Shown here: piece by piece, positions 1 to 33,024 of the stretch
How positions within the stretch are numbered: the stretch's first letter is position 1
Layout of the letters: every line of letters starts with the position of its first letter
Assembly (NCBI GenBank): GCA_001799225.1
Contig: MGTA01000167.1
Coordinates: 19,725-52,748, forward strand
From: Deltaproteobacteria bacterium RIFOXYD12_FULL_50_9
GTDB taxonomy: Bacteria; Desulfobacterota; Desulfobulbia; Desulfobulbales; CALZHT01
Direction of reading: 5' to 3'
DNA length: 33,024 nt
Translations under genes and position numbers: made by a program
Notes under the pieces: model-generated
Databases searched by the model: none
What the model was told of the DNA's origin: nothing
The model's input: the letters and a program-made list of their open reading frames with translations, nothing else

Positions 1-492
1 CCGCCATTGGTAACTGTCGATAATAATCTGGCACCGGAGGTTGTTCCGGCTGCCTTAAGAGTCCCGGATCTGCCGGCTGAAAATGTCCCTGTAGCGCGCC
101 GGGAGGTGAAGGATGATTGGGATAATTTTCTCGAATTTGTTGATAGTCGCAAAAAATGGATAGCCCAAGCCCTGAAGAGAAATTCAGGAGTCATGGAAGA
201 GAATGGCCTGCTGATTATTAAATTTGATGAGATCACGGATTGCCTGCTTCTCCAGGATGCCGAACATCTGAAATCGGTCGCCGAGTTGGCCCAGGAGTTT
301 TTCCATCGTCCGATGAAGATACGTTATGATGTGAAGGAAGCTAATCAAGCGGAGAGTGAATACTACTCATCCGATAATCTTTTGGAGGATCGCCGGGCAC
401 TGGCTAATGACAGCTTGGTACAGATGGCTACGGAGGTTTTTGGCGGTCAGGTTGTCGCTATCCGCCCAGGCTCTCGTAGAGGTATTTCATAG
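1..492 (+). CDS. dnaX: DNA polymerase III subunit gamma/tau, C-terminal fragment (5' end lies outside the window)
   Basis: Frame 1 is open from nt 1 and ends at TAG 490-492. No start codon is needed in the window; the TTG at 7 in the ORF track is an artefact. No catalytic motif is visible in this tail. The assignment rests on the conserved dnaX-ybaB-recR order. Confidence 0.6.
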   Translation, partial: PPLVTVDNNLAPEVVPAALRVPDLPAENVPVARREVKDDWDNFLEFVDSRKKWIAQALKRNSGVMEENGLLIIKFDEITDCLLLQDAEHLKSVAELAQEFFHRPMKIRYDVKEANQAESEYYSSDNLLEDRRALANDSLVQMATEVFGGQVVAIRPGSRRGIS

Positions 493-520
493 ATAACAAC
501 AGATATTTGAGGTTTTTGTC

Positions 521-829
521 ATGAATATGGAACAGATGATGAAACAGGCTCAACAATTTCAGCAGAGACTCGTACAAGTTCAGGAAGAGCTTGCCAAGAA
601 GAGAGTAAGCTCAACAGTCGGTGGGGGTATGGTTACTGTTACGGTCAATGGTAGGCATGAGGTATTGAGTTTGGCTATTGACCCTGCAGTTATTAACCCG
701 ACTGAGCAAGTTATGCTTCAGGATCTTATTGTTGCAGCTGTCAATGATGCGATGAATAAGGCTCAAACTTTGGCACAGCAGGAGATGGCTCAATTGACGG
801 GTGGCATTCAAATTCCAGGGTTGTTCTGA
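521..829 (+). CDS. ybaB: Nucleoid-associated protein YbaB/EbfC
   Basis: 102 aa. The N-terminus MNMEQMMKQAQQFQQRLVQVQEEL is typical. It also has the GGGMVTVTVNG core and the C-terminal GGIQIPGLF. A GAGG lies 9 nt upstream of the ATG. The gene sits between dnaX and recR. Confidence 0.9.
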   Translation: MNMEQMMKQAQQFQQRLVQVQEELAKKRVSSTVGGGMVTVTVNGRHEVLSLAIDPAVINPTEQVMLQDLIVAAVNDAMNKAQTLAQQEMAQLTGGIQIPGLF

Positions 830-851
830 TTGTTGGCAGAAAGGATCTGAT

Positions 852-1445
852 ATGTATGTGGTTCCTCCGGCATTGGCCAGACTGGTTGCCGATTTAAATC
901 GTTTGCCCGGTATAGGCAAAAAAACAGCTACCAGGCTTGCTTTGTATATTTTGCGACGGCCGGCGGCTGAGGCCCAGAATCTTGCCGTTGATTTAGCTGA
1001 ACTGCACGCCGCAATTAAGCTCTGCAGCAACTGCCATGCCTTTTCAGAATCAGATCCCTGTGCAATTTGTGATGACCCTAAAAGAGACCCTAGTATTGTC
1101 TGTGTTGTAGAAGAGGCAGGAGATCTGTTGGCGATAGAAAAAACGGCATTTTTTCGTGGACAATACCATATATTGCATGGGGTTTTGGCTCCGATGGAGG
1201 GTATCGGACCAGAAGAGATCAAAGTGGATGACCTGCTCAGCAGGGTCAGGCGGCAGCGGATTGCTGAAGTGCTTATTGCAACCAGCTCTACCGTACCCGG
1301 GGAGGCGACTGCCGCATATCTGGCCAATCGTCTTCAGGAATTACCGGTGCGGGTGACTCGATTGGCATGCGGTATACCGATGGGAATGGATATTAAATAT
1401 GCTGATGAACTTACACTTGCCAAGGCAATCGAGTTCAGGAAATAA
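852..1445 (+). CDS. recR: Recombination protein RecR
   Basis: The ATG at 852 gives MYVVPPALARLVADLNRLPGIGKKTATRLALYIL, the helix-hairpin-helix. It has the C4 zinc finger CSNCHAFSESDPCAIC and a Toprim region VCVVEEAGDLLAIE. The ORF-track start at 801 would overlap ybaB, so I rejected it. Confidence 0.93.
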   Translation: MYVVPPALARLVADLNRLPGIGKKTATRLALYILRRPAAEAQNLAVDLAELHAAIKLCSNCHAFSESDPCAICDDPKRDPSIVCVVEEAGDLLAIEKTAFFRGQYHILHGVLAPMEGIGPEEIKVDDLLSRVRRQRIAEVLIATSSTVPGEATAAYLANRLQELPVRVTRLACGIPMGMDIKYADELTLAKAIEFRK

Positions 1446-1477
1446 TCAAAAAAGAGATTTGTTGCCAATGCAGGTAG

Positions 1478-1496
1478 GGGCCTTCTGAGAAGGCCC
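1478..1496 (+). other. GC-rich hairpin after recR (possible terminator, no U-tract)
   Basis: GGGCCTTC (1478-1485) pairs with GAAGGCCC (1489-1496) around a 3-nt loop. It is followed by AAGAAG, not a T-run. Confidence 0.3.
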
Positions 1497-1537
1497 AAGA
1501 AGAGAGTCCGCCGCAGTCCTTTTATTGAGGTTTTCCC

Positions 1538-1566
1538 TTGACATGGCTTAGGAATATTGTTATTTG
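1538..1566 (+). promoter_or_regulatory. Sigma70-type promoter candidate for tRNA-Val (extended -10)
   Basis: TTGACA (1538-1543), a 17-nt spacer ending in TGT, then TATTTG (1561-1566). This predicts a leader of about 56 nt before the tRNA at 1629. Confidence 0.45.
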
Positions 1567-1628
1567 GATGCCGACCGGGAGTTGTTAAGGAAGCTGGAAC
1601 AAATCCTGCAGATTGATCGTGGTTGATT

Positions 1629-1703
1629 AGGCGCGTAGCTCAGCGGGAGAGCGCTACCCTGACACGGTAGATGTCGGCGGTTCAATCCCGCCCGCGCCTA
1701 CCA
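1629..1703 (+). tRNA. tRNA-Val (anticodon GAC)
   Basis: Hand-folded cloverleaf of 75 nt. Acceptor AGGCGCG/CGCGCCT, D arm GCTC-AGCGGGA-GAGC, anticodon arm CTACC-CTGACAC-GGTAG, T arm GGCGG-TTCAATC-CCGCC, discriminator A, encoded CCA. Confidence 0.95.
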
Positions 1704-1734
1704 GGCAATCTAGACTGGTAGGTGGTGATTCATA

Positions 1735-1776
1735 GGAAGCTTCGCATTGGTTATGCCAGTGCGAAGCTTCCTTTTT
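1735..1776 (+). terminator. Intrinsic terminator after tRNA-Val
   Basis: GGAAGCTTCGCA (1735-1746) pairs perfectly with TGCGAAGCTTCC (1760-1771). It is followed by TTTTT (1772-1776). Confidence 0.85.
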
Positions 1777-1881
1777 CGGACAGCCAAAAAAACAAGCCTT
1801 CTGTTTTCAATAGTGCTCCGTACCCGTATAGAAATGTCCAGTTCGAGATTTTTTGAATATTTTTTCAGGAGCTGAAAAAAC

Positions 1882-3804
1882 GTGAGCAGTTCGCAAATTC
1901 ATCTGGCTTTGGTAGGTGGTGAAAAAAAAGAGTTTCCCAAAGGGGTGACGGCCGCTGAGGCTTTGAAATCGTTGCTTTCCAATAAGGAAAGAAAACTGAC
2001 CATTGCAGCTCAATGGGGTGGTGAGCTGATTGATCTGTCCACAGTTCTTGAAGTCGATGGGGAACTGCTGCCAATTACCGTAGGAACACCTGAGGCTCTG
2101 GTGATTTTAAGGCACAGTACCGCCCATGTTATGGCCGAGGCAGTGCTTAGTCTTTTTGGTGATCAGGTGAAGGTGGCAATTGGTCCGGCGATTGATGAGG
2201 GTTTTTACTACGATTTTGGTGAAGTTACCTTCTCAACCGAAGATTTTGAGCGGATCGAAGCCAAGATGCAGGAGATTGTCGAGGCGGCAAGGCCTTTTGT
2301 GCGCAAGAGTGTGGAAAAGGCTGAAGCGGCAGCCTATTTCAAAGAGGCAAAGCAGAACTATAAGCTTGAACTTCTCCAAAGTATCGGGGATGCAACGGTC
2401 TCCCTCTATCAGCAGGGGAGCTTTGTTGATCTGTGCCGGGGGCCGCATGTGCCGCATACCGGCTGGTTGAAATCTTTTAAATTGATTAAGCTGGCTGGGG
2501 CGTACTGGCGGGGTGATGAAAAAAACGCAATGCTGCAGCGTCTTTATGGTACAGCCTTTTTTGATCCCAAGGAATTGAAACAATATCTTAACAACCTTGA
2601 GGAAGCCAAGAAACGGGACCACCGGAAATTGGGTAAGGAGCTCGAACTCTTCACTATCCAGGATCAGGTTGGGCCGGGGCTCATACTCTGGCAGCCCAAA
2701 GGTGCTTTGATCCGTCGGTTGATTGAAGATTTCTGGCGTGACGAGCACTATCGCAACGATTATGAGTTGTTGTATACGCCGCATATTGCAAAGCTTGATC
2801 TTTGGAAAACCAGCGGTCATCTTGATTTCTACGGCGAGAATATGTACTCGTCCATGGATATTGATGAAGTGAGCTATCAGCTCAAGCCGATGAATTGTCC
2901 TTTTCATATTGCAATTTACAAGGCTGCCAAGCGCAGTTATCGGGAGTTTCCTATCCGTTGGTGCGAATTGGGAACGGTCTATCGCTATGAACGGACCGGG
3001 GTACTGCACGGACTGTTGCGGGTTAGAGGATTCACTCAGGATGATGCCCATATTTTTTGCAGAGAAGATCAGCTTGAAAACGAGATTTTCAACATACTTG
3101 ATCTGAACATAAAGATCCTTAAGACCTTTGGTTTTGACCAGTACGATATCTATCTTTCAACCCGTCCTGCCAAGTATGTCGGCAGTGATGAACATTGGCA
3201 GCAATCCACTGAGGCGTTGAAGTTGGCGCTTGAGAAAAAAGGGCTTGCCTACCATCTTGATCCGGGCGAAGGGGTGTTCTATGGCCCGAAGATAGATATC
3301 AAGATCAAGGATGTTCTTGGGCGGTCTTGGCAGTGTTCGACTATTCAGGTGGATTTTAACCTGCCTGAACGCTTTGAGATCAGTTATATCGGCGAAGATG
3401 GCCGCGAGCATCAGCCGATCATGATTCACCGGGCCTTGATGGGTTCACTTGAGCGCTTTATTGGCGTGTTGATTGAGCACTATGCCGGCGCATTTCCGCT
3501 TTGGCTGGCGCCGATACAGGCCAGAATCCTGAATATTACCGACTCCCAGATTCCTTATGTGGAAGAGGTCTACAGCGCCTTGAGAGGTGCTGGTGTCAGG
3601 GTTGAAAAAGATGCAAGAAACGAGAAACTGAACTATAAGATCAGAGAAGCGCAACTGCAGAAAATTCCATTTATGGTGATTCTTGGCGACAAAGAGGTTG
3701 AAACCAATACGTTAACTGTGCGATTGCGGGACGGCAAAAATCTGCCGGCCATGACAGTTGCGGAGTTTATCTTGCTTGTCCAACAGGATAGTCGGCGTTT
3801 ATGA
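1882..3804 (+). CDS. thrS: Threonine--tRNA ligase
   Basis: 640 aa with a GTG start and AGGAG 10 nt upstream. It has an N-terminal TGS-like domain and the editing-site segment RHSTAHVMAEA. Class II core segments include FRGFTQDDAHIF and GPKIDIKIKD. A C-terminal anticodon-binding domain is present. Confidence 0.97.
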   Translation: MSSSQIHLALVGGEKKEFPKGVTAAEALKSLLSNKERKLTIAAQWGGELIDLSTVLEVDGELLPITVGTPEALVILRHSTAHVMAEAVLSLFGDQVKVAIGPAIDEGFYYDFGEVTFSTEDFERIEAKMQEIVEAARPFVRKSVEKAEAAAYFKEAKQNYKLELLQSIGDATVSLYQQGSFVDLCRGPHVPHTGWLKSFKLIKLAGAYWRGDEKNAMLQRLYGTAFFDPKELKQYLNNLEEAKKRDHRKLGKELELFTIQDQVGPGLILWQPKGALIRRLIEDFWRDEHYRNDYELLYTPHIAKLDLWKTSGHLDFYGENMYSSMDIDEVSYQLKPMNCPFHIAIYKAAKRSYREFPIRWCELGTVYRYERTGVLHGLLRVRGFTQDDAHIFCREDQLENEIFNILDLNIKILKTFGFDQYDIYLSTRPAKYVGSDEHWQQSTEALKLALEKKGLAYHLDPGEGVFYGPKIDIKIKDVLGRSWQCSTIQVDFNLPERFEISYIGEDGREHQPIMIHRALMGSLERFIGVLIEHYAGAFPLWLAPIQARILNITDSQIPYVEEVYSALRGAGVRVEKDARNEKLNYKIREAQLQKIPFMVILGDKEVETNTLTVRLRDGKNLPAMTVAEFILLVQQDSRRL

Positions 3805-3903
3805 TACTTCCTGCTTGCTAATTGAATGAATTGACGCTATTCTTTCAAGTTTATGAGAATGAATAAGCAAGTGATTTAAAATCACAACAGTGGAGGTAAG
3901 AGT

Positions 3904-4443
3904 ATTAAAGAGAAGAACAAAGCCGTGAAGGGCCGGGAAATTAGGGCACGAGTTGGTAACCAGATCCGCGCGGTTGCCGTGAGACTGATAGACGAAGAAG
4001 GTGGCCAGATCGGTGTTGTGACTGTTCCGGAAGCCTTGGCCAAAGCCGAACAAGCTGGATTGGATTTGGTTGAGATATCTCCCACAGCTGATCCGCCGGT
4101 TTGCCGGATTATGGATTATGGAAAATTCCGGTATGAACAGAGCAAAAAGCTGCAGGATGCCAAGAAAAAACAGACCGTCATAGAGATTAAAGAGATTAAG
4201 CTGCGGCCAAAAACGGAAAAACATGATCTGGAGTTCAAGATCAGAAGCATCAGAAAGTTTTTGGCTCAAAAGAATAAAGTGAAGGTGACCTTGCGTTTTC
4301 GGGGTCGGGAGATCGTTTACGCTGACAGTCTGGGCATCGAAGTGCTGAACAAGATCGGCGAAGCAGTCTTGGATATAGGTGTAATTCTGCAGTCTCCCAA
4401 GGTTGAAGGCCGGCAAATGGCAATGTTTCTTGGACCTAAGTGA
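3904..4443 (+). CDS. infC: Translation initiation factor IF-3, probable AUU start
   Basis: IF-3 core: RVGNQIRAVAVRLIDEEGGQIGVV...CRIMDYGKFRYEQSKK...KEIKLRPKTEKHDLEFK. The frame is open from 3880. ATT at 3904 lies 7 nt after GGAGG (3892-3896). The track start, GTG at 3925, has no Shine-Dalgarno. The start call alone has confidence about 0.6. Confidence 0.9.
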   Translation: MKEKNKAVKGREIRARVGNQIRAVAVRLIDEEGGQIGVVTVPEALAKAEQAGLDLVEISPTADPPVCRIMDYGKFRYEQSKKLQDAKKKQTVIEIKEIKLRPKTEKHDLEFKIRSIRKFLAQKNKVKVTLRFRGREIVYADSLGIEVLNKIGEAVLDIGVILQSPKVEGRQMAMFLGPK

Positions 4444-4514
4444 TAGTGTAAGATGAGTTTTTAAACGATATAGTATTATTTATTTTTTGATCCAAACCGT
4501 ATGGAGAGTGGATT

Positions 4515-4712
4515 ATGCCGAAGATGAAGACCAACAGGGGTGCTGCTAAGCGTTTTAAAATGACCGGCACTGGAAAGATTAAGAGGAGTAAGGCTTTTTC
4601 CAGCCATATTCTCACCAAAAAATCGACCAAAAGAAAACGGAACCTGCGTAAATCCGCTTTGGTTGAGTCAGCAAATTTAAAGAGTGTAAAAAGACTGGTT
4701 CCCTATCTGTAA
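4515..4712 (+). CDS. rpmI: 50S ribosomal protein L35
   Basis: 65 aa, [24 protein letters not shown]..., highly basic. GGAGAG lies 6 nt upstream. It sits in the canonical infC-rpmI-rplT position. Confidence 0.95.
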
Positions 4713-4860
4713 GAGTGTGTGTCTTGCCATTAGATTAGTGTATTAAGTCGTATACGATGATGCCAGGATCAGTAAACATTATTCAGAACGTTCAGCAGAC
4801 GATGAAGAGATTCATAACAGGTTTGCTGCATTGATGATTTGTTAGAGAGGAGATATTGAG

Positions 4861-5205
4861 ATGCCTAGAGTTACGCGTGGTTTTAAAGCCCGTCGAAGAA
4901 GAAACAAGATACTCAACATGGCCAAAGGCTATATAGGCGGCCGTAGTCGTCTTTTTAAGACCGCTGCCGAGGCGGTTGATCGTGCGTTGGTATATGCCTA
5001 TCGTGATCGCCGAACCAAAAAGCGTGATTTTAGAAGGCTTTGGATCGTCCGGATAGCTGCTGCTGCCAAAATGAATGGAACGTCATACAGTAAATTGATA
5101 GGTGGATTGAAGAAAGCTAAAGTTGATCTTGACAGAAAGGTCTTGTCTAATATGGCTATTCTTGATCCGCAGGCTTTTACCGCAATCGTTAAATTAGCCT
5201 CCTGA
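4861..5205 (+). CDS. rplT: 50S ribosomal protein L20
   Basis: 114 aa, [24 protein letters not shown]...[29 protein letters not shown] lies upstream. Confidence 0.95.
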
Positions 5206-5233
5206 ATTCTTCTGCGCCTGTCACTATTCCGCC

Positions 5234-6247
5234 ATGGAAGAAGAATTACTGCGGCTGCAATCAGAGGCGAAAACCGAACTCTCTACTATTATCCGCCCGG
5301 ATGAACTTGAGTCTTTCAGGGTTAAATATTTAGGGAGGAAATGTACTCTTACTATGCTGATGCGGAAACTTGGCGAGGTTTCCGCGCAGGATCGTCCTCG
5401 GCTTGGTAATCTGGCGAACAGCATTAAAAAAGAGATAGAGGCTGATTTCCTTGAAAAGGAGATGGCCTTGACTCAACTGCAGGCCACCGGAAAAGGAGAG
5501 TCCAGAAAAGATTTAACTCTTCCGGGGCGGGTGATTCCTTTTGGACGTCGTCATCCGGTCTCTCAGGTTATGCTTGAGATCTGCCGTATTTTTGAAGGAC
5601 TCGGTTTTGCAGTGGCTGAAGGGTCCGATGTCGAAACAGATTATTATAATTTCGAGGCCTTGAATATCCCCAAGCATCATCCTGCCAGGGATATGCACGA
5701 CACCTTTTATTTTGATGAGAGCGTCTTGCTGAGGACGCATACCTCCCCCATGCAGATCAGGGCCATGGAGAAACAGGAGCCGCCTCTTCGTATTATTGCT
5801 CCCGGCAAGGTGTACCGCTGCGATTCCGATATCACTCATACCCCGATGTTTCATCAAGTTGAAGGATTTCTTGTTGACCGGCATGTCTCATTTGCTGATC
5901 TTAAGGGGGTTCTTTCTATTTTTATTGCCAAGATGTTTGATAGTAATGTTGCTATCCGTTTTCGTCCGAGTTTCTTTCCTTTTACTGAACCTAGTGCTGA
6001 AGTTGATATAGCCTGTGTGATATGTGATGGAAAGGGGTGTCGTGTTTGTAAACAAACTGGCTGGATTGAGATTCTTGGGGCAGGTCTTATTGATCCCGAG
6101 GTGTTTAGAATGGTTGGTTATGACTCCGAGAAGTTCAGTGGGTTTGCCTTTGGCATTGGGGCTGAGAGAATCGCCATGCTTAAATACGGAATCAATGATA
6201 TCCGTCTTTATTACGAAAATGACATGCGTTTTCTTTCGCAGTTCTGA
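5234..6247 (+). CDS. pheS: Phenylalanine--tRNA ligase alpha subunit
   Basis: 337 aa. It has an N-terminal coiled-coil and class II motifs (HPARDMHDTFY, FRPSFFPFTEPSAEVD, GFAFGIGAERIAML). Confidence 0.97.
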   Translation: MEEELLRLQSEAKTELSTIIRPDELESFRVKYLGRKCTLTMLMRKLGEVSAQDRPRLGNLANSIKKEIEADFLEKEMALTQLQATGKGESRKDLTLPGRVIPFGRRHPVSQVMLEICRIFEGLGFAVAEGSDVETDYYNFEALNIPKHHPARDMHDTFYFDESVLLRTHTSPMQIRAMEKQEPPLRIIAPGKVYRCDSDITHTPMFHQVEGFLVDRHVSFADLKGVLSIFIAKMFDSNVAIRFRPSFFPFTEPSAEVDIACVICDGKGCRVCKQTGWIEILGAGLIDPEVFRMVGYDSEKFSGFAFGIGAERIAMLKYGINDIRLYYENDMRFLSQF

Positions 6248-6315
6248 TAGCAGGTTGTTTTTTGCCGTATTATATTTTCGGCATTTTTTTAATGATTTAA
6301 AAAGCGGATTGACTC

Positions 6316-8739
6316 ATGAAATGCACCCTATCCTGGTTACGTAATTATATAGAGTGTGATCTCCCGACTGCCAAGTTGGTGCAAGGTCTGGTCATGGCTG
6401 GGCTTGAGGTTGATTCATGTCAGGAACTTTTTGAATATTTGAATGACAGCGTCAGGATAGTCAGAATTAAATCTGTTCGTCCGCATCCGCAGGCCGATCG
6501 TCTGGTATTATGTGATGTGGATGCCGGAGGCGAGAGAGTTCTCAGGATCGTCTGCGGGGCTCCTAATGCCAGACCTGGCCTGTTGACTGTGCTGGCCTTA
6601 CCGGGCACATCGTTACCGAATGGCGTAATTATCAAACAGAGCAAGATCCGTGGGGAGATTTCCGAGGGCATGCTTTGTTCGGAAAAAGATCTTGGGATTT
6701 CTGAAAATAATGCCGGGATTATAGACCTGCCAGACTCTTATGCGGTTGGCGAGCCTTTAGTTGATGCTCTTGATTTGCATGATACCTTGCTGGAAGTGGA
6801 TATTACTCCCAATCGACCTGATTGTGCCAGTGTTATTGGTATTGCACGGGAGATTGCCGGTTTTGCCGGGAAAAAACTGCGGGTTCCGGTTGCCCAGAAT
6901 CTTCCAGCCCTCACTGGCCAAAATCTGCCATTTTCAGTGGCGGTTGATTCTGCTGCCTGTCCTCGCTATTCCGCACGTCTTCTTAATGATGTAACTATAG
7001 CGCCTTCGCCGTGGTGGCTTAAGAAAATCCTGTTGGCTGTCGGCCTTCGTCCGATCAATAATGTTGTTGATATTACGAATTTCGTGATGCTTGAATTCGG
7101 TCAGCCTCTACATGCTTTTGATTTCGATCGTTTGGCCGGTGCTGGAATTATTGTCCGGCAGGCCCGACCATTAGAGAAGATCAATACCCTTGACGGCGTT
7201 GCACGGCAACTCGATCCGGAGATGCTGGTTATCTGTGATCATGAAAAACCTGTAGCTGTTGCTGGGATCATGGGCGGGTCAAGTTCTGAGGTGACTGCCT
7301 CCACCAAGCGGATTCTGCTTGAAAGCGCCTACTTTGATCCAGTCAGTATTCGTCGCACGGTCCGCAAGCTTAATATGAGTACTGATTCATCATACCGTTT
7401 TGAAAGGGGGGTTGATCCTGAGGGTATTCCAAAGGCCTTGGAGCGGGCGGTTCAGCTAATCGTTGAGTTAACCGGCGCTAAGCTTGTTGATGACGGTATT
7501 GATCTTATTCAAGGATTACCGGAAAAGAAGGTTATAAAGCTTAGGGTGCAGAGAGTCAGTGATCTCCTTGGAATCAATATCAGTGCCGAGGAGATCGAAC
7601 GTTTGCTGTTAGGTATTGAGATTATTGCTAGGCAGATTGATGAGTTGACTTTTGAAGTTGTGCCGCCGACTTTCAGGGTAGATCTTGAGCGCGAAATTGA
7701 TTTGATTGAAGAGATTGCCAGACTCAAGGGATATAATGAGTTGCCAAGCACCCTCCCCGTGACTCCTATGAGTTTTCCGGAGAATTGTCCTGTTCGTTCT
7801 CTTCGGGATAAGATAGCCGCCACCATGGTTGCCTTAGGTTTTTATGAGGCCATCAATTATAGTTTCGTCAGCGATCACAATGTTGATCTATTGGGGCTTG
7901 CTGTTCAAGACAAACGCCGACAGCAATTACGGCTTAAAAATCCGTTGGCTGAAGATCAGAATGTCATGAGGACCACTCTTCTACCGGCTTTGCTTGAAAA
8001 TGTTCGGCGCAACATCAACCATCAGACTTCCGATTTGCAACTTTTTGAGGTTGGCAAGGTGTTCCTCCCGCAGGGCGGAGAACTGCCTGAAGAGGATGAA
8101 CGTCTGACCGTTGTAATGTGTGGTAGACGCTATCCGGGTGCCCCCGTACTTCACTATTCGGCTAATGCCGTGGTCGATATCCATGATATCCGTGGGGTTG
8201 TTGAAACCATTTTGCTCCAACAGGCATGTGCTGGCGTAATATTCGACACCGATAGCGTCGATGAACAGTTGGGCGAAGCTGGCGAGTCAGTCGTATTAAG
8301 AGCTAATGGTCGGATGTTGGGCGGCTATGGACTGGTAGCTCGAAATATTCTTAAGAATTTTGGCATAAAACAGGATGTCTATTTTATAGATTTAAGCATC
8401 TCTTTATTGAGCCTGATTCCTCCCGAACCCAAAACATTTCGTCCATTATCGAGATATCCATCCGTCACATGGGATGTTGCCTTGGTTGTGCCGGAGGCCA
8501 TCAAATGCGGTGAGCTTTTACAGGCTGTGCATGAAGCTAAAGAAGTGTTGTTCGAGAAGGTTGAACTTTTTGATATCTATCAGGGAAATAATATTGATAA
8601 AGGCACTAAAAGTGTAGCATTGTCAATTACTTATCGTTCAGCTGATCATACATTGGAAGATGATGAAGTTGAAATAACACATAAAAAAATAATCAACTTG
8701 CTTATCTCACGGTTTCAGGGCAAGTTGCGAGAGGTGTGA
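6316..8739 (+). CDS. pheT: Phenylalanine--tRNA ligase beta subunit
   Basis: 807 aa with the MKCTLSWLRNYI start. It has an OB-type tRNA-binding domain (VRIKSVRPHPQADRLVLCDVD), B3_4 and B5 regions, and a C-terminal FDX-ACB-like domain. Confidence 0.97.
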   Translation: MKCTLSWLRNYIECDLPTAKLVQGLVMAGLEVDSCQELFEYLNDSVRIVRIKSVRPHPQADRLVLCDVDAGGERVLRIVCGAPNARPGLLTVLALPGTSLPNGVIIKQSKIRGEISEGMLCSEKDLGISENNAGIIDLPDSYAVGEPLVDALDLHDTLLEVDITPNRPDCASVIGIAREIAGFAGKKLRVPVAQNLPALTGQNLPFSVAVDSAACPRYSARLLNDVTIAPSPWWLKKILLAVGLRPINNVVDITNFVMLEFGQPLHAFDFDRLAGAGIIVRQARPLEKINTLDGVARQLDPEMLVICDHEKPVAVAGIMGGSSSEVTASTKRILLESAYFDPVSIRRTVRKLNMSTDSSYRFERGVDPEGIPKALERAVQLIVELTGAKLVDDGIDLIQGLPEKKVIKLRVQRVSDLLGINISAEEIERLLLGIEIIARQIDELTFEVVPPTFRVDLEREIDLIEEIARLKGYNELPSTLPVTPMSFPENCPVRSLRDKIAATMVALGFYEAINYSFVSDHNVDLLGLAVQDKRRQQLRLKNPLAEDQNVMRTTLLPALLENVRRNINHQTSDLQLFEVGKVFLPQGGELPEEDERLTVVMCGRRYPGAPVLHYSANAVVDIHDIRGVVETILLQQACAGVIFDTDSVDEQLGEAGESVVLRANGRMLGGYGLVARNILKNFGIKQDVYFIDLSISLLSLIPPEPKTFRPLSRYPSVTWDVALVVPEAIKCGELLQAVHEAKEVLFEKVELFDIYQGNNIDKGTKSVALSITYRSADHTLEDDEVEITHKKIINLLISRFQGKLREV

Positions 8740-8744
8740 CACAA

Positions 8745-9035
8745 ATGAAGCGATCAAATATTACCAGAAAGGATCTGACCAGAATTGTTTGTGAAAAGAT
8801 GGGATTGTCCCAGCGTGGAGCGAGCGAATTAGTTGACTCATTCTTTGCAAACGTGAAAAAGTCATTGCTGACAGAAGAATCTGTTAAAATAGTGCAGTTC
8901 GGAACTTTTATTGTCAGAAAGAAAGCGCCACGGGTGGGCAGAAATCCCAGAACGGGCGAGACAATGGAAATAGTTCGTCGAAGTATGGTGTCTTTTAAGC
9001 CTAGCAAAGGGCTGCGGGAACGGATTAACGAGTAG
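8745..9035 (+). CDS. ihfA: Integration host factor alpha subunit
   Basis: DNABII fold with the arm GRNPRTGETMEIVRRSMVSFKPSKGLRERI. It lies directly after pheT, as E. coli ihfA/himA does. I prefer the ATG at 8745. An in-frame GTG at 8736 overlaps the pheT stop (GTGA) and is an alternative start. Confidence 0.88.
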   Translation: MKRSNITRKDLTRIVCEKMGLSQRGASELVDSFFANVKKSLLTEESVKIVQFGTFIVRKKAPRVGRNPRTGETMEIVRRSMVSFKPSKGLRERINE

Positions 9036-9075
9036 GTGTCCGGAATCGAAGCCTCTAGCGTATTAGTTGAGAGGT

Positions 9076-9453
9076 ATGATAACGTTGGCCGCAGAACAGG
9101 TGGGAGAGATCCCGGATAAGCTTTACTTCAAGATCGGTGAGGTTTGTGAACTTACCGGTGTGAAGCAGCATGTTTTGCGCTACTGGGAGAGTGAATTCCA
9201 TCATATTAAGCCCCAGCGTATCGGTTCTAGTCAGCGCTTATATCGACGGTCGGATATTGATAACATCTTAGTTGTTAAGAAATTGTTGAAAGAGGAAGGG
9301 CTCAGTATTCCCGGAGCCAAGAAATTTTTGGCTCGTTCTCGGCACATTGAATCACCTGAAATTTCGGATAATATCAAACAGGCCGGAGCGTTGACTCTCC
9401 TTGAAGAGATAAAAAAAGAGTTGCATACAATCAGGAAAATTCTTGAGGAGTGA
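9076..9453 (+). CDS. MerR-family transcriptional regulator
   Basis: N-terminal MerR helix-turn-helix: [25 protein letters not shown]...[36 protein letters not shown]. The start is uncertain: TTG 9067 in the track or ATG 9076. Confidence 0.82.
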
Positions 9454-9483
9454 TGTCTATTAACAGTTTCCAGTTTGATATCC

Positions 9484-9512
9484 TTGACAATTTATCAGGT
9501 GCTTGTTAAAAG
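9484..9512 (+). promoter_or_regulatory. Sigma70-type promoter candidate for tRNA-Pro (extended -10)
   Basis: TTGACA (9484-9489), a 17-nt spacer ending in TGT, then TAAAAG (9507-9512). It has the same architecture and about the same 56-nt leader length as the tRNA-Val candidate. Confidence 0.45.
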
Positions 9513-9574
9513 TAATCCCTTAATTTACCTGGAAATATTATAGAGTGTTTTTGTGTATTTACTTTGATTTAGGT

Positions 9575-9651
9575 CGGGACGTAGCGCAGACTGGTAGCGC
9601 ACCTGAATGGGGTTCAGGGGGCCGGAAGTTCAAATCTTCTCGTCCCGACCA
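9575..9651 (+). tRNA. tRNA-Pro (anticodon GGG)
   Basis: 77 nt. Acceptor CGGGACG/CGTCCCG, anticodon arm CCTGA-ATGGGGT-TCAGG, T arm GGAAG-TTCAAAT-CTTCT, discriminator A, encoded CCA. It closely resembles E. coli proL as I recall it. Confidence 0.95.
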
Positions 9652-9887
9652 ATTAGTTCTAATTATAACAGTTGATTAGCTTGTAGCTGATTAGCTGTTT
9701 TTTTGTTTGTCATGGCGGAATAAGCCTTTGTGTCTCCTATGTAGTCTTTGGTTTTTCTTTTCGACATCATTGCCGTCAGTGTAATGGTCAGTAAGTTTTT
9801 CTGCTTGAAGCTTTTTCTCATGCCAGGTAATGATTGTTGATATGAATTTTTTTGTAACCGAATTGCATAACGGAAGGAGTCGGTTTT

Positions 9888-11687
9888 GTGATGAATGATC
9901 AAGGGACTATGAAAAGTCGAATTTTGATAATAGATGACGAAGAGAGCTTGCGCTTAACATTCAAGACCTTTTTGAGCAGGGAAGGGTATGGTCCTGTTGA
10001 GGTTGTATCGACTTACGAAGAAGCTATGGCAAAGATAGACAACCAGACCTTCGATTTAATCATCAGTGATATCGTCCTTGAAGGCGCCTCAGGGATTGAT
10101 CTCCTCCGCCATGTCAAGGATTCAAAATTGCATTGTCCTGTGGTAATGGTGACAGGATATCCTAATATTAATTCGGCCTCGGAAGCTGTACGTCTTGGAG
10201 CCTTTGATTATCTCTCCAAGCCTGTCAAAAAGGATGACCTGCTCAGGGTTGCTCGAATGGCTTTGCAACAATATAATCTTTGGCTGGAAATGGAGAAACT
10301 TGCAGAGGAGAAGGAGAGGTTCCGTAATCATCTTGAGGCGATTTTCAGGAGTGTCCGTGATTTGATTATTACGGTAGACACTCAGATGAATATTGTTGAT
10401 ATGAATGACCGAGCAAAAAACCAGTTGTTGGTGATTGAACCGGGAATCAAGGTTGGCGATTCAATTACCAGGATACCAGGCGCATTTGGCAAGATACTTT
10501 TAGATGATGTGGAACAGGTGCTTAGATCAACCAATGATGTAGCTGAACATCAAGTTGAATTCAATTTTCTTGAAGGTGAACTTTCAATCTTTAGAATCAG
10601 TGCTGCGCCGCTTGTAACCAGGAGTGGGAATTTTCAGGGCGTAGTTATTGTTGCTAGAGATGTGAGTCGGTTAGAAGAGTTGGAACAAAAGGGCAAAAGG
10701 TCGCATTTCCACAGGTTGGTAGGCAGTAGTCGGTCTATGCAGGCAGTCTATACGATGATAGAAAATGTTGGCTGTGTTGATACCACAGTACTCATTCTCG
10801 GTGAAAGCGGTACGGGTAAGGAGTTGGTTGCTGAGGCATTGCATGCCGAAAGTGGACGTCGTGACATGCCGCTAGTCAAGGTTGACTGTACTGCCATTCC
10901 TGAAAATCTTCTTGAAAGTGAACTGTTCGGCCATCGAAAGGGTTCATTTACCGGTGCTGATCGTGATCGCAAGGGGCGAATTCTACTGGCTGATGGCGGA
11001 ACTTTGTTTCTTGATGAAATTGGTGATATCTCACCTATCATGCAGCTTAGACTGCTGAGGTTTCTGCAGGAGAGAACTTTCTATCCGGTTGGTCAGGATA
11101 CGCACATTAAAGTAAATGTGCGGGTTATTACAGCCACAAATGCAGATTTGAAACAGAAAGTCGTGGATGGTGAATTCCGAGAAGATCTCTATTTCCGTTT
11201 GAAAGTAATGGATATTCAACTTCCACCTTTACGCGAAAGAGAAGGAGATCTTCCTCTACTCGTCAATAATTTCGTTGAGAAGTTCAGCAAGCGTCTTGAT
11301 AAACAGATTAGCGGACTTTCCGATCAGGCACTGCAGATACTTTCTGAATATCGTTGGCCAGGCAATGTCCGTGAACTTGAACATGTTATTGAACGCGCCA
11401 CAGTTCTTTGTAGTGGCACAATTATTACTACCGACTATCTCTCAGATGAGATATTGCATGCCAATATATCTCCTGGTAACAATGAATCTTCATTTAACGG
11501 TTCTATGAGTGATGATTTTCTGCCTGTCATTGCCAGTGAAGTGGAGGGGGAGAGCGAGCTGGACAGGATTATGCGCACCTTGAAGCTGGTTGACGGCAAT
11601 AAGGCAAAGGCCGCACGACTACTTGGTATTGATCGGAGCACCCTCTATCGTAAACTTCGCCAATATGATATCGATCCAACCATCTAA
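9888..11687 (+). CDS. Sigma-54-dependent response regulator (REC-PAS-AAA+-Fis HTH)
   Basis: Receiver domain: ILIIDDEE...DLIISDIVL...GAFDYLSKPV. A PAS-like middle segment follows. The AAA+ domain has Walker A GESGTGKELVAEALH, ESELFGH, a GAFTGA-type loop reading GSFTGA, and a VRVITATN arginine-finger region. The C-terminal HTH is GNKAKAARLLGIDRSTLYRKLRQY. The start could be GTG 9888, ATG 9891 or ATG 9909. No histidine kinase is adjacent. Confidence 0.92.
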   Translation: MMNDQGTMKSRILIIDDEESLRLTFKTFLSREGYGPVEVVSTYEEAMAKIDNQTFDLIISDIVLEGASGIDLLRHVKDSKLHCPVVMVTGYPNINSASEAVRLGAFDYLSKPVKKDDLLRVARMALQQYNLWLEMEKLAEEKERFRNHLEAIFRSVRDLIITVDTQMNIVDMNDRAKNQLLVIEPGIKVGDSITRIPGAFGKILLDDVEQVLRSTNDVAEHQVEFNFLEGELSIFRISAAPLVTRSGNFQGVVIVARDVSRLEELEQKGKRSHFHRLVGSSRSMQAVYTMIENVGCVDTTVLILGESGTGKELVAEALHAESGRRDMPLVKVDCTAIPENLLESELFGHRKGSFTGADRDRKGRILLADGGTLFLDEIGDISPIMQLRLLRFLQERTFYPVGQDTHIKVNVRVITATNADLKQKVVDGEFREDLYFRLKVMDIQLPPLREREGDLPLLVNNFVEKFSKRLDKQISGLSDQALQILSEYRWPGNVRELEHVIERATVLCSGTIITTDYLSDEILHANISPGNNESSFNGSMSDDFLPVIASEVEGESELDRIMRTLKLVDGNKAKAARLLGIDRSTLYRKLRQYDIDPTI

Positions 11688-11817
11688 TTGAGATAATTAA
11701 GAACAGCCCAGAGCTACAAATTATTTCTAATAGATTGCATTTTTTTAATCTTATGGTATAAGCATGTAATACTTTGTGCAGTTTCTGTTTGTAGTTTAGA
11801 AAATACGAAAGATTTAG

Positions 11818-11862
11818 CCGCACAATCATCCGATTATGGATGTGTGCGGTTTTTCTGTTTTT
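11818..11862 (+). terminator. Intrinsic terminator (for the regulator gene and/or an attenuator in a csp leader)
   Basis: CCGCACA-AT-CATCC (11818-11831) pairs with GGATG-TGTGCGG (11838-11849). It is followed by TTTTTCTGTTTTT. Confidence 0.75.
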
Positions 11863-11905
11863 ACAGCCGAACTGCCAGGCCTTTAGATCGCTATGATCCT
11901 GGGCA

Positions 11906-11932
11906 TTAACATAACAAAGCGGTTTTTATAAT
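11906..11932 (+). promoter_or_regulatory. Sigma70-type promoter candidate for csp (proximal)
   Basis: Perfect TATAAT at 11927-11932. The best -35 is TTAACA (11906-11911), but the spacer is short at 15 nt. A distal alternative is TTGCAT (11735-11740), N16, then TG-extended TATAAG (11757-11762). Confidence 0.4.
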
Positions 11933-11963
11933 ATGCCGCGCCAGCAAGAAGGAGTAGTACAAG

Positions 11964-12164
11964 ATGTCAGTAGGGAAAGTGAAATGGTTTAATGCAGCAA
12001 AGGGTTTTGGTTTTATTGAGACAGAAGACGGCAGCGATATTTTTGTTCACTATTCTGCAATTAAGAGCCAGGGATATAAATCGCTTGAAGAGGGAGCAGA
12101 AGTGCAGTTTGACGTGGTGAATGGCCAGAAGGGCCTTGCTGCCGACAATGTTATTGCCTTGTAA
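11964..12164 (+). CDS. cspA: Cold-shock protein, CspA family
   Basis: 66 aa. [33 protein letters not shown] carries RNP1 (KGFGFI) and RNP2 (DIFVHYS). AAGGAG lies 9 nt upstream. Confidence 0.95.
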
Positions 12165-12190
12165 TATCTTCAGGTATTTATTCAGGAGTG

Positions 12191-12219
12191 TGCCCTGCAT
12201 CTGCGGGGCATTTTTTTTT
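12191..12219 (+). terminator. Strong intrinsic terminator after csp
   Basis: TGCCCTGC-ATCT-GCGGGGCA forms an 8-bp stem with one G-T pair and a tetraloop (12191-12210). Nine T residues follow (12211-12219). Confidence 0.88.
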
Positions 12220-12254
12220 ATGGAGTCGCATTCTAAAGAAGAAGTGAGATAAAC

Positions 12255-14018
12255 ATGACAACATTTGTCGAAATTGGTGTCTGCAAAGAGATAGTCCAAG
12301 CACTTGATAAACTAGGGTTTTTAATCCCAACACCGGTCCAGGAACAGATAATCCCTTTGTTGTTGAAGAAGCAGGAAGATGTGGTCGGCCTGGCTCAGAC
12401 CGGTACCGGTAAGACAGCTGCCTTTGGTATTCCGCTTATTCAAACAATTGATATGAGTCGCAAACAGACCCAGGCCTTGGTTTTGTGCCCGACTCGGGAG
12501 TTGTGCGTTCAAGTAGCCAAGGATATGACGGAGTATGGTAGTTTTGTTTCAGGGTTGAAGATATTGGCTGTTTATGGCGGCGCCAGCATAATTAAACAGA
12601 TTCAGGAATTGCGTCATGGAGTGCAGATAATCGTTGCGACTCCTGGTCGTCTTCATGATCTGATCCGGCAACGTTATGTCGATATCTCGGCGATTAGGGC
12701 CGTGGTTCTTGATGAGGCCGATGAGATGTTGAACATGGGATTTCAGGAAGAGTTGAACGCCATTTTGGCTAAAACTCCGGCTGAGAAGAGGACTCTCTTG
12801 TTTTCAGCTACGATGCCCCGGGAAGTTGCTGCTATTGCCAATAATTATATGAATGACCCTTTGGAAGTTACTGTTGGCGAACGAAATGCCAGTGCCGAAA
12901 ATATTCGTCATATCTACTACACGGTTCATGCCAAGGATCGCTACCTGGCATTGAAGCGCATTGTTGATATGAATCCGGATGTTTATGCCATCATTTTTTG
13001 TCGAACACGGCAAGAAACCCAGGATGTTGCTGATAAGCTCGTGCAGGATGGTTACAATTCCGACGCACTGCATGGTGATTTGTCCCAGAGTCAACGCGAT
13101 CATGTGATGAAAAGATTCAGGTCCAAAAATCTTCAGATGCTTGTGGCCACCGACGTTGCGGCTCGTGGTCTTGATGTTAAGGATATCACCCATGTGATCC
13201 ATTATAATCTTCCTGATGAGGCCTCAATTTATTTACACCGGAGTGGACGAACCGGCAGGGCCGGTAAGACCGGGATTTCGGTCGCCATCATCAATATGCG
13301 TGAAAAACATACGATTAGGGAGATTGAAAAGAAGCTCAAAAAACAGTTTGAGCGGGGCAAAATTCCAACAGGGCAGCAAATTTGTGAAAAGCAATTGTTA
13401 AGCCGTATCGATTCGTGGCTTGCGATAGATATCAATCATGCTCGGATTGATCCATTTTTGCCGCTAATCGTTAAAAAAATGGAAGGACTTGACCGCGAAG
13501 CACTGATCAAGCTGTTTGTTTCTGTGGAGTTTAGCCGTTTTCTTGAGTATTACCGAGATGCACCTGATCTTAACATTCAAGAAACAGATAAGAGCCGGAC
13601 AGCTTTTAAGGAAAACGACGGCAAATTTCAACGGCAATCGAATTATCAGAAGTACACCAAGTTCATTCTTAGCGTTGGTAAAAAAGATGGGATCAACCCT
13701 GCCCGTCTGATTGCTGAGATTAACAGTGCGACAGTTGATACCCCCAAAATCGCGATTGGCAAGATTGAGATCATGGGTAGTTCCTCAATGATCGAGGTGG
13801 ACGGTAAGTTTACGCCGAAGATTTTGGATATCTTTAAACATGTGAGAATTAATGGTAAACCGGTTAACGTCAGAGTCGATGAGGGAAATATTTCCAAAAA
13901 GACGTCTAATCGTGGTGGTGGGCATTTTGCCGGCAGTAGTGTTCCGAAAAATCGTGAATCCATCGTCAGAAAAAAGTGGAAAAGTAAGGAAAAGACCTCC
14001 CCCAGGCAGTATGTTTGA
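12255..14018 (+). CDS. deaD: DEAD-box ATP-dependent RNA helicase, DeaD/CsdA-like
   Basis: 587 aa. Motifs: Q motif (F..TPVQ), AQTGTGKT, PTRELC, DEAD (VLDEADEM), SAT, HGDLSQSQR and HRSGRTGRAG. The C-terminus has a DbpA-type RNA-binding domain (FILSVGKKDGINPARLIAEI) and a basic tail. Confidence 0.92.
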   Translation: MTTFVEIGVCKEIVQALDKLGFLIPTPVQEQIIPLLLKKQEDVVGLAQTGTGKTAAFGIPLIQTIDMSRKQTQALVLCPTRELCVQVAKDMTEYGSFVSGLKILAVYGGASIIKQIQELRHGVQIIVATPGRLHDLIRQRYVDISAIRAVVLDEADEMLNMGFQEELNAILAKTPAEKRTLLFSATMPREVAAIANNYMNDPLEVTVGERNASAENIRHIYYTVHAKDRYLALKRIVDMNPDVYAIIFCRTRQETQDVADKLVQDGYNSDALHGDLSQSQRDHVMKRFRSKNLQMLVATDVAARGLDVKDITHVIHYNLPDEASIYLHRSGRTGRAGKTGISVAIINMREKHTIREIEKKLKKQFERGKIPTGQQICEKQLLSRIDSWLAIDINHARIDPFLPLIVKKMEGLDREALIKLFVSVEFSRFLEYYRDAPDLNIQETDKSRTAFKENDGKFQRQSNYQKYTKFILSVGKKDGINPARLIAEINSATVDTPKIAIGKIEIMGSSSMIEVDGKFTPKILDIFKHVRINGKPVNVRVDEGNISKKTSNRGGGHFAGSSVPKNRESIVRKKWKSKEKTSPRQYV

Positions 14019-14047
14019 GAGAAGATTCTAATTTTATATTTTTATCT

Positions 14048-14076
14048 CCTTTGCAGCTCTCTCCGGGCTGCAAAGG
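14048..14076 (+). terminator. Stem-loop after the helicase gene (terminator candidate, no adjacent U-tract)
   Basis: CCTTTGCAGC (14048-14057) pairs perfectly with GCTGCAAAGG (14067-14076) around a 9-nt loop. The nearest T-run lies about 20 nt downstream. Confidence 0.45.
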
Positions 14077-14118
14077 AAGTATAACTTCGAGTTTTTCATG
14101 ATCAAGTAACGCTTTTCG

Positions 14119-14147
14119 TTGACTCGAAAATTAGCATTTGTTATATC
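14119..14147 (+). promoter_or_regulatory. Sigma70-type promoter candidate for the MgtE_N/CBS-NRAMP operon leader
   Basis: TTGACT (14119-14124), a 17-nt spacer ending in TGT, then TATATC (14142-14147). This would give a leader of roughly 295 nt before the ATG at 14449. Confidence 0.4.
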
Positions 14148-14243
14148 AATCCGAATAGTAATAATAAGCGTTTGACGATGGCATATTGCTACTTGTTGAT
14201 TAAGACGTTTTTTTAGACTACCCCCTTCAATTTGGAGTAACAC

Positions 14244-14339
14244 ATGGACGAAGGTCCTAGTCCGAGTAAATGTTGTGACAGGCCCTTTGCTGCGCAAGGC
14301 TTATGTCTGGCATGTCGGCCATGTGTGGCTTACATGTAG
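14244..14339 (+). CDS. Candidate leader sORF, 31 codons: MDEGPSPSKCCDRPFAAQGLCLACRPCVAYM
   Basis: ATG at 14244 lies 6 nt after GGAG (14234-14237), and TAG is at 14337-14339. It is below the ORF-track size cutoff. It has 5 Cys (all TGT) and 4 Pro. There is no homology evidence. Confidence 0.3.
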   Translation: MDEGPSPSKCCDRPFAAQGLCLACRPCVAYM

Positions 14340-14344
14340 TTTTT
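14311..14344 (+). promoter_or_regulatory. Terminator-like hairpin overlapping the sORF 3' end (possible attenuator)
   Basis: CATGT-C-GGCCA (14311-14321) pairs with TGGCT-T-ACATG (26-36), with one mismatch, one G-T pair and a TGTG loop. The sequence TAG TTTTT (14337-14344) follows, so the sORF stop codon sits between the stem and the T-run. Confidence 0.35.
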
Positions 14345-14448
14345 CCTGCCTGACAGCTCACCTGCCTGCCCAGGGCCTTTTGGTGTATCTTAGCCATTAT
14401 CCGTAAAATTTTTTAAACCGGTTGGCATTAATCATCAGGAGGTTCGCA

Positions 14449-15750
14449 ATGGATCAAACCAATGCCCAGATCAATTCCTCTGAACAGCATCAACCCCACA
14501 CCTTTTTCTTTGCCTCGACATATCTGGGTAAAGAACTGACGGCAAATGGCGAATCAGTCGGTCGGATCAAGGACCTTGTAGCCCATCGCGGCACAAGTAT
14601 TTATCCACAGCTTGATGGCGCAATCGTCCGCAAGCAGGGAAAAGATTATTTTTTGCCGGCGGAAAAGATCATCTTCCCCAGCACCTCAGCGCTTAAAAAG
14701 TTCGAGTTGGTTTCTGCTGAGCTTGCCGAGTATTCTCCTGAGAAACAGCAGTTTTTCCTCCGCGATGTTTTTATGGACAAACAGATAGTCGACATGCAGG
14801 GTGCCAAAGTAGAAAGGGTAAATGATGTTCAGTTGATGACGGTTAATAACAAATCCTATCTGGTTCATGTTGATGTCGGACTTCCCGGACTTTTACGGCG
14901 TCTTGGTTTTGAAGGCCAGGTGCGCGGTTTGACCAGATTGTTTGGTAAAGATCTTAAAGAGGATTTGATCTCCTGGCGTTATGTGCAGCCCCTTGAGGCT
15001 GGTCATGGCACAGTTCCTGTCCGGCTTATGGTTGATCATCAAGCATTAAAAGGACTGCATCCTGCTGATCTTGCTGAGATTCTTGAAGATCTGAATAAAG
15101 GGGATCGTGTCGCACTGCTCCATACTGTAGATACTGAGACAGCAGCAAACGCCCTGGAGATGGTCGAGCCTGAACTAGGTGCTGCGATCGTCCAGGATCT
15201 TGATCCTACCAGAGCCGCAGAGATCTTTGAGGAGATGGAACCTTCAGTAGCTGCAGATATCTTTGAAGAGTTACCCGAGATGCACCAGGAGGTCATCATG
15301 GGACAGATGGAGCCTGAGGAGCGTGACGAAATCGGGTTGCTCCAGGCCTTTGAAGAGAGAACGGCAGGCTCTCTGATGACCACTGATTTTCTGCAGATAT
15401 GTATTACAAAAACCGTTGGCGATGCCCTTAAGTTCATTCGCGACAATGCTGATGAGGTGGAAATAGTTCATTATGTCTATGTCGGTGACGACTATGGCCA
15501 TCTGATTGGTGTTGTAAGCATAAAGCAGCTTATTCTGGCAGCGCCGGAGGTCTTGTTGCACGACCTTGAGATGCCCAGGTTGATCACGGTCGAGACGGAT
15601 GATGAACTGGAAAAGGTGGCTGATCAGTTTTATAAATATAAATTTCTAGCCATACCAGTGGTGGACGACAAAACAAGGTTGCTTGGCATTATCAGTTACA
15701 AGCACAGCTTTGATGAACTGGTCTCCTACTATTATCGGGAAGCGGCGTAA
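14449..15750 (+). CDS. Soluble MgtE_N + tandem CBS domain protein (MgtE cytoplasmic sensor module without the membrane domain)
   Basis: ATG at 14449 lies 6 nt after AGGAGG; the track start TTG 14422 is rejected. MgtE_N-like helical repeats are acidic: LHPADLAEILEDLNKGDRVALL...RAAEIFEEMEPSVAADIFEELP. A CBS pair follows: GSLMTTDFLQI...LIGVVSIKQLI and FLAIPVVDDKTRLLGIIS. A roughly 130-aa N-terminal extension may be PRC-barrel-like. The protein ends without any hydrophobic TM region. Confidence 0.87.
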   Translation: MDQTNAQINSSEQHQPHTFFFASTYLGKELTANGESVGRIKDLVAHRGTSIYPQLDGAIVRKQGKDYFLPAEKIIFPSTSALKKFELVSAELAEYSPEKQQFFLRDVFMDKQIVDMQGAKVERVNDVQLMTVNNKSYLVHVDVGLPGLLRRLGFEGQVRGLTRLFGKDLKEDLISWRYVQPLEAGHGTVPVRLMVDHQALKGLHPADLAEILEDLNKGDRVALLHTVDTETAANALEMVEPELGAAIVQDLDPTRAAEIFEEMEPSVAADIFEELPEMHQEVIMGQMEPEERDEIGLLQAFEERTAGSLMTTDFLQICITKTVGDALKFIRDNADEVEIVHYVYVGDDYGHLIGVVSIKQLILAAPEVLLHDLEMPRLITVETDDELEKVADQFYKYKFLAIPVVDDKTRLLGIISYKHSFDELVSYYYREAA

Positions 15751-15753
15751 CTG

Positions 15754-16992
15754 ATGGCTGAGACAAAAAAAAGTTTTAGACTGCGGTTTCTGCTGTTTTT
15801 GAGCATCATGGGACCCGGGATTATTACCGCCAATGTCGATAATGACGCAGGCGGAATTGCGACATACAGCCAGGCCGGCGCCTTGTATGGTTTCGATGTA
15901 TTATGGATATTTATCCCCATGACCGTGGTCCTGGTTCTTGTCCAGGAGATGGCAAATCGTATGGGGGTGGTCACCGGCGATGGTTTGTCCTCCCTTATCC
16001 GAGAGCGGTTTGGCGTAAAAATCACCTTTTATCTTATGCTGGCCCTGCTGGTCACCAACTTCGGCAATATTATGGCCGAGTTTGCCGGAATAGCTTCTGC
16101 CGCCGAACTGTTCGGCATCCCGCGTATTATTGCCGTACCGATCTGTGCCTTTTTGGTTTGGTACATGGTATTGCGCTGGAGTTACCGATCGGTGGAAAAG
16201 ATTTTTTTACTCGGTTGTTTTTTTTATGTGGCTTATCTGCTTTCCGCTTTCATGGCCAAGCCGGACATGGGTGAGATCGCTATTGCCCTGGTAACACCGA
16301 AACTGATCGCCACCAAGGATTACATGTTCATGCTGATCGGTATTGTCGGTACGACAATTGCGCCGTGGATGCAGTTTTATCAGCAGGCAAGCATTGTTGA
16401 GAAGGGGATAGATATTGAAGACTACAGCTATTCCCGCTCCGACACCATCCTGGGTGGTATTACCGTAAGTATTGTCGCCATGTGCATTGTAGTGGTCTGC
16501 GCCATGACCCTGCATCGCAGCGGGATCAGCATTGAGGATGCCTCGCAGGCGGCGCAGGCCCTAGCTCCTCTGGCCGGTCTGCAGGCCAGTAAACTTTTTG
16601 CTTTTGGGTTGTGGAATGCCTCAATGTTCGCGGCCTGTATATTGCCACTCTCTACTGCTTATTCGATCTGCGAGGCTCTTGGTTGGGAGCGCGGTGTTGA
16701 TCAGCGCTATGAGGATGCAAAGCAATTTTATGTTCTCTATACAACCTCGATCATCCTTGGTGCTTTGATTGTCCTGATCCCCGGCCTCTCCTTGATGAAC
16801 GTAATGCTCATCTCCCAGATCGTTAATGGTTTTCTCTTTACGGTCATTCTCGTTTTCATGCTCATCCTGGTGAATGATGAAAAACTGATGGGGAAGTATA
16901 CCAACAGCCGGTTTTATAATGCGGTCTGCTTCGCAACCGTTGTCGTTTTAGCGCTAATTTCGGTTGTTTCGTTGTTTTCATTGGTTCTGTAA
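15754..16992 (+). CDS. NRAMP-family transporter with NRMT-type (Mg2+-like) binding-site residues
   Basis: 412 aa and polytopic. ATG lies 3 nt after the upstream TAA. The TM1 motif reads D31-A-G-G34 where canonical NRAMPs have DPGN. TM6 reads T200-T-I-A203-P-W-M where canonical NRAMPs have A-x-x-M-P-H-N. Confidence 0.9.
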   Translation: MAETKKSFRLRFLLFLSIMGPGIITANVDNDAGGIATYSQAGALYGFDVLWIFIPMTVVLVLVQEMANRMGVVTGDGLSSLIRERFGVKITFYLMLALLVTNFGNIMAEFAGIASAAELFGIPRIIAVPICAFLVWYMVLRWSYRSVEKIFLLGCFFYVAYLLSAFMAKPDMGEIAIALVTPKLIATKDYMFMLIGIVGTTIAPWMQFYQQASIVEKGIDIEDYSYSRSDTILGGITVSIVAMCIVVVCAMTLHRSGISIEDASQAAQALAPLAGLQASKLFAFGLWNASMFAACILPLSTAYSICEALGWERGVDQRYEDAKQFYVLYTTSIILGALIVLIPGLSLMNVMLISQIVNGFLFTVILVFMLILVNDEKLMGKYTNSRFYNAVCFATVVVLALISVVSLFSLVL

Positions 16993-17073
16993 TAGGGCAA
17001 CTTATCGTCCCGACGTTTCATTAATCTGGAATTTCTGGTGTAATCCATTGTAGTAAAACAAAAGAGCCGGTTA

Positions 17074-17943
17074 CTATTTGATCCTGTCGAATCGTATCTG
17101 GGTGATTTGCTCTGATATAAGTCCCATCATGAATATGATGATGGAAGTGGTCAACAGCAGGGCCGACATATTCGAAAAACGGTGGGAAGTTATGAAGGTG
17201 TAAAGATAGTAGAGTATTCCGGTACTGAAGAAGAAAAAACTGATTGGCAGAAAAATCCGGAGAGGGGAGAAAAGTGTAGCGATTTTTGTGATAATCAGAA
17301 AGAAGCGAGGGCCATCCTCCAGCAATTTTATTTTGCTTTTGCCGCCTCTTTTTATTGTTTGAATAGGAACAAACTTTATGCTTCTGCCACTACGAAGATA
17401 AGATATGGTTAAGGTCGATGGGTATGAAAAAGTATTTGGCAGAAGGTAAATATAGTCCAGAACGGTCTCTTTTTTAACAAGACGAAAACCGGAGGTTAGA
17501 TCGTCAATTTTGAATTTTGTAACGTAGCCGGCCAGCCAGTTATACAATGTATTAGCAATATCACGATGAACTGATGTCTCGGATTGCCTGGTCCTGGCGC
17601 CTATTACCATATCGAATTTATCTTTGTGCTCAAGCAGCCTGGCGATGTCTGCCGGGTTATGCTGACCATCGGCATCCATCATGATGACCCAATCGCCGGA
17701 AGCGCAGCGCAGACCGGTTTTAATGGCCGCGCCATTTCCAATATTGTACGGGTGTGGCCAGACATTGGCGCCGGCGGCCATGGCTATTTGAATAGTGTTA
17801 TCAGTTGAGGCGTCATCGACCACAAGAATCTCGAAGTCAGGGTAAAGGGCTTTGAGATTTTTAATAGTTCCACCGATGTTTTCCGCCTCGTTAAAAGCTG
17901 GCAGGAGGATGGTGATTTTTTCGAAGTTCTCTTGAGTTGTCAT
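17074..17943 (-). CDS. GT2 polyprenyl-phosphate glycosyltransferase (GtrB/ArnC/DPM1-like)
   Basis: 289 aa. The N-terminus is ILLPAFNEAENI...ILVVDDASTDNT, with the DxD segment MMDADGQHNP. It has two C-terminal hydrophobic helices (FFLIITKIATLFSPLRIFLPISFFFF and LLLTTSIIIFMMGLI). Confidence 0.88.
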   Translation of the reverse strand: MTTQENFEKITILLPAFNEAENIGGTIKNLKALYPDFEILVVDDASTDNTIQIAMAAGANVWPHPYNIGNGAAIKTGLRCASGDWVIMMDADGQHNPADIARLLEHKDKFDMVIGARTRQSETSVHRDIANTLYNWLAGYVTKFKIDDLTSGFRLVKKETVLDYIYLLPNTFSYPSTLTISYLRSGRSIKFVPIQTIKRGGKSKIKLLEDGPRFFLIITKIATLFSPLRIFLPISFFFFSTGILYYLYTFITSHRFSNMSALLLTTSIIIFMMGLISEQITQIRFDRIK

Positions 17944-18016
17944 GATTATGTTCCAAACGAGTTGATTGGCAAATTAGTTAGTGCTGTGACAGTTAGCTTT
18001 ATGTGTGGAATGTGTG

Positions 18017-20131
18017 TCAGTTCTTGTTTTTATCCCTCAGTTCACAAAGATCGGCATAAAGCTGTTTCATTTGTTGGTCGTCCGGTACAGTATCTAAATA
18101 TTTTTTACATATTTTTATGGCGATGGGTAGAAGTTCAGGAGAGTCGGTTTTTAAGCAATAATCAACATATATTTGTGCTATCATTTTAATTGCATCGTGA
18201 TTGTTACGATCTTGATCAAGAATAATCGAACACTCCTTTGCCGCATTATATAAGTAGCCATTTTGATAAAAATTTTCTGCCTTTTTTAGCCTTTCTTCCG
18301 TACTTTCTGTTTGTTCAGGTAAAGTTTTTGGGAGTTTTTTGTGTTGGCGTAAATCATATATGGTAATGACTCGCTTAAATTTTGGGAATAGCCGACTGTA
18401 TATTACCGGCCCTGGTTGCGGGAGAACAATACCACCAAAGGCCAGATCAAAAAGTAGTGGGCGGGCGATTGCAAGTTCAGTACTGTCGGCAAGCAACAGA
18501 TCGCCTTCATGGTTATCGATTTTTTGTCTTAACTCCTCGTAAGTTTTCGGTAGACTGATCGCTTTTCCCTTTAGGTAGTAAGCCATATATGGCTTATAAC
18601 TTATGACCTTTACACCTGGGAAAGCCAATTGCCGATCCTGCAAATATTTAGCGACTTCAAGTTGGCCGGCGGAAAATATTAAAGAAGGTTTGGCTGAAAG
18701 CAGATTTATTTTTTGAATCGTAGGCCATTCCTGAGAAAATATTATGCCAACCATCATCAATGGAACAATAATTGGACTTGCGATTGTTTTAGATAGTGTT
18801 TTTGACTTGATTTTGCCATCAAATATTTTTTTAGCCCAATCCCAACTCTGGCAAATTCCTTGTCCGCAAAGTATTAAGGCGGGAAGAAGAATAGGAAACA
18901 TATAGCGATGGTCTACCATATACGCCGACACTAACGCATAGAGGATAATAATAGATATAATCCAGCTAAGCAGATATAATTCTTTCCAATAATCCCTCCA
19001 AGAACCGATATGAATTTGATAGACAACAAAGATTAGGGCCAGTGAGAGCCAACCAAGTGAGGAGTAGCCGACTCCTTCGAGAAAAGCTTTAAAGTATGAC
19101 CAGCCGTTTGTTGCCAGTTTACTGCTGATAAATGAAAGCTTCTCTAATGGACTCTGGCTTTGAATTGTTGTTACGTTCGTCTCTGCGCCCGGGAGTTTGA
19201 AACGGTCGTATTGGTCACCGCCTTCATGAAAAATAGCAGTTACAATTTTGGCATTATTCGCTTGGTAAGTTAACCCCCACTCGCCGGTGCGGAGTTTGAT
19301 GGCCATAAGGTGGGGCATAACAGTAAGCATAAAAGTACAGAGCATTAATGCCACCAGCATAATGGAGCGTCGGTAGGTGGAATTTTCTCTCAACAGAACA
19401 AAAGTGCTCCATATAAATACTAAGCAAATGGCGACAATACCTATTTCACGGGTGAGGTAGCTGAGCGCGGCACATATTCCTGTCAAAATAAAGAGGAATG
19501 GTCTTTTTGTATTTATGGCCCATAGTCCTGCTGCTATGGTACTGAACAAAAGAAACGTAAATGTTGATTCGGTAAGCGCTGGAGATGCCCATTGGAGGGC
19601 AAACGGGTGAAAAGAAAAGAGGGCAATAGCAATCAGGCCTGAAGTCTGTGAATAGAGATGACGTCCGACCAGATAGAGGGGAATAAAGGTAAGCATACTC
19701 ATCGAGAGCGAGACCCATATCCCGATTCGTTCTATCTCAAACGGTAAAAAAGAAAATGCTGCTATTAACATCGGGTAGAATGGTGGAAGGCGTCGCGAGG
19801 TTAAAAAGCCGGCATCCAGATCATAGTCACTTTGGAAATATGTTGAAGTCTGTATCTCTTTGGCCAGACTGAAATACAGTGTTGAATCTGGAAAGGTAAT
19901 TAGAGGGTCCCATCTGGTAGTCGAGACCCGAAGAAAGAAGCCGATCGCTAAAATAGCAAGAAATAATAGGATTGGCAGGTTTTTTGAATTATGAATCTGT
20001 TCAAACATATGACTCGTCTTTGTGTATAGAGGACACTGTTGATCGTTAGAAACCTGACTTGCAGGGTAAAAACAGGTTGATAAAACAAGAAAAATGGCTA
20101 ACCACTCGAAAGAAAAACGAAAGATGATCAA
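18017..20131 (-). CDS. GT-C glycosyltransferase, PMT_2/ArnT-like, with a C-terminal TPR-like tail
   Basis: About 470 aa of polytopic membrane domain, with first-loop FPDSTLYFSLAKEI and RRLPPFYPMLIAAF typical of family 39/83-like enzymes. A soluble domain and a TPR-like end follow (AENFYQNGYLYNAAKECSIIL...). The start is ambiguous: TTG at 20131 (track) or ATG at 20008 (MFEQIHNSKN...). Confidence 0.78.
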   Translation of the reverse strand: MIIFRFSFEWLAIFLVLSTCFYPASQVSNDQQCPLYTKTSHMFEQIHNSKNLPILLFLAILAIGFFLRVSTTRWDPLITFPDSTLYFSLAKEIQTSTYFQSDYDLDAGFLTSRRLPPFYPMLIAAFSFLPFEIERIGIWVSLSMSMLTFIPLYLVGRHLYSQTSGLIAIALFSFHPFALQWASPALTESTFTFLLFSTIAAGLWAINTKRPFLFILTGICAALSYLTREIGIVAICLVFIWSTFVLLRENSTYRRSIMLVALMLCTFMLTVMPHLMAIKLRTGEWGLTYQANNAKIVTAIFHEGGDQYDRFKLPGAETNVTTIQSQSPLEKLSFISSKLATNGWSYFKAFLEGVGYSSLGWLSLALIFVVYQIHIGSWRDYWKELYLLSWIISIIILYALVSAYMVDHRYMFPILLPALILCGQGICQSWDWAKKIFDGKIKSKTLSKTIASPIIVPLMMVGIIFSQEWPTIQKINLLSAKPSLIFSAGQLEVAKYLQDRQLAFPGVKVISYKPYMAYYLKGKAISLPKTYEELRQKIDNHEGDLLLADSTELAIARPLLFDLAFGGIVLPQPGPVIYSRLFPKFKRVITIYDLRQHKKLPKTLPEQTESTEERLKKAENFYQNGYLYNAAKECSIILDQDRNNHDAIKMIAQIYVDYCLKTDSPELLPIAIKICKKYLDTVPDDQQMKQLYADLCELRDKNKN

Positions 20132-20173
20132 ATCTAGAAGGAATCTCTTTGGAAGTCAAAGCAAAAATCATGA

Positions 20174-22300
20174 TTACCGCCAGGTGTCTCCTCCAACTTC
20201 CCATATCTGATAGTTTGGCGTGCTTTGCAACACAGGTTTAAAATATTCAGGGGGCATTGGAGTTTTTAGCCAGAATAGATTGTTAAAGAGACGCTGCCCG
20301 GAGTCTCTGCTTAAAAGTAGTGCCATATTTTGCTCAGAAAAGATATCGAACTCATAACTGCCGGCGGAATTTTCAAGTTGAACAGGGTGAGGGGGATAAT
20401 CATACCGAGAAATTTTTTCGGTGGTTCTAAACAGTGCCGAGGTGATGGGAGTTGGCGCTCCTGAGAGATTGACAACTCCGGTTTGGAGGTCGGCATGCAT
20501 GGTTCCACTCTTGTTTGTTACATTTAAACCTTTAATAATAATATTTTTGAACAGCTTGCCTGGCAGTGGCGAGACTCCGGTTTGCTTATTGATATCCCAG
20601 GTACCTAAGAAGACGATCCAGTGATTTACCTGCATTAGTCCCCAATCCAGAAAAAGATATACAGGCCTGGAACGGGGCGGAAAAAGAAAGGTAAGCCACC
20701 CCCCAGCCGGCATGTTTGCCTGAGACAAGTTAAACTTTTTAAGAATTATGGAAGCTTCCTGCGGACCGGCAGCCATGATTCTTTTCAGGAGTTCGTAGCC
20801 GGTGGCGCGATCTTTGCCAACGGACTGATAAAATAGATTTATTCCCGGCGTGCCATGTCTGACATAAAATTGAATGAAGTTAGCGGCCAGACGCGGATTT
20901 TCAGTGGCTAATGGCATTGAGTTGTAAACAGACTGTTCGCCGCTATGTGTTTGTCCGTCGCAAGTTGTTCCTCGATTTCCCCAGTAACTTAGAGGATAGC
21001 CATTGTCACAAAAAGTCCAGACAATCGCACCAGCAGGAGTGACCCGTTGCAGTTGCGACATGCCGGCGATGCTCGCCCCTGGGAAGGGCATGGCGAATGC
21101 AGCCTCCCCCTTGTACGAGGTCCAGGAAGCATAGATAATCAGGCCGGGAATAATAAGGTACTTTGTTTTGCGGAGGCTGACGGGTCTGCATAGTTCGACC
21201 ATAAAGAAACCAAAACCAAGTGCAATCACTGGTGTGATAAAGATCATAAACCTATCTGCAGCAAAAGCCAGCAGGGCCAGGAGAATTGGCATGATGAGAA
21301 ATAAGCTCTGCTTTGAGTGACGTGCGAAAAGCAAAATTAAACCTGTCAGGCTTATTCCGAAGAGAAGCCAGCTGCCGGTGGATCTGGCAACGAACAGAGG
21401 TAGCGATAGGCCCGCCTGTTCGGTAATCACTTTCCCCATGGGCGGGAAATCATCTTTGCCGGGATGGATTATATAGTGATAGTAATTTTGAAATTTATGA
21501 AATACCGAATTTGCTGGATTGAACTCTTGCCATGTCACGGCTATTAAGGAGATGGCGACAACAAACAGGATAAATTTTTTTGCTTCAGGTCCAGGCGGAC
21601 GATAGAAATAGACCAGGGCCGTGGTGAATGGCACCAGGAAAATAGCCAATACCACATACGGGGCCTGATCCCACCACCATAAAAACAATATTAGAGTTGC
21701 TACCGCAGAGATCAGATAGTAATAACGTTTCCGGCCGGTTTCAGTTGCAAATTTAAGTAAGAAGAAGACAATTGCCATTAAAAGGGTGGGATTCAGGCAG
21801 TCGGTATCATATTGACCAAAAGAACTCCTGGCAAGGTGGGCATTAGAGATAAGACTAAAAGCCGCAGCCGTAAGTCCCATGATAGTTCCACCCCATAATT
21901 TGCCAAGACAATACGAAGGAATAGCAAGCATTACACCTAATACGGCTGGAAGAACAACCGCAACCCAGTTTAACGAAAAGGAACTTGCCCTGGAGATAGC
22001 AGCGGTCATCACAGAGAGCAAAGGCGGTGGAAAAGGTCGAGGTGGGTTGGCAGGTACGGAACGGAGTTCGTCAACGGTATTATAGCGATTGTTAACGAGA
22101 TCCTGAGCAAGACGCAGGTAATAATAGCCATCGCCGGTAGCAATTAAAGGTTCTTCGTTATGAAATGCCTCTGAGGCGTTGGTGCGCCAATCCTTTAGGT
22201 CATCCAGGCGTATTACCAGACCCCAAAGAATAATTATACCAAGGGCTAAAGCTTTTAGGAGTCTTTGATGTGCAGGATTGTCAGTCAAGGGCATTGCCAA
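20174..22300 (-). CDS. STT3/PglB-family oligosaccharyltransferase homologue with a non-canonical WWDYG region
   Basis: 708 aa. It aligns by eye to Campylobacter lari PglB. ATGDGYYYLRLAQD matches TNDGYAFAEGARD. RSSFGQYDTDCLN matches RTMSGYYDTDMLV. VITEQ matches the TIxE motif. IVWTFCDNGYPLSYWGNRGTTCDGQTH matches [26 protein letters not shown]. The start is TTG 22300 or ATG 22294. Confidence 0.85.
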   Translation of the reverse strand: MAMPLTDNPAHQRLLKALALGIIILWGLVIRLDDLKDWRTNASEAFHNEEPLIATGDGYYYLRLAQDLVNNRYNTVDELRSVPANPPRPFPPPLLSVMTAAISRASSFSLNWVAVVLPAVLGVMLAIPSYCLGKLWGGTIMGLTAAAFSLISNAHLARSSFGQYDTDCLNPTLLMAIVFFLLKFATETGRKRYYYLISAVATLILFLWWWDQAPYVVLAIFLVPFTTALVYFYRPPGPEAKKFILFVVAISLIAVTWQEFNPANSVFHKFQNYYHYIIHPGKDDFPPMGKVITEQAGLSLPLFVARSTGSWLLFGISLTGLILLFARHSKQSLFLIMPILLALLAFAADRFMIFITPVIALGFGFFMVELCRPVSLRKTKYLIIPGLIIYASWTSYKGEAAFAMPFPGASIAGMSQLQRVTPAGAIVWTFCDNGYPLSYWGNRGTTCDGQTHSGEQSVYNSMPLATENPRLAANFIQFYVRHGTPGINLFYQSVGKDRATGYELLKRIMAAGPQEASIILKKFNLSQANMPAGGWLTFLFPPRSRPVYLFLDWGLMQVNHWIVFLGTWDINKQTGVSPLPGKLFKNIIIKGLNVTNKSGTMHADLQTGVVNLSGAPTPITSALFRTTEKISRYDYPPHPVQLENSAGSYEFDIFSEQNMALLLSRDSGQRLFNNLFWLKTPMPPEYFKPVLQSTPNYQIWEVGGDTWR

Positions 22301-22311
22301 AGTTTAGAAAC

Positions 22312-24714
22312 CTATTGTGGGGCATTTATTGTAGCAGGTTTAGTTTTCTCCAGTTCAAATTTATTGTCCGGTTGGATCTTGGCAGTCTTAATAAAATTTT
22401 CATATTCGGCCCAGTCCGGATGACCAGGGTAGTTGGCCAGAAGCCTGCTGAACATGATTGCTGCTTGTTTATTGTTATTTTGTTCCTGGTAACAAAGGCC
22501 GGCCAGTTCAATTAGCGGGAAAAAGTCCAGCGCCGAATTTAAATAGTGTTTTGTCAGTTTTAACGCTTCATCGGTTTGGTTTGTTTTAAGTCGCCAGCGG
22601 GCTAAATAATAACCAGCGACAGGGTCTTGCGGCTCAAGGCGGGCAGCCTCTTTTAGAAAATATTCAATAGACCCTTCTAAAGGGTGGTACGATTTTTCTA
22701 TAAAACCGGCCAGGAAAAGATACGACTTGAACCGGAAGTTGTGTATTGACACTGGCCTGTTTGCAAGATTTACCGCGTTAATCGCCCTTTTGTTTTTTTC
22801 GAGCGCATTTTCTAAATTCCTCTTAATCTCTAACGTTGCTATATCATTCGGATCCTTTTCCAGGGCCATTTTCAGGTATTGTTCAGTATTTCGGTAATCT
22901 CGTTTGGCAAAAAGCGTTCCGGCAATTTTACGATGAACGGCAACCGGTTTATTCTCTAACTCAAGTTGCAGGCGTCCCTTTTCACTGGTCATGGCCTCCA
23001 GCAATAAGGCTTCCATAGCTCCTAAGGCAATTTTTGCGTCAGTGGTGCCCTTAACTAAAGCAGCATATGAAAACGCTTCAAAGGACGCCTGCAAGTTGCC
23101 GAGTTTCCAGTAAGCAGTTCCCAGATTTAACATTATCCTTTGAAAGCCATCCCAATTGATCCCCTTGGGTCTCTCTTTTATATATTTTTCTGCCCGGTCA
23201 GCGGCCTCCTGGAACTTCCCCTGTTCCCTCAAGATGTTTACAATGTTGTTGGCTGCCTTCAGATACTCTTCATAGTTGTTCTTTCCCAGAGCTATTGTTT
23301 GCTCCAGAGTGGCCAGACCCTCTTCATATCGACCTGATATTGCCAATATAACGCCTAAATTGTTCAGCACTCTTGGTTTATTTGGGGATTTTTTGGCACA
23401 ATCCTTCATAAGAGTGTATTCATCCTGCCAAACGGTATTGCGGATAGATGTGAAAGTAGTCAATACGCAAACAATAATTACAGTTCCCAAAAATATTATC
23501 TGCTTTAATTCTATGTCATTTTTTGCTGAAATAAATCGTATACCTATGTCGACCAGCGCGATCATAACAATAAAAAAGCCCAGGGAGGGCAGGTAAAGAC
23601 GATGCTCAAAAACAAGTTCCAGGCCGATAATGGATGATTCCAAAATCAGATTCAGGAAAAAAAACAAAATGCCAAATGATATTAGTTTGTTATGTCGACT
23701 AGCTTTGAAAGCGATCCATAAAAGAGAAGCGATAAACAGCAGTGCGAGAAGGGTGGTCGGGGGTGCCAATAATGAATGAGAAATAGTAAAGTCATGCTCA
23801 AGGTTGAAACGACCTGGCAGCGGAAATATAAGCAGAGAGAGGTAAAAAACGATTACCCGTAGTTCTGTCAACAATCTTTCTGAAATAGTGAAATGCCTGT
23901 TTGAGAAAGTTTCGTAAATCGTCGAGAGATTCGCATAAAGCAAGGGCAAAAGCAATAGAATAACAATGGCCAGACCAAGAAGTTGCTGCCATCTTATTTT
24001 GGCCATGATATTTTTGCCAAGCTCGGGTGAAATAAAAAGCATCTCAACCAATAATAGCGCTAAGGGCAGAGTAAAGGAGTTTTCCTTGGATAAGAAGGCG
24101 CACAGCGCAAAGATGATAAAGCCAACCCAGGCAATATAACGTTGCGGTTTTGAGATATTGATCCGGCCCCAAATATAACAAGTAAGGGCGGCAAAATAGA
24201 ACAGGGCAACCAATGACGCCATTCTTTGCACCAGGTAGGTAACGGCATTTGTCTGCACCGGGTGCACGGCCCACAAGGCGGTAACGAACAGGCTGAAGTA
24301 TTCCGGCGCAATAAACTTCAGAGACCTCTTCGCTATTAAAGTTGAACATAAGGCGCGCATTAAGAGATAAACAGCAGTAGTCGACAGAATATGAATAAGG
24401 ATGTTGGTTAAGTGAAATTGCTTAACACTCCCCTTGCCTATCATGTGATCGATTGCAAAGGTGAGGAGGGGAATTAAACGTCCCAGGCCGAAACGTGTTG
24501 AGGAGAGCTTTTGCAGGGACTCAAGTGAAAAATTATCAATATAAACTTTAGGCTCGTCAATGAAAGTTGCTTTATCATCAAGCACTAGAGGTGAATAAAG
24601 AGTATTGCTGTAACTGAGGCAAATAAAGCAGAGAACAAAAAGGAAAAGTACATGCGGAGATAAAGAAGTAATTCGAACCTGCCAGGAATGGTTTTTATCC
24701 TTTTCTGTCATCAT
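22312..24714 (-). CDS. Polytopic membrane protein with C-terminal TPR repeats, TMTC-like GT-C glycosyltransferase
   Basis: 800 aa. After TM1 comes NTLYSPLVLDDKATFIDEP, resembling the F-x-F/L-DD first-loop motif of TMTC/DUF1736-type GT-Cs. About 10-12 hydrophobic segments run to roughly residue 430, followed by about 350 aa of TPR-like repeats. The family assignment (about 0.6) is less certain than the architecture. Confidence 0.78.
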   Translation of the reverse strand: MMTEKDKNHSWQVRITSLSPHVLFLFVLCFICLSYSNTLYSPLVLDDKATFIDEPKVYIDNFSLESLQKLSSTRFGLGRLIPLLTFAIDHMIGKGSVKQFHLTNILIHILSTTAVYLLMRALCSTLIAKRSLKFIAPEYFSLFVTALWAVHPVQTNAVTYLVQRMASLVALFYFAALTCYIWGRINISKPQRYIAWVGFIIFALCAFLSKENSFTLPLALLLVEMLFISPELGKNIMAKIRWQQLLGLAIVILLLLPLLYANLSTIYETFSNRHFTISERLLTELRVIVFYLSLLIFPLPGRFNLEHDFTISHSLLAPPTTLLALLFIASLLWIAFKASRHNKLISFGILFFFLNLILESSIIGLELVFEHRLYLPSLGFFIVMIALVDIGIRFISAKNDIELKQIIFLGTVIIVCVLTTFTSIRNTVWQDEYTLMKDCAKKSPNKPRVLNNLGVILAISGRYEEGLATLEQTIALGKNNYEEYLKAANNIVNILREQGKFQEAADRAEKYIKERPKGINWDGFQRIMLNLGTAYWKLGNLQASFEAFSYAALVKGTTDAKIALGAMEALLLEAMTSEKGRLQLELENKPVAVHRKIAGTLFAKRDYRNTEQYLKMALEKDPNDIATLEIKRNLENALEKNKRAINAVNLANRPVSIHNFRFKSYLFLAGFIEKSYHPLEGSIEYFLKEAARLEPQDPVAGYYLARWRLKTNQTDEALKLTKHYLNSALDFFPLIELAGLCYQEQNNNKQAAIMFSRLLANYPGHPDWAEYENFIKTAKIQPDNKFELEKTKPATINAPQ

Positions 24715-24729
24715 CTTGGATTTATTGTT

Positions 24730-24746
24730 ACCTGTTTTTAACAGGT
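24730..24746 (-). other. Small hairpin 15 nt upstream of the TMTC-like start codon
   Basis: ACCTGTT-TTT-AACAGGT forms a 7-bp stem. No Shine-Dalgarno is visible between it and the ATG at 24714. Confidence 0.4.
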
Positions 24747-24784
24747 TATTTTTTCAAGGAGTCATGGGCCGTATAAATACCAGT

Positions 24785-24815
24785 AAAAAACCCGACTCGT
24801 AAAGTCGGGTTTTTT
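24785..24815 (-). terminator. Intrinsic (bidirectional-looking) terminator after the pilin gene
   Basis: A6-CCCGACT-CGTAA-AGTCGGG-T6. On the minus strand the hairpin is followed by TTTTTT, 29 nt after the pilin TAA. Confidence 0.85.
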
Positions 24816-24843
24816 GAACTGGCTGCTGTTTGAATCAAGGGGG

Positions 24844-25302
24844 TTAATTTTCGCCGGACAACCCCAGTTTTTCTGCAAGGTTTCCACCTAACGACCACCT
24901 GGCTATTTTGCCGTCATTACCTGATGTTTGGGCAACTGCTGTCATTCTATAATTGTTTAATTTTTCCAATTTTTCACCAACTACACTGGTTATTGAAAAC
25001 GCAAACCCATTTACTCGCATAGATACACTATCCATATATGTCATGTCAGCCTCATCATCCATGAGACCAACGGTGGCAGCAGCCTGAGGAAATCTTTGAT
25101 GGGTGGAATAGTAGAGACCGAGGTTGGTTTGAAGCGAGTGCATGCCAGGAAAGACCAGGGAGGTAACCCTCGCTTTCTGGATGTAGTTCATGTAGGCCGG
25201 GATGGCAACTGCAGCCAGGATACCAATGATCGCTACGACGATCATCAACTCAATAAGGGTAAAGCCTTTTTCAGAATCTTGGGGTCGCAGCATCTTTAGC
25301 AT
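24844..25302 (-). CDS. pilA: Type IV prepilin (major pilin-like)
   Basis: ATG at 25302 lies 7 nt after GGAGGA. The leader is [13 protein letters not shown], followed by the class III signal [24 protein letters not shown] (G-1, F+1, E+5). The precursor is 152 aa and the mature protein 139 aa. The track ORF start at 25401 is rejected. Confidence 0.92.
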
Positions 25303-25361
25303 AGTGGTTCCTCCTGAGGGTTTTAAGTTTTTAATGCTTTTCAACTTCGATTTTTTAGTAT

Positions 25362-25377
25362 TGCAGATATCGGGCCA
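25362..25377 (-). promoter_or_regulatory. Sigma-54 (-24/-12) promoter candidate for the pilin gene
   Basis: The minus strand reads TGGCCCG-ATAT-CTGCA against the consensus TGGCACG-N4-TTGCA. The GG and GC spacing is exact, with 2 mismatches. The -12 element lies about 60 nt upstream of the ATG. Confidence 0.55.
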
Positions 25378-25496
25378 TAATTCAAAGAAAATATTGTGCA
25401 ACGCATATTAACATCTAACTAGTTTGATTCATTAGTAAAAAAATGTATAGGCCTGACACGATAGGTTCCAGTTCAACTGTTTTTATTGGGGGCGCT

Positions 25497-25551
25497 TGAC
25501 AATAATTGTCAGTTTGTAGAGCGCGAGTTGTGACGCTTTTTGTCAGTTTGT
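25497..25551 (-). promoter_or_regulatory. Repeat cluster, candidate enhancer (UAS) for the sigma-54 promoter
   Basis: A 12-nt direct repeat TTGTCAGTTTGT occurs at 25506-25517 and 25540-25551. A perfect inverted repeat TGACAAT-A-ATTGTCA lies at 25497-25511. A related GTTGTGAC lies between them. The cluster is 120-175 nt upstream of the -24 element. Confidence 0.4.
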
Positions 25552-25609
25552 GATTCGGATAGGCGGTGCGAAAAAATGTGGGGGGCAGAATATGCAATAG
25601 TGTTTACGG

Positions 25610-25683
25610 TGGCTGGGGGACAGGGATTCGAACCCCGACAGGCAGAGTCAGAGTCTGCAGTCCTACCGTTAGACGATCCCCCA
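25610..25683 (-). tRNA. tRNA-Gln (anticodon CTG)
   Basis: The minus strand reads TGGGGGA-TC-GTCT...GCAGA-CTCTGAC-TCTGC...CGGGG-TTCGAAT-CCCTG-TCCCCCA-G-CCA, 74 nt. Confidence 0.94.
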
Positions 25684-25701
25684 AACCGGAATAGGTGCCA
25701 T

Positions 25702-25730
25702 AAAATAGAGAGCCAGACCTCATATGTCAA
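25702..25730 (-). promoter_or_regulatory. Sigma70-type promoter candidate for tRNA-Gln(CTG)
   Basis: The minus strand has TTGACA (25730-25725), a 17-nt spacer, then TATTTT (25707-25702). The -10 ends 18 nt before the tRNA 5' end. Confidence 0.5.
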
Positions 25731-25754
25731 GTTAAATTCCGGCGTTTATCCTTA

Positions 25755-26564
25755 TCAGGTAATAATAAGTCCGGCATAACCAACCACTTGGCGAGTATCG
25801 CCGCTTATCTCGCCTGAATCTGTGTATCGAACTAGTTCGGCTTGGGTAGCGCCTAGTTCTTTGGCCGCGATTAGGGCAACAGTAGCCGGTATTACTCCGC
25901 ACATGGTAATGCCTCGACTAAATACGGTCTGATAGAGGCCAAGCGGATCCAGAGCCAAAACCTTTTCAATAGCTTGGCGGTCTTTGGCTGTCGCCTCCCG
26001 TCTCGACTCGTAATGAGTCATGTCACTGCTGGCTATCATTAATACATCTTTCCGGTAGTCTTTGATGGCAGCGGCTATCCCCTTGCCGATCTCCTCGCAG
26101 AGGGTAAAAGACAATTGGGAAAAAGTTATCGGTACAATAGCCAGGTTTTGTTGGAAATATTGCAGAAAGGAAACCTGAACTTCCAGAGAGTGTTCGTGAA
26201 GATGGGCTTTTTCGTCAACTCTTATTGCCGGATTGTGATTAATGATGAGTTCGGCCAGAGAGGAGTTGATCGGCACCGCCCCCAAGGGCATCTGCCAGGC
26301 GCCTTCCTGCATAATGGCGATCGGTGCGCCTAACCCATGGTGATTTGGTCCCAGGATGATGACATCGCGGCTTACCTGAATTCTGGCAAAAGTTTCCCCT
26401 GCAACGCTACCGGAATAGATGTAGCCGGCGTGCGGAGAGATGATGGCCAGTGCTTTTTTACGCAGGTCGTCAGAAAATGGCGGAATGAGCTTATCCAGGG
26501 TCTCTTTGAGGAGATGAGCATCCCCGGGATAAAACTGGTTGGCAACAGCTGGTAACCTGATCAT
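25755..26564 (-). CDS. amrB: AmmeMemoRadiSam system protein B (Memo-like)
   Basis: MIRLPAVANQFYPGD...ISPHAGYIYSG...GPNHHG...SSDMTHY matches the Memo/AmrB signature. ATG at 26564 has GGAG 8 nt upstream. The track start TTG 26594 is rejected. Confidence 0.87.
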   Translation of the reverse strand: MIRLPAVANQFYPGDAHLLKETLDKLIPPFSDDLRKKALAIISPHAGYIYSGSVAGETFARIQVSRDVIILGPNHHGLGAPIAIMQEGAWQMPLGAVPINSSLAELIINHNPAIRVDEKAHLHEHSLEVQVSFLQYFQQNLAIVPITFSQLSFTLCEEIGKGIAAAIKDYRKDVLMIASSDMTHYESRREATAKDRQAIEKVLALDPLGLYQTVFSRGITMCGVIPATVALIAAKELGATQAELVRYTDSGEISGDTRQVVGYAGLIIT

Positions 26565-26637
26565 TGTTGAAGCTCCAATGTGACGATGGGGCAAAAAATG
26601 GCAGGGGGTAAGTTGCGGCCGTGTTTATGTGGATTTG

Positions 26638-28107
26638 TCAGCCGGGTTTCACGCTCCAAGCGGTGCCGTTTGCTCCATCTTTTAATTCAATGTTGTGGCT
26701 TAAGAGCTGACCCCTGATAGCATCGGCTCTGGCCCAATCTTTTTGCCGACGAGCTGTAAGCCGGTCTTGAATCAATTGTTCTATGGATTCTTTGCTGATG
26801 TCAAGTCCGGCCAGAATTTTTTGCTGTTGGCAATTCAGGTAGAGCGATGGTTCCTGGCGGAGCAGTCCAATAAGGCCGGCAAGTTCTCTGATAGTGGTGG
26901 AGGCTTTCCTAAGGAGATCCAGATCGGTTGTGGCTGGATTACTGGGCAGGGCCTGTTTTATTCTGTTAAGTATTTTGACAATTTCAAAGATATGGCCAAG
27001 CGCCTGGGCTGTGTTGAAATCGTTATTCATGGCCTCCTGGAAACGTTCGGTCAGTGACTCGATCTTTTCGATCTCCTTAACCGTAGCTTCGGGTTTGGCG
27101 GTTGGATTACCAGAGGCGGTGATTTGGGCAATTTCAGCCAGGCAGGTATAGAGGCGGTCCAGGCCGGTTACCGCATCCTGCATGGCAGCTTCGGAGTAGT
27201 CAAGCGGATTTCGGTAGTGGGTTGAGAAGACAAAAAGACGAAGTGCTTCCGGCTGATACTGGGCCAACAAGTCGCGGATAGTCAGGAAATTGCCAAGGGA
27301 TTTTGACATTTTTTCATCATTAATAGTGACAAAGCCGTTGTGCACCCAGATATTGACAAAAGTTTTGCCGCTGGCCCCCTGGCTTTGGGCTATCTCATTT
27401 TCATGATGCGGAAACACGAGATCCTTGCCGCCGCCATGGATATCAAAAGATTCGCCCAGATATTTTTTACTCATGGCCGAGCACTCGATATGCCAGCCCG
27501 GTCTGCCTGGCCCCCAAGGGCTCTCCCAAGTCGGTTCCCCTGGTTTACTGCCTTTCCAGAGAGCAAAATCCATTGGATTTCTTTTATTTTCGTTGATCGA
27601 TATCCGGGCTCCGGCTTTCATTTCGTTGAGGCTGCGGCCCGAAAGGATTCCATACGGTTGAAATTTTTCGACAGCATAAAAGACATCGCTTCCTGCTTGA
27701 TAAGCTAATCCTTTTGCCATCAACTCCTGAATCATCCCGATGATTTCCGGAAGATGTTCTGTTGCCTTTGGTTCCGCAGTGGGAGAGGCAATTCCTAAAT
27801 GGGCCATGTCTTCATGAAAGGCGTGGATAAACTGTTCGGAAAGAGCTATGGTCGAGGTGTTCTGCTCCTGAGCCCGGTTGATTATTTTATCGTCGATATC
27901 AGTAAAATTCCGTATATATGTTACATTGAGACCAAGATATTGCAGGTAGCCGACGATCATATCAAAGACCAGGGCTGAACGGGCATGGCCAATATGACAG
28001 TAGTCATAGGCGGTTATACCACACACATAGATTTTTACATGGCCTGGTTCGATAGGTTCCAGTGGAACCTTGCGGCTGTTCAGGGTGTTAAATATTGTGA
28101 CGGTCAT
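26638..28107 (-). CDS. cysS: Cysteine--tRNA ligase
   Basis: ATG at 28107 gives MTVTIFNTLNSRKVPLEP...KIYVCGITAYDYCHIGHARS (HIGH motif). It also has KMSKSLGN and a C-terminal DALR-like helical domain. The track's N-terminal extension to 28275 is rejected. Confidence 0.95.
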   Translation of the reverse strand: MTVTIFNTLNSRKVPLEPIEPGHVKIYVCGITAYDYCHIGHARSALVFDMIVGYLQYLGLNVTYIRNFTDIDDKIINRAQEQNTSTIALSEQFIHAFHEDMAHLGIASPTAEPKATEHLPEIIGMIQELMAKGLAYQAGSDVFYAVEKFQPYGILSGRSLNEMKAGARISINENKRNPMDFALWKGSKPGEPTWESPWGPGRPGWHIECSAMSKKYLGESFDIHGGGKDLVFPHHENEIAQSQGASGKTFVNIWVHNGFVTINDEKMSKSLGNFLTIRDLLAQYQPEALRLFVFSTHYRNPLDYSEAAMQDAVTGLDRLYTCLAEIAQITASGNPTAKPEATVKEIEKIESLTERFQEAMNNDFNTAQALGHIFEIVKILNRIKQALPSNPATTDLDLLRKASTTIRELAGLIGLLRQEPSLYLNCQQQKILAGLDISKESIEQLIQDRLTARRQKDWARADAIRGQLLSHNIELKDGANGTAWSVKPG

Positions 28108-28205
28108 ATATTCTTTCTTATCCTGTATGGGCAAAAGATTCATAAAAAAATCTATATACCCGTTTACGGCAGGAGAGGCAAGTGTTGCTGGTTGACTACC
28201 TAAGA

Positions 28206-28233
28206 TTAATATCGCCTCATTTGCACTTGACAA
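28206..28233 (-). promoter_or_regulatory. Sigma70-type promoter candidate for cysS
   Basis: The minus strand has TTGTCA (28233-28228), a 16-nt spacer, then TATTAA (28211-28206). The -35 is part of a near-palindrome that reads TTGACA on the plus strand, facing serA. Confidence 0.35.
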
Positions 28234-28406
28234 AGTTAGTTGATAGAATAATAGTCGATTTTTTATCTGGATCATCCATATCTGAATTGGTGATGTGGTG
28301 TTTTCTAAACTGCTGGGCAGAGTAGTCCGGTTGGTTGAAGTTTAGCCAAGTTAAGCAAGCAAGGAATTTTTGTTGTTTTGATCGATAATAAAACTAAGGA
28401 GATGGG

Positions 28407-29999
28407 ATGAAAGTATTAGTTAGTGACAACCTGGCGCCGGTTGGGGTGCAAATCCTTAAAGATGCCGGCCTCGATGTCGATGTCAAGACCGGTCTTGGAC
28501 CAGACGAACTTGAGAAGATTATTTCAGAGTACGATGGCCTGGTTATCCGTAGCGCCACCAAGGTTACAGCTGTCATTCTTGAAGCAGCTACCAGGTTGAA
28601 AGTGGTCGGTAGAGCCGGAATCGGGCTTGACAACGTTGATGTTTTGACGGCCAGCACCAAAGGTGTTGTGGTAATGAATGCCCCGGATGGGAATGCAACC
28701 ACCGCAGCTGAACATGCCCTCTCCATGATGATGTCCATTGCCCGGAATATCCCGCAGGCTACGGCCTCTATGAAGGCCGGGAAGTGGGAGAAGAAGAAGT
28801 TTATGGGGCGTGAACTTACCGGCAAGACCCTGGGAGTGATCGGCATCGGCAGGATCGGCAGCATAGTGGCTGATCGAGCCCGCGGGCTTCATATGAAGGT
28901 CATTGCCTATGATCCGCATATGCCCAAGGAGCTGGTGGATACTCTCGGCGTAGAGTTGGTTTCTCTTGATGAACTTTGCCGGCGCTCTGACTTTTTTACG
29001 GTGCATGTGCCGCTGACCAAAGAGACTAAACATCGTGTTTCGACCAATGAATTCAAGCTCATGAAAAAGAGTGCCATGTTTATAGATTGCGCCCGTGGCG
29101 GGGTTGTGGACGAAGCAGCACTTTATGAAGCCTTGAAGAGCGGCCTCATTGCCGGAGCAGCTCTCGATGTTTTTGAGGTCGAGCCCACAACTCTGGAAAA
29201 TCCGTTGCTCTCGCTTGAAAATTTTATCTGCACTCCTCATCTGGGGGCGTCGACTGCCGAAGCACAGGAGAATGTTGCAGTGGCCATTGCCAAGCAGGTT
29301 GCTGATTATCTGTTGACCGGTACAGTGGTGAATGCGGTGAACGTCCCATCCGTCAGTGGCGAGGTGCTTGCCAAGATCGGACCGTATGTGACCTTGGCCG
29401 AAATGCTGGGTTCGTTTCATATGCAGATCGCCAAGGGTGGTGTGCAAGAGGTTAATCTGGAATTTGTCGGAGATCTCTCCGAGATGGTCACAAGTCCAAT
29501 CACTGTTGCCTTTTTGAAGGGATTGTTCACGCCAATTCTGAAAGATGCCGTTAATTTCGTTAACGCCCCTATCATTGCCAAGGAGAGAGGTATCAGGGTG
29601 GTTGAGTCAAAAACAACTCATGCCGATGATTTTACCAATCTTCTGTCGATTACCGTGAAGACAACTGAGGGTGTTAACGTACTGTCCGGGACGGTGTTCG
29701 GTAAAAAGGAGCCGCGTTTGGTCCGCTTCAATACCTTCCGGATGGAAGCCCTCCCTGCCGGGCCAATGCTGTTTGTCTGGAATAAGGATATTCCCGGTGT
29801 TATCGGAGCGTTGGGAACAACTCTCGGTAACGATGGCGTCAATATTTCTCGAATGACCGTGGGCCGCGAGGGCGAGCATGGTCGCAATATTATTCTGCTT
29901 AATACCGACACCCTGATTGAGAAAAATTTGATGAAAAAAGTTCTTCAATTAAAGCATGTTGATGATGCAATGGTACTTGATTTGCCCGTGTTAATTTGA
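28407..29999 (+). CDS. serA: D-3-phosphoglycerate dehydrogenase (long form with ASB and ACT domains)
   Basis: 530 aa. AGGAG lies 5 nt upstream. The NAD-binding fold is GKTLGVIGIGRIGSIVA, and the catalytic region contains TPHLGAST. The C-terminal regulatory domain is about 200 aa. Confidence 0.95.
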   Translation: MKVLVSDNLAPVGVQILKDAGLDVDVKTGLGPDELEKIISEYDGLVIRSATKVTAVILEAATRLKVVGRAGIGLDNVDVLTASTKGVVVMNAPDGNATTAAEHALSMMMSIARNIPQATASMKAGKWEKKKFMGRELTGKTLGVIGIGRIGSIVADRARGLHMKVIAYDPHMPKELVDTLGVELVSLDELCRRSDFFTVHVPLTKETKHRVSTNEFKLMKKSAMFIDCARGGVVDEAALYEALKSGLIAGAALDVFEVEPTTLENPLLSLENFICTPHLGASTAEAQENVAVAIAKQVADYLLTGTVVNAVNVPSVSGEVLAKIGPYVTLAEMLGSFHMQIAKGGVQEVNLEFVGDLSEMVTSPITVAFLKGLFTPILKDAVNFVNAPIIAKERGIRVVESKTTHADDFTNLLSITVKTTEGVNVLSGTVFGKKEPRLVRFNTFRMEALPAGPMLFVWNKDIPGVIGALGTTLGNDGVNISRMTVGREGEHGRNIILLNTDTLIEKNLMKKVLQLKHVDDAMVLDLPVLI

Positions 30000-30004
30000 G
30001 ATTA

Positions 30005-30040
30005 GTAGGGGCGAAAAATTTTTCGCCCCTACTTGTTTGT
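30005..30040 (+). terminator. Intrinsic terminator after serA
   Basis: A perfect 28-nt palindrome GTAGGGGCGAAAAATTTTTCGCCCCTAC (30005-30032) is followed by TTGTTTGT. Confidence 0.85.
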
Positions 30041-30083
30041 AAACCGGCAACTATGAATCATGAACAGATCCTGAGGAGTGCCG

Positions 30084-30398
30084 ATGACCGAGGAAAAGGA
30101 ACAAAAAAAATGCTGCAGCGGAGGCAAAATCTGGAAAGACGGTAAATGTGTGCTGCCCGAGGTTACTTTTACTGCCTTCATCATGTCCTTAAACACCTCA
30201 GTATTGTACCATTTAGGTGAGATTAAAGATCCGGTTACCGGCAACCTGGAAAAGGATCTTGTCCTGGCCAAGCATACAATTGACACCCTGAATCTTCTTA
30301 AGCATAAGACCAAGGGAAATCTTACGTCTGAGGAGGATGAGATTCTCGCTGCTATTATCTTTGATCTGCAGATGCGTTTTGTCAGGGTAAGCGGATGA
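30084..30398 (+). CDS. DUF1844 domain-containing protein
   Basis: LPEVTFTAFIMSLNTSVLYHLGEIKDPVTGNLEKDLVLAKHTIDTLNLLKHKTKGNLTSEEDEIL matches the DUF1844 pattern as I recall it. ATG at 30084 lies 5 nt after GAGGAG. Confidence 0.78.
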   Translation: MTEEKEQKKCCSGGKIWKDGKCVLPEVTFTAFIMSLNTSVLYHLGEIKDPVTGNLEKDLVLAKHTIDTLNLLKHKTKGNLTSEEDEILAAIIFDLQMRFVRVSG

Positions 30399-30416
30399 TT
30401 AAGCCTTGAAGACCTT

Positions 30417-30454
30417 TTATGCCTGGTTTCCTGTCTGGGAATCAGGCATTTTTT
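30417..30454 (+). terminator. Intrinsic terminator after the DUF1844 gene
   Basis: ATGCCTG (30417-30423) pairs with CAGGCAT (30441-30447), with inner TTCC/GGAA pairing. TTTTTTT follows. Confidence 0.8.
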
Positions 30455-30633
30455 TTGCCGTTTGAGACTCCTGTTCAGTAAGAAATCGATACCTATACAA
30501 TAAGCAGCAGCAGGGAATTTAGTCCATAAGCAATAAATATAGATAGTTATACCTCTCCAGGAGATACTGAAAAGAGTGACGGCGTATTATTGCGTAAAGA
30601 GAATTGTCCCGTTTATCGGGTTTAGGATCATGG

Positions 30634-31506
30634 ATGTCATACCTATCAGTTAGTGCTCCAGCGAAGATAAATCTCTATCTGGCAGTGCGTGGTCGACGTC
30701 CAGATGGGTATCACGAAATCGAAACATGGATGCAAAAGATCGATTTGATGGATACACTGCATCTACGGGAGAGAGAATCCGGCATCACTCTTGCCTGCCC
30801 TGGAAGCGAACTCCCTGTTGATTCATCGAATTTGGCATTCAGGGCGGCAAAAGCTTTTTTTAGGCATACCGGAATAGGCAAGGGAGTAGAAATCGTCCTT
30901 GAAAAAAGAATCCCGGTTGCTGCTGGACTTGGAGGTGGCAGCAGTGATGCGGCGGCAGTGCTTTGTGGTTTGGAAAAACTTTTTCAGATAAAGCTTGAGG
31001 CTGAGTCAATGAGAGGCATTGCCCTGACATTGGGAGCAGATGTACCGTTTTTTACAAGTAAATATAGTGCGGTATGGGCGACAGGCATCGGTGATATCCT
31101 GCATGATGTCTCGCCTCTTGAACATCTTTGGATTCTGCTGGTCAATCCAGGCGTCAAGGTGCCTACTAAATGGGTCTATGAGAATTTTGCGTTGACAACC
31201 AAGGGTAATCCATATATCTTAGGCCGCGAACAAATCCATGGTAATTTGCTGGATTTTTCCCTTCGGGATGGAAAATCTCTTCTGTTTAATGACCTTGAAT
31301 CAGTTACCATAAGCCGATATCCGGATATTGAGGTGATCAAACAAAAGATGGTGGTTAATGGTGCAAGGGTTGCATTGATGTCAGGAAGCGGCCCGACTGT
31401 TTTTGGCCTGTTTGATAATAGAGACGACGTAATGAACAGCTTCCATCTTTTCCAACAGCAATATGGGAACGTGTTTCTCGCTACACCTATGGTGTGTGAT
31501 AAATAG
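30634..31506 (+). CDS. ispE: 4-diphosphocytidyl-2-C-methyl-D-erythritol kinase
   Basis: ATG at 30634 lies 6 nt after AGGA and gives MSYLSVSAPAKINLYLAV. The GHMP kinase motif is PVAAGLGGGSSDAAAVL. The track TTG start at 30604 is rejected. Confidence 0.93.
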   Translation: MSYLSVSAPAKINLYLAVRGRRPDGYHEIETWMQKIDLMDTLHLRERESGITLACPGSELPVDSSNLAFRAAKAFFRHTGIGKGVEIVLEKRIPVAAGLGGGSSDAAAVLCGLEKLFQIKLEAESMRGIALTLGADVPFFTSKYSAVWATGIGDILHDVSPLEHLWILLVNPGVKVPTKWVYENFALTTKGNPYILGREQIHGNLLDFSLRDGKSLLFNDLESVTISRYPDIEVIKQKMVVNGARVALMSGSGPTVFGLFDNRDDVMNSFHLFQQQYGNVFLATPMVCDK

Positions 31507-31511
31507 GGTGT

Positions 31512-31586
31512 TGGGGCGTCGTCAAGCGGTAAGACACAGGACTTTGACTCCTGTATTCGGAGGTTCGAATCCTCCCGCCCCAGCCA
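31512..31586 (+). tRNA. tRNA-Gln (anticodon TTG)
   Basis: TGGGGCG...CAGGA-CTTTGAC-TCCTG...GGAGG-TTCGAAT-CCTCC-CGCCCCA-G-CCA, 75 nt. It begins 6 nt after the ispE stop. Confidence 0.95.
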
Positions 31587-31730
31587 GGTATCCAGGGAAA
31601 TTTTATCCTTTATCAAGTATTGCATAATTTATTAGAACTAATAATCAACCGTATTAAAAACCGGAAATATGCAGAGAAATAAACTTTAAAATGAGATATT
31701 AAGATTAAGCTTTTGTGCGTGTAAAAAATA

Positions 31731-32684
31731 ATGACAATGAAAAATGAGATGAAAGTTTTTTCCGGCAATGCCAATCCAGTACTAGCTCGAGATATCTGCT
31801 CATATCTGCAGATTCCACTATCTGAGGTCGAAGTACGTCGGTTCAGTGATGGTGAGATCTTTGTTGAGATAGGCGAAAATGTCCGGGGTCGAGATATCTT
31901 TGTGATTCAGCCCACCTGCTCGCCAGTCAATGATCATCTCATGGAACTAGTTATCATGGTGGATGCCTTGCGCAGGGCTTCTGCCCGCAGGATTACCGCT
32001 GTACTGCCATATTATGGTTATGCCAGGCAAGATAGAAAGGTTGCACCAAGAACACCCATTACCGCTAAGGTGGTTGCGGAAATGCTCATGGTGGTTGGCG
32101 TTCGACGTGTTTTGGCCATGGATCTGCACGCTGGTCAGATTCAGGGTTTCTTTAACATCCCTGTAGATCATCTTTATGCTGCGCCGGTTTTACTTGAATA
32201 TATCAGTGAAAAATTCAAGCAGGATAATGAGGTGATTATGGTATCCCCGGATGCGGGTGGGGTCGAACGGACTCGGGCTTTTGCCAAACGTTTGAAGTCT
32301 GGCCTGGCAATCATTGACAAGCGTCGGGAAAGAGCAAATGAATCTCATGCCATGCATGTAATTGGCAATGTCGAAGGAAAAACCGCCATTCTGCTCGATG
32401 ATATGGTCGATACGGCTGGTACGCTCTGTTCAAGTGCTGACGTACTTCTCCAGGCGGGAGCCAAGGAGGTGTATGCCTGTTGCACCCATCCCGTGTTATC
32501 TGGCCCTGCGATAGAACGGATTGAGAAATCAGTCATCAAAAAGCTTGTGGTTACCAATACCATACCATTGCAGCCTGCGGCTCTAGCTTGCCAGAAAATT
32601 CATGTGTTGTCTGTTTCTGATCTGTTAGGTGAAGCTATTCAACGGATCCATTCGGAAGATTCGGTGAGTTCACTTTTTGTCTGA
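31731..32684 (+). CDS. prs: Ribose-phosphate pyrophosphokinase
   Basis: 317 aa with [19 protein letters not shown] and the PRPP-binding loop [12 protein letters not shown]. Confidence 0.96.
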
Positions 32685-32850
32685 TCGGATTATTGTAATT
32701 TTTCAGTAAGTTTATTTAGGTGCTCAGCATTATTATGGATATTTGAGTAATACTTGTTTTTTGGGAACAAAAATATTTTAAATATTTAATCTAATTTAGT
32801 GTTAAATAGTCCGTTTAGATACTTTGATAGAAGAGGGAGGAAAAGGCCTT

Positions 32851-33024
32851 ATGTTACAGTTTGATATAGCAGCAAATGCGCGACAGGCAGCAGGAAAGGG
32901 GGGATCCCGTACACTCAGAAGAGCTGGACAGACCCCAGCAATTTTGTATGGACCAAAAATTAAACCTCTGCCGTTGGTTTTGGATACCAAGGAATTAACC
33001 AGAATGATATTAGGCATGAAACGA
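32851..33024 (+). CDS. rplY: 50S ribosomal protein L25/Ctc, N-terminal fragment (runs off the 3' edge)
   Basis: Not in the ORF track because it has no stop in the window. The ATG at 32851 follows GGAGG. My translation is MLQFDIAANARQAAGKGGSRTLRRAGQTPAILYGPKIKPLPLVLDTKELTRMILGMKR, which shows the L25 signature (G..RRLRR.G.vPAvlYG). The prs-rplY order is conserved. Confidence 0.85.
   Translation, partial: MLQFDIAANARQAAGKGGSRTLRRAGQTPAILYGPKIKPLPLVLDTKELTRMILGMKR

Follow-up and report, generated by a model that had tools for sequence, protein, structure and literature searches.

The window, by which we mean the whole 33,024-nt stretch of DNA analysed here, contains a DEAD/DbpA helicase gene followed by a two-gene operon that encodes a soluble PRC-MgtE_N-CBS protein and an NRMT-type Nramp protein (Table 1). 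From the sequence and the ORF list, we found that the helicase gene and the operon are separated by a spacer of 430 nt, the distance given in a preliminary description of this DNA. Within the spacer lies a short open reading frame (sORF) that is preceded by a Shine-Dalgarno (SD) sequence and begins 205 nt 5' of the main start codon. Direct reading bears out its 31 codons, its four Pro and its five Cys, each encoded by TGT, all of which had been pointed out before. An antisense ORF of 87 aa at 14034-14297 had no match in Pfam or NCBIfam.

Table 1. Coordinates of features in the spacer and the adjoining genes, numbered from the first nucleotide of the window
Feature	Position	Strand	Details	Basis
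DEAD/DbpA helicase ORF	end 14018			ORF list
Candidate sigma-70 promoter	14119-14147	+	TTGACT 14119-14124, 17-nt spacer, TGt-TATATC, hexamer 14142-14147	
AU/GU-rich hairpin in sORF 5' UTR	14166-14214	+	7-U run at end (14208-14214)	minimum-energy folds
Shine-Dalgarno GGAG	14234-14237	+	6-nt spacer to sORF ATG (14244)	sequence
Leader sORF	14244-14339	+	31 codons and stop TAG (14337-14339); MDEGPSPSKCCDRPFAAQGLCLACRPCVAYM	sequence; family membership
Conserved core of sORF, codons 1-8	14244-14267	+	M-D-E-G-P-S-P-S (ATG GAC GAA GGT CCT AGT CCG AGT)	codon table, peptide alignment
Terminator-like hairpin and U-tract	14310-14344	+	hairpin 14310-14337 overlapping the stop codon, then UUUUU 14340-14344	fold, -13.7 kcal/mol
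C-rich, G-poor tract after sORF stop	14340-14399	+	19 C and 12 G in 60 nt; CCUGCC three times	base counts
Anti-SD segment GGGCCUUUUGGUGUAU	14373-14388	+	pairs with main RBS region; also complementary to sORF codons 2-5	duplex energies
Main RBS and start codon of PRC-MgtE_N-CBS gene	14437-14451	+	AGGAGG 14437-14442, start codon 14449-14451	sequence, Pfam
Operon	14449-16992	+	soluble PRC-MgtE_N-CBS protein 14449-15750; NRMT-type Nramp 15754-16992	Pfam, site motifs

The TG-extended promoter candidate upstream of the sORF had been placed correctly. A stricter promoter scan of the window passes over it, owing to the C at the end of the -10 hexamer. It lies at -125 relative to the sORF start. Among 21 related leaders, 13 show a similar arrangement, TTGAC(A)-16/17-T...., within the range -68 to -125 of the sORF start. 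The sequence of the hairpin between promoter and sORF is unconserved, and relatives have different hairpins at that place.

We asked what the downstream operon is likely to do. The metal site of the Nramp protein reads D-A-G-G and T-T-I-A-P-W-M (T-x-x-A-P-W), which is the NRMT signature. It agrees with the metal-site changes of NRMTs described with the EleNRMT structure, namely Asn to Gly, Ala to Thr, Met to Ala and His to Trp (PMC8806188). An M-box lies directly upstream of 21 other homologous operons, none of which carries the sORF, and the M-box model scores 130-131 bits before the homologous operons in L081 and L098. The transporter site motifs of the M-box-controlled homologues are identical to those at the sORF loci. 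On these sequence features the operon is a probable magnesium uptake operon. As a point against Mg2+, one homologue without an M-box, that of A. capsulatum, has been reported to carry mostly Mn2+ (PMC4072509). Operons lacking an M-box were noted by Shin et al. 2014, the text of which describes no leader ORF for them (PMC4072509).

The preliminary description had recognised no M-box, yybP-ykoY or NiCo motif in the leader, and covariance-model searches confirm this. Running cmscan over the whole window with all Rfam 15 families at the gathering score gave no known leader RNA, Mg_sensor included, and at E values up to 10 neither strand of 13950-14520 matched M-box, yybP-ykoY, NiCo or Mg_sensor. 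The only match, a weak PyrR-like one on the minus strand over the terminator hairpin of the helicase gene, was rejected at 30 bits against a cut-off of 54 bits. Neither the M-box (RF00380) in the window or the whole genome, nor a full-length MgtE in the genome, was found; the genome is 87% complete.

We found that the sORF belongs to a family of leader ORFs, M-[DEG]-[EDA]-G-[PAV]-S-x-S, which we define here as lying before PRC-MgtE_N-CBS operons, usually with an NRMT-type Nramp gene next. Members are on the same strand as the PRC-MgtE_N-CBS gene, have an SD-preceded start 130-320 nt 5' of it, are about 26-31 codons long, follow the codon pattern ATG GAN GAN GGN NCN AGT NNN RGY and are succeeded by a C-rich, G-poor tract. 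The sORF of the window has the position, N-terminal codons, length and C-rich tract of this family. The core motif was found on the sense strand upstream of 31 of 170 homologous loci, compared with none on the reverse complement and none in equal lengths of coding sequence, and it occurs once in a search of the window's own genome. In the upstream DNA fetched first, every operon whose protein is at least 51% identical had an SD-preceded sORF starting M[DEG]EG[PAV]S. One homologue at 50% identity is an exception and lacks the canonical sORF. The closest homologue, P0002 (61% identity), was left out of the leader comparison. The family widens to the variants MDDGPS, MDAGPS, MDDGTAS and MDDASS, and the same sORF start recurs before homologous operons in several phyla. 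Across 21 distinct starts, the peptides begin M-[D/E/G]-[E/D/A]-G-[P/A]-S-x-S-[D/E]-x-P. A purine-rich sequence resembling an SD also precedes the related sORFs, usually by 5-11 nt, and in a few of them it is weak. Additional pattern matches in L204, L232, L236 and L240 were rejected as chance occurrences inside genes, and 400 sampled genomes of the window's phylum gave no further copy, the single match being a chance one within a coding region. In one genome, a second true copy of the sORF precedes genes for an OprB porin and a POT peptide transporter, so the sORF module appears to be portable.

The substitutions within this family are of the coding type. Conservation covers the first 8-11 codons and is periodic by codon: in the codon table of the 21 starts, first and second codon positions are held and third positions vary freely, the least conserved nucleotides of the sORF being 9, 12, 15, 21, 24 and 27. 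Gly4 is encoded by GGC, GGA, GGT or GGG, Pro5 by CCT, CCA, CCC or CCG, and the acidic ninth codon uses all four Asp and Glu codons. One member starts with GTG. In one subgroup the only indel in the sORF is of 3 nt, and those in the rest of that leader are of 1, 2, 10 and 12 nt. Length is held as well: of 13 lineages with unalignable C-terminal halves, 9 have an sORF of 26-31 codons (P of about 9e-8 against shuffles). Judged by these comparisons, the 31-codon sORF is no chance ORF. The alignment of orthologous leaders, proposed earlier as a check, shows conservation in several phyla. The earlier emphasis on a Pro-rich peptide needs to be amended: the window's peptide does contain its four Pro, but the conserved trait is an acidic N-terminus of small residues (MDEGPS.S), not richness in Pro.

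It is unlikely, in our view, that the open frame is incidental and that the 18-30 conserved nucleotides (SD, AUG and the next five codons) instead belong to a structured cis-acting RNA, or to a binding site for a small RNA or for a protein such as the operon's own PRC-barrel protein. Constraints at the RNA level, as read from codon choice and a compensatory helix, are nonetheless present in addition. Ser6 is AGT in 18 of the 21 starts and AGC or TCN in none, and Glu3 is GAA without exception. Synonymous sites are conserved within subgroups; in one of these, codons 1-26 contain four changes, every one of them non-synonymous, in a region more conserved than its flanks. In several subgroups the sORF start pairs with an internal segment of the sORF, as in the D-type leaders, where a helix joins sORF nt 3-11 with nt ~64-72. 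The partners differ between subgroups in a compensatory manner (GACGACGG:CCGUCGUU, CGAAGGCGC:GCGUUUUCG and GGAGGAAGGC:GCUUUCUUCC). The mean z of this pairing is -1.0 over 21 leaders, and in the window the sORF start pairs with other segments no better than shuffles do. A local hairpin at the sORF start, GGAC-GAAG-GUCC, with apparent covariation to GGGC-GAAG-GCCC, was rejected, being broken wherever codon 5 is Ala. Against an explanation by RNA alone stand the 3-nt periodicity, the four codons each at Gly4 and Pro5, the maintained SD spacing, the GTG start, the tightly clustered ORF lengths and the in-frame indel. In addition, a ligand-binding aptamer would need a longer conserved stretch, the rest of the leader is unconserved between subgroups, and the permissive Rfam search found no match.

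We infer that the sORF is translated, and we next consider the RNA structures with which a ribosome on it could interact in the window. The preliminary description had noticed a terminator-like hairpin at the end of the sORF. It stands as a feature of the window: GCAUGU-C-GGCCA-UGUG-UGGCU-U-ACAUGU forms 11 pairs and ends on the U of the stop codon, and AG and then UUUUU come next. UGU codons are the building blocks of its arms. The last 39 nt of the sORF fold at -14.1 versus -8.7 for shuffles (z = -2.4). A simple terminator scan of the window does not call the hairpin, probably because its stem is interrupted. As a family trait it was rejected: the mean z is -0.29, the hairpin is genuine in L211 as well as in the window, and a U-tract after the sORF stop occurs in the window only, the relatives being C-rich at this place. 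An alternative pairing proposed at the same time, of ACAGGCC (14278-14284) with GGCCAUGU (14317-14324), exists, and the duplex of the two regions has an energy of -14.3 kcal/mol. The pairings 14244-61/14272-95, 14272-95/14308-26 and 14310-37 compete at similar strengths of about -12 to -14 kcal/mol, and minimum-energy folds of the window with a "ribosome" placed at different sites gave no single clear on/off logic.

Two further elements lie downstream of the sORF. The first is the C-rich tract, which we predict to be rut-like in function. In the 60 nt after the stop, C exceeds G in 20 of 21 family members, and inside most sORFs G equals or exceeds C. A rho gene is present in the window's genome. 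The second, absent from the earlier reading of the sequence, is a helix that would sequester the main RBS: the anti-SD segment pairs with 14425-14450 at -18.8 kcal/mol (z = -3.4), and none of 200 shuffles was as good. RBS sequestration is likewise real in the window and was rejected as a family trait (mean z -0.48). The sORF start was also tried as an "anti-anti-SD", with 14244-14261 pairing to the anti-SD segment at -14.5 kcal/mol; this was not better than shuffles and is kept as a possibility. The Cys-rich tail, the hairpin with its U-tract and the strong RBS helix are thus significant mainly in the window and are not family traits.

We compared this arrangement with known leader systems. 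One is the MgtL/mgtA leader (Rfam Mg_sensor), known from Salmonella and E. coli. There, too, a Mg2+ importer gene has a long leader with a short ORF, in which an acidic, Pro-containing motif comes right after Met (MEPDPT there, MDEGPSPS here); RNA pairings overlap the ORF, and a downstream C-rich tract may load Rho. It differs in that sequence and covariance-model similarity are absent, MgtL has 17 codons instead of 26-31, and the importer is a P-type ATPase rather than an NRMT with a soluble MgtE-like protein. MgtL is found in Enterobacteria, and the sORF family in uncultured lineages of several phyla, with Gly, Ser and Ala within its conserved motif. The window adds an intrinsic-type terminator and an RBS-sequestering helix, and its Mg2+ dependence is predicted. 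The M-box mgtE-like/nrmT operons (PMC4072509, PMC8806188) share the two-gene organisation, the motifs D-x-G-G and T-x-x-A-P-W, a long leader and its position; they differ in carrying an M-box where the conserved sORF stands here. Two further small upstream ORFs are reported whose translation is tied to expression of a downstream Mg2+-related gene: the Mbox-uORF of M. tuberculosis, with Rho termination (PMC12810186), and Salmonella mgtQ (PMC8092293). Both are unrelated in sequence to the sORF family, and in M. tuberculosis the M-box is the sensor. As in trp-type attenuators, the window has an SD-preceded leader ORF, a hairpin with U-tract at its end and competing pairings; unlike them, it has no tandem regulatory codons, its stop codon lies within the terminator stem, and its terminator is unconserved in relatives.

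The tna leader offers another parallel. TnaC is a leader peptide of ~24-30 residues, and a putative Rho entry site, which a ribosome can block, begins at the stop of its ORF. The sORF family resembles it in peptide length and in putative Rho entry from the stop codon on. TnaC, which responds to free tryptophan by stalling at the stop, has its conserved residues towards the C-terminus; those of the sORF family are N-terminal.

Taken together, we think it likely, with some reserve, that the PRC-MgtE_N-CBS/NRMT operon has the 430-nt spacer as its 5' leader and that this leader contains a cis-acting, predicted translated leader ORF on which the progress of the ribosome is coupled to termination or to RBS access. 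The sORF is most likely an undescribed control switch read by the ribosome, as far as sequence comparison can tell. This is in line with the preliminary description, which had raised the idea of translation-coupled attenuation before a putative Mg2+ uptake operon, and is supported by the coding-type conservation, the NRMT signature and the M-box at the same place in 21 operons. Transcription would start near 14155, and a ribosome would load at the GGAG/AUG (14234/14244) and begin with M-D-E-G-P-S-P-S. The fate of the transcript would be set by the distance that the ribosome travels on the sORF. A ribosome that reaches the stop would melt the hairpin at 14310-14337 and cover the beginning of the C-rich tract. 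One that stopped early or fell off would do neither. The position of the ribosome would also select between the terminator and the alternative helices, and determine whether the anti-SD segment pairs to the main RBS or to the sORF start. The pairings so chosen would decide whether RNA polymerase and ribosomes get to the operon, with termination that may be intrinsic or Rho-dependent.

The likeliest signal would be cytoplasmic Mg2+, read by the ribosome itself. N-terminal sequences rich in D/E and P, with small residues, abort translation, more so at low Mg2+, and MgtL (MEPDPT) controls mgtA in this way (Chadani et al., 10.1101/2021.02.02.429294). We propose Mg2+ as the signal because the N-terminus of the sORF, being acidic and made of Pro and small residues, is this published recipe for intrinsic ribosome destabilisation: D2, E3, P5 and P7 fall within the first seven residues of the window's peptide, and the remaining residues are small (G, S). 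A further-reaching version, which we advance tentatively and hold with less than even confidence, is that the sORF family constitutes a second class of ribosome-based Mg2+ sensor that evolved independently. The nascent M-D-E-G-P-S would destabilise the ribosome at low Mg2+, helped by the wobble-read AGU, and the leader would convert this into read-through of a Rho-dependent or intrinsic terminator and opening of the RBS. The module would then be a portable replacement of the M-box in several mostly uncultured phyla, placed in at least one genome before a porin and a peptide transporter.

To our knowledge, Mg2+-sensing leader peptides are known in detail only from enterobacterial leaders of the mgtA, mgtCBR and corA type. 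Here a different, well-conserved leader ORF precedes a different class of Mg2+ importer, far from Enterobacteria and at the position of the M-box. If translation of M-D-E-G-P-S proved to be Mg2+-sensitive, sensing by ribosome destabilisation would be a principle of general use and not a peculiarity of Enterobacteria. It would also account for the regulation of NRMT operons that lack an M-box, a gap left by the work of 2014.

The signal could instead be something other than Mg2+, such as tRNA charging (e.g. of tRNA-Ser at the AGU, or at Pro, Asp or Gly codons) or general translation capacity, and we give this a low probability. The Ser AGU codon at position 6 and the serine-rich S-x-S or SSS stretch would suit such a sensor, and mgtL itself responds to proline too. 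The second sORF copy, in front of the porin and peptide transporter genes, also speaks against a Mg2+ signal, as no obvious Mg2+ gene is found there. On the other side, the same type of operon, with identical transporter site motifs, is under M-box (Mg2+) control elsewhere, the tandem run of a single regulatory codon that marks classical attenuators is missing, and the five Cys codons of the window are unconserved.

The peptide could also act in trans, either as a metal-binding Cys peptide or as a regulator of the transporter like MgtS, MgtR or MntS, which we regard as improbable. The N-terminus is conserved, a subclass of 47 residues (MDAGPSSSRYMMIV...) is conserved over its whole length, and the peptide of the window contains CC...CxxCxxC, which had led to the metal-binding proposal in the first place. 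That proposal does not hold up against the comparison, since no Cys position is conserved and the C-terminal two-thirds of the peptides are unalignable between subgroups; in the window, the UGU codons fall on the hairpin arms. Inspection of the aligned peptides by eye showed no hydrophobic helix, and searches of Pfam and NCBIfam with the window's peptide gave no family match. That the sORF is a chance ORF in an ordinary long leader, controlled at the promoter alone by a transcription factor, is very improbable and already contradicted by the comparative data: frames of 26-31 codons do arise in 12% of shuffles of such composition and the promoter described earlier went uncalled by the scan, but the motif is enriched at homologous loci over controls, recurs across phyla and is unique in its own genome.

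The cis-acting, ribosome-read leader ORF that we favour belongs to a family that matches no Rfam, Pfam or NCBIfam family and is almost wholly unannotated. A profile of the peptide, compared with a collection of 5.8 billion proteins, retrieved three clusters. Each is of the 47-residue subclass, and no member outside this subclass has ever been called as a gene; one cluster is named "hypothetical protein" and the other two are nameless.

The leader occupies a 430-nt spacer between a DEAD/Helicase_C/DbpA helicase ORF, which ends at 14018, and the first gene of the operon. The preliminary description had reported this spacer together with a promoter-like site, a Shine-Dalgarno sequence, an sORF containing Cys and Pro codons, and a hairpin at the end of the sORF, and all of these are borne out by the sequence and by folding (see table). 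The sORF contains five Cys codons, all of which are TGT, and four Pro codons. Its final 39 nt fold more stably than dinucleotide shuffles (z = -2.4), and the terminal hairpin ends on the stop codon's U, after which comes AG-UUUUU. Because neither the promoter nor the terminator was listed by simple scans for such sites, we treat both as candidates only.

Features of the leader and operon (window coordinates unless a homologous locus is named)
Feature	Position	Strand	Detail
Hairpin past the helicase stop	14048-14076		10 pairs; CCTTTGCAGC ... GCTGCAAAGG
Promoter candidate	TTGACT 14119-14124; hexamer 14142-14147	+	17-nt spacing; TGt-TATATC
AU/GU-rich hairpin	14166-14214		3' end is a seven-U run
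sORF Shine-Dalgarno	14234-14237	+	GGAG, six bases ahead of ATG 14244
sORF	ATG 14244, TAG 14337-14339	+	MDEGPSPSKCCDRPFAAQGLCLACRPCVAYM
Interrupted hairpin	14310-14337		11 pairs; built by the last nine sORF codons; -13.7 kcal/mol
RBS helix	14373-14388 with 14430-14443 (main RBS region)		13 pairs; hides AGGAGG of the MgtE_N-CBS gene
Weak promoter-like site	14381-14410		TTGGTG, 18 nt, TAAAAT
First operon gene	AGGAGG 14437-14442; ATG 14449
Nramp gene	15754-16992		412 aa
MgtE_N-CBS/Nramp gaps in relatives	L200 2790-3253; L201 2790-2967; L034 3838-3973

When the leader was scanned with covariance models, as the preliminary description had suggested, no Rfam family matched, either at gathering score or at E values up to 10. 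The sole weak match was a sub-threshold, PyrR-like one on the opposite (minus) strand, scoring 30 bits where the cut-off is 54 bits and located at the hairpin just past the helicase stop, which is probably just the helicase terminator. Past the candidate promoter and ahead of the sORF, the AU/GU-rich hairpin resembles a weak terminator within the 5' UTR; it is not conserved among relatives. Should the weak promoter-like site that lies past the sORF and ahead of the main gene be active, a share of operon transcription would bypass the sORF.

The preliminary description had also called for a check of sORF conservation, and among about 220 loci coding for relatives of the MgtE_N-CBS protein we found that the start of the sORF recurs ahead of homologous operons. 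The identical MgtE_N-CBS protein occurs on nine contigs from other samples, where the three leaders shown are identical too and hence uninformative. In the first set of upstream regions retrieved, all operons at 51-54% protein identity have a 460-550-nt leader, each with an SD-preceded sORF that starts M-[D/E/G]-E-G-[P/A/V]-S. Looser searches widened the family to further starts (MDDGPS.SE.PL; MDDGPGASE; MDAGPSSS and MDAGPGHS, with GTG as the start codon in one of the two; MDDGTASRSGDKP and MDDASSRTDQPP), and the family consensus is M-D-[E/D]-G-[P/A]-S-S-S-[D/E]-x-P. In a test of 170 loci, the nucleotide motif was present upstream on the sense strand in 31, and was found neither on the reverse complement nor in equal lengths of coding sequence; it occurs once only in the window's own genome. 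Within a small phylum of 17 genomes, the sORF is present in all 10 that bear the operon, and likewise in an eleventh that has a partial match to the MgtE_N-CBS protein. It was also found on a Chloroflexota contig (L078) and on several metagenome contigs. Among 400 genomes sampled from the window's own phylum, only the window's genome has the sORF, one further motif match being rejected as chance. The canonical sORF is missing from one homologue with 50% identity.

Four lines of evidence argue that the sORF is read as protein, and each also counts against the main rival explanation, which is that the conserved segment acts only as RNA. First, conservation over 21 distinct starts has a 3-nt period, with nearly invariant first and second codon positions: Gly4 is encoded by GGC, GGA, GGT and GGG, Pro5 by all four CCN codons, and the acidic codon 9 by GAA, GAG, GAT and GAC. 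Second, a purine-rich, SD-like stretch precedes the start in the members shown, mostly by 5-11 nt, and is weak in a few. Third, the sORF is 26-31 codons long in 9 of 13 lineages whose C-terminal halves cannot be aligned with one another (P of about 9e-8 against shuffled tails, for a length range picked post hoc). Fourth, the sole indel within the sORF in one subgroup is 3 nt long, as against 1, 2, 10 and 12 nt in the rest of the leader. 

Constraint on particular codons and base pairing point to selection at the RNA level as well, and speak for the RNA-only rival. One subgroup shows much stronger conservation in its first 26 codons than in the flanks, and all four changes there are non-synonymous. 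The Ser6 codon is AGT in 18 of the 21 starts and AGC or TCN in none, and Glu3 is encoded by GAA throughout, including in leaders of G+C-rich appearance. The start of the sORF is complementary in sequence to an internal stretch at about nt 55-75, and RNAalifold predicts for five D-type leaders a nine-pair helix whose extensions include the AGU. The helix partner varies compensatorily among subgroups (GACGACGG/CCGUCGUU, CGAAGGCGC/GCGUUUUCG, GGAGGAAGGC/GCUUUCUUCC). Over 21 leaders this duplex is on average one standard deviation better than shuffles; in the window itself it is no better than shuffles. We read the conserved start as a dual-use segment, serving both peptide and RNA, as is likewise the case in classical attenuators. 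The invariant AGU could reflect a slow, wobble-read codon beside a P-site proline, or else pairing within the helix.

The peptide matches no Pfam or NCBIfam model. Among 5.8 billion predicted proteins the family amounts to three clusters only, one named "hypothetical protein" and two nameless, all of a 47-residue subclass (MDAGPSSSRYMMIVQHIQDYDDQQ...; loci L150 and L174, and P0122-P0124). Conserved over its full length, and alone in the family in having been called as a gene, this subclass may have turned into an independent small protein.

The first operon gene encodes a soluble, 433-aa protein with PRC, MgtE_N and two CBS domains, and the Nramp gene starts 3 nt past it. Helix 1 of the Nramp contains D-A-G-G and helix 6 T-T-I-A-P-W-M, and the protein carries the residue changes that distinguish NRMT (Mg2+) from Mn2+/Fe2+ Nramps (Asn to Gly, Ala to Thr, Met to Ala, His to Trp; PMC8806188). 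Shin et al. (2014, PMC4072509) described NRMT genes paired with genes for an MgtE cytoplasmic domain, many of these operons lying downstream of M-box riboswitches. Because one homologue lacking an M-box transported mostly Mn2+ in the assays of Shin et al. (PMC4072509), Mg2+ is the probable, though not certain, substrate of the window's transporter. The window's genome (87% complete) has one corA and a rho gene, and we found in it neither an MgtE membrane domain nor an M-box. The rho gene is on the same contig (G000:C167:57258-57479), ~4.5 kb past the window's end.

The Rfam M-box model scored 130-131 bits directly upstream of homologous operons in Pelotalea chapellei and a Desulfofundulus MAG, and a profile made from these two sequences recovered 21 loci with an M-box 33-214 nt ahead of the gene. 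The sORF was present in none of the 21, and the transporter site motifs are identical behind M-boxes and behind sORFs. M-box and sORF leader are therefore alternative occupants of one regulatory position. The translation-coupled attenuator originally proposed for the putative Mg2+ uptake operon is supported by the conserved, apparently coding sORF and by its alternation with the M-box, but its hairpin terminator is not general.

Across the family, a stable hairpin at the end of the sORF is not the rule (mean z -0.29), and among the members seen only the window, whose leader looks much less G+C-rich than those of its relatives, has a hairpin plus U-tract of the intrinsic-terminator type. In the 60 nt past the stop, C exceeds G in 20 of 21 members, often 2-3 fold, while within most sORFs G is no rarer than C; the post-stop skew is the composition of Rho-loading sites. 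The RBS helix, absent from the preliminary description, has an energy of -18.8 kcal/mol versus -12.1 in shuffles (z = -3.4; equaled by 0 of 200). This helix, which is not general among family members, could provide the window's leader with a second point of control.

A ribosome initiating on the sORF would synthesize M-D-E-G-P-S-P-S. N-termini rich in D, E and P destabilize the ribosome and lead to translation abortion, especially beside small residues; low Mg2+ strengthens such abortion, and MgtL (MEPDPT) thereby induces mgtA (10.1101/2021.02.02.429294). The family's conserved residues fit this published description. Early abortion, as opposed to a run to the stop, could determine whether the U-tract hairpin or a Rho-loading site is exposed, and which partner the anti-SD segment (the 5' arm of the RBS helix) chooses. 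The stop codon is located within the hairpin and borders the C-rich tract. In thermodynamic folds, the lowest-energy structure of the ribosome-free leader is without the terminator, which forms with a ribosome on codons 1-16 and cannot form with one at the stop; such predicted folds do not reveal in which sense the switch would work. The translation of the sORF, the signal and the mode of termination are all putative.

Altogether, we conclude that this is a real, conserved leader ORF that probably belongs with the leader-peptide attenuators of Mg2+ transporters. The closest known system by function is mgtL, although Rfam scans show that the window's leader is not a member of the mgtL family by sequence or structure. 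A literature search found no paper on a leader ORF ahead of NRMT operons, an absence that is not proof given the limited search.

A second genuine copy of the sORF (MDDGPSSSEAPPARGKSADWLTVVSRRSA, 29 codons) lies in another genome (G079:C114; L237; L243 about 4880-6590, minus strand), where it has a TTGACA promoter of its own and its stop is followed by a C-rich tract. It precedes not an NRMT operon but genes for an OprB-family porin and a POT/PTR2 peptide transporter, which argues that the module is portable; the signal it senses may be broader than Mg2+. At locus L203 (GCA_019912885.1, JAIOHV010000035.1), the leader sORF is retained even though the Nramp gene is encoded on the opposite strand and runs convergently to the MgtE_N-CBS gene, so the leader tracks the gene for the sensor-like protein rather than the transporter gene as such. 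The gap between the two genes is 130-460 nt in several relatives versus 3 nt in the window, and a 53-codon ORF is called within that of L200.

Follow-up and report, generated by a model that had tools for sequence, protein, structure and literature searches.

NRAMP-related Mg2+ transporters (NRMTs) make up the fourth class among the Mg2+ importers of bacteria and lack the built-in cytosolic Mg2+ sensor that both MgtE and CorA carry. According to the MgtE literature, the cytosolic domain of MgtE responds to Mg2+ and ATP and gates the pore accordingly, the plug helix being the signal transmitter and ATP modulating Mg2+ sensing without replacing it. The loss of gating in MgtE delta-N came to light through assays of the Mg2+ requirement and of hypersensitivity to Co2+/Ni2+/Mn2+. 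Transport by EleNRMT, the NRMT of Eggerthella lenta (PDB 7qia and 7qic), is not coupled to H+, and the paper in question makes no mention of a partner protein (Ramanadane et al. 2022, eLife 11:e74589). Since NRMTs are uncoupled, as judged from the EleNRMT work, an unregulated transporter driven by the membrane potential could overload the cell.

The closest described loci are those of Shin et al. 2014 (PLoS Genet 10:e1004429, PMC4072509). According to that paper, an MgtE-like gene lies adjacent in most members of the NrmT group, as in C. acetobutylicum (Ca_c0685/Ca_c3329) and A. capsulatum: its product is a soluble homologue of the N-terminal cytoplasmic region of MgtE, encoded beside an NrmT of the NRAMP outgroup, and the authors proposed feedback regulation or a chaperone role for this product. 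The same paper indicates that high-affinity Mg2+ transport is found in just some NrmT-group members, that Mg2+ rescue by the A. capsulatum transporter was no different when its partner was co-expressed, and that this partner-associated transporter behaved as a Mn2+ importer. NRMT transporters function without the partner in B. subtilis and E. coli as well as in liposomes (Shin et al. 2014; EleNRMT work). A literature search, with subscription-only papers outside its scope, found no functional work on the partner later than Shin et al. 2014. The locus analyzed here is a further case of this already known, uncharacterized pairing; the initial annotation was not aware of a characterization of the partnership, which had in fact been reported, with the adjacent gene, the feedback idea and a co-expression test without effect, in that paper.

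The window (the whole 33,024-nucleotide stretch that was analyzed) belongs to an uncultured Deltaproteobacteria MAG; its transporter is known from sequence, whereas EleNRMT has been studied as a protein, on its own. The transporter gene (15754..16992, forward strand, as are all the features given below unless stated otherwise) encodes a 412-aa product whose GenBank label, 'Mn transporter', is doubtful. This product matches PF01566 with an E-value of 2.2e-95 over profile positions 1-357 of 357, i.e. over a full-length Nramp/SLC11 fold, and its gap-free alignment with EleNRMT (7qia) extends over about 400 aa and scores 362.7 bits, compared to at most 95.5 bits for DraNramp, 64.8 for ScaDMT, 41.8 for NRAT and 38 for EcoDMT among the canonical NRAMP structures. 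The metal-site motifs point the same way. In TM1, canonical NRAMPs have D-P-G-N where the transporter has D31-A-G-G34 (15844..15855), with Asp55 and Gly58 as the EleNRMT equivalents. In TM6, the motif T200-T-I-A203-P-W205-M (TTIAPWM, residues 200-206; 16351..16371) has Thr in place of the canonical Ala, Ala in place of Met and Trp in place of the proton-pathway His. D31, G34, T200 and A203 align with D55, G58 and T224 of EleNRMT and with the Ala that it has at the Met position, so that the D/G/T/A site is identical in the two proteins, and the shared signature extends to a Gln in helix 10 and a Glu in helix 3. The proton-pathway histidines are missing from both; in the alignment with DraNramp, H232 is replaced by W205, D131 by I106 and H237 by Gln. 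Judged by bit-score separation and motif identity, in place of a tree, the transporter thus belongs by sequence to the NRMT clade of SLC11. The initial annotation had already read both motifs at these residues and had called the protein NRMT-type rather than canonical NRAMP, and it was right on both counts.

The gene upstream (14449..15750) encodes a soluble 433-aa protein with a PRC-PRC-MgtE_N-CBS-CBS layout, 100% identical to hypothetical protein A2511_08120 of Deltaproteobacteria bacterium RIFOXYD12_FULL_50_9 and corresponding to the 'MgtE-like fragment' partner of NrmT. A Shine-Dalgarno sequence, AGGAGG (14437..14442), can be read 6 nt before its ATG at 14449, and a TTG at 14422 could serve as an alternative start. 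The gene ends 3 nt ahead of the ATG of the transporter gene, as had been noted initially: the junction reads TAA-CTG-ATG (15748..15756), with the stop codon TAA at 15748-15750, a 3-nt spacer and the ATG at 15754, and a Shine-Dalgarno-like element, GGGAAG, lies within the 3' end of the partner ORF (15737-15742). The two ORFs are in one reading frame in the window.

The C-terminal half of the partner is a homologue of the MgtE cytosolic domain without the pore. It comprises an MgtE_N helical domain (aa 197-300; 15037..15348) of net charge -21, recognized by Pfam with an E-value of 2.7e-24 (match aa 203-303), followed by a CBS pair (aa 306-432; 15364..15744) delimited by Pfam and by alignment with MgtE. 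By sequence, the partner matches the MgtE N-domain and CBS pair with an E-value of 3.5e-31, and a Foldseek comparison of this half with the Mg2+-bound MgtE cytosolic domain (2yvy) gave a target-normalized TM-score of 0.85 and an rmsd of 1.9 Å over 231 columns. By contrast with MgtE, the partner gave no match when scanned with PF01769, the MgtE membrane domain with its five TM helices and pore Asp, and it scored 149 bits with TIGR00400, against a cut-off of 232.75, covering only profile positions 26-243 of 450. Its most hydrophobic 19-mer is part of the CBS fold rather than a membrane helix, and its C-terminus falls where the MgtE plug helix would start; both the plug helix and the transmembrane pore are absent. 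The description of the protein as soluble, with an acidic MgtE_N domain, a CBS pair and no membrane domain, thus stands, with the Pfam matches, the TIGR00400 coverage and the net charge in agreement. Note that the labels found in public records for this family are either uninformative ('hypothetical protein') or wrong ('magnesium transporter', 'CBS domain-containing protein'), a minor point of annotation.

The initial annotation had rightly seen an N-terminal extension on the partner but had left it undescribed; Pfam, an AF2 model and Foldseek identify it as a tandem PRC-barrel. PRC-barrel 1 spans aa 18-87 (14500..14709), as placed by these three lines of evidence, and PRC-barrel 2 with a helical hairpin spans aa 101-181 (14749..14991), as placed by alignment columns, the AF2 model and Foldseek. 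The Pfam PRC match (PF05239) is marginal in the window partner (21.8 bits, the cut-off being 21.2), and the profile is matched by 31 of the 42 family members, with a best E-value of 8e-11. The AF2 model of the N-terminus (pLDDT 83.6, pTM 0.78) is a beta-barrel whose best PDB fold matches are for the most part PRC-barrel proteins, and Foldseek aligned the N-terminal 195 aa with the tandem PRC-barrel of CdpB1/CdpB2 (8qzo) with an E-value of 1.6e-5. The partner therefore resembles archaeal CdpB1/CdpB2, RimM and the photosynthetic reaction-centre H subunit in having two PRC-type barrels in its N-terminal 195 aa, but sequence identity with such tandem PRC-barrel proteins is only 10-17%, and the partner has no tie to cell division, ribosome maturation or photosynthesis. 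The fusion of PRC barrels to an MgtE_N/CBS module is particular to this family. Shin et al. 2014 used the terms small ORF and 'fragment', and no mention of a tandem PRC-barrel was found in the passages of that paper that were consulted; compared to Ca_c0685 as presented there, the window partner is also a single 433-aa gene and not split.

We consider it somewhat more probable than its opposite that the two genes form an operon for divalent-cation uptake in which the partner is a cytosolic regulatory subunit that gates the NRMT. The transporter, a LeuT-fold protein, would by homology with EleNRMT move hydrated Mg2+ or Mn2+ without proton coupling, most likely with Mg2+ as the cargo and Mn2+ also accepted. 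The upstream product would be the regulatory subunit, with a tandem PRC-barrel joined to an N-domain and CBS pair of the MgtE type: the PRC-barrel module may dock onto the transporter from its cytoplasmic side, the acidic MgtE_N/CBS module would switch conformation upon binding cytosolic Mg2+, adenine nucleotide at the CBS site would probably tune this response, and the switch would restrain transport under Mg2+ repletion. Such a subunit would act in trans as the feedback gate that is built in cis into MgtE and CorA and is absent from the NRMT, a gate that an electrogenic, uncoupled importer would need. The tight junction, with a 3-nt spacer here and 4-nt overlaps elsewhere, would favor co-production of the two proteins.

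We compared the partner with Thermus thermophilus MgtE (2yvx, 2yvy and 5x9g) at six mutationally tested acidic residues of the Mg2+ sites: E59, D91, D95, D226, D247 and D250. The likeness lies in the fold of the N-domain and CBS pair, in the acidic character of the N-domain, in the retention of D95 (D270) and D250 (D422) and in the Tyr, Arg/Lys and Phe at the ATP-contact positions. The differences are that the pore and the plug helix are missing, that four of the six acidic residues are replaced in the window partner (E59 by N234, D91 by S266, D226 by K398 and D247 by H419), that a tandem PRC-barrel is added at the N-terminus, and that the associated membrane protein is a separate polypeptide of unrelated fold. 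Within the family, every member has D270 (Mg6 site), and conservation of D422 (Mg5 site) is about 90%; 37 of 42 members have an acidic residue at the position of E59 and none of the 42 at those of D91 and D226, and the position of D247 is a His in 36 of the 42. According to PMC10200709, Mg2+ sites vary between MgtE orthologues. The role of Mg2+ sensor initially given to the partner is therefore plausible as regards the fold match, the acidic MgtE_N domain and D270/D422, but it is weakened by the retention of only two of the six tested residues; the four non-acidic positions and the absent plug helix likewise count against a gating subunit modeled on MgtE.

The same comparison bears on a different sensing role, in which the partner would respond mainly to adenine nucleotide (energy status or Mg-ATP) rather than to free Mg2+ and would couple the NRMT to ATP status through its CBS pair. 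The ATP contacts of MgtE are better conserved than most of the Mg2+-site residues: Y170 corresponds to Y342, which is invariant in the family, R187 to K359 (Arg in 38 of 42 members, basic in 41) and F227 to F399 (kept in 41 of 42). Adenosine ligands are common ligands of CBS pairs, and many of the Foldseek matches of the C-terminal half are nucleotide-bound CBS proteins. However, D188 and N203, which hydrogen-bond the ribose and adenine in MgtE, are not conserved in the family, the MgtE_N charge of -21 still speaks for cation binding, together with the invariant D270 and the conserved D422, and the MgtE precedent is one of modulation by ATP. We regard a mainly nucleotide-directed sensor as unlikely, and the reading we prefer keeps the nucleotide as a probable modulator of a Mg2+-dependent gate.

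Conservation within the partner is highest in the PRC-barrel 2 segment, whose mean column conservation is 0.70 compared to 0.43-0.63 in the other domains and which includes an invariant block from D110 to G153 in the family alignment (DKQIVD..GAKVERVND...VDVG..G..RRLG). The PRC barrels of CdpB, RimM and the reaction-centre H subunit are protein-docking modules, and the conserved tandem PRC-barrel is the best candidate for such a module here, with the PRC-barrel 2 segment as the putative surface that would dock onto the transporter. This conservation would also suit an assembly, stability or localization factor, i.e. a PRC-barrel scaffold like CdpB or the reaction-centre H subunit with no ligand-dependent regulation: the nearest structural matches of the PRC part are scaffold-type proteins, and the tight gene junction would help link production of the two proteins. 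We nevertheless find a scaffold improbable, as NRMTs are expressed and function alone in the two bacterial hosts and in liposomes, and as it leaves unexplained why the MgtE_N/CBS module has been kept complete, its ligand-site residues conserved.

Shin et al. 2014 (PMC4072509) put forward as an alternative a cytosolic chaperone or sink for metal, which would take up Mg2+ or Mn2+ at the transporter exit and pass it on with no gating. The strongly acidic surface of the partner would fit it, as would the link of the A. capsulatum pair to Mn2+ transport reported there. However, the partner has the fold of a conformational switch, and no Cys/His-rich site for a transition metal is evident except for the conserved H419. 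Moreover, the cytosol contains free Mg2+ at millimolar levels, which leaves a chaperone no obvious role for this ion. We therefore hold this alternative to be very improbable.

The case for a two-protein system in which the partner acts on the transporter rests on the conservation of the pairing, which we followed from both sides in the genome-neighborhood check proposed initially. Starting from the partner, an NRMT-clade gene lies downstream on the same strand in 73 of 77 informative loci, from Desulfobacterota, Myxococcota, Nitrospirota, Chloroflexota, Eremiobacterota, Armatimonadota and other phyla; starting from the transporter, the partner is found in 50 of 56 NRMT loci. Roughly 120 syntenic pairs were collected in all. 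All 69 aligned full-length downstream transporters have D-[AV]-[GST]-G in TM1, and all but an apparently damaged one (L077) have T-x-x-[ATS]-P-[WY] in TM6. Among 70 pairs, a candidate NRMT start overlaps the partner stop (-4) in 32, and most of the others lie at most 9 nt away, so that candidate overlapping or near-abutting starts account for about three quarters of the pairs. The gene pairing is real and widely conserved, and its recovery from both search directions argues for a functional two-protein system. That the genes are only co-transcribed, with independent functions (the partner regulating, for example, another target or Mg2+ system), as the two partner homologues lacking an adjacent NRMT (L058 and L060) and the roughly 10% of NRMT loci lacking a partner might suggest, is scarcely credible given an order, strand and abutting or overlapping junction conserved across distant phyla, which are hard to explain without a direct link.

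Several observations nonetheless speak against the partner as a gating subunit, beyond the replaced Mg2+-site residues. The transporters need no partner to work in heterologous hosts or in liposomes, and the solo homologues L058 and L060 have no adjacent NRMT. The A. capsulatum results of Shin et al. 2014, namely co-expression without effect and Mn2+ behavior, count only weakly against it, since an inhibitory subunit is not expected to improve rescue. Finally, in contrast to loci of Shin et al. 2014, the window locus lacks an M-box: Rfam scans of 13900-14600, at the gathering threshold and at E-values up to 10, found neither an M-box (ykoK) nor another relevant riboswitch, and none of 17 related loci scanned (16 relatives and the EleNRMT-like locus) has an M-box. 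In PMC4072509, the M-box served as an indicator of Mg2+ specificity, not as a strict requirement.

A more specific proposal, which we put forward tentatively and hold to be somewhat less probable than not, is that the tandem PRC-barrel serves as an adaptor dedicated to docking, which would allow an MgtE-type Mg2+/ATP switch to gate a LeuT-fold carrier in trans, so that two unrelated Mg2+ uptake systems would have a portable sensor subunit in common and EleNRMT would be missing its regulatory subunit. An Eggerthellaceae relative of EleNRMT with 92% identity has the same PRC-MgtE_N-CBS partner 3 nt upstream, with the same spacer; the same partner is therefore expected in E. lenta itself, which makes the gating idea directly testable. 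Were the partner the missing gate, it would show that sensing modules can move, as separate subunits, from one transporter fold to an unrelated one, and the structural and functional studies of EleNRMT would have covered half of the native system.

The operon is preceded by a 430-nt leader (14019..14448) containing a strong hairpin at 14047-14077 (fold z-score -2.9). A PyrR-site match on the opposite strand of the leader was dismissed as weak (30 bits against a cut-off of 54), and promoter and terminator scans gave background-level matches only. A fusion of the two proteins by stop-codon read-through was rejected as a general feature, since the candidate -4 overlap, seen in 32 of 70 pairs, places the two genes out of frame with each other. 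Upstream of the leader lies a DEAD-box/DbpA helicase gene (12255-14018), a homologue of which is found between partner and transporter in three loci (L004, L005 and L008) and, in a fourth (L007), downstream of the partner; as this amounts to only 4 of 160 loci, we set aside a functional link and took the helicase as local synteny.

Two co-oriented open reading frames on the + strand span positions 14449–16992. The first encodes a soluble protein of 433 residues (the partner) and runs from an ATG at 14449, with an AGGAGG Shine-Dalgarno sequence 6 nt upstream, to a TAA at 15748–15750 (an in-frame TTG at 14422 is an alternative start that we judged less likely). The second encodes the transporter, of 412 residues, and extends from an ATG at 15754, separated from the partner stop codon by a 3-nt spacer (CTG), to 16992; GGGAAG (15737–15742) is its candidate ribosome-binding site. 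The two products match, at 100% identity, public entries from the MAG Deltaproteobacteria bacterium RIFOXYD12_FULL_50_9 that are labelled 'hypothetical protein A2511_08120' and 'Mn transporter', respectively. Both frames are the same, with only TAA CTG between them, and a fusion protein would therefore result if the stop codon were read through. This shared frame is probably incidental, since the related loci mostly display candidate −4 overlaps, i.e. different frames.

The transporter is a full-length member of the Nramp family (PF01566, E = 2.2e-95). Its best match among all PDB sequences is EleNRMT (7qia), the Eggerthella lenta member of the NRMT clade of NRAMP-related Mg2+ transporters (362.7 bits, gap-free over residues 11–407), while canonical NRAMPs score far below: at most 95.5 bits for DraNramp, 64.8 for ScaDMT, 41.8 for the rice Al transporter NRAT and about 38 for EcoDMT. 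The motifs singled out in the initial annotation are indeed found at residues 31–34 (DAGG) and 200–206 (TTIAPWM), and they align to Asp55, Gly58 and Thr224 of EleNRMT and to the Ala standing in for the canonical Met; likewise, Glu109 and Gln355 correspond to Glu133 and Gln379. The proton-pathway residues of DraNramp are lost as well: H232 is replaced by Trp205, H237 by a Gln and D131 by Ile106. In EleNRMT, interaction with Mg2+ requires Thr224, and Mg2+ and Mn2+ are both transported without proton coupling (Ramanadane et al. 2022, eLife 11:e74589). Judging from its sequence, the transporter is an NRMT, for which Mg2+ transport is predicted.

The C-terminal 235 residues of the partner correspond to the cytosolic domain of the Mg2+ channel MgtE, as recognized by Pfam MgtE_N (E = 2.7e-24) and two CBS domains, the best PDB sequence match being the cytosolic domain of Thermus thermophilus MgtE (TtMgtE; E = 3.5e-31). 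The AlphaFold model of the partner (mean pLDDT 86.7) superimposes on 2yvy, the cytosolic domain of MgtE with Mg2+ bound (target-normalised TM-score 0.85, rmsd 1.9 Å). No pore domain was detected in the partner: the MgtE equivalog model scores below cut-off and is matched over its N-terminal half only, and the chain, unlike that of MgtE, stops where the plug helix would start. The domain and motif assignments made from the sequence alone hold, with one amendment: the N-terminal extension is present (the first 195 residues) but consists of two β-barrels. While the Pfam PRC-barrel match is marginal for this protein, it is found in 31 of 42 relatives. A separate model of residues 1–196 (pLDDT 83.6, pTM 0.78) has as its best PDB matches the tandem PRC-barrel proteins CdpB1/CdpB2 (E = 1.6e-5), followed by RimM, MTH1859, the reaction-centre H subunit and CdvA, which are PRC-barrel proteins too. 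In the 42-member alignment, the best-conserved part of the partner is the second barrel together with its helical hairpin (residues 98–182; mean column conservation 0.70, versus 0.63 for MgtE_N and 0.58 for CBS), with invariant residues running from D110 to G153. The conserved tandem PRC-barrel is likely a docking module.

We then mapped onto the partner and the 42 family members the TtMgtE residues at which mutations prevent closure in response to Mg2+ (Maruyama et al. 2018). This mapping indicates that the MgtE Mg2+ sites are only partly retained: D95 (Mg6) corresponds to D270, invariant in the 42 members, and D250 (Mg5) to D422 (Asp in 38/42), whereas E59 (Mg7) is replaced by N234, at a position acidic in 37/42, D91 (Mg4) and D226 (Mg5) by S266 and K398, at positions acidic in none of the 42, and D247 (Mg4) by H419 (His in 36/42). 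With a net charge of −21, the N domain is still very acidic. Conservation in the family is among the highest at three positions that contact ATP in MgtE (Tomita et al. 2017): Y170 (Y342, invariant), R187 (K359, Arg in 38/42) and F227 (F399, 41/42). The residues that hydrogen-bond the ribose and base in MgtE are not conserved. With its partial Mg2+ sites and three kept ATP contacts, the sequence is therefore consistent with a switch that responds to cations, nucleotides or both, short of proof.

The pairing is conserved in other genomes, as established by neighbourhood analysis from both sides. A partner-side scan, with one genome per species, yielded 80 loci from many phyla, and a same-strand NRMT-clade gene lies downstream of the partner in 73 of them. 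Among the remaining seven, three end less than 300 nt from the partner gene, one (L007) breaks off after a helicase gene, an arrangement shared with L004, L005 and L008, and only two (L058 and L060) stand unambiguously alone, as solo copies. Of 70 adjacent pairs, 32 have a candidate NRMT start codon that overlaps the partner stop by 4 nt, and most others have a candidate within 9 nt. Conversely, among 80 metagenomic NRMT loci, the partner is found in 50 of the 56 with at least 1.4 kb of upstream sequence (directly upstream and on the same strand in 46 of these 50), and its C-terminal fragment is visible in 14 of 16 shorter loci. Two metagenomic loci (L117 and L139) have a convergent arrangement instead, in which the NRMT gene is followed, on the other strand, by a partner homologue.

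The solo copies, L058:1710–2981 (a Chthonomonadales MAG) and L060:3977–5245 (Ca. Magnetominusculus), encode PRC, MgtE_N and CBS homologues of 33–37% identity. No NRMT gene lies within 4 kb of either, an SMC gene being next in Ca. Magnetominusculus. Both proteins have a basic C-terminal tail (RRRKLPQ... and KRKRKKI) that is missing from NRMT-linked proteins, and may represent a separate subfamily that acts on a different target.

The partner also accompanies a transporter closely related to EleNRMT, the member of known structure. In Eggerthellaceae contigs (L161:2645–5416, also L162 and L163), a gene encoding a 450-residue PRC, MgtE_N and CBS protein, which shares 32% identity with the window partner across the entire length, ends 3 nt before the ATG of a transporter 92% identical to the crystallised EleNRMT, so that the junction is the same as in the window. 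The 2022 structure paper (eLife 11:e74589) does not mention the partner.

All 69 aligned downstream transporters have D-[AV]-[GST]-G in TM1, and 68 have T-x-x-[ATS]-P-[WY] in TM6 (the exception, L077, is apparently damaged). Among the transporters of the partner-side loci, 17 have precisely the T-x-x-A-P-W-M motif seen in the window and in EleNRMT, the other subtypes at the canonical-Met position being T-x-x-T-P-Y-M (23), T-x-x-T-P-W-G (15) and T-x-x-S-P-Y-M (4). In a Nitrospirota group, TM1 reads DASG or DATG, and neither the TM3 Glu nor the TM10 Gln is retained. Metal specificity may vary between these subtypes.

The initial annotation reasonably proposed regulation in trans and knew of no characterised case of the partnership, but the pairing is not unrecognised: both it and the hypothesis were already published by Shin et al. 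2014 (PLoS Genet; PMC4072509). There, NrmT is named, an adjacent MgtE-like gene is described for most members of the NrmT group (in two pieces in one C. acetobutylicum operon), and cytoplasmic feedback regulation or a metal chaperone function is suggested. In the same paper, NrmT transporters complement without the MgtE-like partner, co-expression of the A. capsulatum pair, whose transporter acted as a Mn2+ importer, does not improve Mg2+ rescue, and the authors state of the partial MgtE gene that its role 'remains unknown'. A full-text search, covering literature outside subscription-only sources, retrieved no later work on the partner. The locus is a further case of a known, functionally uncharacterised pairing; new here are the synteny quantified from both search directions, the conserved tandem PRC-barrel, the residue-level contrast between partly kept Mg2+ sites and well-kept ATP contacts, and the presence of the same partner beside an EleNRMT relative.

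Because gene order, strand and abutting junctions are conserved across distant phyla, a direct functional link between partner and transporter is very likely. In the most economical mechanism, which we regard as moderately probable as a whole, we infer that the PRC-barrels dock on the transporter and that the MgtE_N/CBS switch, responding to cytosolic Mg2+ and probably modulated by adenine nucleotide, restrains an importer that would otherwise be uncoupled and electrogenic; the partner would thus provide in trans what MgtE and CorA carry in cis. The negative co-expression result of Shin et al. does not contradict such an inhibitory role. That the partner is mainly a nucleotide sensor, with its ATP contacts kept and its ribose and base contacts not, seems rather unlikely. 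An assembly factor for the transporter is improbable, and the metal chaperone slightly more so; mere co-transcription of functionally unrelated genes, at odds with the conserved synteny, is very improbable.

The operon lies in ordinary chromosomal surroundings, with four tRNAs in the window. Upstream are genes for ThrRS, PheRS α and β, a sigma-54 response regulator and, immediately 5′ of the operon, a DEAD-box helicase with a DbpA RNA-binding domain (12255–14018). A 40%-identical helicase (L004:5924–7246) and a small IS200-like ORF sit between partner and NRMT in three MAG loci (L004, L005 and L008), and a helicase follows the partner in the truncated L007, the association being seen in only 4 of 160 loci. 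Downstream, on the opposite strand, lie CysRS and a cluster (17074–24714) encoding a family-2 glycosyltransferase, a PMT_2 membrane glycosyltransferase, a 708-residue STT3/PglB-like oligosaccharyltransferase and an 800-residue TPR protein, a putative locus for N-glycosylation of proteins that converges on the operon. An Rfam scan of the 430-nt leader (14019–14448) revealed no M-box riboswitch or other element, apart from a weak, sub-threshold PyrR-site match on the opposite strand; 16 related loci and the EleNRMT-like locus also lack an M-box. We attach no function to the folding of the leader, whose energy is somewhat more favourable than that of shuffled sequences (z = −2.9), or to the strong, perfect 13-bp hairpin (14047–14077) with which it begins shortly after the helicase stop codon.

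Follow-up and report, generated by a model that had tools for sequence, protein, structure and literature searches.

The locus analysed here, from an uncultured bacterium of the sulfate-reducer type, raises the question of whether a type IV pilin gene and the four enzyme genes that follow it belong together, i.e., whether this pilin has a periplasmic glycosylation module of its own. Within the window (the whole stretch of 33,024 nucleotides that was analysed), the open reading frames give a minus-strand order of sigma54-type element, prepilin gene, terminator hairpin and four enzyme genes (Table 1). All of these features, which an earlier note had described from the letters alone, were found again where it had placed them, and the ORF ends give the same intergenic gaps of 11, 42 and 73 nt among the four genes on one strand. 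Overall, judging from sequence, we consider it moderately probable that the locus pairs a type IV pilin gene with a periplasmic glycosylation module dedicated to it. It is probably a pilus-glycosylation system related to the pairing of pilA with a TfpW-like GT-C enzyme, with further enzymes.

Table 1 Features of the pilin locus, with positions in the window and the basis of each assignment.
Feature	Position	Strand	Basis or remark
sigma54-type -24/-12 promoter element TGGCCCGATATCTGCA	25362..25377	-	pattern match; putative function
type IV prepilin gene, 152 codons	24844..25302	-	Pfam N_methyl, ORF and public gene call
intrinsic-terminator-like hairpin and T-run, pilin/enzyme intergenic	24785..24815	-	folding energy, z
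800-aa GT-C glycosyltransferase, TMTC/TfpW-like architecture	22312..24714	-	TPR families, motifs, predicted fold
708-aa STT3-family GT-C	20174..22300	-	Pfam STT3 and STT3-PglB_core, alignment to C. lari PglB 5ogl
704-aa PMT_2-family GT-C	18017..20131	-	Pfam PMT_2
289-aa GT2 polyprenyl-phosphate sugar synthase (GtrB/ArnC/DPM1/AglJ type)	17074..17943	-	Pfam Glycos_transf_2, solved relatives
tRNA-Gln(CTG) gene, flanks pilin promoter region	25610..25683	-	upstream boundary of module

The prepilin gene is preceded by an AGGAGG ribosome-binding site, and both the Pfam N_methyl match (9e-10) and the public gene call (152 aa) agree with the prepilin noticed earlier. The leader has 13 residues, the last being Gly, and the mature pilin of 139 aa contains no Cys; a scan of the pilin sequence also found no N-X-S/T sequon. 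About 60 nt 5' of the pilin ATG lies the sigma54-type element (TGGCCC-N5-CTGCA), the single match to TGGCNC-N5-YTGCW in the window. By itself this match is weak, as 25 of 100 shuffles give at least one match per window. A similar element is present 5' of 16 of the 22 pilin genes preceding TMTC-like genes in other loci. The hairpin behind the pilin gene has a stem of 14 pairs and then a T-run (-26.7 kcal/mol, z = -5.9); its probable role is that of an attenuator between pilin and enzyme genes. Of 22 comparable pilin/GT-C pairs, 16 likewise show structure and a T-run in the intergenic region. That so strong a terminator stands between the pilin gene and the four genes behind it is a point against the glycosylation-module reading.

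The 800-aa protein consists of an N-terminal polytopic membrane domain (residues ~1–430) and a TPR domain (~430–780) matched by Pfam TPR families. Because the membrane domain has no Pfam match, DUF1736 included, even at E<=10, its TMTC-like GT-C nature was established through motifs and predicted fold. The motifs D46-D47, K210-E-N-S-F-T215 and E370-H-R-L-Y374 correspond to M1, M4 and M7 of TMTC proteins (PMC7801869), and across 45 homologues DD, KExxT and E(H)RxY vary little or not at all. AlphaFold models reach a pLDDT of 90, and the predicted fold of the N-domain has its best solved-structure matches in Pmt4, ArnT, STT3 and Pmt1/2. The previous description as a TMTC-like membrane/TPR protein is thus upheld on these grounds, without a DUF1736 match. 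With the eukaryotic TMTC1-4 O-mannosyltransferases (GT-C/PMT clan) the protein shares an 11-TM domain, a luminal/periplasmic TPR domain and the motifs DD in loop 1, KE(T/Q)xxT in loop 3 and ERxxY in loop 5, and its nearest solved folds are the Pmt4, ArnT and Pmt1/2 named above. On the other hand, the SHKSYRP and DW motifs are just loosely recognisable, and TMTC1-4 act on cadherins, while the presumed acceptor of this bacterial protein is the pilin.

TfpW, on which pilin glycosylation depends and whose gene lies directly downstream of pilA, combines 11 TM helices and a DDX motif with a periplasmic TPR domain at the C-terminus (bioRxiv 10.1101/2020.04.19.049825). In the pilin arabinosylation system pilA-tfpW of P. 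aeruginosa group IV (Pa5196/PA7), as here, the GT-C gene directly follows the major pilin gene and the locus adjoins a tRNA gene. The two proteins, compared by described architecture, both have a cytoplasmic N-terminus, ~11 TM helices, a first periplasmic loop bearing DDX and, at the C-terminus, a large periplasmic TPR domain; TfpW uses a polyprenyl-monophosphate sugar donor, as the present enzyme would. They differ in that the donor of TfpW, decaprenyl/polyprenyl-P-D-arabinofuranose, comes from an unlinked DprE1/E2-type cluster, while the present locus has its own GtrB/DPM1-type GT2, shows no arabinose genes, lacks a tfpX-like gene and carries two extra GT-C enzymes (STT3, PMT_2). The earlier note knew of no described system with such a combination; yet the 800-aa gene behind the pilin is of a known kind, because its position and architecture match those described for TfpW, and what is particular to this lineage is the set of three GT-C enzymes. 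Given this architecture and gene position, together with the catalytic motifs of the TMTC O-mannosyltransferases, the 800-aa enzyme is the foremost candidate for transferring sugar to Ser/Thr of the pilin, which its TPR domain would probably hold.

The 708-aa protein has the STT3 (Pfam, 1.7e-23) and STT3-PglB_core (8e-8) domains common to PglB of Campylobacter, archaeal AglB and STT3. In the alignment to C. lari PglB, D57, D165, D167, E294 and R350 are retained as equivalents of the catalytic PglB residues D56, D154, D156, E319 and R375, and a TIxE-like loop-5 motif is conserved as well. Family and catalytic residues agree with the oligosaccharyltransferase proposed earlier, but the label PglB-like was overstated, since WWDYG is replaced by FCDNG (residues 429–433; WCDNG in the closest relatives) and the neighbouring pilin lacks the sequon. 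The WWD motif of STT3 enzymes reads the +2 Ser/Thr of N-X-S/T. With WWD lost and the catalytic core kept, the enzyme most likely modifies a non-sequon site or extends the glycan, using the same monophosphate-linked donor as the 800-aa enzyme. Orthologues of the pilin in the related loci L081, L082, L084 and L086-L088 share VFPGxHxxETN, DADTTYF and W.L.GNLA..LGL. Because 4 of the ~9 orthologous pilins have a sequon, YATN-x-S/T, at one shared position, Asn-glycosylation is conceivable in relatives, and this count speaks against the glycosylation-module reading.

For the 704-aa protein, the PMT_2 assignment was borne out (4.3e-8; 34 bits, cutoff 26.1), whereas Pfam detected neither TPR nor any other domain in the tail that had been called TPR-like. 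The protein has no sequence match to solved structures. Among 5.8 billion proteins it has one real homologue only (33% identity, in an unrelated context), and none of the fetched loci contains an orthologue; the combination of three GT-C enzymes is therefore, as judged from this distribution, lineage-specific, and the orphan enzyme probably adds a lineage-specific decoration. That the gene does not accompany the module elsewhere is a further point against the glycosylation-module reading. It is also the lowest-GC gene of the module (GC 0.38), and its translation might begin at Met42 instead.

The GT2 (Pfam Glycos_transf_2, 1.2e-29) ends in two hydrophobic helices. Its best NCBIfam matches, all under their cutoffs, are AglJ, PpgS, PgfS and ArnC, and among solved structures it comes closest to ArnC, GtrB sll0501 and Dol-P-Man synthase, in line with the suggested GtrB/ArnC/DPM1 type, i.e., a polyprenyl-phosphate sugar synthase. 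The proposed profile-HMM searches of the four proteins thus matched STT3, PMT_2 and Glycos_transf_2 but not DUF1736, and Pfam, NCBIfam and structure matches together place the three large proteins in three different GT-C families, as had been claimed. GT2 orthologues (55–73% identity) adjoin STT3-like or TMTC-like genes, and this association with either of them suggests a monophosphate-linked sugar donor. Such donors serve archaeal STT3 enzymes (PMC4476749), and archaeal AglB, which uses them, modifies pilins and archaellins.

The link to the pilin had been regarded as positional only, but it is in fact conserved across rearranged loci. Directly upstream and on the same strand, a prepilin gene precedes 17 of 55 TMTC-like genes (non-tandem genes with enough flank, in metagenomic loci) and 7 of 7 of the closest; across 611 kb of TMTC-like loci there are only 27 pilin-like ORFs. 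When the neighbourhoods of STT3 homologues were surveyed, the four closest relatives (L081, L082, L084 and L086; 47–53% identity) all kept the orthologous pilin, the TMTC-like gene, STT3 and GT2 in varying order and orientation, but never PMT_2. More distant lineages (L056, L064, L067, L045) also have an STT3-like gene inside a pilin locus. A prepilin gene lies within 6 kb of 0 of 55 WWD-intact STT3 genes versus 9 of 22 without WWD (Fisher p = 3e-6, uncorrected for phylogeny like the other co-occurrence figures), and the STT3 genes of pilin loci, from at least five lineages, include none with intact WWD. Most TMTC-like/pilin pairs have no STT3, which occurs in only 1 of 80 metagenome loci. By gene content, the conserved set is pilin, TMTC-like gene and GT2, with or without STT3. 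The STT3+GT2 pair is also common away from any pilin (55 loci with intact WWD and no pilin nearby), a point against the module reading.

From the observed gene content, families, motifs and linkage, we infer a donor, an acceptor, an order of action and a benefit. The pilin would be transcribed from the sigma54-type promoter, the hairpin letting a fraction of transcripts into the four accessory genes. The GT2, going by its family, would transfer one sugar residue from a nucleotide-sugar donor to undecaprenyl phosphate at the cytoplasmic face, a flippase encoded outside the locus would bring the loaded lipid across to the periplasmic side, and the GT-C enzymes would move the sugar to the pilin ahead of pilus assembly. 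The surface chemistry of the pilus would then be changed, likely giving, by analogy with Pseudomonas, e.g., protection from pilus-specific phages. Against the module reading, ORFs and Pfam reveal neither flippase nor nucleotide-sugar genes in the locus.

The same genes might instead form a mixed system, in which the pilin is served by the TMTC/TfpW-like enzyme alone or by that enzyme together with the GT2, STT3 and GT2 perform general periplasmic glycosylation of other proteins or envelope glycans and stand beside the pilin by chance in this lineage, and PMT_2 is an unrelated ArnT-type envelope modifier. STT3 and GT2 are adjacent in 47 loci, mostly pilin-free, and the primary substrate of the pair may be something else, which likewise weighs against the module reading. 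The rarity of STT3 among TMTC-like/pilin pairs, the orphan status of PMT_2 (its one homologue lies in an unrelated context) and, in other Desulfobacterota, thrS-infC-pheS synteny close to the STT3 gene, which suggests an old chromosomal position, point the same way. However, WWD is intact in none of the pilin-locus STT3 genes, in the nearest relatives STT3 has not parted from the pilin and TMTC-like genes despite rearrangements, and the four genes are closely packed on one strand. We regard a mixed system as rather unlikely.

Canonical PglB-type N-glycosylation, with STT3 moving a preassembled undecaprenyl-diphosphate oligosaccharide (its genes elsewhere) to Asn of N-X-S/T in many periplasmic proteins, agrees with the two STT3 domains, a PglB match of 2e-20, the catalytic Asp/Glu/Arg and the sequon of some orthologous pilins. 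It is nevertheless highly improbable: the WWDYG replacement and the sequon-free pilin oppose it, the NCBIfam PglB model gives 113 bits where its cutoff is 1300, and neither a phosphoglycosyltransferase nor a Wzx flippase nor further genes for glycan assembly in a pgl-type cluster are encoded in the window, the consistent genomic partner being a polyprenyl-monophosphate sugar synthase. We consider it very improbable that the 800-aa protein is a PilF/PilW/Tgl-type pilus assembly or stability factor devoid of glycosyltransferase activity, with downstream enzymes that modify lipopolysaccharide or exopolysaccharide. NCBIfam does give weak matches to PilW, Tgl and PrsT, but these are far under the cutoffs and cover TPR repeats only, while the N-terminal 430 residues are polytopic, their best structural matches are all GT-C and the catalytic motifs are invariant across the family. 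JGI labels on homologues include 'Tfp pilus assembly protein PilF', which would fit such a factor, as well as 'protein O-mannosyl-transferase'.

The favoured pilin-glycosylation module can also be compared with other known systems. The Wzy_C-type enzymes TfpO/PilO and PglL are alike in having accessory genes beside pilA and in periplasmic pilin glycosylation, but as an enzyme family they are unrelated, and they draw on Und-PP-linked O-antigen units; Pfam finds no Wzy_C domain among the locus proteins. GtrA-GtrB-GtrC, ArnC-ArnE/F-ArnT and CsbB-GtcA-YfhO resemble the locus in that a membrane-anchored GT-A/GT2 makes an Und-P-sugar for at least one outer-face GT-C. Their acceptors are O-antigen, lipid A and teichoic acids, never pilin, and, apart from the missing flippase gene, the present locus differs from them in joining one synthase to three GT-C families, including an STT3 member.

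The prepilin gene and the four genes behind it all lie on the minus strand (see the table). We have found that the metagenome contig ERZ4902911 k141_234714 from ENA is identical to the window over the module region, and that the closest named relatives of the window proteins are from Desulfobulbales-type bacteria. The module sits between housekeeping genes: Memo/AmmeMemoRadiSam B and CysS lie at one end, and Nramp, MgtE, a DEAD helicase and the thrS-infC-pheST cluster at the opposite end. The GC content is 38–44% in the module against 47–49% in the flanks, with the minimum over the near-orphan PMT_2 gene (interval 17001-25000). This low GC, together with the adjoining tRNA-Gln(CTG), would fit a module acquired as an island, and could also reflect the composition of membrane-protein genes. 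Genes for pilus assembly, for a flippase or for nucleotide sugars are all missing from the 33-kb window. Within the locus itself, no flippase of the GtrA, SMR or MATE type is encoded, as no other ORF is present in 17074-25401 and the genes flanking the module are Nramp, MgtE, Memo and CysS.

Features of the pilin module in the window, and distant loci in which an STT3 gene lies in a pilin locus
Feature	Position	Strand	Remark
tRNA-Gln(CTG)	25610-25683	minus	first in transcription order; abuts module
sigma54-type -24/-12 element TGGCCCGATATCTGCA	25362-25377	minus	sole match within window
Prepilin gene, 152 codons, with ribosome-binding site	24844-25302	minus	leader ends in Gly
GC-rich hairpin, 14 bp, with T-run	24785-24815	minus	-26.7 kcal/mol, z = -5.9
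Four ORFs: 800, 708, 704, 289 aa		minus	intergenic gaps 11, 42, 73 nt
STT3 in pilin locus	L056		Ectothiorhodospiraceae MAG
STT3 in pilin locus	L064		Desulfurivibrionaceae MAG
STT3 in pilin locus	L067		Desulfogranum marinum DSM 2058, cultured
STT3 in pilin locus	L045		Desulfopila aestuarii DSM 18488, cultured
STT3 in pilin locus	L079		Desulfobacteraceae MAG
Geobacter-type truncated pilin, mature 59 residues	L067:5541-5810	minus	ends YPN, as do those below; beside STT3-like gene
Geobacter-type truncated pilin, mature 59 residues	L045:14934-15164	minus	beside STT3-like gene
Geobacter-type truncated pilin, mature 59 residues	L079:10518-10721	plus	beside STT3-like gene
Geobacter-type truncated pilin, mature 59 residues	L079:16337-16540	minus	beside STT3-like gene

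In addition, a perfect palindrome, TGACAATTATTGTCA, is located at 25497-25511, with about 125 nt between it and the sigma54-type element downstream, and an extra AAACTGACAA copy lies close to it. The palindrome could be a candidate site for a PilR-type enhancer-binding protein. At 9888-11687, the plus strand encodes a response regulator that combines PAS, sigma54-activator and HTH_8 domains; the sigma54-type pilin promoter is about 13 kb away.

The 800-aa protein carries a TPR domain at its C-terminus (Pfam TPR families) and is one member of a very large family of bacterial proteins (at least 999 matches). Its residues 1–445 have no Pfam match even at E ≤ 10; the DUF1736 segment, by which the earlier note proposed to recognise TMTC-type enzymes, is absent at this threshold. 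The TMTC likeness itself has held up. Among 45 homologues, D46-D47, K210-E-N-S-F-T215 and E370-H-R-L-Y374 are either fully conserved or nearly so (at least 90%), and they correspond to the TMTC motifs M1 (DD), M4 (KE(T/Q)xxT) and M7 (ERxxY), the last with an extra His. In human TMTC1–4, these motifs have been assigned to catalysis, metal binding and dolichyl-phosphate binding (PMC7801869). A profile search of solved-structure sequences with the N-terminal domain matched TPR proteins only. AlphaFold models of the protein have pLDDT values of 90.3 and 90.6, and the N-domain model reaches 90.6 with a pTM of 0.91. Since TPR proteins swamped the fold search with the full-length model, the search was rerun with the N-domain alone. 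The top 10 solved structures are then without exception GT-C enzymes (Pmt4, ArnT and STT3), and Pmt1/2 come within the top 13, with modest E-values (5e-3 to 0.17), probabilities of 0.95–1.0 and TM of about 0.3–0.4. As judged from the motifs and the predicted GT-C-type fold with its TPR domain, the 800-aa protein is a GT-C enzyme.

For the 708-aa protein, the STT3 membrane domain (PF02516, 1.7e-23) and the core domain (PF21436, 8.4e-8) both exceed their cutoffs, and the PglB structures 5ogl, 6gxc and 3rce are matched at about 2e-20. In the alignment, D56, D154, D156, E319 and R375 of C. lari PglB correspond to D57, D165, D167, E294 and R350, which are invariant in 36 homologues. The WWDYG motif, which binds the +2 Ser/Thr of the sequon in PglB, is aligned to FCDNG, so that the intact motif is absent; the closest relatives carry WCDNG, and wider relatives WWDHG or other variants. 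The NCBIfam PglB model NF050801 scores 113.5 bits, below its cutoff of 1300. That is, the previous description as an STT3/PglB-like oligosaccharyltransferase stands for the family, the core domain and the catalytic residues, but the likeness to PglB fails at the lost WWDYG, at the NF050801 cutoff and at the window pilin, which has no N-X-S/T sequon (and no Cys). The orthologues of this pilin make up a pilin family of their own, in which the segments VFPGxHxxETN, DADTTYF and W.L.GNLA..LGL are conserved. On sequence grounds, its Thr-rich conserved DADTT segment may be proposed as a candidate O-glycosylation site. Four of about nine orthologues have a sequon at one common position (YATN-x-S/T), so Asn-linked modification is possible in the pilin relatives.

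The assignment of the 289-aa protein to the GT2 synthases is borne out by PF00535 (Pfam, 1.2e-29) and by its nearest curated and solved relatives. The best NCBIfam matches are AglJ, PpgS, PgfS and ArnC, all of them polyprenyl-phosphate sugar synthases and all far under their cutoffs (e.g. AglJ, 127.7 vs 325), so that no equivalog cutoff that would name the sugar is reached. Among solved structures, its nearest relatives are ArnC, GtrB (sll0501) and dolichol-phosphate mannose synthase (DPMS), and two hydrophobic segments can be read from the sequence at the C-terminus. Orthologues of this GT2 adjoin TMTC-like genes in four of the related loci (L085-L088, 68–73% identity) and STT3 genes in many loci (55–69% identity). 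Because they stand beside both GT-C types, one kind of lipid-linked monosaccharide appears to serve both the TMTC-like and the STT3 enzymes. This common donor, together with the lack of Und-PP-glycan assembly genes, favours a Gtr/Arn-like over a PglB-like logic for the putative STT3 enzyme. Monophosphate-linked donors have a precedent in archaeal STT3 enzymes (PMC4476749).

The 704-aa protein matches PMT_2 above the Pfam gathering score (34.0 bits vs 26.1, E 4.3e-8, residues 116–276), in line with its first annotation. A TPR-like tail had also been ascribed to it, which we could not confirm, since no domain is detected by Pfam in the C-terminal 230 residues. The protein is nearly without relatives: a set of 5.8 billion proteins contains one real homologue, at 33% identity, whose gene is surrounded by unrelated genes. 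Residues 72–240 match STT3-like N-termini at ~1e-8 (in a small database), D82 (FPDSTLYF), looked at as an acidic catalytic residue for the first periplasmic loop, stands opposite the catalytic D57 of STT3 only in a non-significant pairwise alignment, and no solved-structure sequence is matched at E ≤ 10. An iterated HMM of the PMT_2 N-domain drifted into the STT3 family because of the common GT-C similarity, and was dropped from the neighbourhood counts. As for the gene itself (18017-20131, minus strand), with the TTG start the N-terminus is extended by a hydrophobic stretch of 41 residues; translation from Met42 (MFEQIHNSK...) instead would give an N-terminus more typical of GT-C enzymes and widen the gap from 42 to 165 nt.

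We have compared the gene neighbourhoods in 80 metagenomic TMTC-like loci, covering 611 kb. In 17 of the 55 non-tandem cases with enough flank, the TMTC-like gene is immediately preceded by a prepilin gene on its own strand, at 38–352 nt, and this applies to each of the seven closest cases that have flank; the whole 611 kb contains only 27 pilin-like ORFs. When a pilin gene precedes a TMTC-like gene, a sigma54-type element is mostly found before it (16/22) and a structured intergenic region with a T-run after it (also 16/22). This recurrence implies that the layout of promoter, pilin, hairpin and GT-C is itself conserved. The closest STT3 relatives (47–53% identity, in L081, L082, L084 and L086) are each accompanied by a pilin orthologue, a close orthologue of the GT2 and one or two TMTC-like genes, with varying gene orders and orientations; the L082 pilin is truncated by the contig end. 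The earlier note regarded the pilin link as positional only. Linkage is in fact kept for most of the module, but not for the orphan PMT_2 gene.

In a survey of 78 STT3-family genome loci, the commonest arrangement is an adjoining GT2 without pilin (47 loci). Distant STT3 genes within pilin loci were found in five loci from four groups (see the table), and the D. marinum locus also has PilS/PilR-like regulators. The family is sharply divided by this motif: a prepilin gene occurs within 6 kb of none of the 55 WWD-intact STT3 genes, against nine of the 22 non-WWD genes (Fisher p = 3e-6, uncorrected for phylogeny), or 10/22 when the truncated L082 pilin is included; at least five separate lineages contribute to the association. 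Near WWD-intact STT3 genes, no conserved acceptor gene was found, and the neighbour clusters are GT2, GT4/GT9-like and housekeeping genes only. The 'pilins' of L015 and L069 were excluded from the counts, as the regex matches are internal and far from the N-terminus.

Drawing on sequence, predicted structure and gene neighbourhood for every functional statement on the module, we infer that the window probably carries a pilin locus served by a periplasmic glycosylation module of its own. In this module, the GT2 would charge undecaprenyl phosphate, and a flippase encoded elsewhere (unlinked) would export the product. The TfpW/TMTC-like enzyme would then glycosylate the pilin, held by the TPR domain, and the WWD-less STT3 and orphan PMT_2 enzymes would make further or alternative modifications with the same kind of donor. 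A non-enzymatic, PilF-like role of the 800-aa TPR protein is highly improbable, given its invariant catalytic motifs and predicted GT-C fold. Only slightly less improbable is a canonical PglB-type N-glycosylation pathway, against which stand the loss of the WWD motif, the missing sequon in the pilin and the missing pgl genes.

A more serious alternative, which we still consider unlikely, is that the TMTC-like enzyme alone serves the pilin, and that STT3 and GT2 form a general system which genome history happened to leave at this place. Going beyond the preferred reading of a dedicated module, we tentatively propose as a possibility that WWD-less bacterial STT3 enzymes with an undecaprenyl-monophosphate sugar synthase have been recruited to pilin loci, where they may perform sequon-independent pilin glycosylation (O-linked or on non-canonical Asn) from a monophosphate-linked monosaccharide donor. 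The window would be the fullest form, with TMTC-, STT3- and PMT_2-like GT-Cs acting on a single pilin with one lipid-linked donor. To our knowledge, neither the sequon-independent activity nor the monophosphate-linked donor has been described for bacterial STT3 homologues.

The arrangement resembles pilA-tfpW of P. aeruginosa group IV, where a GT-C gene likewise lies immediately downstream of the major pilin gene. By position and architecture, the 800-aa protein matches the published description of TfpW (11 TM helices, DDX motif, periplasmic TPR domain); it was matched by no TfpW-named model in NCBIfam or Pfam. DprE1/E2-type polyprenyl-P-D-arabinofuranose genes are missing from the 33-kb window, which is weak evidence as they are unlinked in P. 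aeruginosa too. [quoted passage not shown] In the searchable literature, whose coverage is incomplete, we have found no description of a WWD-less STT3 in such a module, of its recurrent link to pilin loci and a polyprenyl-phosphate monosaccharide synthase, or of three GT-C families coupled to one synthase.

These comparisons indicate that the TfpW-type pair of pilA and a TPR-bearing GT-C occurs commonly among uncultured Desulfobacterota and other bacteria of sediments, and is no Pseudomonas curiosity. They also point to STT3-family enzymes that have the catalytic core, lack WWD and always stand alongside a polyprenyl-phosphate monosaccharide synthase. If these enzymes glycosylate proteins, they would extend what is known of the acceptors and donors of the oligosaccharyltransferase family, and they could be useful for glycoengineering. 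As related STT3 genes lie in short-pilin loci of the cultured D. marinum DSM 2058 and D. aestuarii DSM 18488, laboratory tests of the idea are feasible. Pilin glycosylation alters pilus surface chemistry. It also guards against pilus-specific phages in Pseudomonas (bioRxiv 10.1101/150227).

Several further observations were made in the related loci. TMTC-like TPR GT-C genes often occur in tandem arrays of two to four paralogues (L099, L112, L117, L142, L147 and others), some with one pilin gene before and a GT2 after. In the D. marinum locus (L067), one strand encodes in order an STT3 (WWSYG), an ABC transporter, a protein of 139 aa and the short pilin. The opposite strand has genes for a histidine kinase and a sigma54 response regulator, as well as for a second STT3 (SWGHG) and for a minor pilin resembling GspH. 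The genes thrS, infC, rplT and pheS are within ~11 kb of the STT3 gene in the window (1882-8739) and a few kb from an STT3-like gene in ~10 other Desulfobacterota loci (e.g. L026, L027, L032, L041), and a conserved protein of ~958 aa, GlnE-like by the look of its sequence, adjoins STT3 in 23 loci. This synteny and this neighbour point to a long-standing, syntenic place on the chromosome for the STT3 and GT2 pair. In L081, the closest of the related loci, a 513-aa membrane protein (3106-4647, plus strand) is encoded directly upstream of STT3 with a weak PMT_2 match below the cutoff (E 0.0028); it is no orthologue of the window 704-aa gene, and may occupy a rapidly diverging third GT-C slot. In the Desulfurivibrionaceae locus, MBOAT and AlgX-like (SGNH) genes follow the second TMTC-like gene (L064:18654-21206, plus strand), a hint that the same glycan or polymer is O-acetylated.

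Follow-up and report, generated by a model that had tools for sequence, protein, structure and literature searches.

An STT3/PglB-fold enzyme from a pilin-associated bacterial clade carries FCDNG at the position of the WWDYG motif

In the oligosaccharyltransferase PglB, the WWD motif supplies the hydrogen-bond partners for the hydroxyl group of the +2 Ser/Thr of the sequon (PMC7226087). The window analysed here, a 33-kb stretch of DNA from a groundwater bacterium, contains a gene for a PglB-like protein which reads FCDNG at this place. This raises the question whether such an enzyme is still active and, if so, which acceptor it recognises and which sugar donor it uses. A first-pass annotation, made from the sequence, had proposed a probably active enzyme with altered acceptor recognition, that is, a non-sequon N-linkage or a different nucleophile. 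The features on which our answer is based are listed in Table 1.

Table 1. Features of the window considered in this analysis, with their positions in the window.
Feature	Position	Strand	Description and evidence
GT2 polyprenyl-phosphate sugar synthase	17074..17943	(-)	289 aa; GtrB/ArnC/AglJ/DPM1 type; two C-terminal TM helices
PMT_2-family membrane protein	18017..20131	(-)	704 aa; ArnT/Pmt-like, third GT-C type; Pfam PMT_2 4.3e-8
STT3/PglB-family GT-C glycosyltransferase	20174..22300	(-)	708 aa; TTG start
Cys447 codon	20960..20962	(-)	TTC447-DGQTH, just before DG of the DGGK equivalent; clade-specific partner of Cys431, candidate disulfide
F430-C431-D432-N433-G434 codons	20999..21013	(-)	TTT TGT GAC AAT GGC, read from 21013 to 20999; PglB WWDYG position; sequence read, HMMER to 5ogl/6gxc/3rce
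R350 codon	21251..21253	(-)	PglB R375, lipid-phosphate contact; alignment; invariant
E294 codon	21419..21421	(-)	PglB E319, TIxE motif in EL5; alignments; invariant
R158...D165-T-D167 codons	21800..21829	(-)	PglB R147, D154-x-D156, metal site; alignment; invariant or nearly so
D57 codon	22130..22132	(-)	PglB D56; alignment; invariant in family
TfpW-like protein	22312..24714	(-)	800 aa; about 11 TM helices and C-terminal TPR (about 430-780); immediately downstream of the pilin gene
Intrinsic-terminator-like hairpin	24785..24815	(-)	14-bp stem and T run; between pilin and TfpW-like genes
Type IV (class III signal) prepilin	24844..25302	(-)	152 aa; Pfam N_methyl and NCBIfam pilin matches; translation

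Catalytic residues and the WWD position

GenBank places the start of the STT3-like protein at an ATG two residues later and lists the resulting 706 aa as a "hypothetical protein" (OGR03893.1). Both Pfam assignments, STT3 (PF02516, 1.7e-23) and STT3-PglB_core (PF21436, 8.4e-8), lie above the gathering cutoffs, and the domain order is that of the GT66 architecture, with the multi-pass GT-C membrane domain first and the periplasmic STT3/PglB core after it. The top PDB match found by phmmer was C. lari PglB (5ogl, 6gxc, 3rce) with an E-value of about 1e-20; a 37-sequence profile matched PglB with an E-value of 5e-53 and left the register unchanged. The AF2 model has a pLDDT of 89.7, with values of 92-96 for residues 421-450, and Foldseek related it to full-length PglB with a TM value of 0.72, followed by STT3 and AglB. 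The nearest relative among the GTDB genomes shows 43% identity over a partial match, and about 40% when the full length is counted.

The roles of the PglB residues D56, R147, D154, D156, E319, R375, Y468 and I572 and of the WWD motif were taken from PMC7226087. According to this work, D56 is a metal ligand and contacts the carboxamide of the acceptor Asn, which is also held by E319; R375 contacts the lipid phosphate and Y468 the reducing-end sugar. The phmmer and profile alignments reproduced the correspondence to PglB that had been drawn up by eye for D57, R158, D165/D167 and E294. The family numbers at least 1,145 homologues. In a sample of 217 family members, which was used for the counts of WWD, the Cys pair and the pentad, the pentad D57, D165, D167, E294 and R350 is complete in 201 cases. 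Counts for single alignment columns were also made on eight clade members and 77 others: Tyr435, the equivalent of Y468, occurs in all eight and in 70 of the 77, and Arg306, the equivalent of PglB R331, in six of the eight, including the protein studied here. For the second motif of the acceptor pocket, which is MxxI in bacteria and DK in archaea and eukaryotes, the profile alignment places L-M-Q-V opposite the M-L-R-I of PglB, and it places DGQTH opposite DGGKH; D448 and G449 are invariant in the family, and the Lys of DGGK is absent from the STT3-like protein. Given the intact metal and carboxamide residues D57, R158, D165, D167, E294 and R350, the enzyme looks active, as the first-pass annotation had supposed.

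The five codons of the FCDNG stretch read and translate as previously claimed, and their suspected register was recovered by HMMER: F430-C431-D432-N-G sits with high posterior probability on W463-W464-D465-Y-G of C. lari PglB ("ivwtfcdngyplsyw" versus "yvvawwdygypiryy"). No WWDxG was found elsewhere in the C-terminal domain. The sole W-W-D of the protein (W209-W210-D211 in "WWWDQAP") lies in the membrane domain, where it aligns to W194-W195-Y196 of PglB, and was rejected as a displaced canonical motif. An identical protein is encoded on five contigs, which derive from two or more samples that were assembled separately, so that FCDNG is not a sequencing error; in combination with the clade-wide occurrence of Cys431, which is also kept in relatives at 38-53% identity, and with the intact ORF and catalytic residues, these independent assemblies rule out a pseudogene as well.

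The cysteine pair and its clade

The three residues that take the place of WWD are not equally conserved. Cys431 occurs in 8/8 near relatives and in 0/77 others, and Asp432 is likewise retained in the eight clade members; the position that corresponds to I572 is still hydrophobic. Phe430, by contrast, is seen in this lineage alone; conservation of FCD among orthologues thus holds for the cysteine but not for the phenylalanine. The first Trp is also lost in two further members with the Cys pair (P0009 with PCD, P0320 with LCD) and in about 12% of those family members that otherwise retain WD.

Sixteen residues after Cys431 follows Cys447, which is present in 12/12 sequences having a Cys at the WWD position versus 4/205 others (Fisher p 1e-16, with no correction for phylogeny). 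DSSP locates the two cysteines of the AF2 model just after the adjacent strands 426-428 and 444-445. Their strict co-occurrence suggests a disulfide replacing the Trp, and we regard Cys431-Cys447 as a probable candidate for such a bond in place of Trp464. In an NJ tree, the Cys-pair clade is monophyletic and nested among WWD-bearing sequences; the window sequence occupies a terminal branch. Judged by these alignments, the key change is W464 to Cys, which is clade-wide and coupled to Cys447; only W463 to Phe is specific to this sequence. A clade-wide exchange coupled to a second one argues for an engineered-looking pocket rather than for decay.

Altogether, the Cys-pair clade is a previously uncharacterised, pilin-associated STT3/PglB-fold group. 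A search of the literature outside subscription journals found no report on bacterial STT3 homologues lacking WWD or tied to pilins. Note that the WWD motif, which had been introduced as one of the most conserved features of the family, does not have this status in its bacterial branch: it is kept in 109 of the 217 sampled members, and with a share of only about one half it falls short of the universality that had been assumed for bacteria.

Genomic neighbourhood: pilin, TfpW-like protein and GT2

The STT3-like gene belongs to a tight co-directional cluster with gaps of 11-73 bp. A comparison of 10 Cys-pair loci with 80 other loci of the family allows us to separate the neighbours that are specific for the clade from those that are not. 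A pilin gene was found in 9/10 Cys-pair loci; as only 3/80 of the other loci have one, pilin adjacency was rejected as a general trait of the family. Even sharper is the distribution of the TfpW-like gene (9/10 versus 0/80). In nine of the Cys-pair loci and in 30 of the others, a GT2 gene of 54-74% identity adjoins the STT3-like gene; the GT2 also partners WWDHG-type relatives with no pilin nearby and therefore says nothing specific about the pilin. The PMT_2 gene is not conserved in other Cys-pair loci. Clustering of pilin, TfpW-like and GT2 genes with the Cys-pair gene was observed both in Desulfobacterota and in the cultured Thiocapsa bogorovii, a member of another phylum; the STT3-like protein of T. 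bogorovii is WP_232408619.1.

Cleavage of the prepilin between Gly and FTLIELM yields a mature pilin of 139 aa, which contains no Cys. Its translation bears out the earlier statement that it is devoid of any N-X-S/T. For the specificity of the enzyme, this sequon-less pilin is weak evidence, since N-X-S/T does occur at mature position 55 in a number of orthologous pilins, namely those beside the WCD enzymes of loci L083, L085, L086 and L087 and, in L089, the second of the pilins. Asn55 is present in 8 of 13 cluster pilins, and the residue at +2 is Ser/Thr in five and Lys/Arg in three of them. The primary pilins of the nearest relatives read N55-Q-R and the window pilin H55-Q-R; both the window pilin and that of Thiocapsa are without sequon. 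The sequence around this position is STHQRFP in the window, ATNQRFP in L091 and ATNNSIP in L086. Should the relatives be modified at Asn55, the enzyme of the window would have lost this target.

The TfpW-like protein has the motif PLVLDD46-47 in its first periplasmic loop, which is invariant in 9 orthologues. Its AF2 model (pLDDT 88.3) consists of a helical membrane domain and the TPR. Pfam recognised the TPR only and gave no match in the N-terminal domain; a TMTC/DUF1736 identity, which was considered for this protein, was unsupported by Pfam even at E <= 5. A search for GT-C kinship by means of hhalign against the PMT_2 and STT3 families was negative, and for the full-length model, Foldseek returned TPR matches only. 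Some homologues have been named "protein O-mannosyl-transferase" by JGI. By analogy to TfpW, this protein alone could explain the linkage to the pilin.

For the GT2, the top NCBIfam matches were AglJ, PpgS, PgfS and ArnC, and the top PDB matches ArnC, GtrB and DPMS. This conserved neighbour, which had been missed in the first-pass annotation, points to an unusual donor, namely a polyprenyl-monophosphate sugar; a lipid-monophosphate donor is plausible by analogy with the AglB/AglJ route. Neither a phosphoglycosyl-transferase nor a flippase of the Wzx/PglK type was seen in the window or in any Cys-pair cluster, and the donor may be made elsewhere in the genome, outside the 33-kb window. A GtrA-family gene lies beside the WCDYG member in L093; no homologue was detected in the window or in the 89 other loci.

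Proposed mechanism, alternatives and known systems

The explanation which we tentatively prefer, and to which we would give somewhat less than an even chance, is that of an active glycosyltransferase of a pilin module with a remodelled +2 pocket and, probably, a polyprenyl-monophosphate sugar as donor. The protein would be a single-subunit enzyme of the PglB/STT3 fold belonging to the pilin-associated clade, in which a periplasmic disulfide Cys431-Cys447 would take up the room of Trp464 and give the +2 pocket a different shape. With Asp432 as the sole remaining partner of three, recognition of the +2 hydroxyl would be relaxed or replaced; the altered acceptor recognition proposed beforehand is to this extent a reasonable inference, drawn from the reduction of the triad to one residue. 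The nucleophile would still be the Asn amide because the equivalents of D56 and E319 are kept; both are invariant, and the different nucleophile that had been considered is for this reason disfavoured. The donor would be a polyprenyl-monophosphate monosaccharide delivered by the adjacent GT2 and not a Campylobacter-type Und-PP-oligosaccharide; it might be a 2-acetamido sugar, given that Tyr435 is kept. As targets, the type IV pilin, other proteins of the pilus system or other periplasmic proteins come into question, and the TfpW-like partner would probably draw on the same lipid-linked sugar to O-glycosylate the pilin.

The most serious competitor, which we nevertheless consider unlikely, is an ordinary N-oligosaccharyltransferase that recognises N-X-S/T by means of Asp432 and backbone or hydrophobic contacts and acts on assorted periplasmic and outer-membrane proteins; the Cys pair would then be neutral and the link to the pilin due to the TfpW-like gene only. 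The conservation of Asp432, of a hydrophobic side chain where PglB has I572 and, in most clade members, of the R331 equivalent is what one would expect of such an enzyme. The five WCD-clade loci with N-X-S/T at pilin position 55 fit as well, and the TfpW precedent accounts for a glycosyltransferase next to a pilin gene. However, two of the three hydrogen-bond donors for the +2 hydroxyl (role according to PMC7226087) are gone here, the primary pilins of the nearest relatives offer N55-Q-R, and those of the window and of Thiocapsa are sequon-free. Moreover, the coupling of Cys pair and pilin cluster over two phyla is hard to explain if the enzyme has nothing to do with the pilin.

Clearly less probable is a non-protein acceptor, such that the STT3-like enzyme and the GT2 decorate LPS core, lipid A or an attached pilin glycan in the style of ArnC/ArnT or GtrB/GtrV. 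It is true that the conserved core pair consists, as in these systems, of a GT-C enzyme and a polyprenyl-phosphate sugar synthase, that one member has a GtrA gene beside it, and that about half of the family does without WWD; in addition, in 18/80 loci the pair of the WWDHG relatives is embedded in a block of the order GT9 (heptosyltransferase)-glnE-STT3-GT2-GT4. Yet the clamp for the Asn carboxamide formed by the D56 and E319 equivalents is invariant, the protein has kept the core domain that binds the peptide in the periplasm, and no STT3-family member is known to use a non-protein acceptor. The association with LPS core genes proved to be partial and not systematic: GT9 within 10 kb of the gene is limited to those 18 loci, which represent one syntenic lineage. 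Least probable, in our judgement, is a lineage-specific loss of function with FCD as a sign of relaxed selection instead of new specificity: the private exchange W430F, His55 of the window pilin where relatives have Asn and the two other Cys-pair members without the first Trp would agree with it, but the ORF is full-length with all invariant family residues intact, the cluster is tightly packed and co-directional, the identical protein recurs in several samples, and the first Trp is dispensed with in the above-mentioned fraction of the family too.

Returning to the preferred explanation, a pilin-module enzyme with a remodelled pocket, a far-reaching extension can be formulated, which we regard as doubtful: the Cys-pair clade (WCD, FCD, LCD, each with Cys447) might comprise the first bacterial STT3 enzymes dedicated to pilins, which would transfer a single sugar derived from a polyprenyl monophosphate onto Asn or another residue without +2 Ser/Thr and which would use a disulfide-built pocket for WWD, and about half of the more than 1,000 bacterial STT3 homologues might follow acceptor rules beyond N-X-S/T.

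What the data establish is a conserved, apparently functional natural lineage in which WWD has been swapped for a coupled pair of cysteines, within a bacterial family whose catalytic machinery is constant while its WWD motif is widely varied. If these enzymes are active, they could extend the acceptor rules of protein N-glycosylation, show that the pilins of sulfur-cycling bacteria are modified in a new way and represent a bacterial counterpart to the archaeal lipid-monophosphate route, and they could provide glycoengineering with transferases free of the sequon restriction. On the strength of its sequence, the enzyme of the window is a candidate, open to experimental test, for glycosylating proteins by an unusual target rule; the question is directly accessible to experiment because T. 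bogorovii, which is cultured and has a complete genome, carries the same module.

With PglB of C. lari and C. jejuni (GT66; 3RCE, 5OGL, 6GXC), the enzyme shares the 13-TM GT-C domain, the periplasmic core and the equivalents of D56, R147, D154, D156, E319, R375, Y468 and R331 (R306). It differs from PglB in the exchange of WWDYG for FCDNG with the new Cys447 and, going by the profile alignment, of DGGKH for DGQTH and of MxxI for LMQV, and the identity is about 18-19%; the NCBIfam equivalog NF050801 for PglB gives 113.5 bits, far under its cutoff of 1300. The pgl-type genes PglC, PglA, PglH and PglK are absent nearby, where the genes for the GT2, the pilin and the TfpW-like protein are found instead. 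Desulfovibrio-type PglB orthologues, which have been investigated for changes in sequon preference and are less strict about the -2 position (Ollis et al. 2015, PMC4894442; Sotomayor et al. 2025, PMC12229607), are also deltaproteobacterial single-subunit OSTs and were the most distant members of our homology search (P0081-P0085). At 26-30% identity to the protein of the window, they retain WWDYG and remain dependent on the +2 Ser/Thr.

The P. aeruginosa TfpW/PilA(5196) arabinosylation system resembles, by its description, the neighbouring 800-aa protein: in both cases, the gene directly 3' of the pilin gene encodes a protein of about 11 TM helices which carries a DDx motif in a periplasmic loop and ends in a TPR domain. 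The TfpW system employs a polyprenyl-phosphate sugar and a GtrA-like helper, which is encoded here only at the related locus L093, and it has no STT3-family enzyme. In ArnC/ArnT and GtrA/GtrB/GtrV, as in the proposed pair, a GT2 synthesises the Und-P-sugar, which is then transferred in the periplasm by a GT-C enzyme, and ArnC and GtrB are the nearest solved structures to the GT2 of the window. The ArnT- and GtrV-type GT-C enzymes, however, are members of other families; their acceptors are lipid A or O-antigen and not protein Asn, and the window has no GtrA.

The archaeal AglB/AglJ system likewise combines an STT3-family transferase with an AglJ-like GT2. AglJ is the top NCBIfam match of the GT2, aligned over residues 10-284 of 289, with a score of 127.7 that is below the cutoff of 325. 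The host studied here is bacterial, its STT3-like enzyme is nearer to PglB than to AglB, and AglB keeps WWDYG. AglB/AglJ constitute a dolichol-monophosphate route that modifies type IV pilins and archaellins, and the association with type IV pilin-like proteins is common to both systems.

An intact PglB-fold enzyme with a rebuilt WWD position

The open reading frame proposed in the first-pass annotation is real. Its STT3-like product matches the Pfam families STT3 (PF02516, E 1.7e-23) and STT3/PglB/AglB core domain (PF21436, E 8.4e-8), and a phmmer search of all PDB chains found C. lari PglB (5OGL, 6GXC, 3RCE) at E ~1e-20; a 37-sequence family profile matched PglB at E 5e-53 with the register unchanged. 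An AlphaFold2 model built from a 37-sequence alignment (pTM 0.89; pLDDT 89.7 on average and 92-96 near residues 421-450) is closest to full-length PglB (TM 0.72, E 5e-29), followed by eukaryotic STT3 and archaeal AglB. By fold and catalytic residues, the protein is a member of the STT3/PglB/AglB superfamily and an intact PglB-fold enzyme.

The alignments bear out the catalytic assignments previously made by eye (D57 = D56, R158 = R147, D165/D167 = D154/D156 and E294 = E319 of PglB) and extend them to R350 = R375, Y435 = Y468 and R306 = R331; the functions of the matched PglB residues are described in PMC7226087. The reading of FCDNG in place of WWDYG is likewise correct: the codons TTT TGT GAC AAT GGC encode F430-C431-D432-N433-G434 exactly where reported, and phmmer pairs 'ivwtfcdngyplsyw' with 'yvvawwdygypiryy' of PglB. 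The C-terminal domain contains no canonical WWDxG elsewhere, and a sequencing error at these codons is excluded because the identical protein occurs on five contigs, which come from at least two samples assembled separately. A family-invariant W209-W210-D211 in the membrane domain lies opposite PglB W194-W195-Y196; residues 208-211 belong to an invariant WWWDQAP opposite PglB L193-W-W-Y196-P. The position of PglB Tyr196, a contact of the lipid pyrophosphate, is Trp throughout the STT3-like family, which may be relevant to a monophosphate donor.

A word-indexed search yielded 85 homologues, and an exhaustive HMMER scan covering 1.84 billion representatives yielded 1,145 at E <= 1e-3, of which 315 reach E <= 1e-30. 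Of the 217 homologues aligned, 201 have the complete catalytic pentad D57-D165-D167-E294-R350. Only 109 of the 217 keep W-W-D, the others having many clade-specific variants (e.g. TWWHG, SWTSG/TWTAG, DWSHG, SWGHG, WWNEG); this branch of bacterial enzymes thus holds much less strictly to the motif, initially counted among the most conserved features of the family, than the characterised enzymes do. The nearest relatives, 37-53% identical to the window protein, have WCDNG (P0002-P0007) or PCDNG (P0009). In a neighbour-joining tree rooted with canonical WWDYG sequences of Desulfovibrio type, the Cys clade emerges as one monophyletic group from within the WWD-bearing sequences, and the window protein occupies a terminal branch. 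By this topology, W464->Cys arose a single time, at the clade's base, and W463->Phe is private to the window lineage.

Cys447, which immediately precedes the invariant D448-G449 in the motif equivalent to DGGK, is present in 12/12 sequences with Cys at the second WWD position and in 4/205 others (Fisher p 1e-16, uncorrected for phylogeny). In the model, strands 426-428 and 444-445 are paired with helix 431-441 between them, and Cys431 and Cys447 both lie just past the strand ends, a geometry compatible with a candidate disulfide. The WWD position has thus been rebuilt with a coupled Cys pair.

Entire clades among the bacterial STT3 homologues (P0043-P0080, P0212-P0343) are devoid of WWD and carry TWWHG/NWWHG, SWTSG/TWTAG, DWSHG or SWGHG, with the D-D-D-E-R pentad kept.

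The pilin-linked gene cluster

The window stems from a groundwater MAG and is flanked by housekeeping genes (thrS, infC, rplT, pheST, cysS, serA, ispE, prs, tRNAs). All parts of the cluster lie on the minus strand with short gaps, in the order prepilin, hairpin, 800-aa gene, STT3-like gene, PMT_2 gene and GT2. A hairpin in this place is what one would expect of a major pilin made in large amounts, with read-through into the modification genes attenuated.

Features of the window
Feature	Position	Strand	Remarks
Protein with MgtE_N and CBS domains	14422-15750	+	without MgtE channel domain
Nramp transporter	15754-16992	+	starts 4 bp after the MgtE_N/CBS gene
GT2	17074-17943	-	289 aa
PMT_2-family GT-C protein	18017-20131	-	704 aa
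STT3-like gene	20174-22300	-	708 aa, TTG start
OGR03893.1 (GenBank version of the STT3-like gene)		-	706 aa, ATG start two codons later, labelled 'hypothetical protein'
FCDNG codons	21013-20999	-	F430 to G434
800-aa membrane/TPR protein	22312-24714	-
Strong intrinsic-terminator-like hairpin	24785-24815	-	14-bp stem AAAAAACCCGACT...AGTCGGGTTTTTT, between pilin stop codon and 800-aa start
Prepilin	24844-25302	-

The MgtE_N/CBS protein may form a pair with the Nramp transporter as a soluble sensor of divalent cations.

Ten non-redundant Cys-pair loci were compared with 80 loci from named genomes, whose STT3-like proteins are <=43% identical and mostly carry WWDHG. One to three type IV pilin genes occur in 9/10 Cys-pair loci versus 3/80 others (Fisher p 3e-9), and an orthologue of the 800-aa membrane domain in 9/10 versus 0/80; the TPR protein and the PMT_2 gene of the window are absent from the 80 loci. 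The linkage of pilin and 800-aa gene is thus specific to the Cys-pair clade. Gene order and orientation vary among its loci. The cultured gammaproteobacterium Thiocapsa bogorovii (WP_232408619.1, LCDYG plus Cys447) has a module of pilin, 800-aa homologue, STT3, GT2 and GT4 (L094; CP089309.1, 437936-456062), whose flanking BrnT/BrnA and HigB-like toxin-antitoxin genes, PDDEXK_2 genes and rve transposase suggest a mobile or variable island. The Cys-pair gene set bears the marks of a module that is mobile and functionally coupled.

Among the Cys-pair loci, the 704-aa PMT_2 protein (ArnT/Pmt-like), encoded between the STT3-like gene and GT2, occurs in the window only; locus L085 instead encodes a PMT_2 protein of 512 aa along with one that has a TMEM260_N domain, so that there are up to three GT-C-type enzymes per polyprenyl-phosphate sugar synthase. 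One WWDHG lineage has a conserved block GT9 heptosyltransferase - glnE - STT3 - GT2 - GT4 (L008, L018, L020, L024, L027, L031, L048, L053, L078 and others), which hints at a link to the LPS core or merely at inherited synteny.

Donor, acceptor and alternative readings

By every test, the GT2 of the window is predicted to be a polyprenyl-monophosphate sugar synthase: its top NCBIfam matches are AglJ (aligned almost end to end), PpgS, PgfS and ArnC, its top PDB matches ArnC, GtrB and DPMS, and it has the C-terminal pair of TM helices typical of such enzymes. GT2 is found at 54-74% identity in 9/10 Cys-pair loci, and directly beside the STT3-like gene in 30/80 of the others, where its identity (48-68%) exceeds that of the STT3-like protein (36-40%). 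GtrB/AglJ-type GT2 genes are thus linked to STT3-like genes family-wide. In P0286, a Cys-pair member with WCDYG, the neighbours are GT2 and a GtrA-family protein, and no phosphoglycosyl-transferase or Wzx/PglK-type flippase occurs in any Cys-pair cluster examined.

We propose five points, in order of falling confidence. The STT3-like enzyme would be active; its nucleophile would still be the Asn amide, since both D57 and E294 are retained; reading of the +2 hydroxyl would be weakened or replaced; the donor would be a polyprenyl-monophosphate monosaccharide, possibly HexNAc given Tyr435 and the PpgS similarity; and the target may be the pilin itself or some other pilus-system component.

The 13 pilins from Cys-pair clusters form one family (46-62% identity). 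Position 55 of the mature pilin, in the loop after the N-terminal helix, starts N-x-S/T in five of them (NGT, NNS, NGS, NRT, NNT) and N-Q-R or N-Q-K in three, the primary pilins of the two relatives closest to the window being among the latter. The mature window pilin indeed has no N-X-S/T, as was noted at first; it reads H-Q-R here, Asn being lost altogether, and the Thiocapsa pilin likewise has no sequon. To judge from these sequences, the pattern is compatible with an Asn55 site of relaxed +2 requirement, which is not proof.

An obvious alternative reason for the presence of the pilin gene is the 800-aa protein. P. aeruginosa TfpW O-glycosylates pilin from a polyprenyl-phosphate sugar, and the 800-aa protein resembles it in having ~11 TM helices, a first periplasmic loop with an invariant PLVLDD, a TPR domain at the C-terminus and a gene directly after that of the pilin. 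The N-terminal 440 residues of the 800-aa protein matched no Pfam family and, at the profile level, resembled neither PMT_2 nor STT3, and TPR matches swamped the fold search with the full-length model; the name TfpW-like is therefore given for architecture and position alone. The membrane domains of the window protein and its relatives in L083, L085-L091 and L094 share the invariant motifs PLVLDD, HxxNxxxH, WALHPVQTNAVTYLVQR and FEHRxYLPS. The family comprises at least 898 proteins, mostly annotated only as 'tetratricopeptide repeat protein' and in some cases labelled 'protein O-mannosyl-transferase' by JGI, and may consist of pilin or protein glycosyltransferases that have gone unrecognised as a family.

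Apart from the pilus system, the enzyme could perform ordinary sequon-dependent N-glycosylation of other proteins, which we regard as unlikely; a non-protein acceptor is distinctly less probable, and lineage-specific decay of the enzyme is the least credible reading. Our incomplete coverage of the literature revealed no paper on bacterial STT3 homologues with a degenerate WWD or a link to pilins. Because a culturable organism carries the same module, glycosylation of a pilus component as proposed here can be tested directly.

Compared with known systems, the STT3-like protein departs from the PglB/STT3 family at the WWD position, and from PglB proper by scoring under the PglB equivalog threshold and by the absence of a pgl-type locus. 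The logic of an STT3-like enzyme combined with GT2 is similar to that of the archaeal AglJ/AglB lipid-monophosphate route and of the Gtr/Arn systems.
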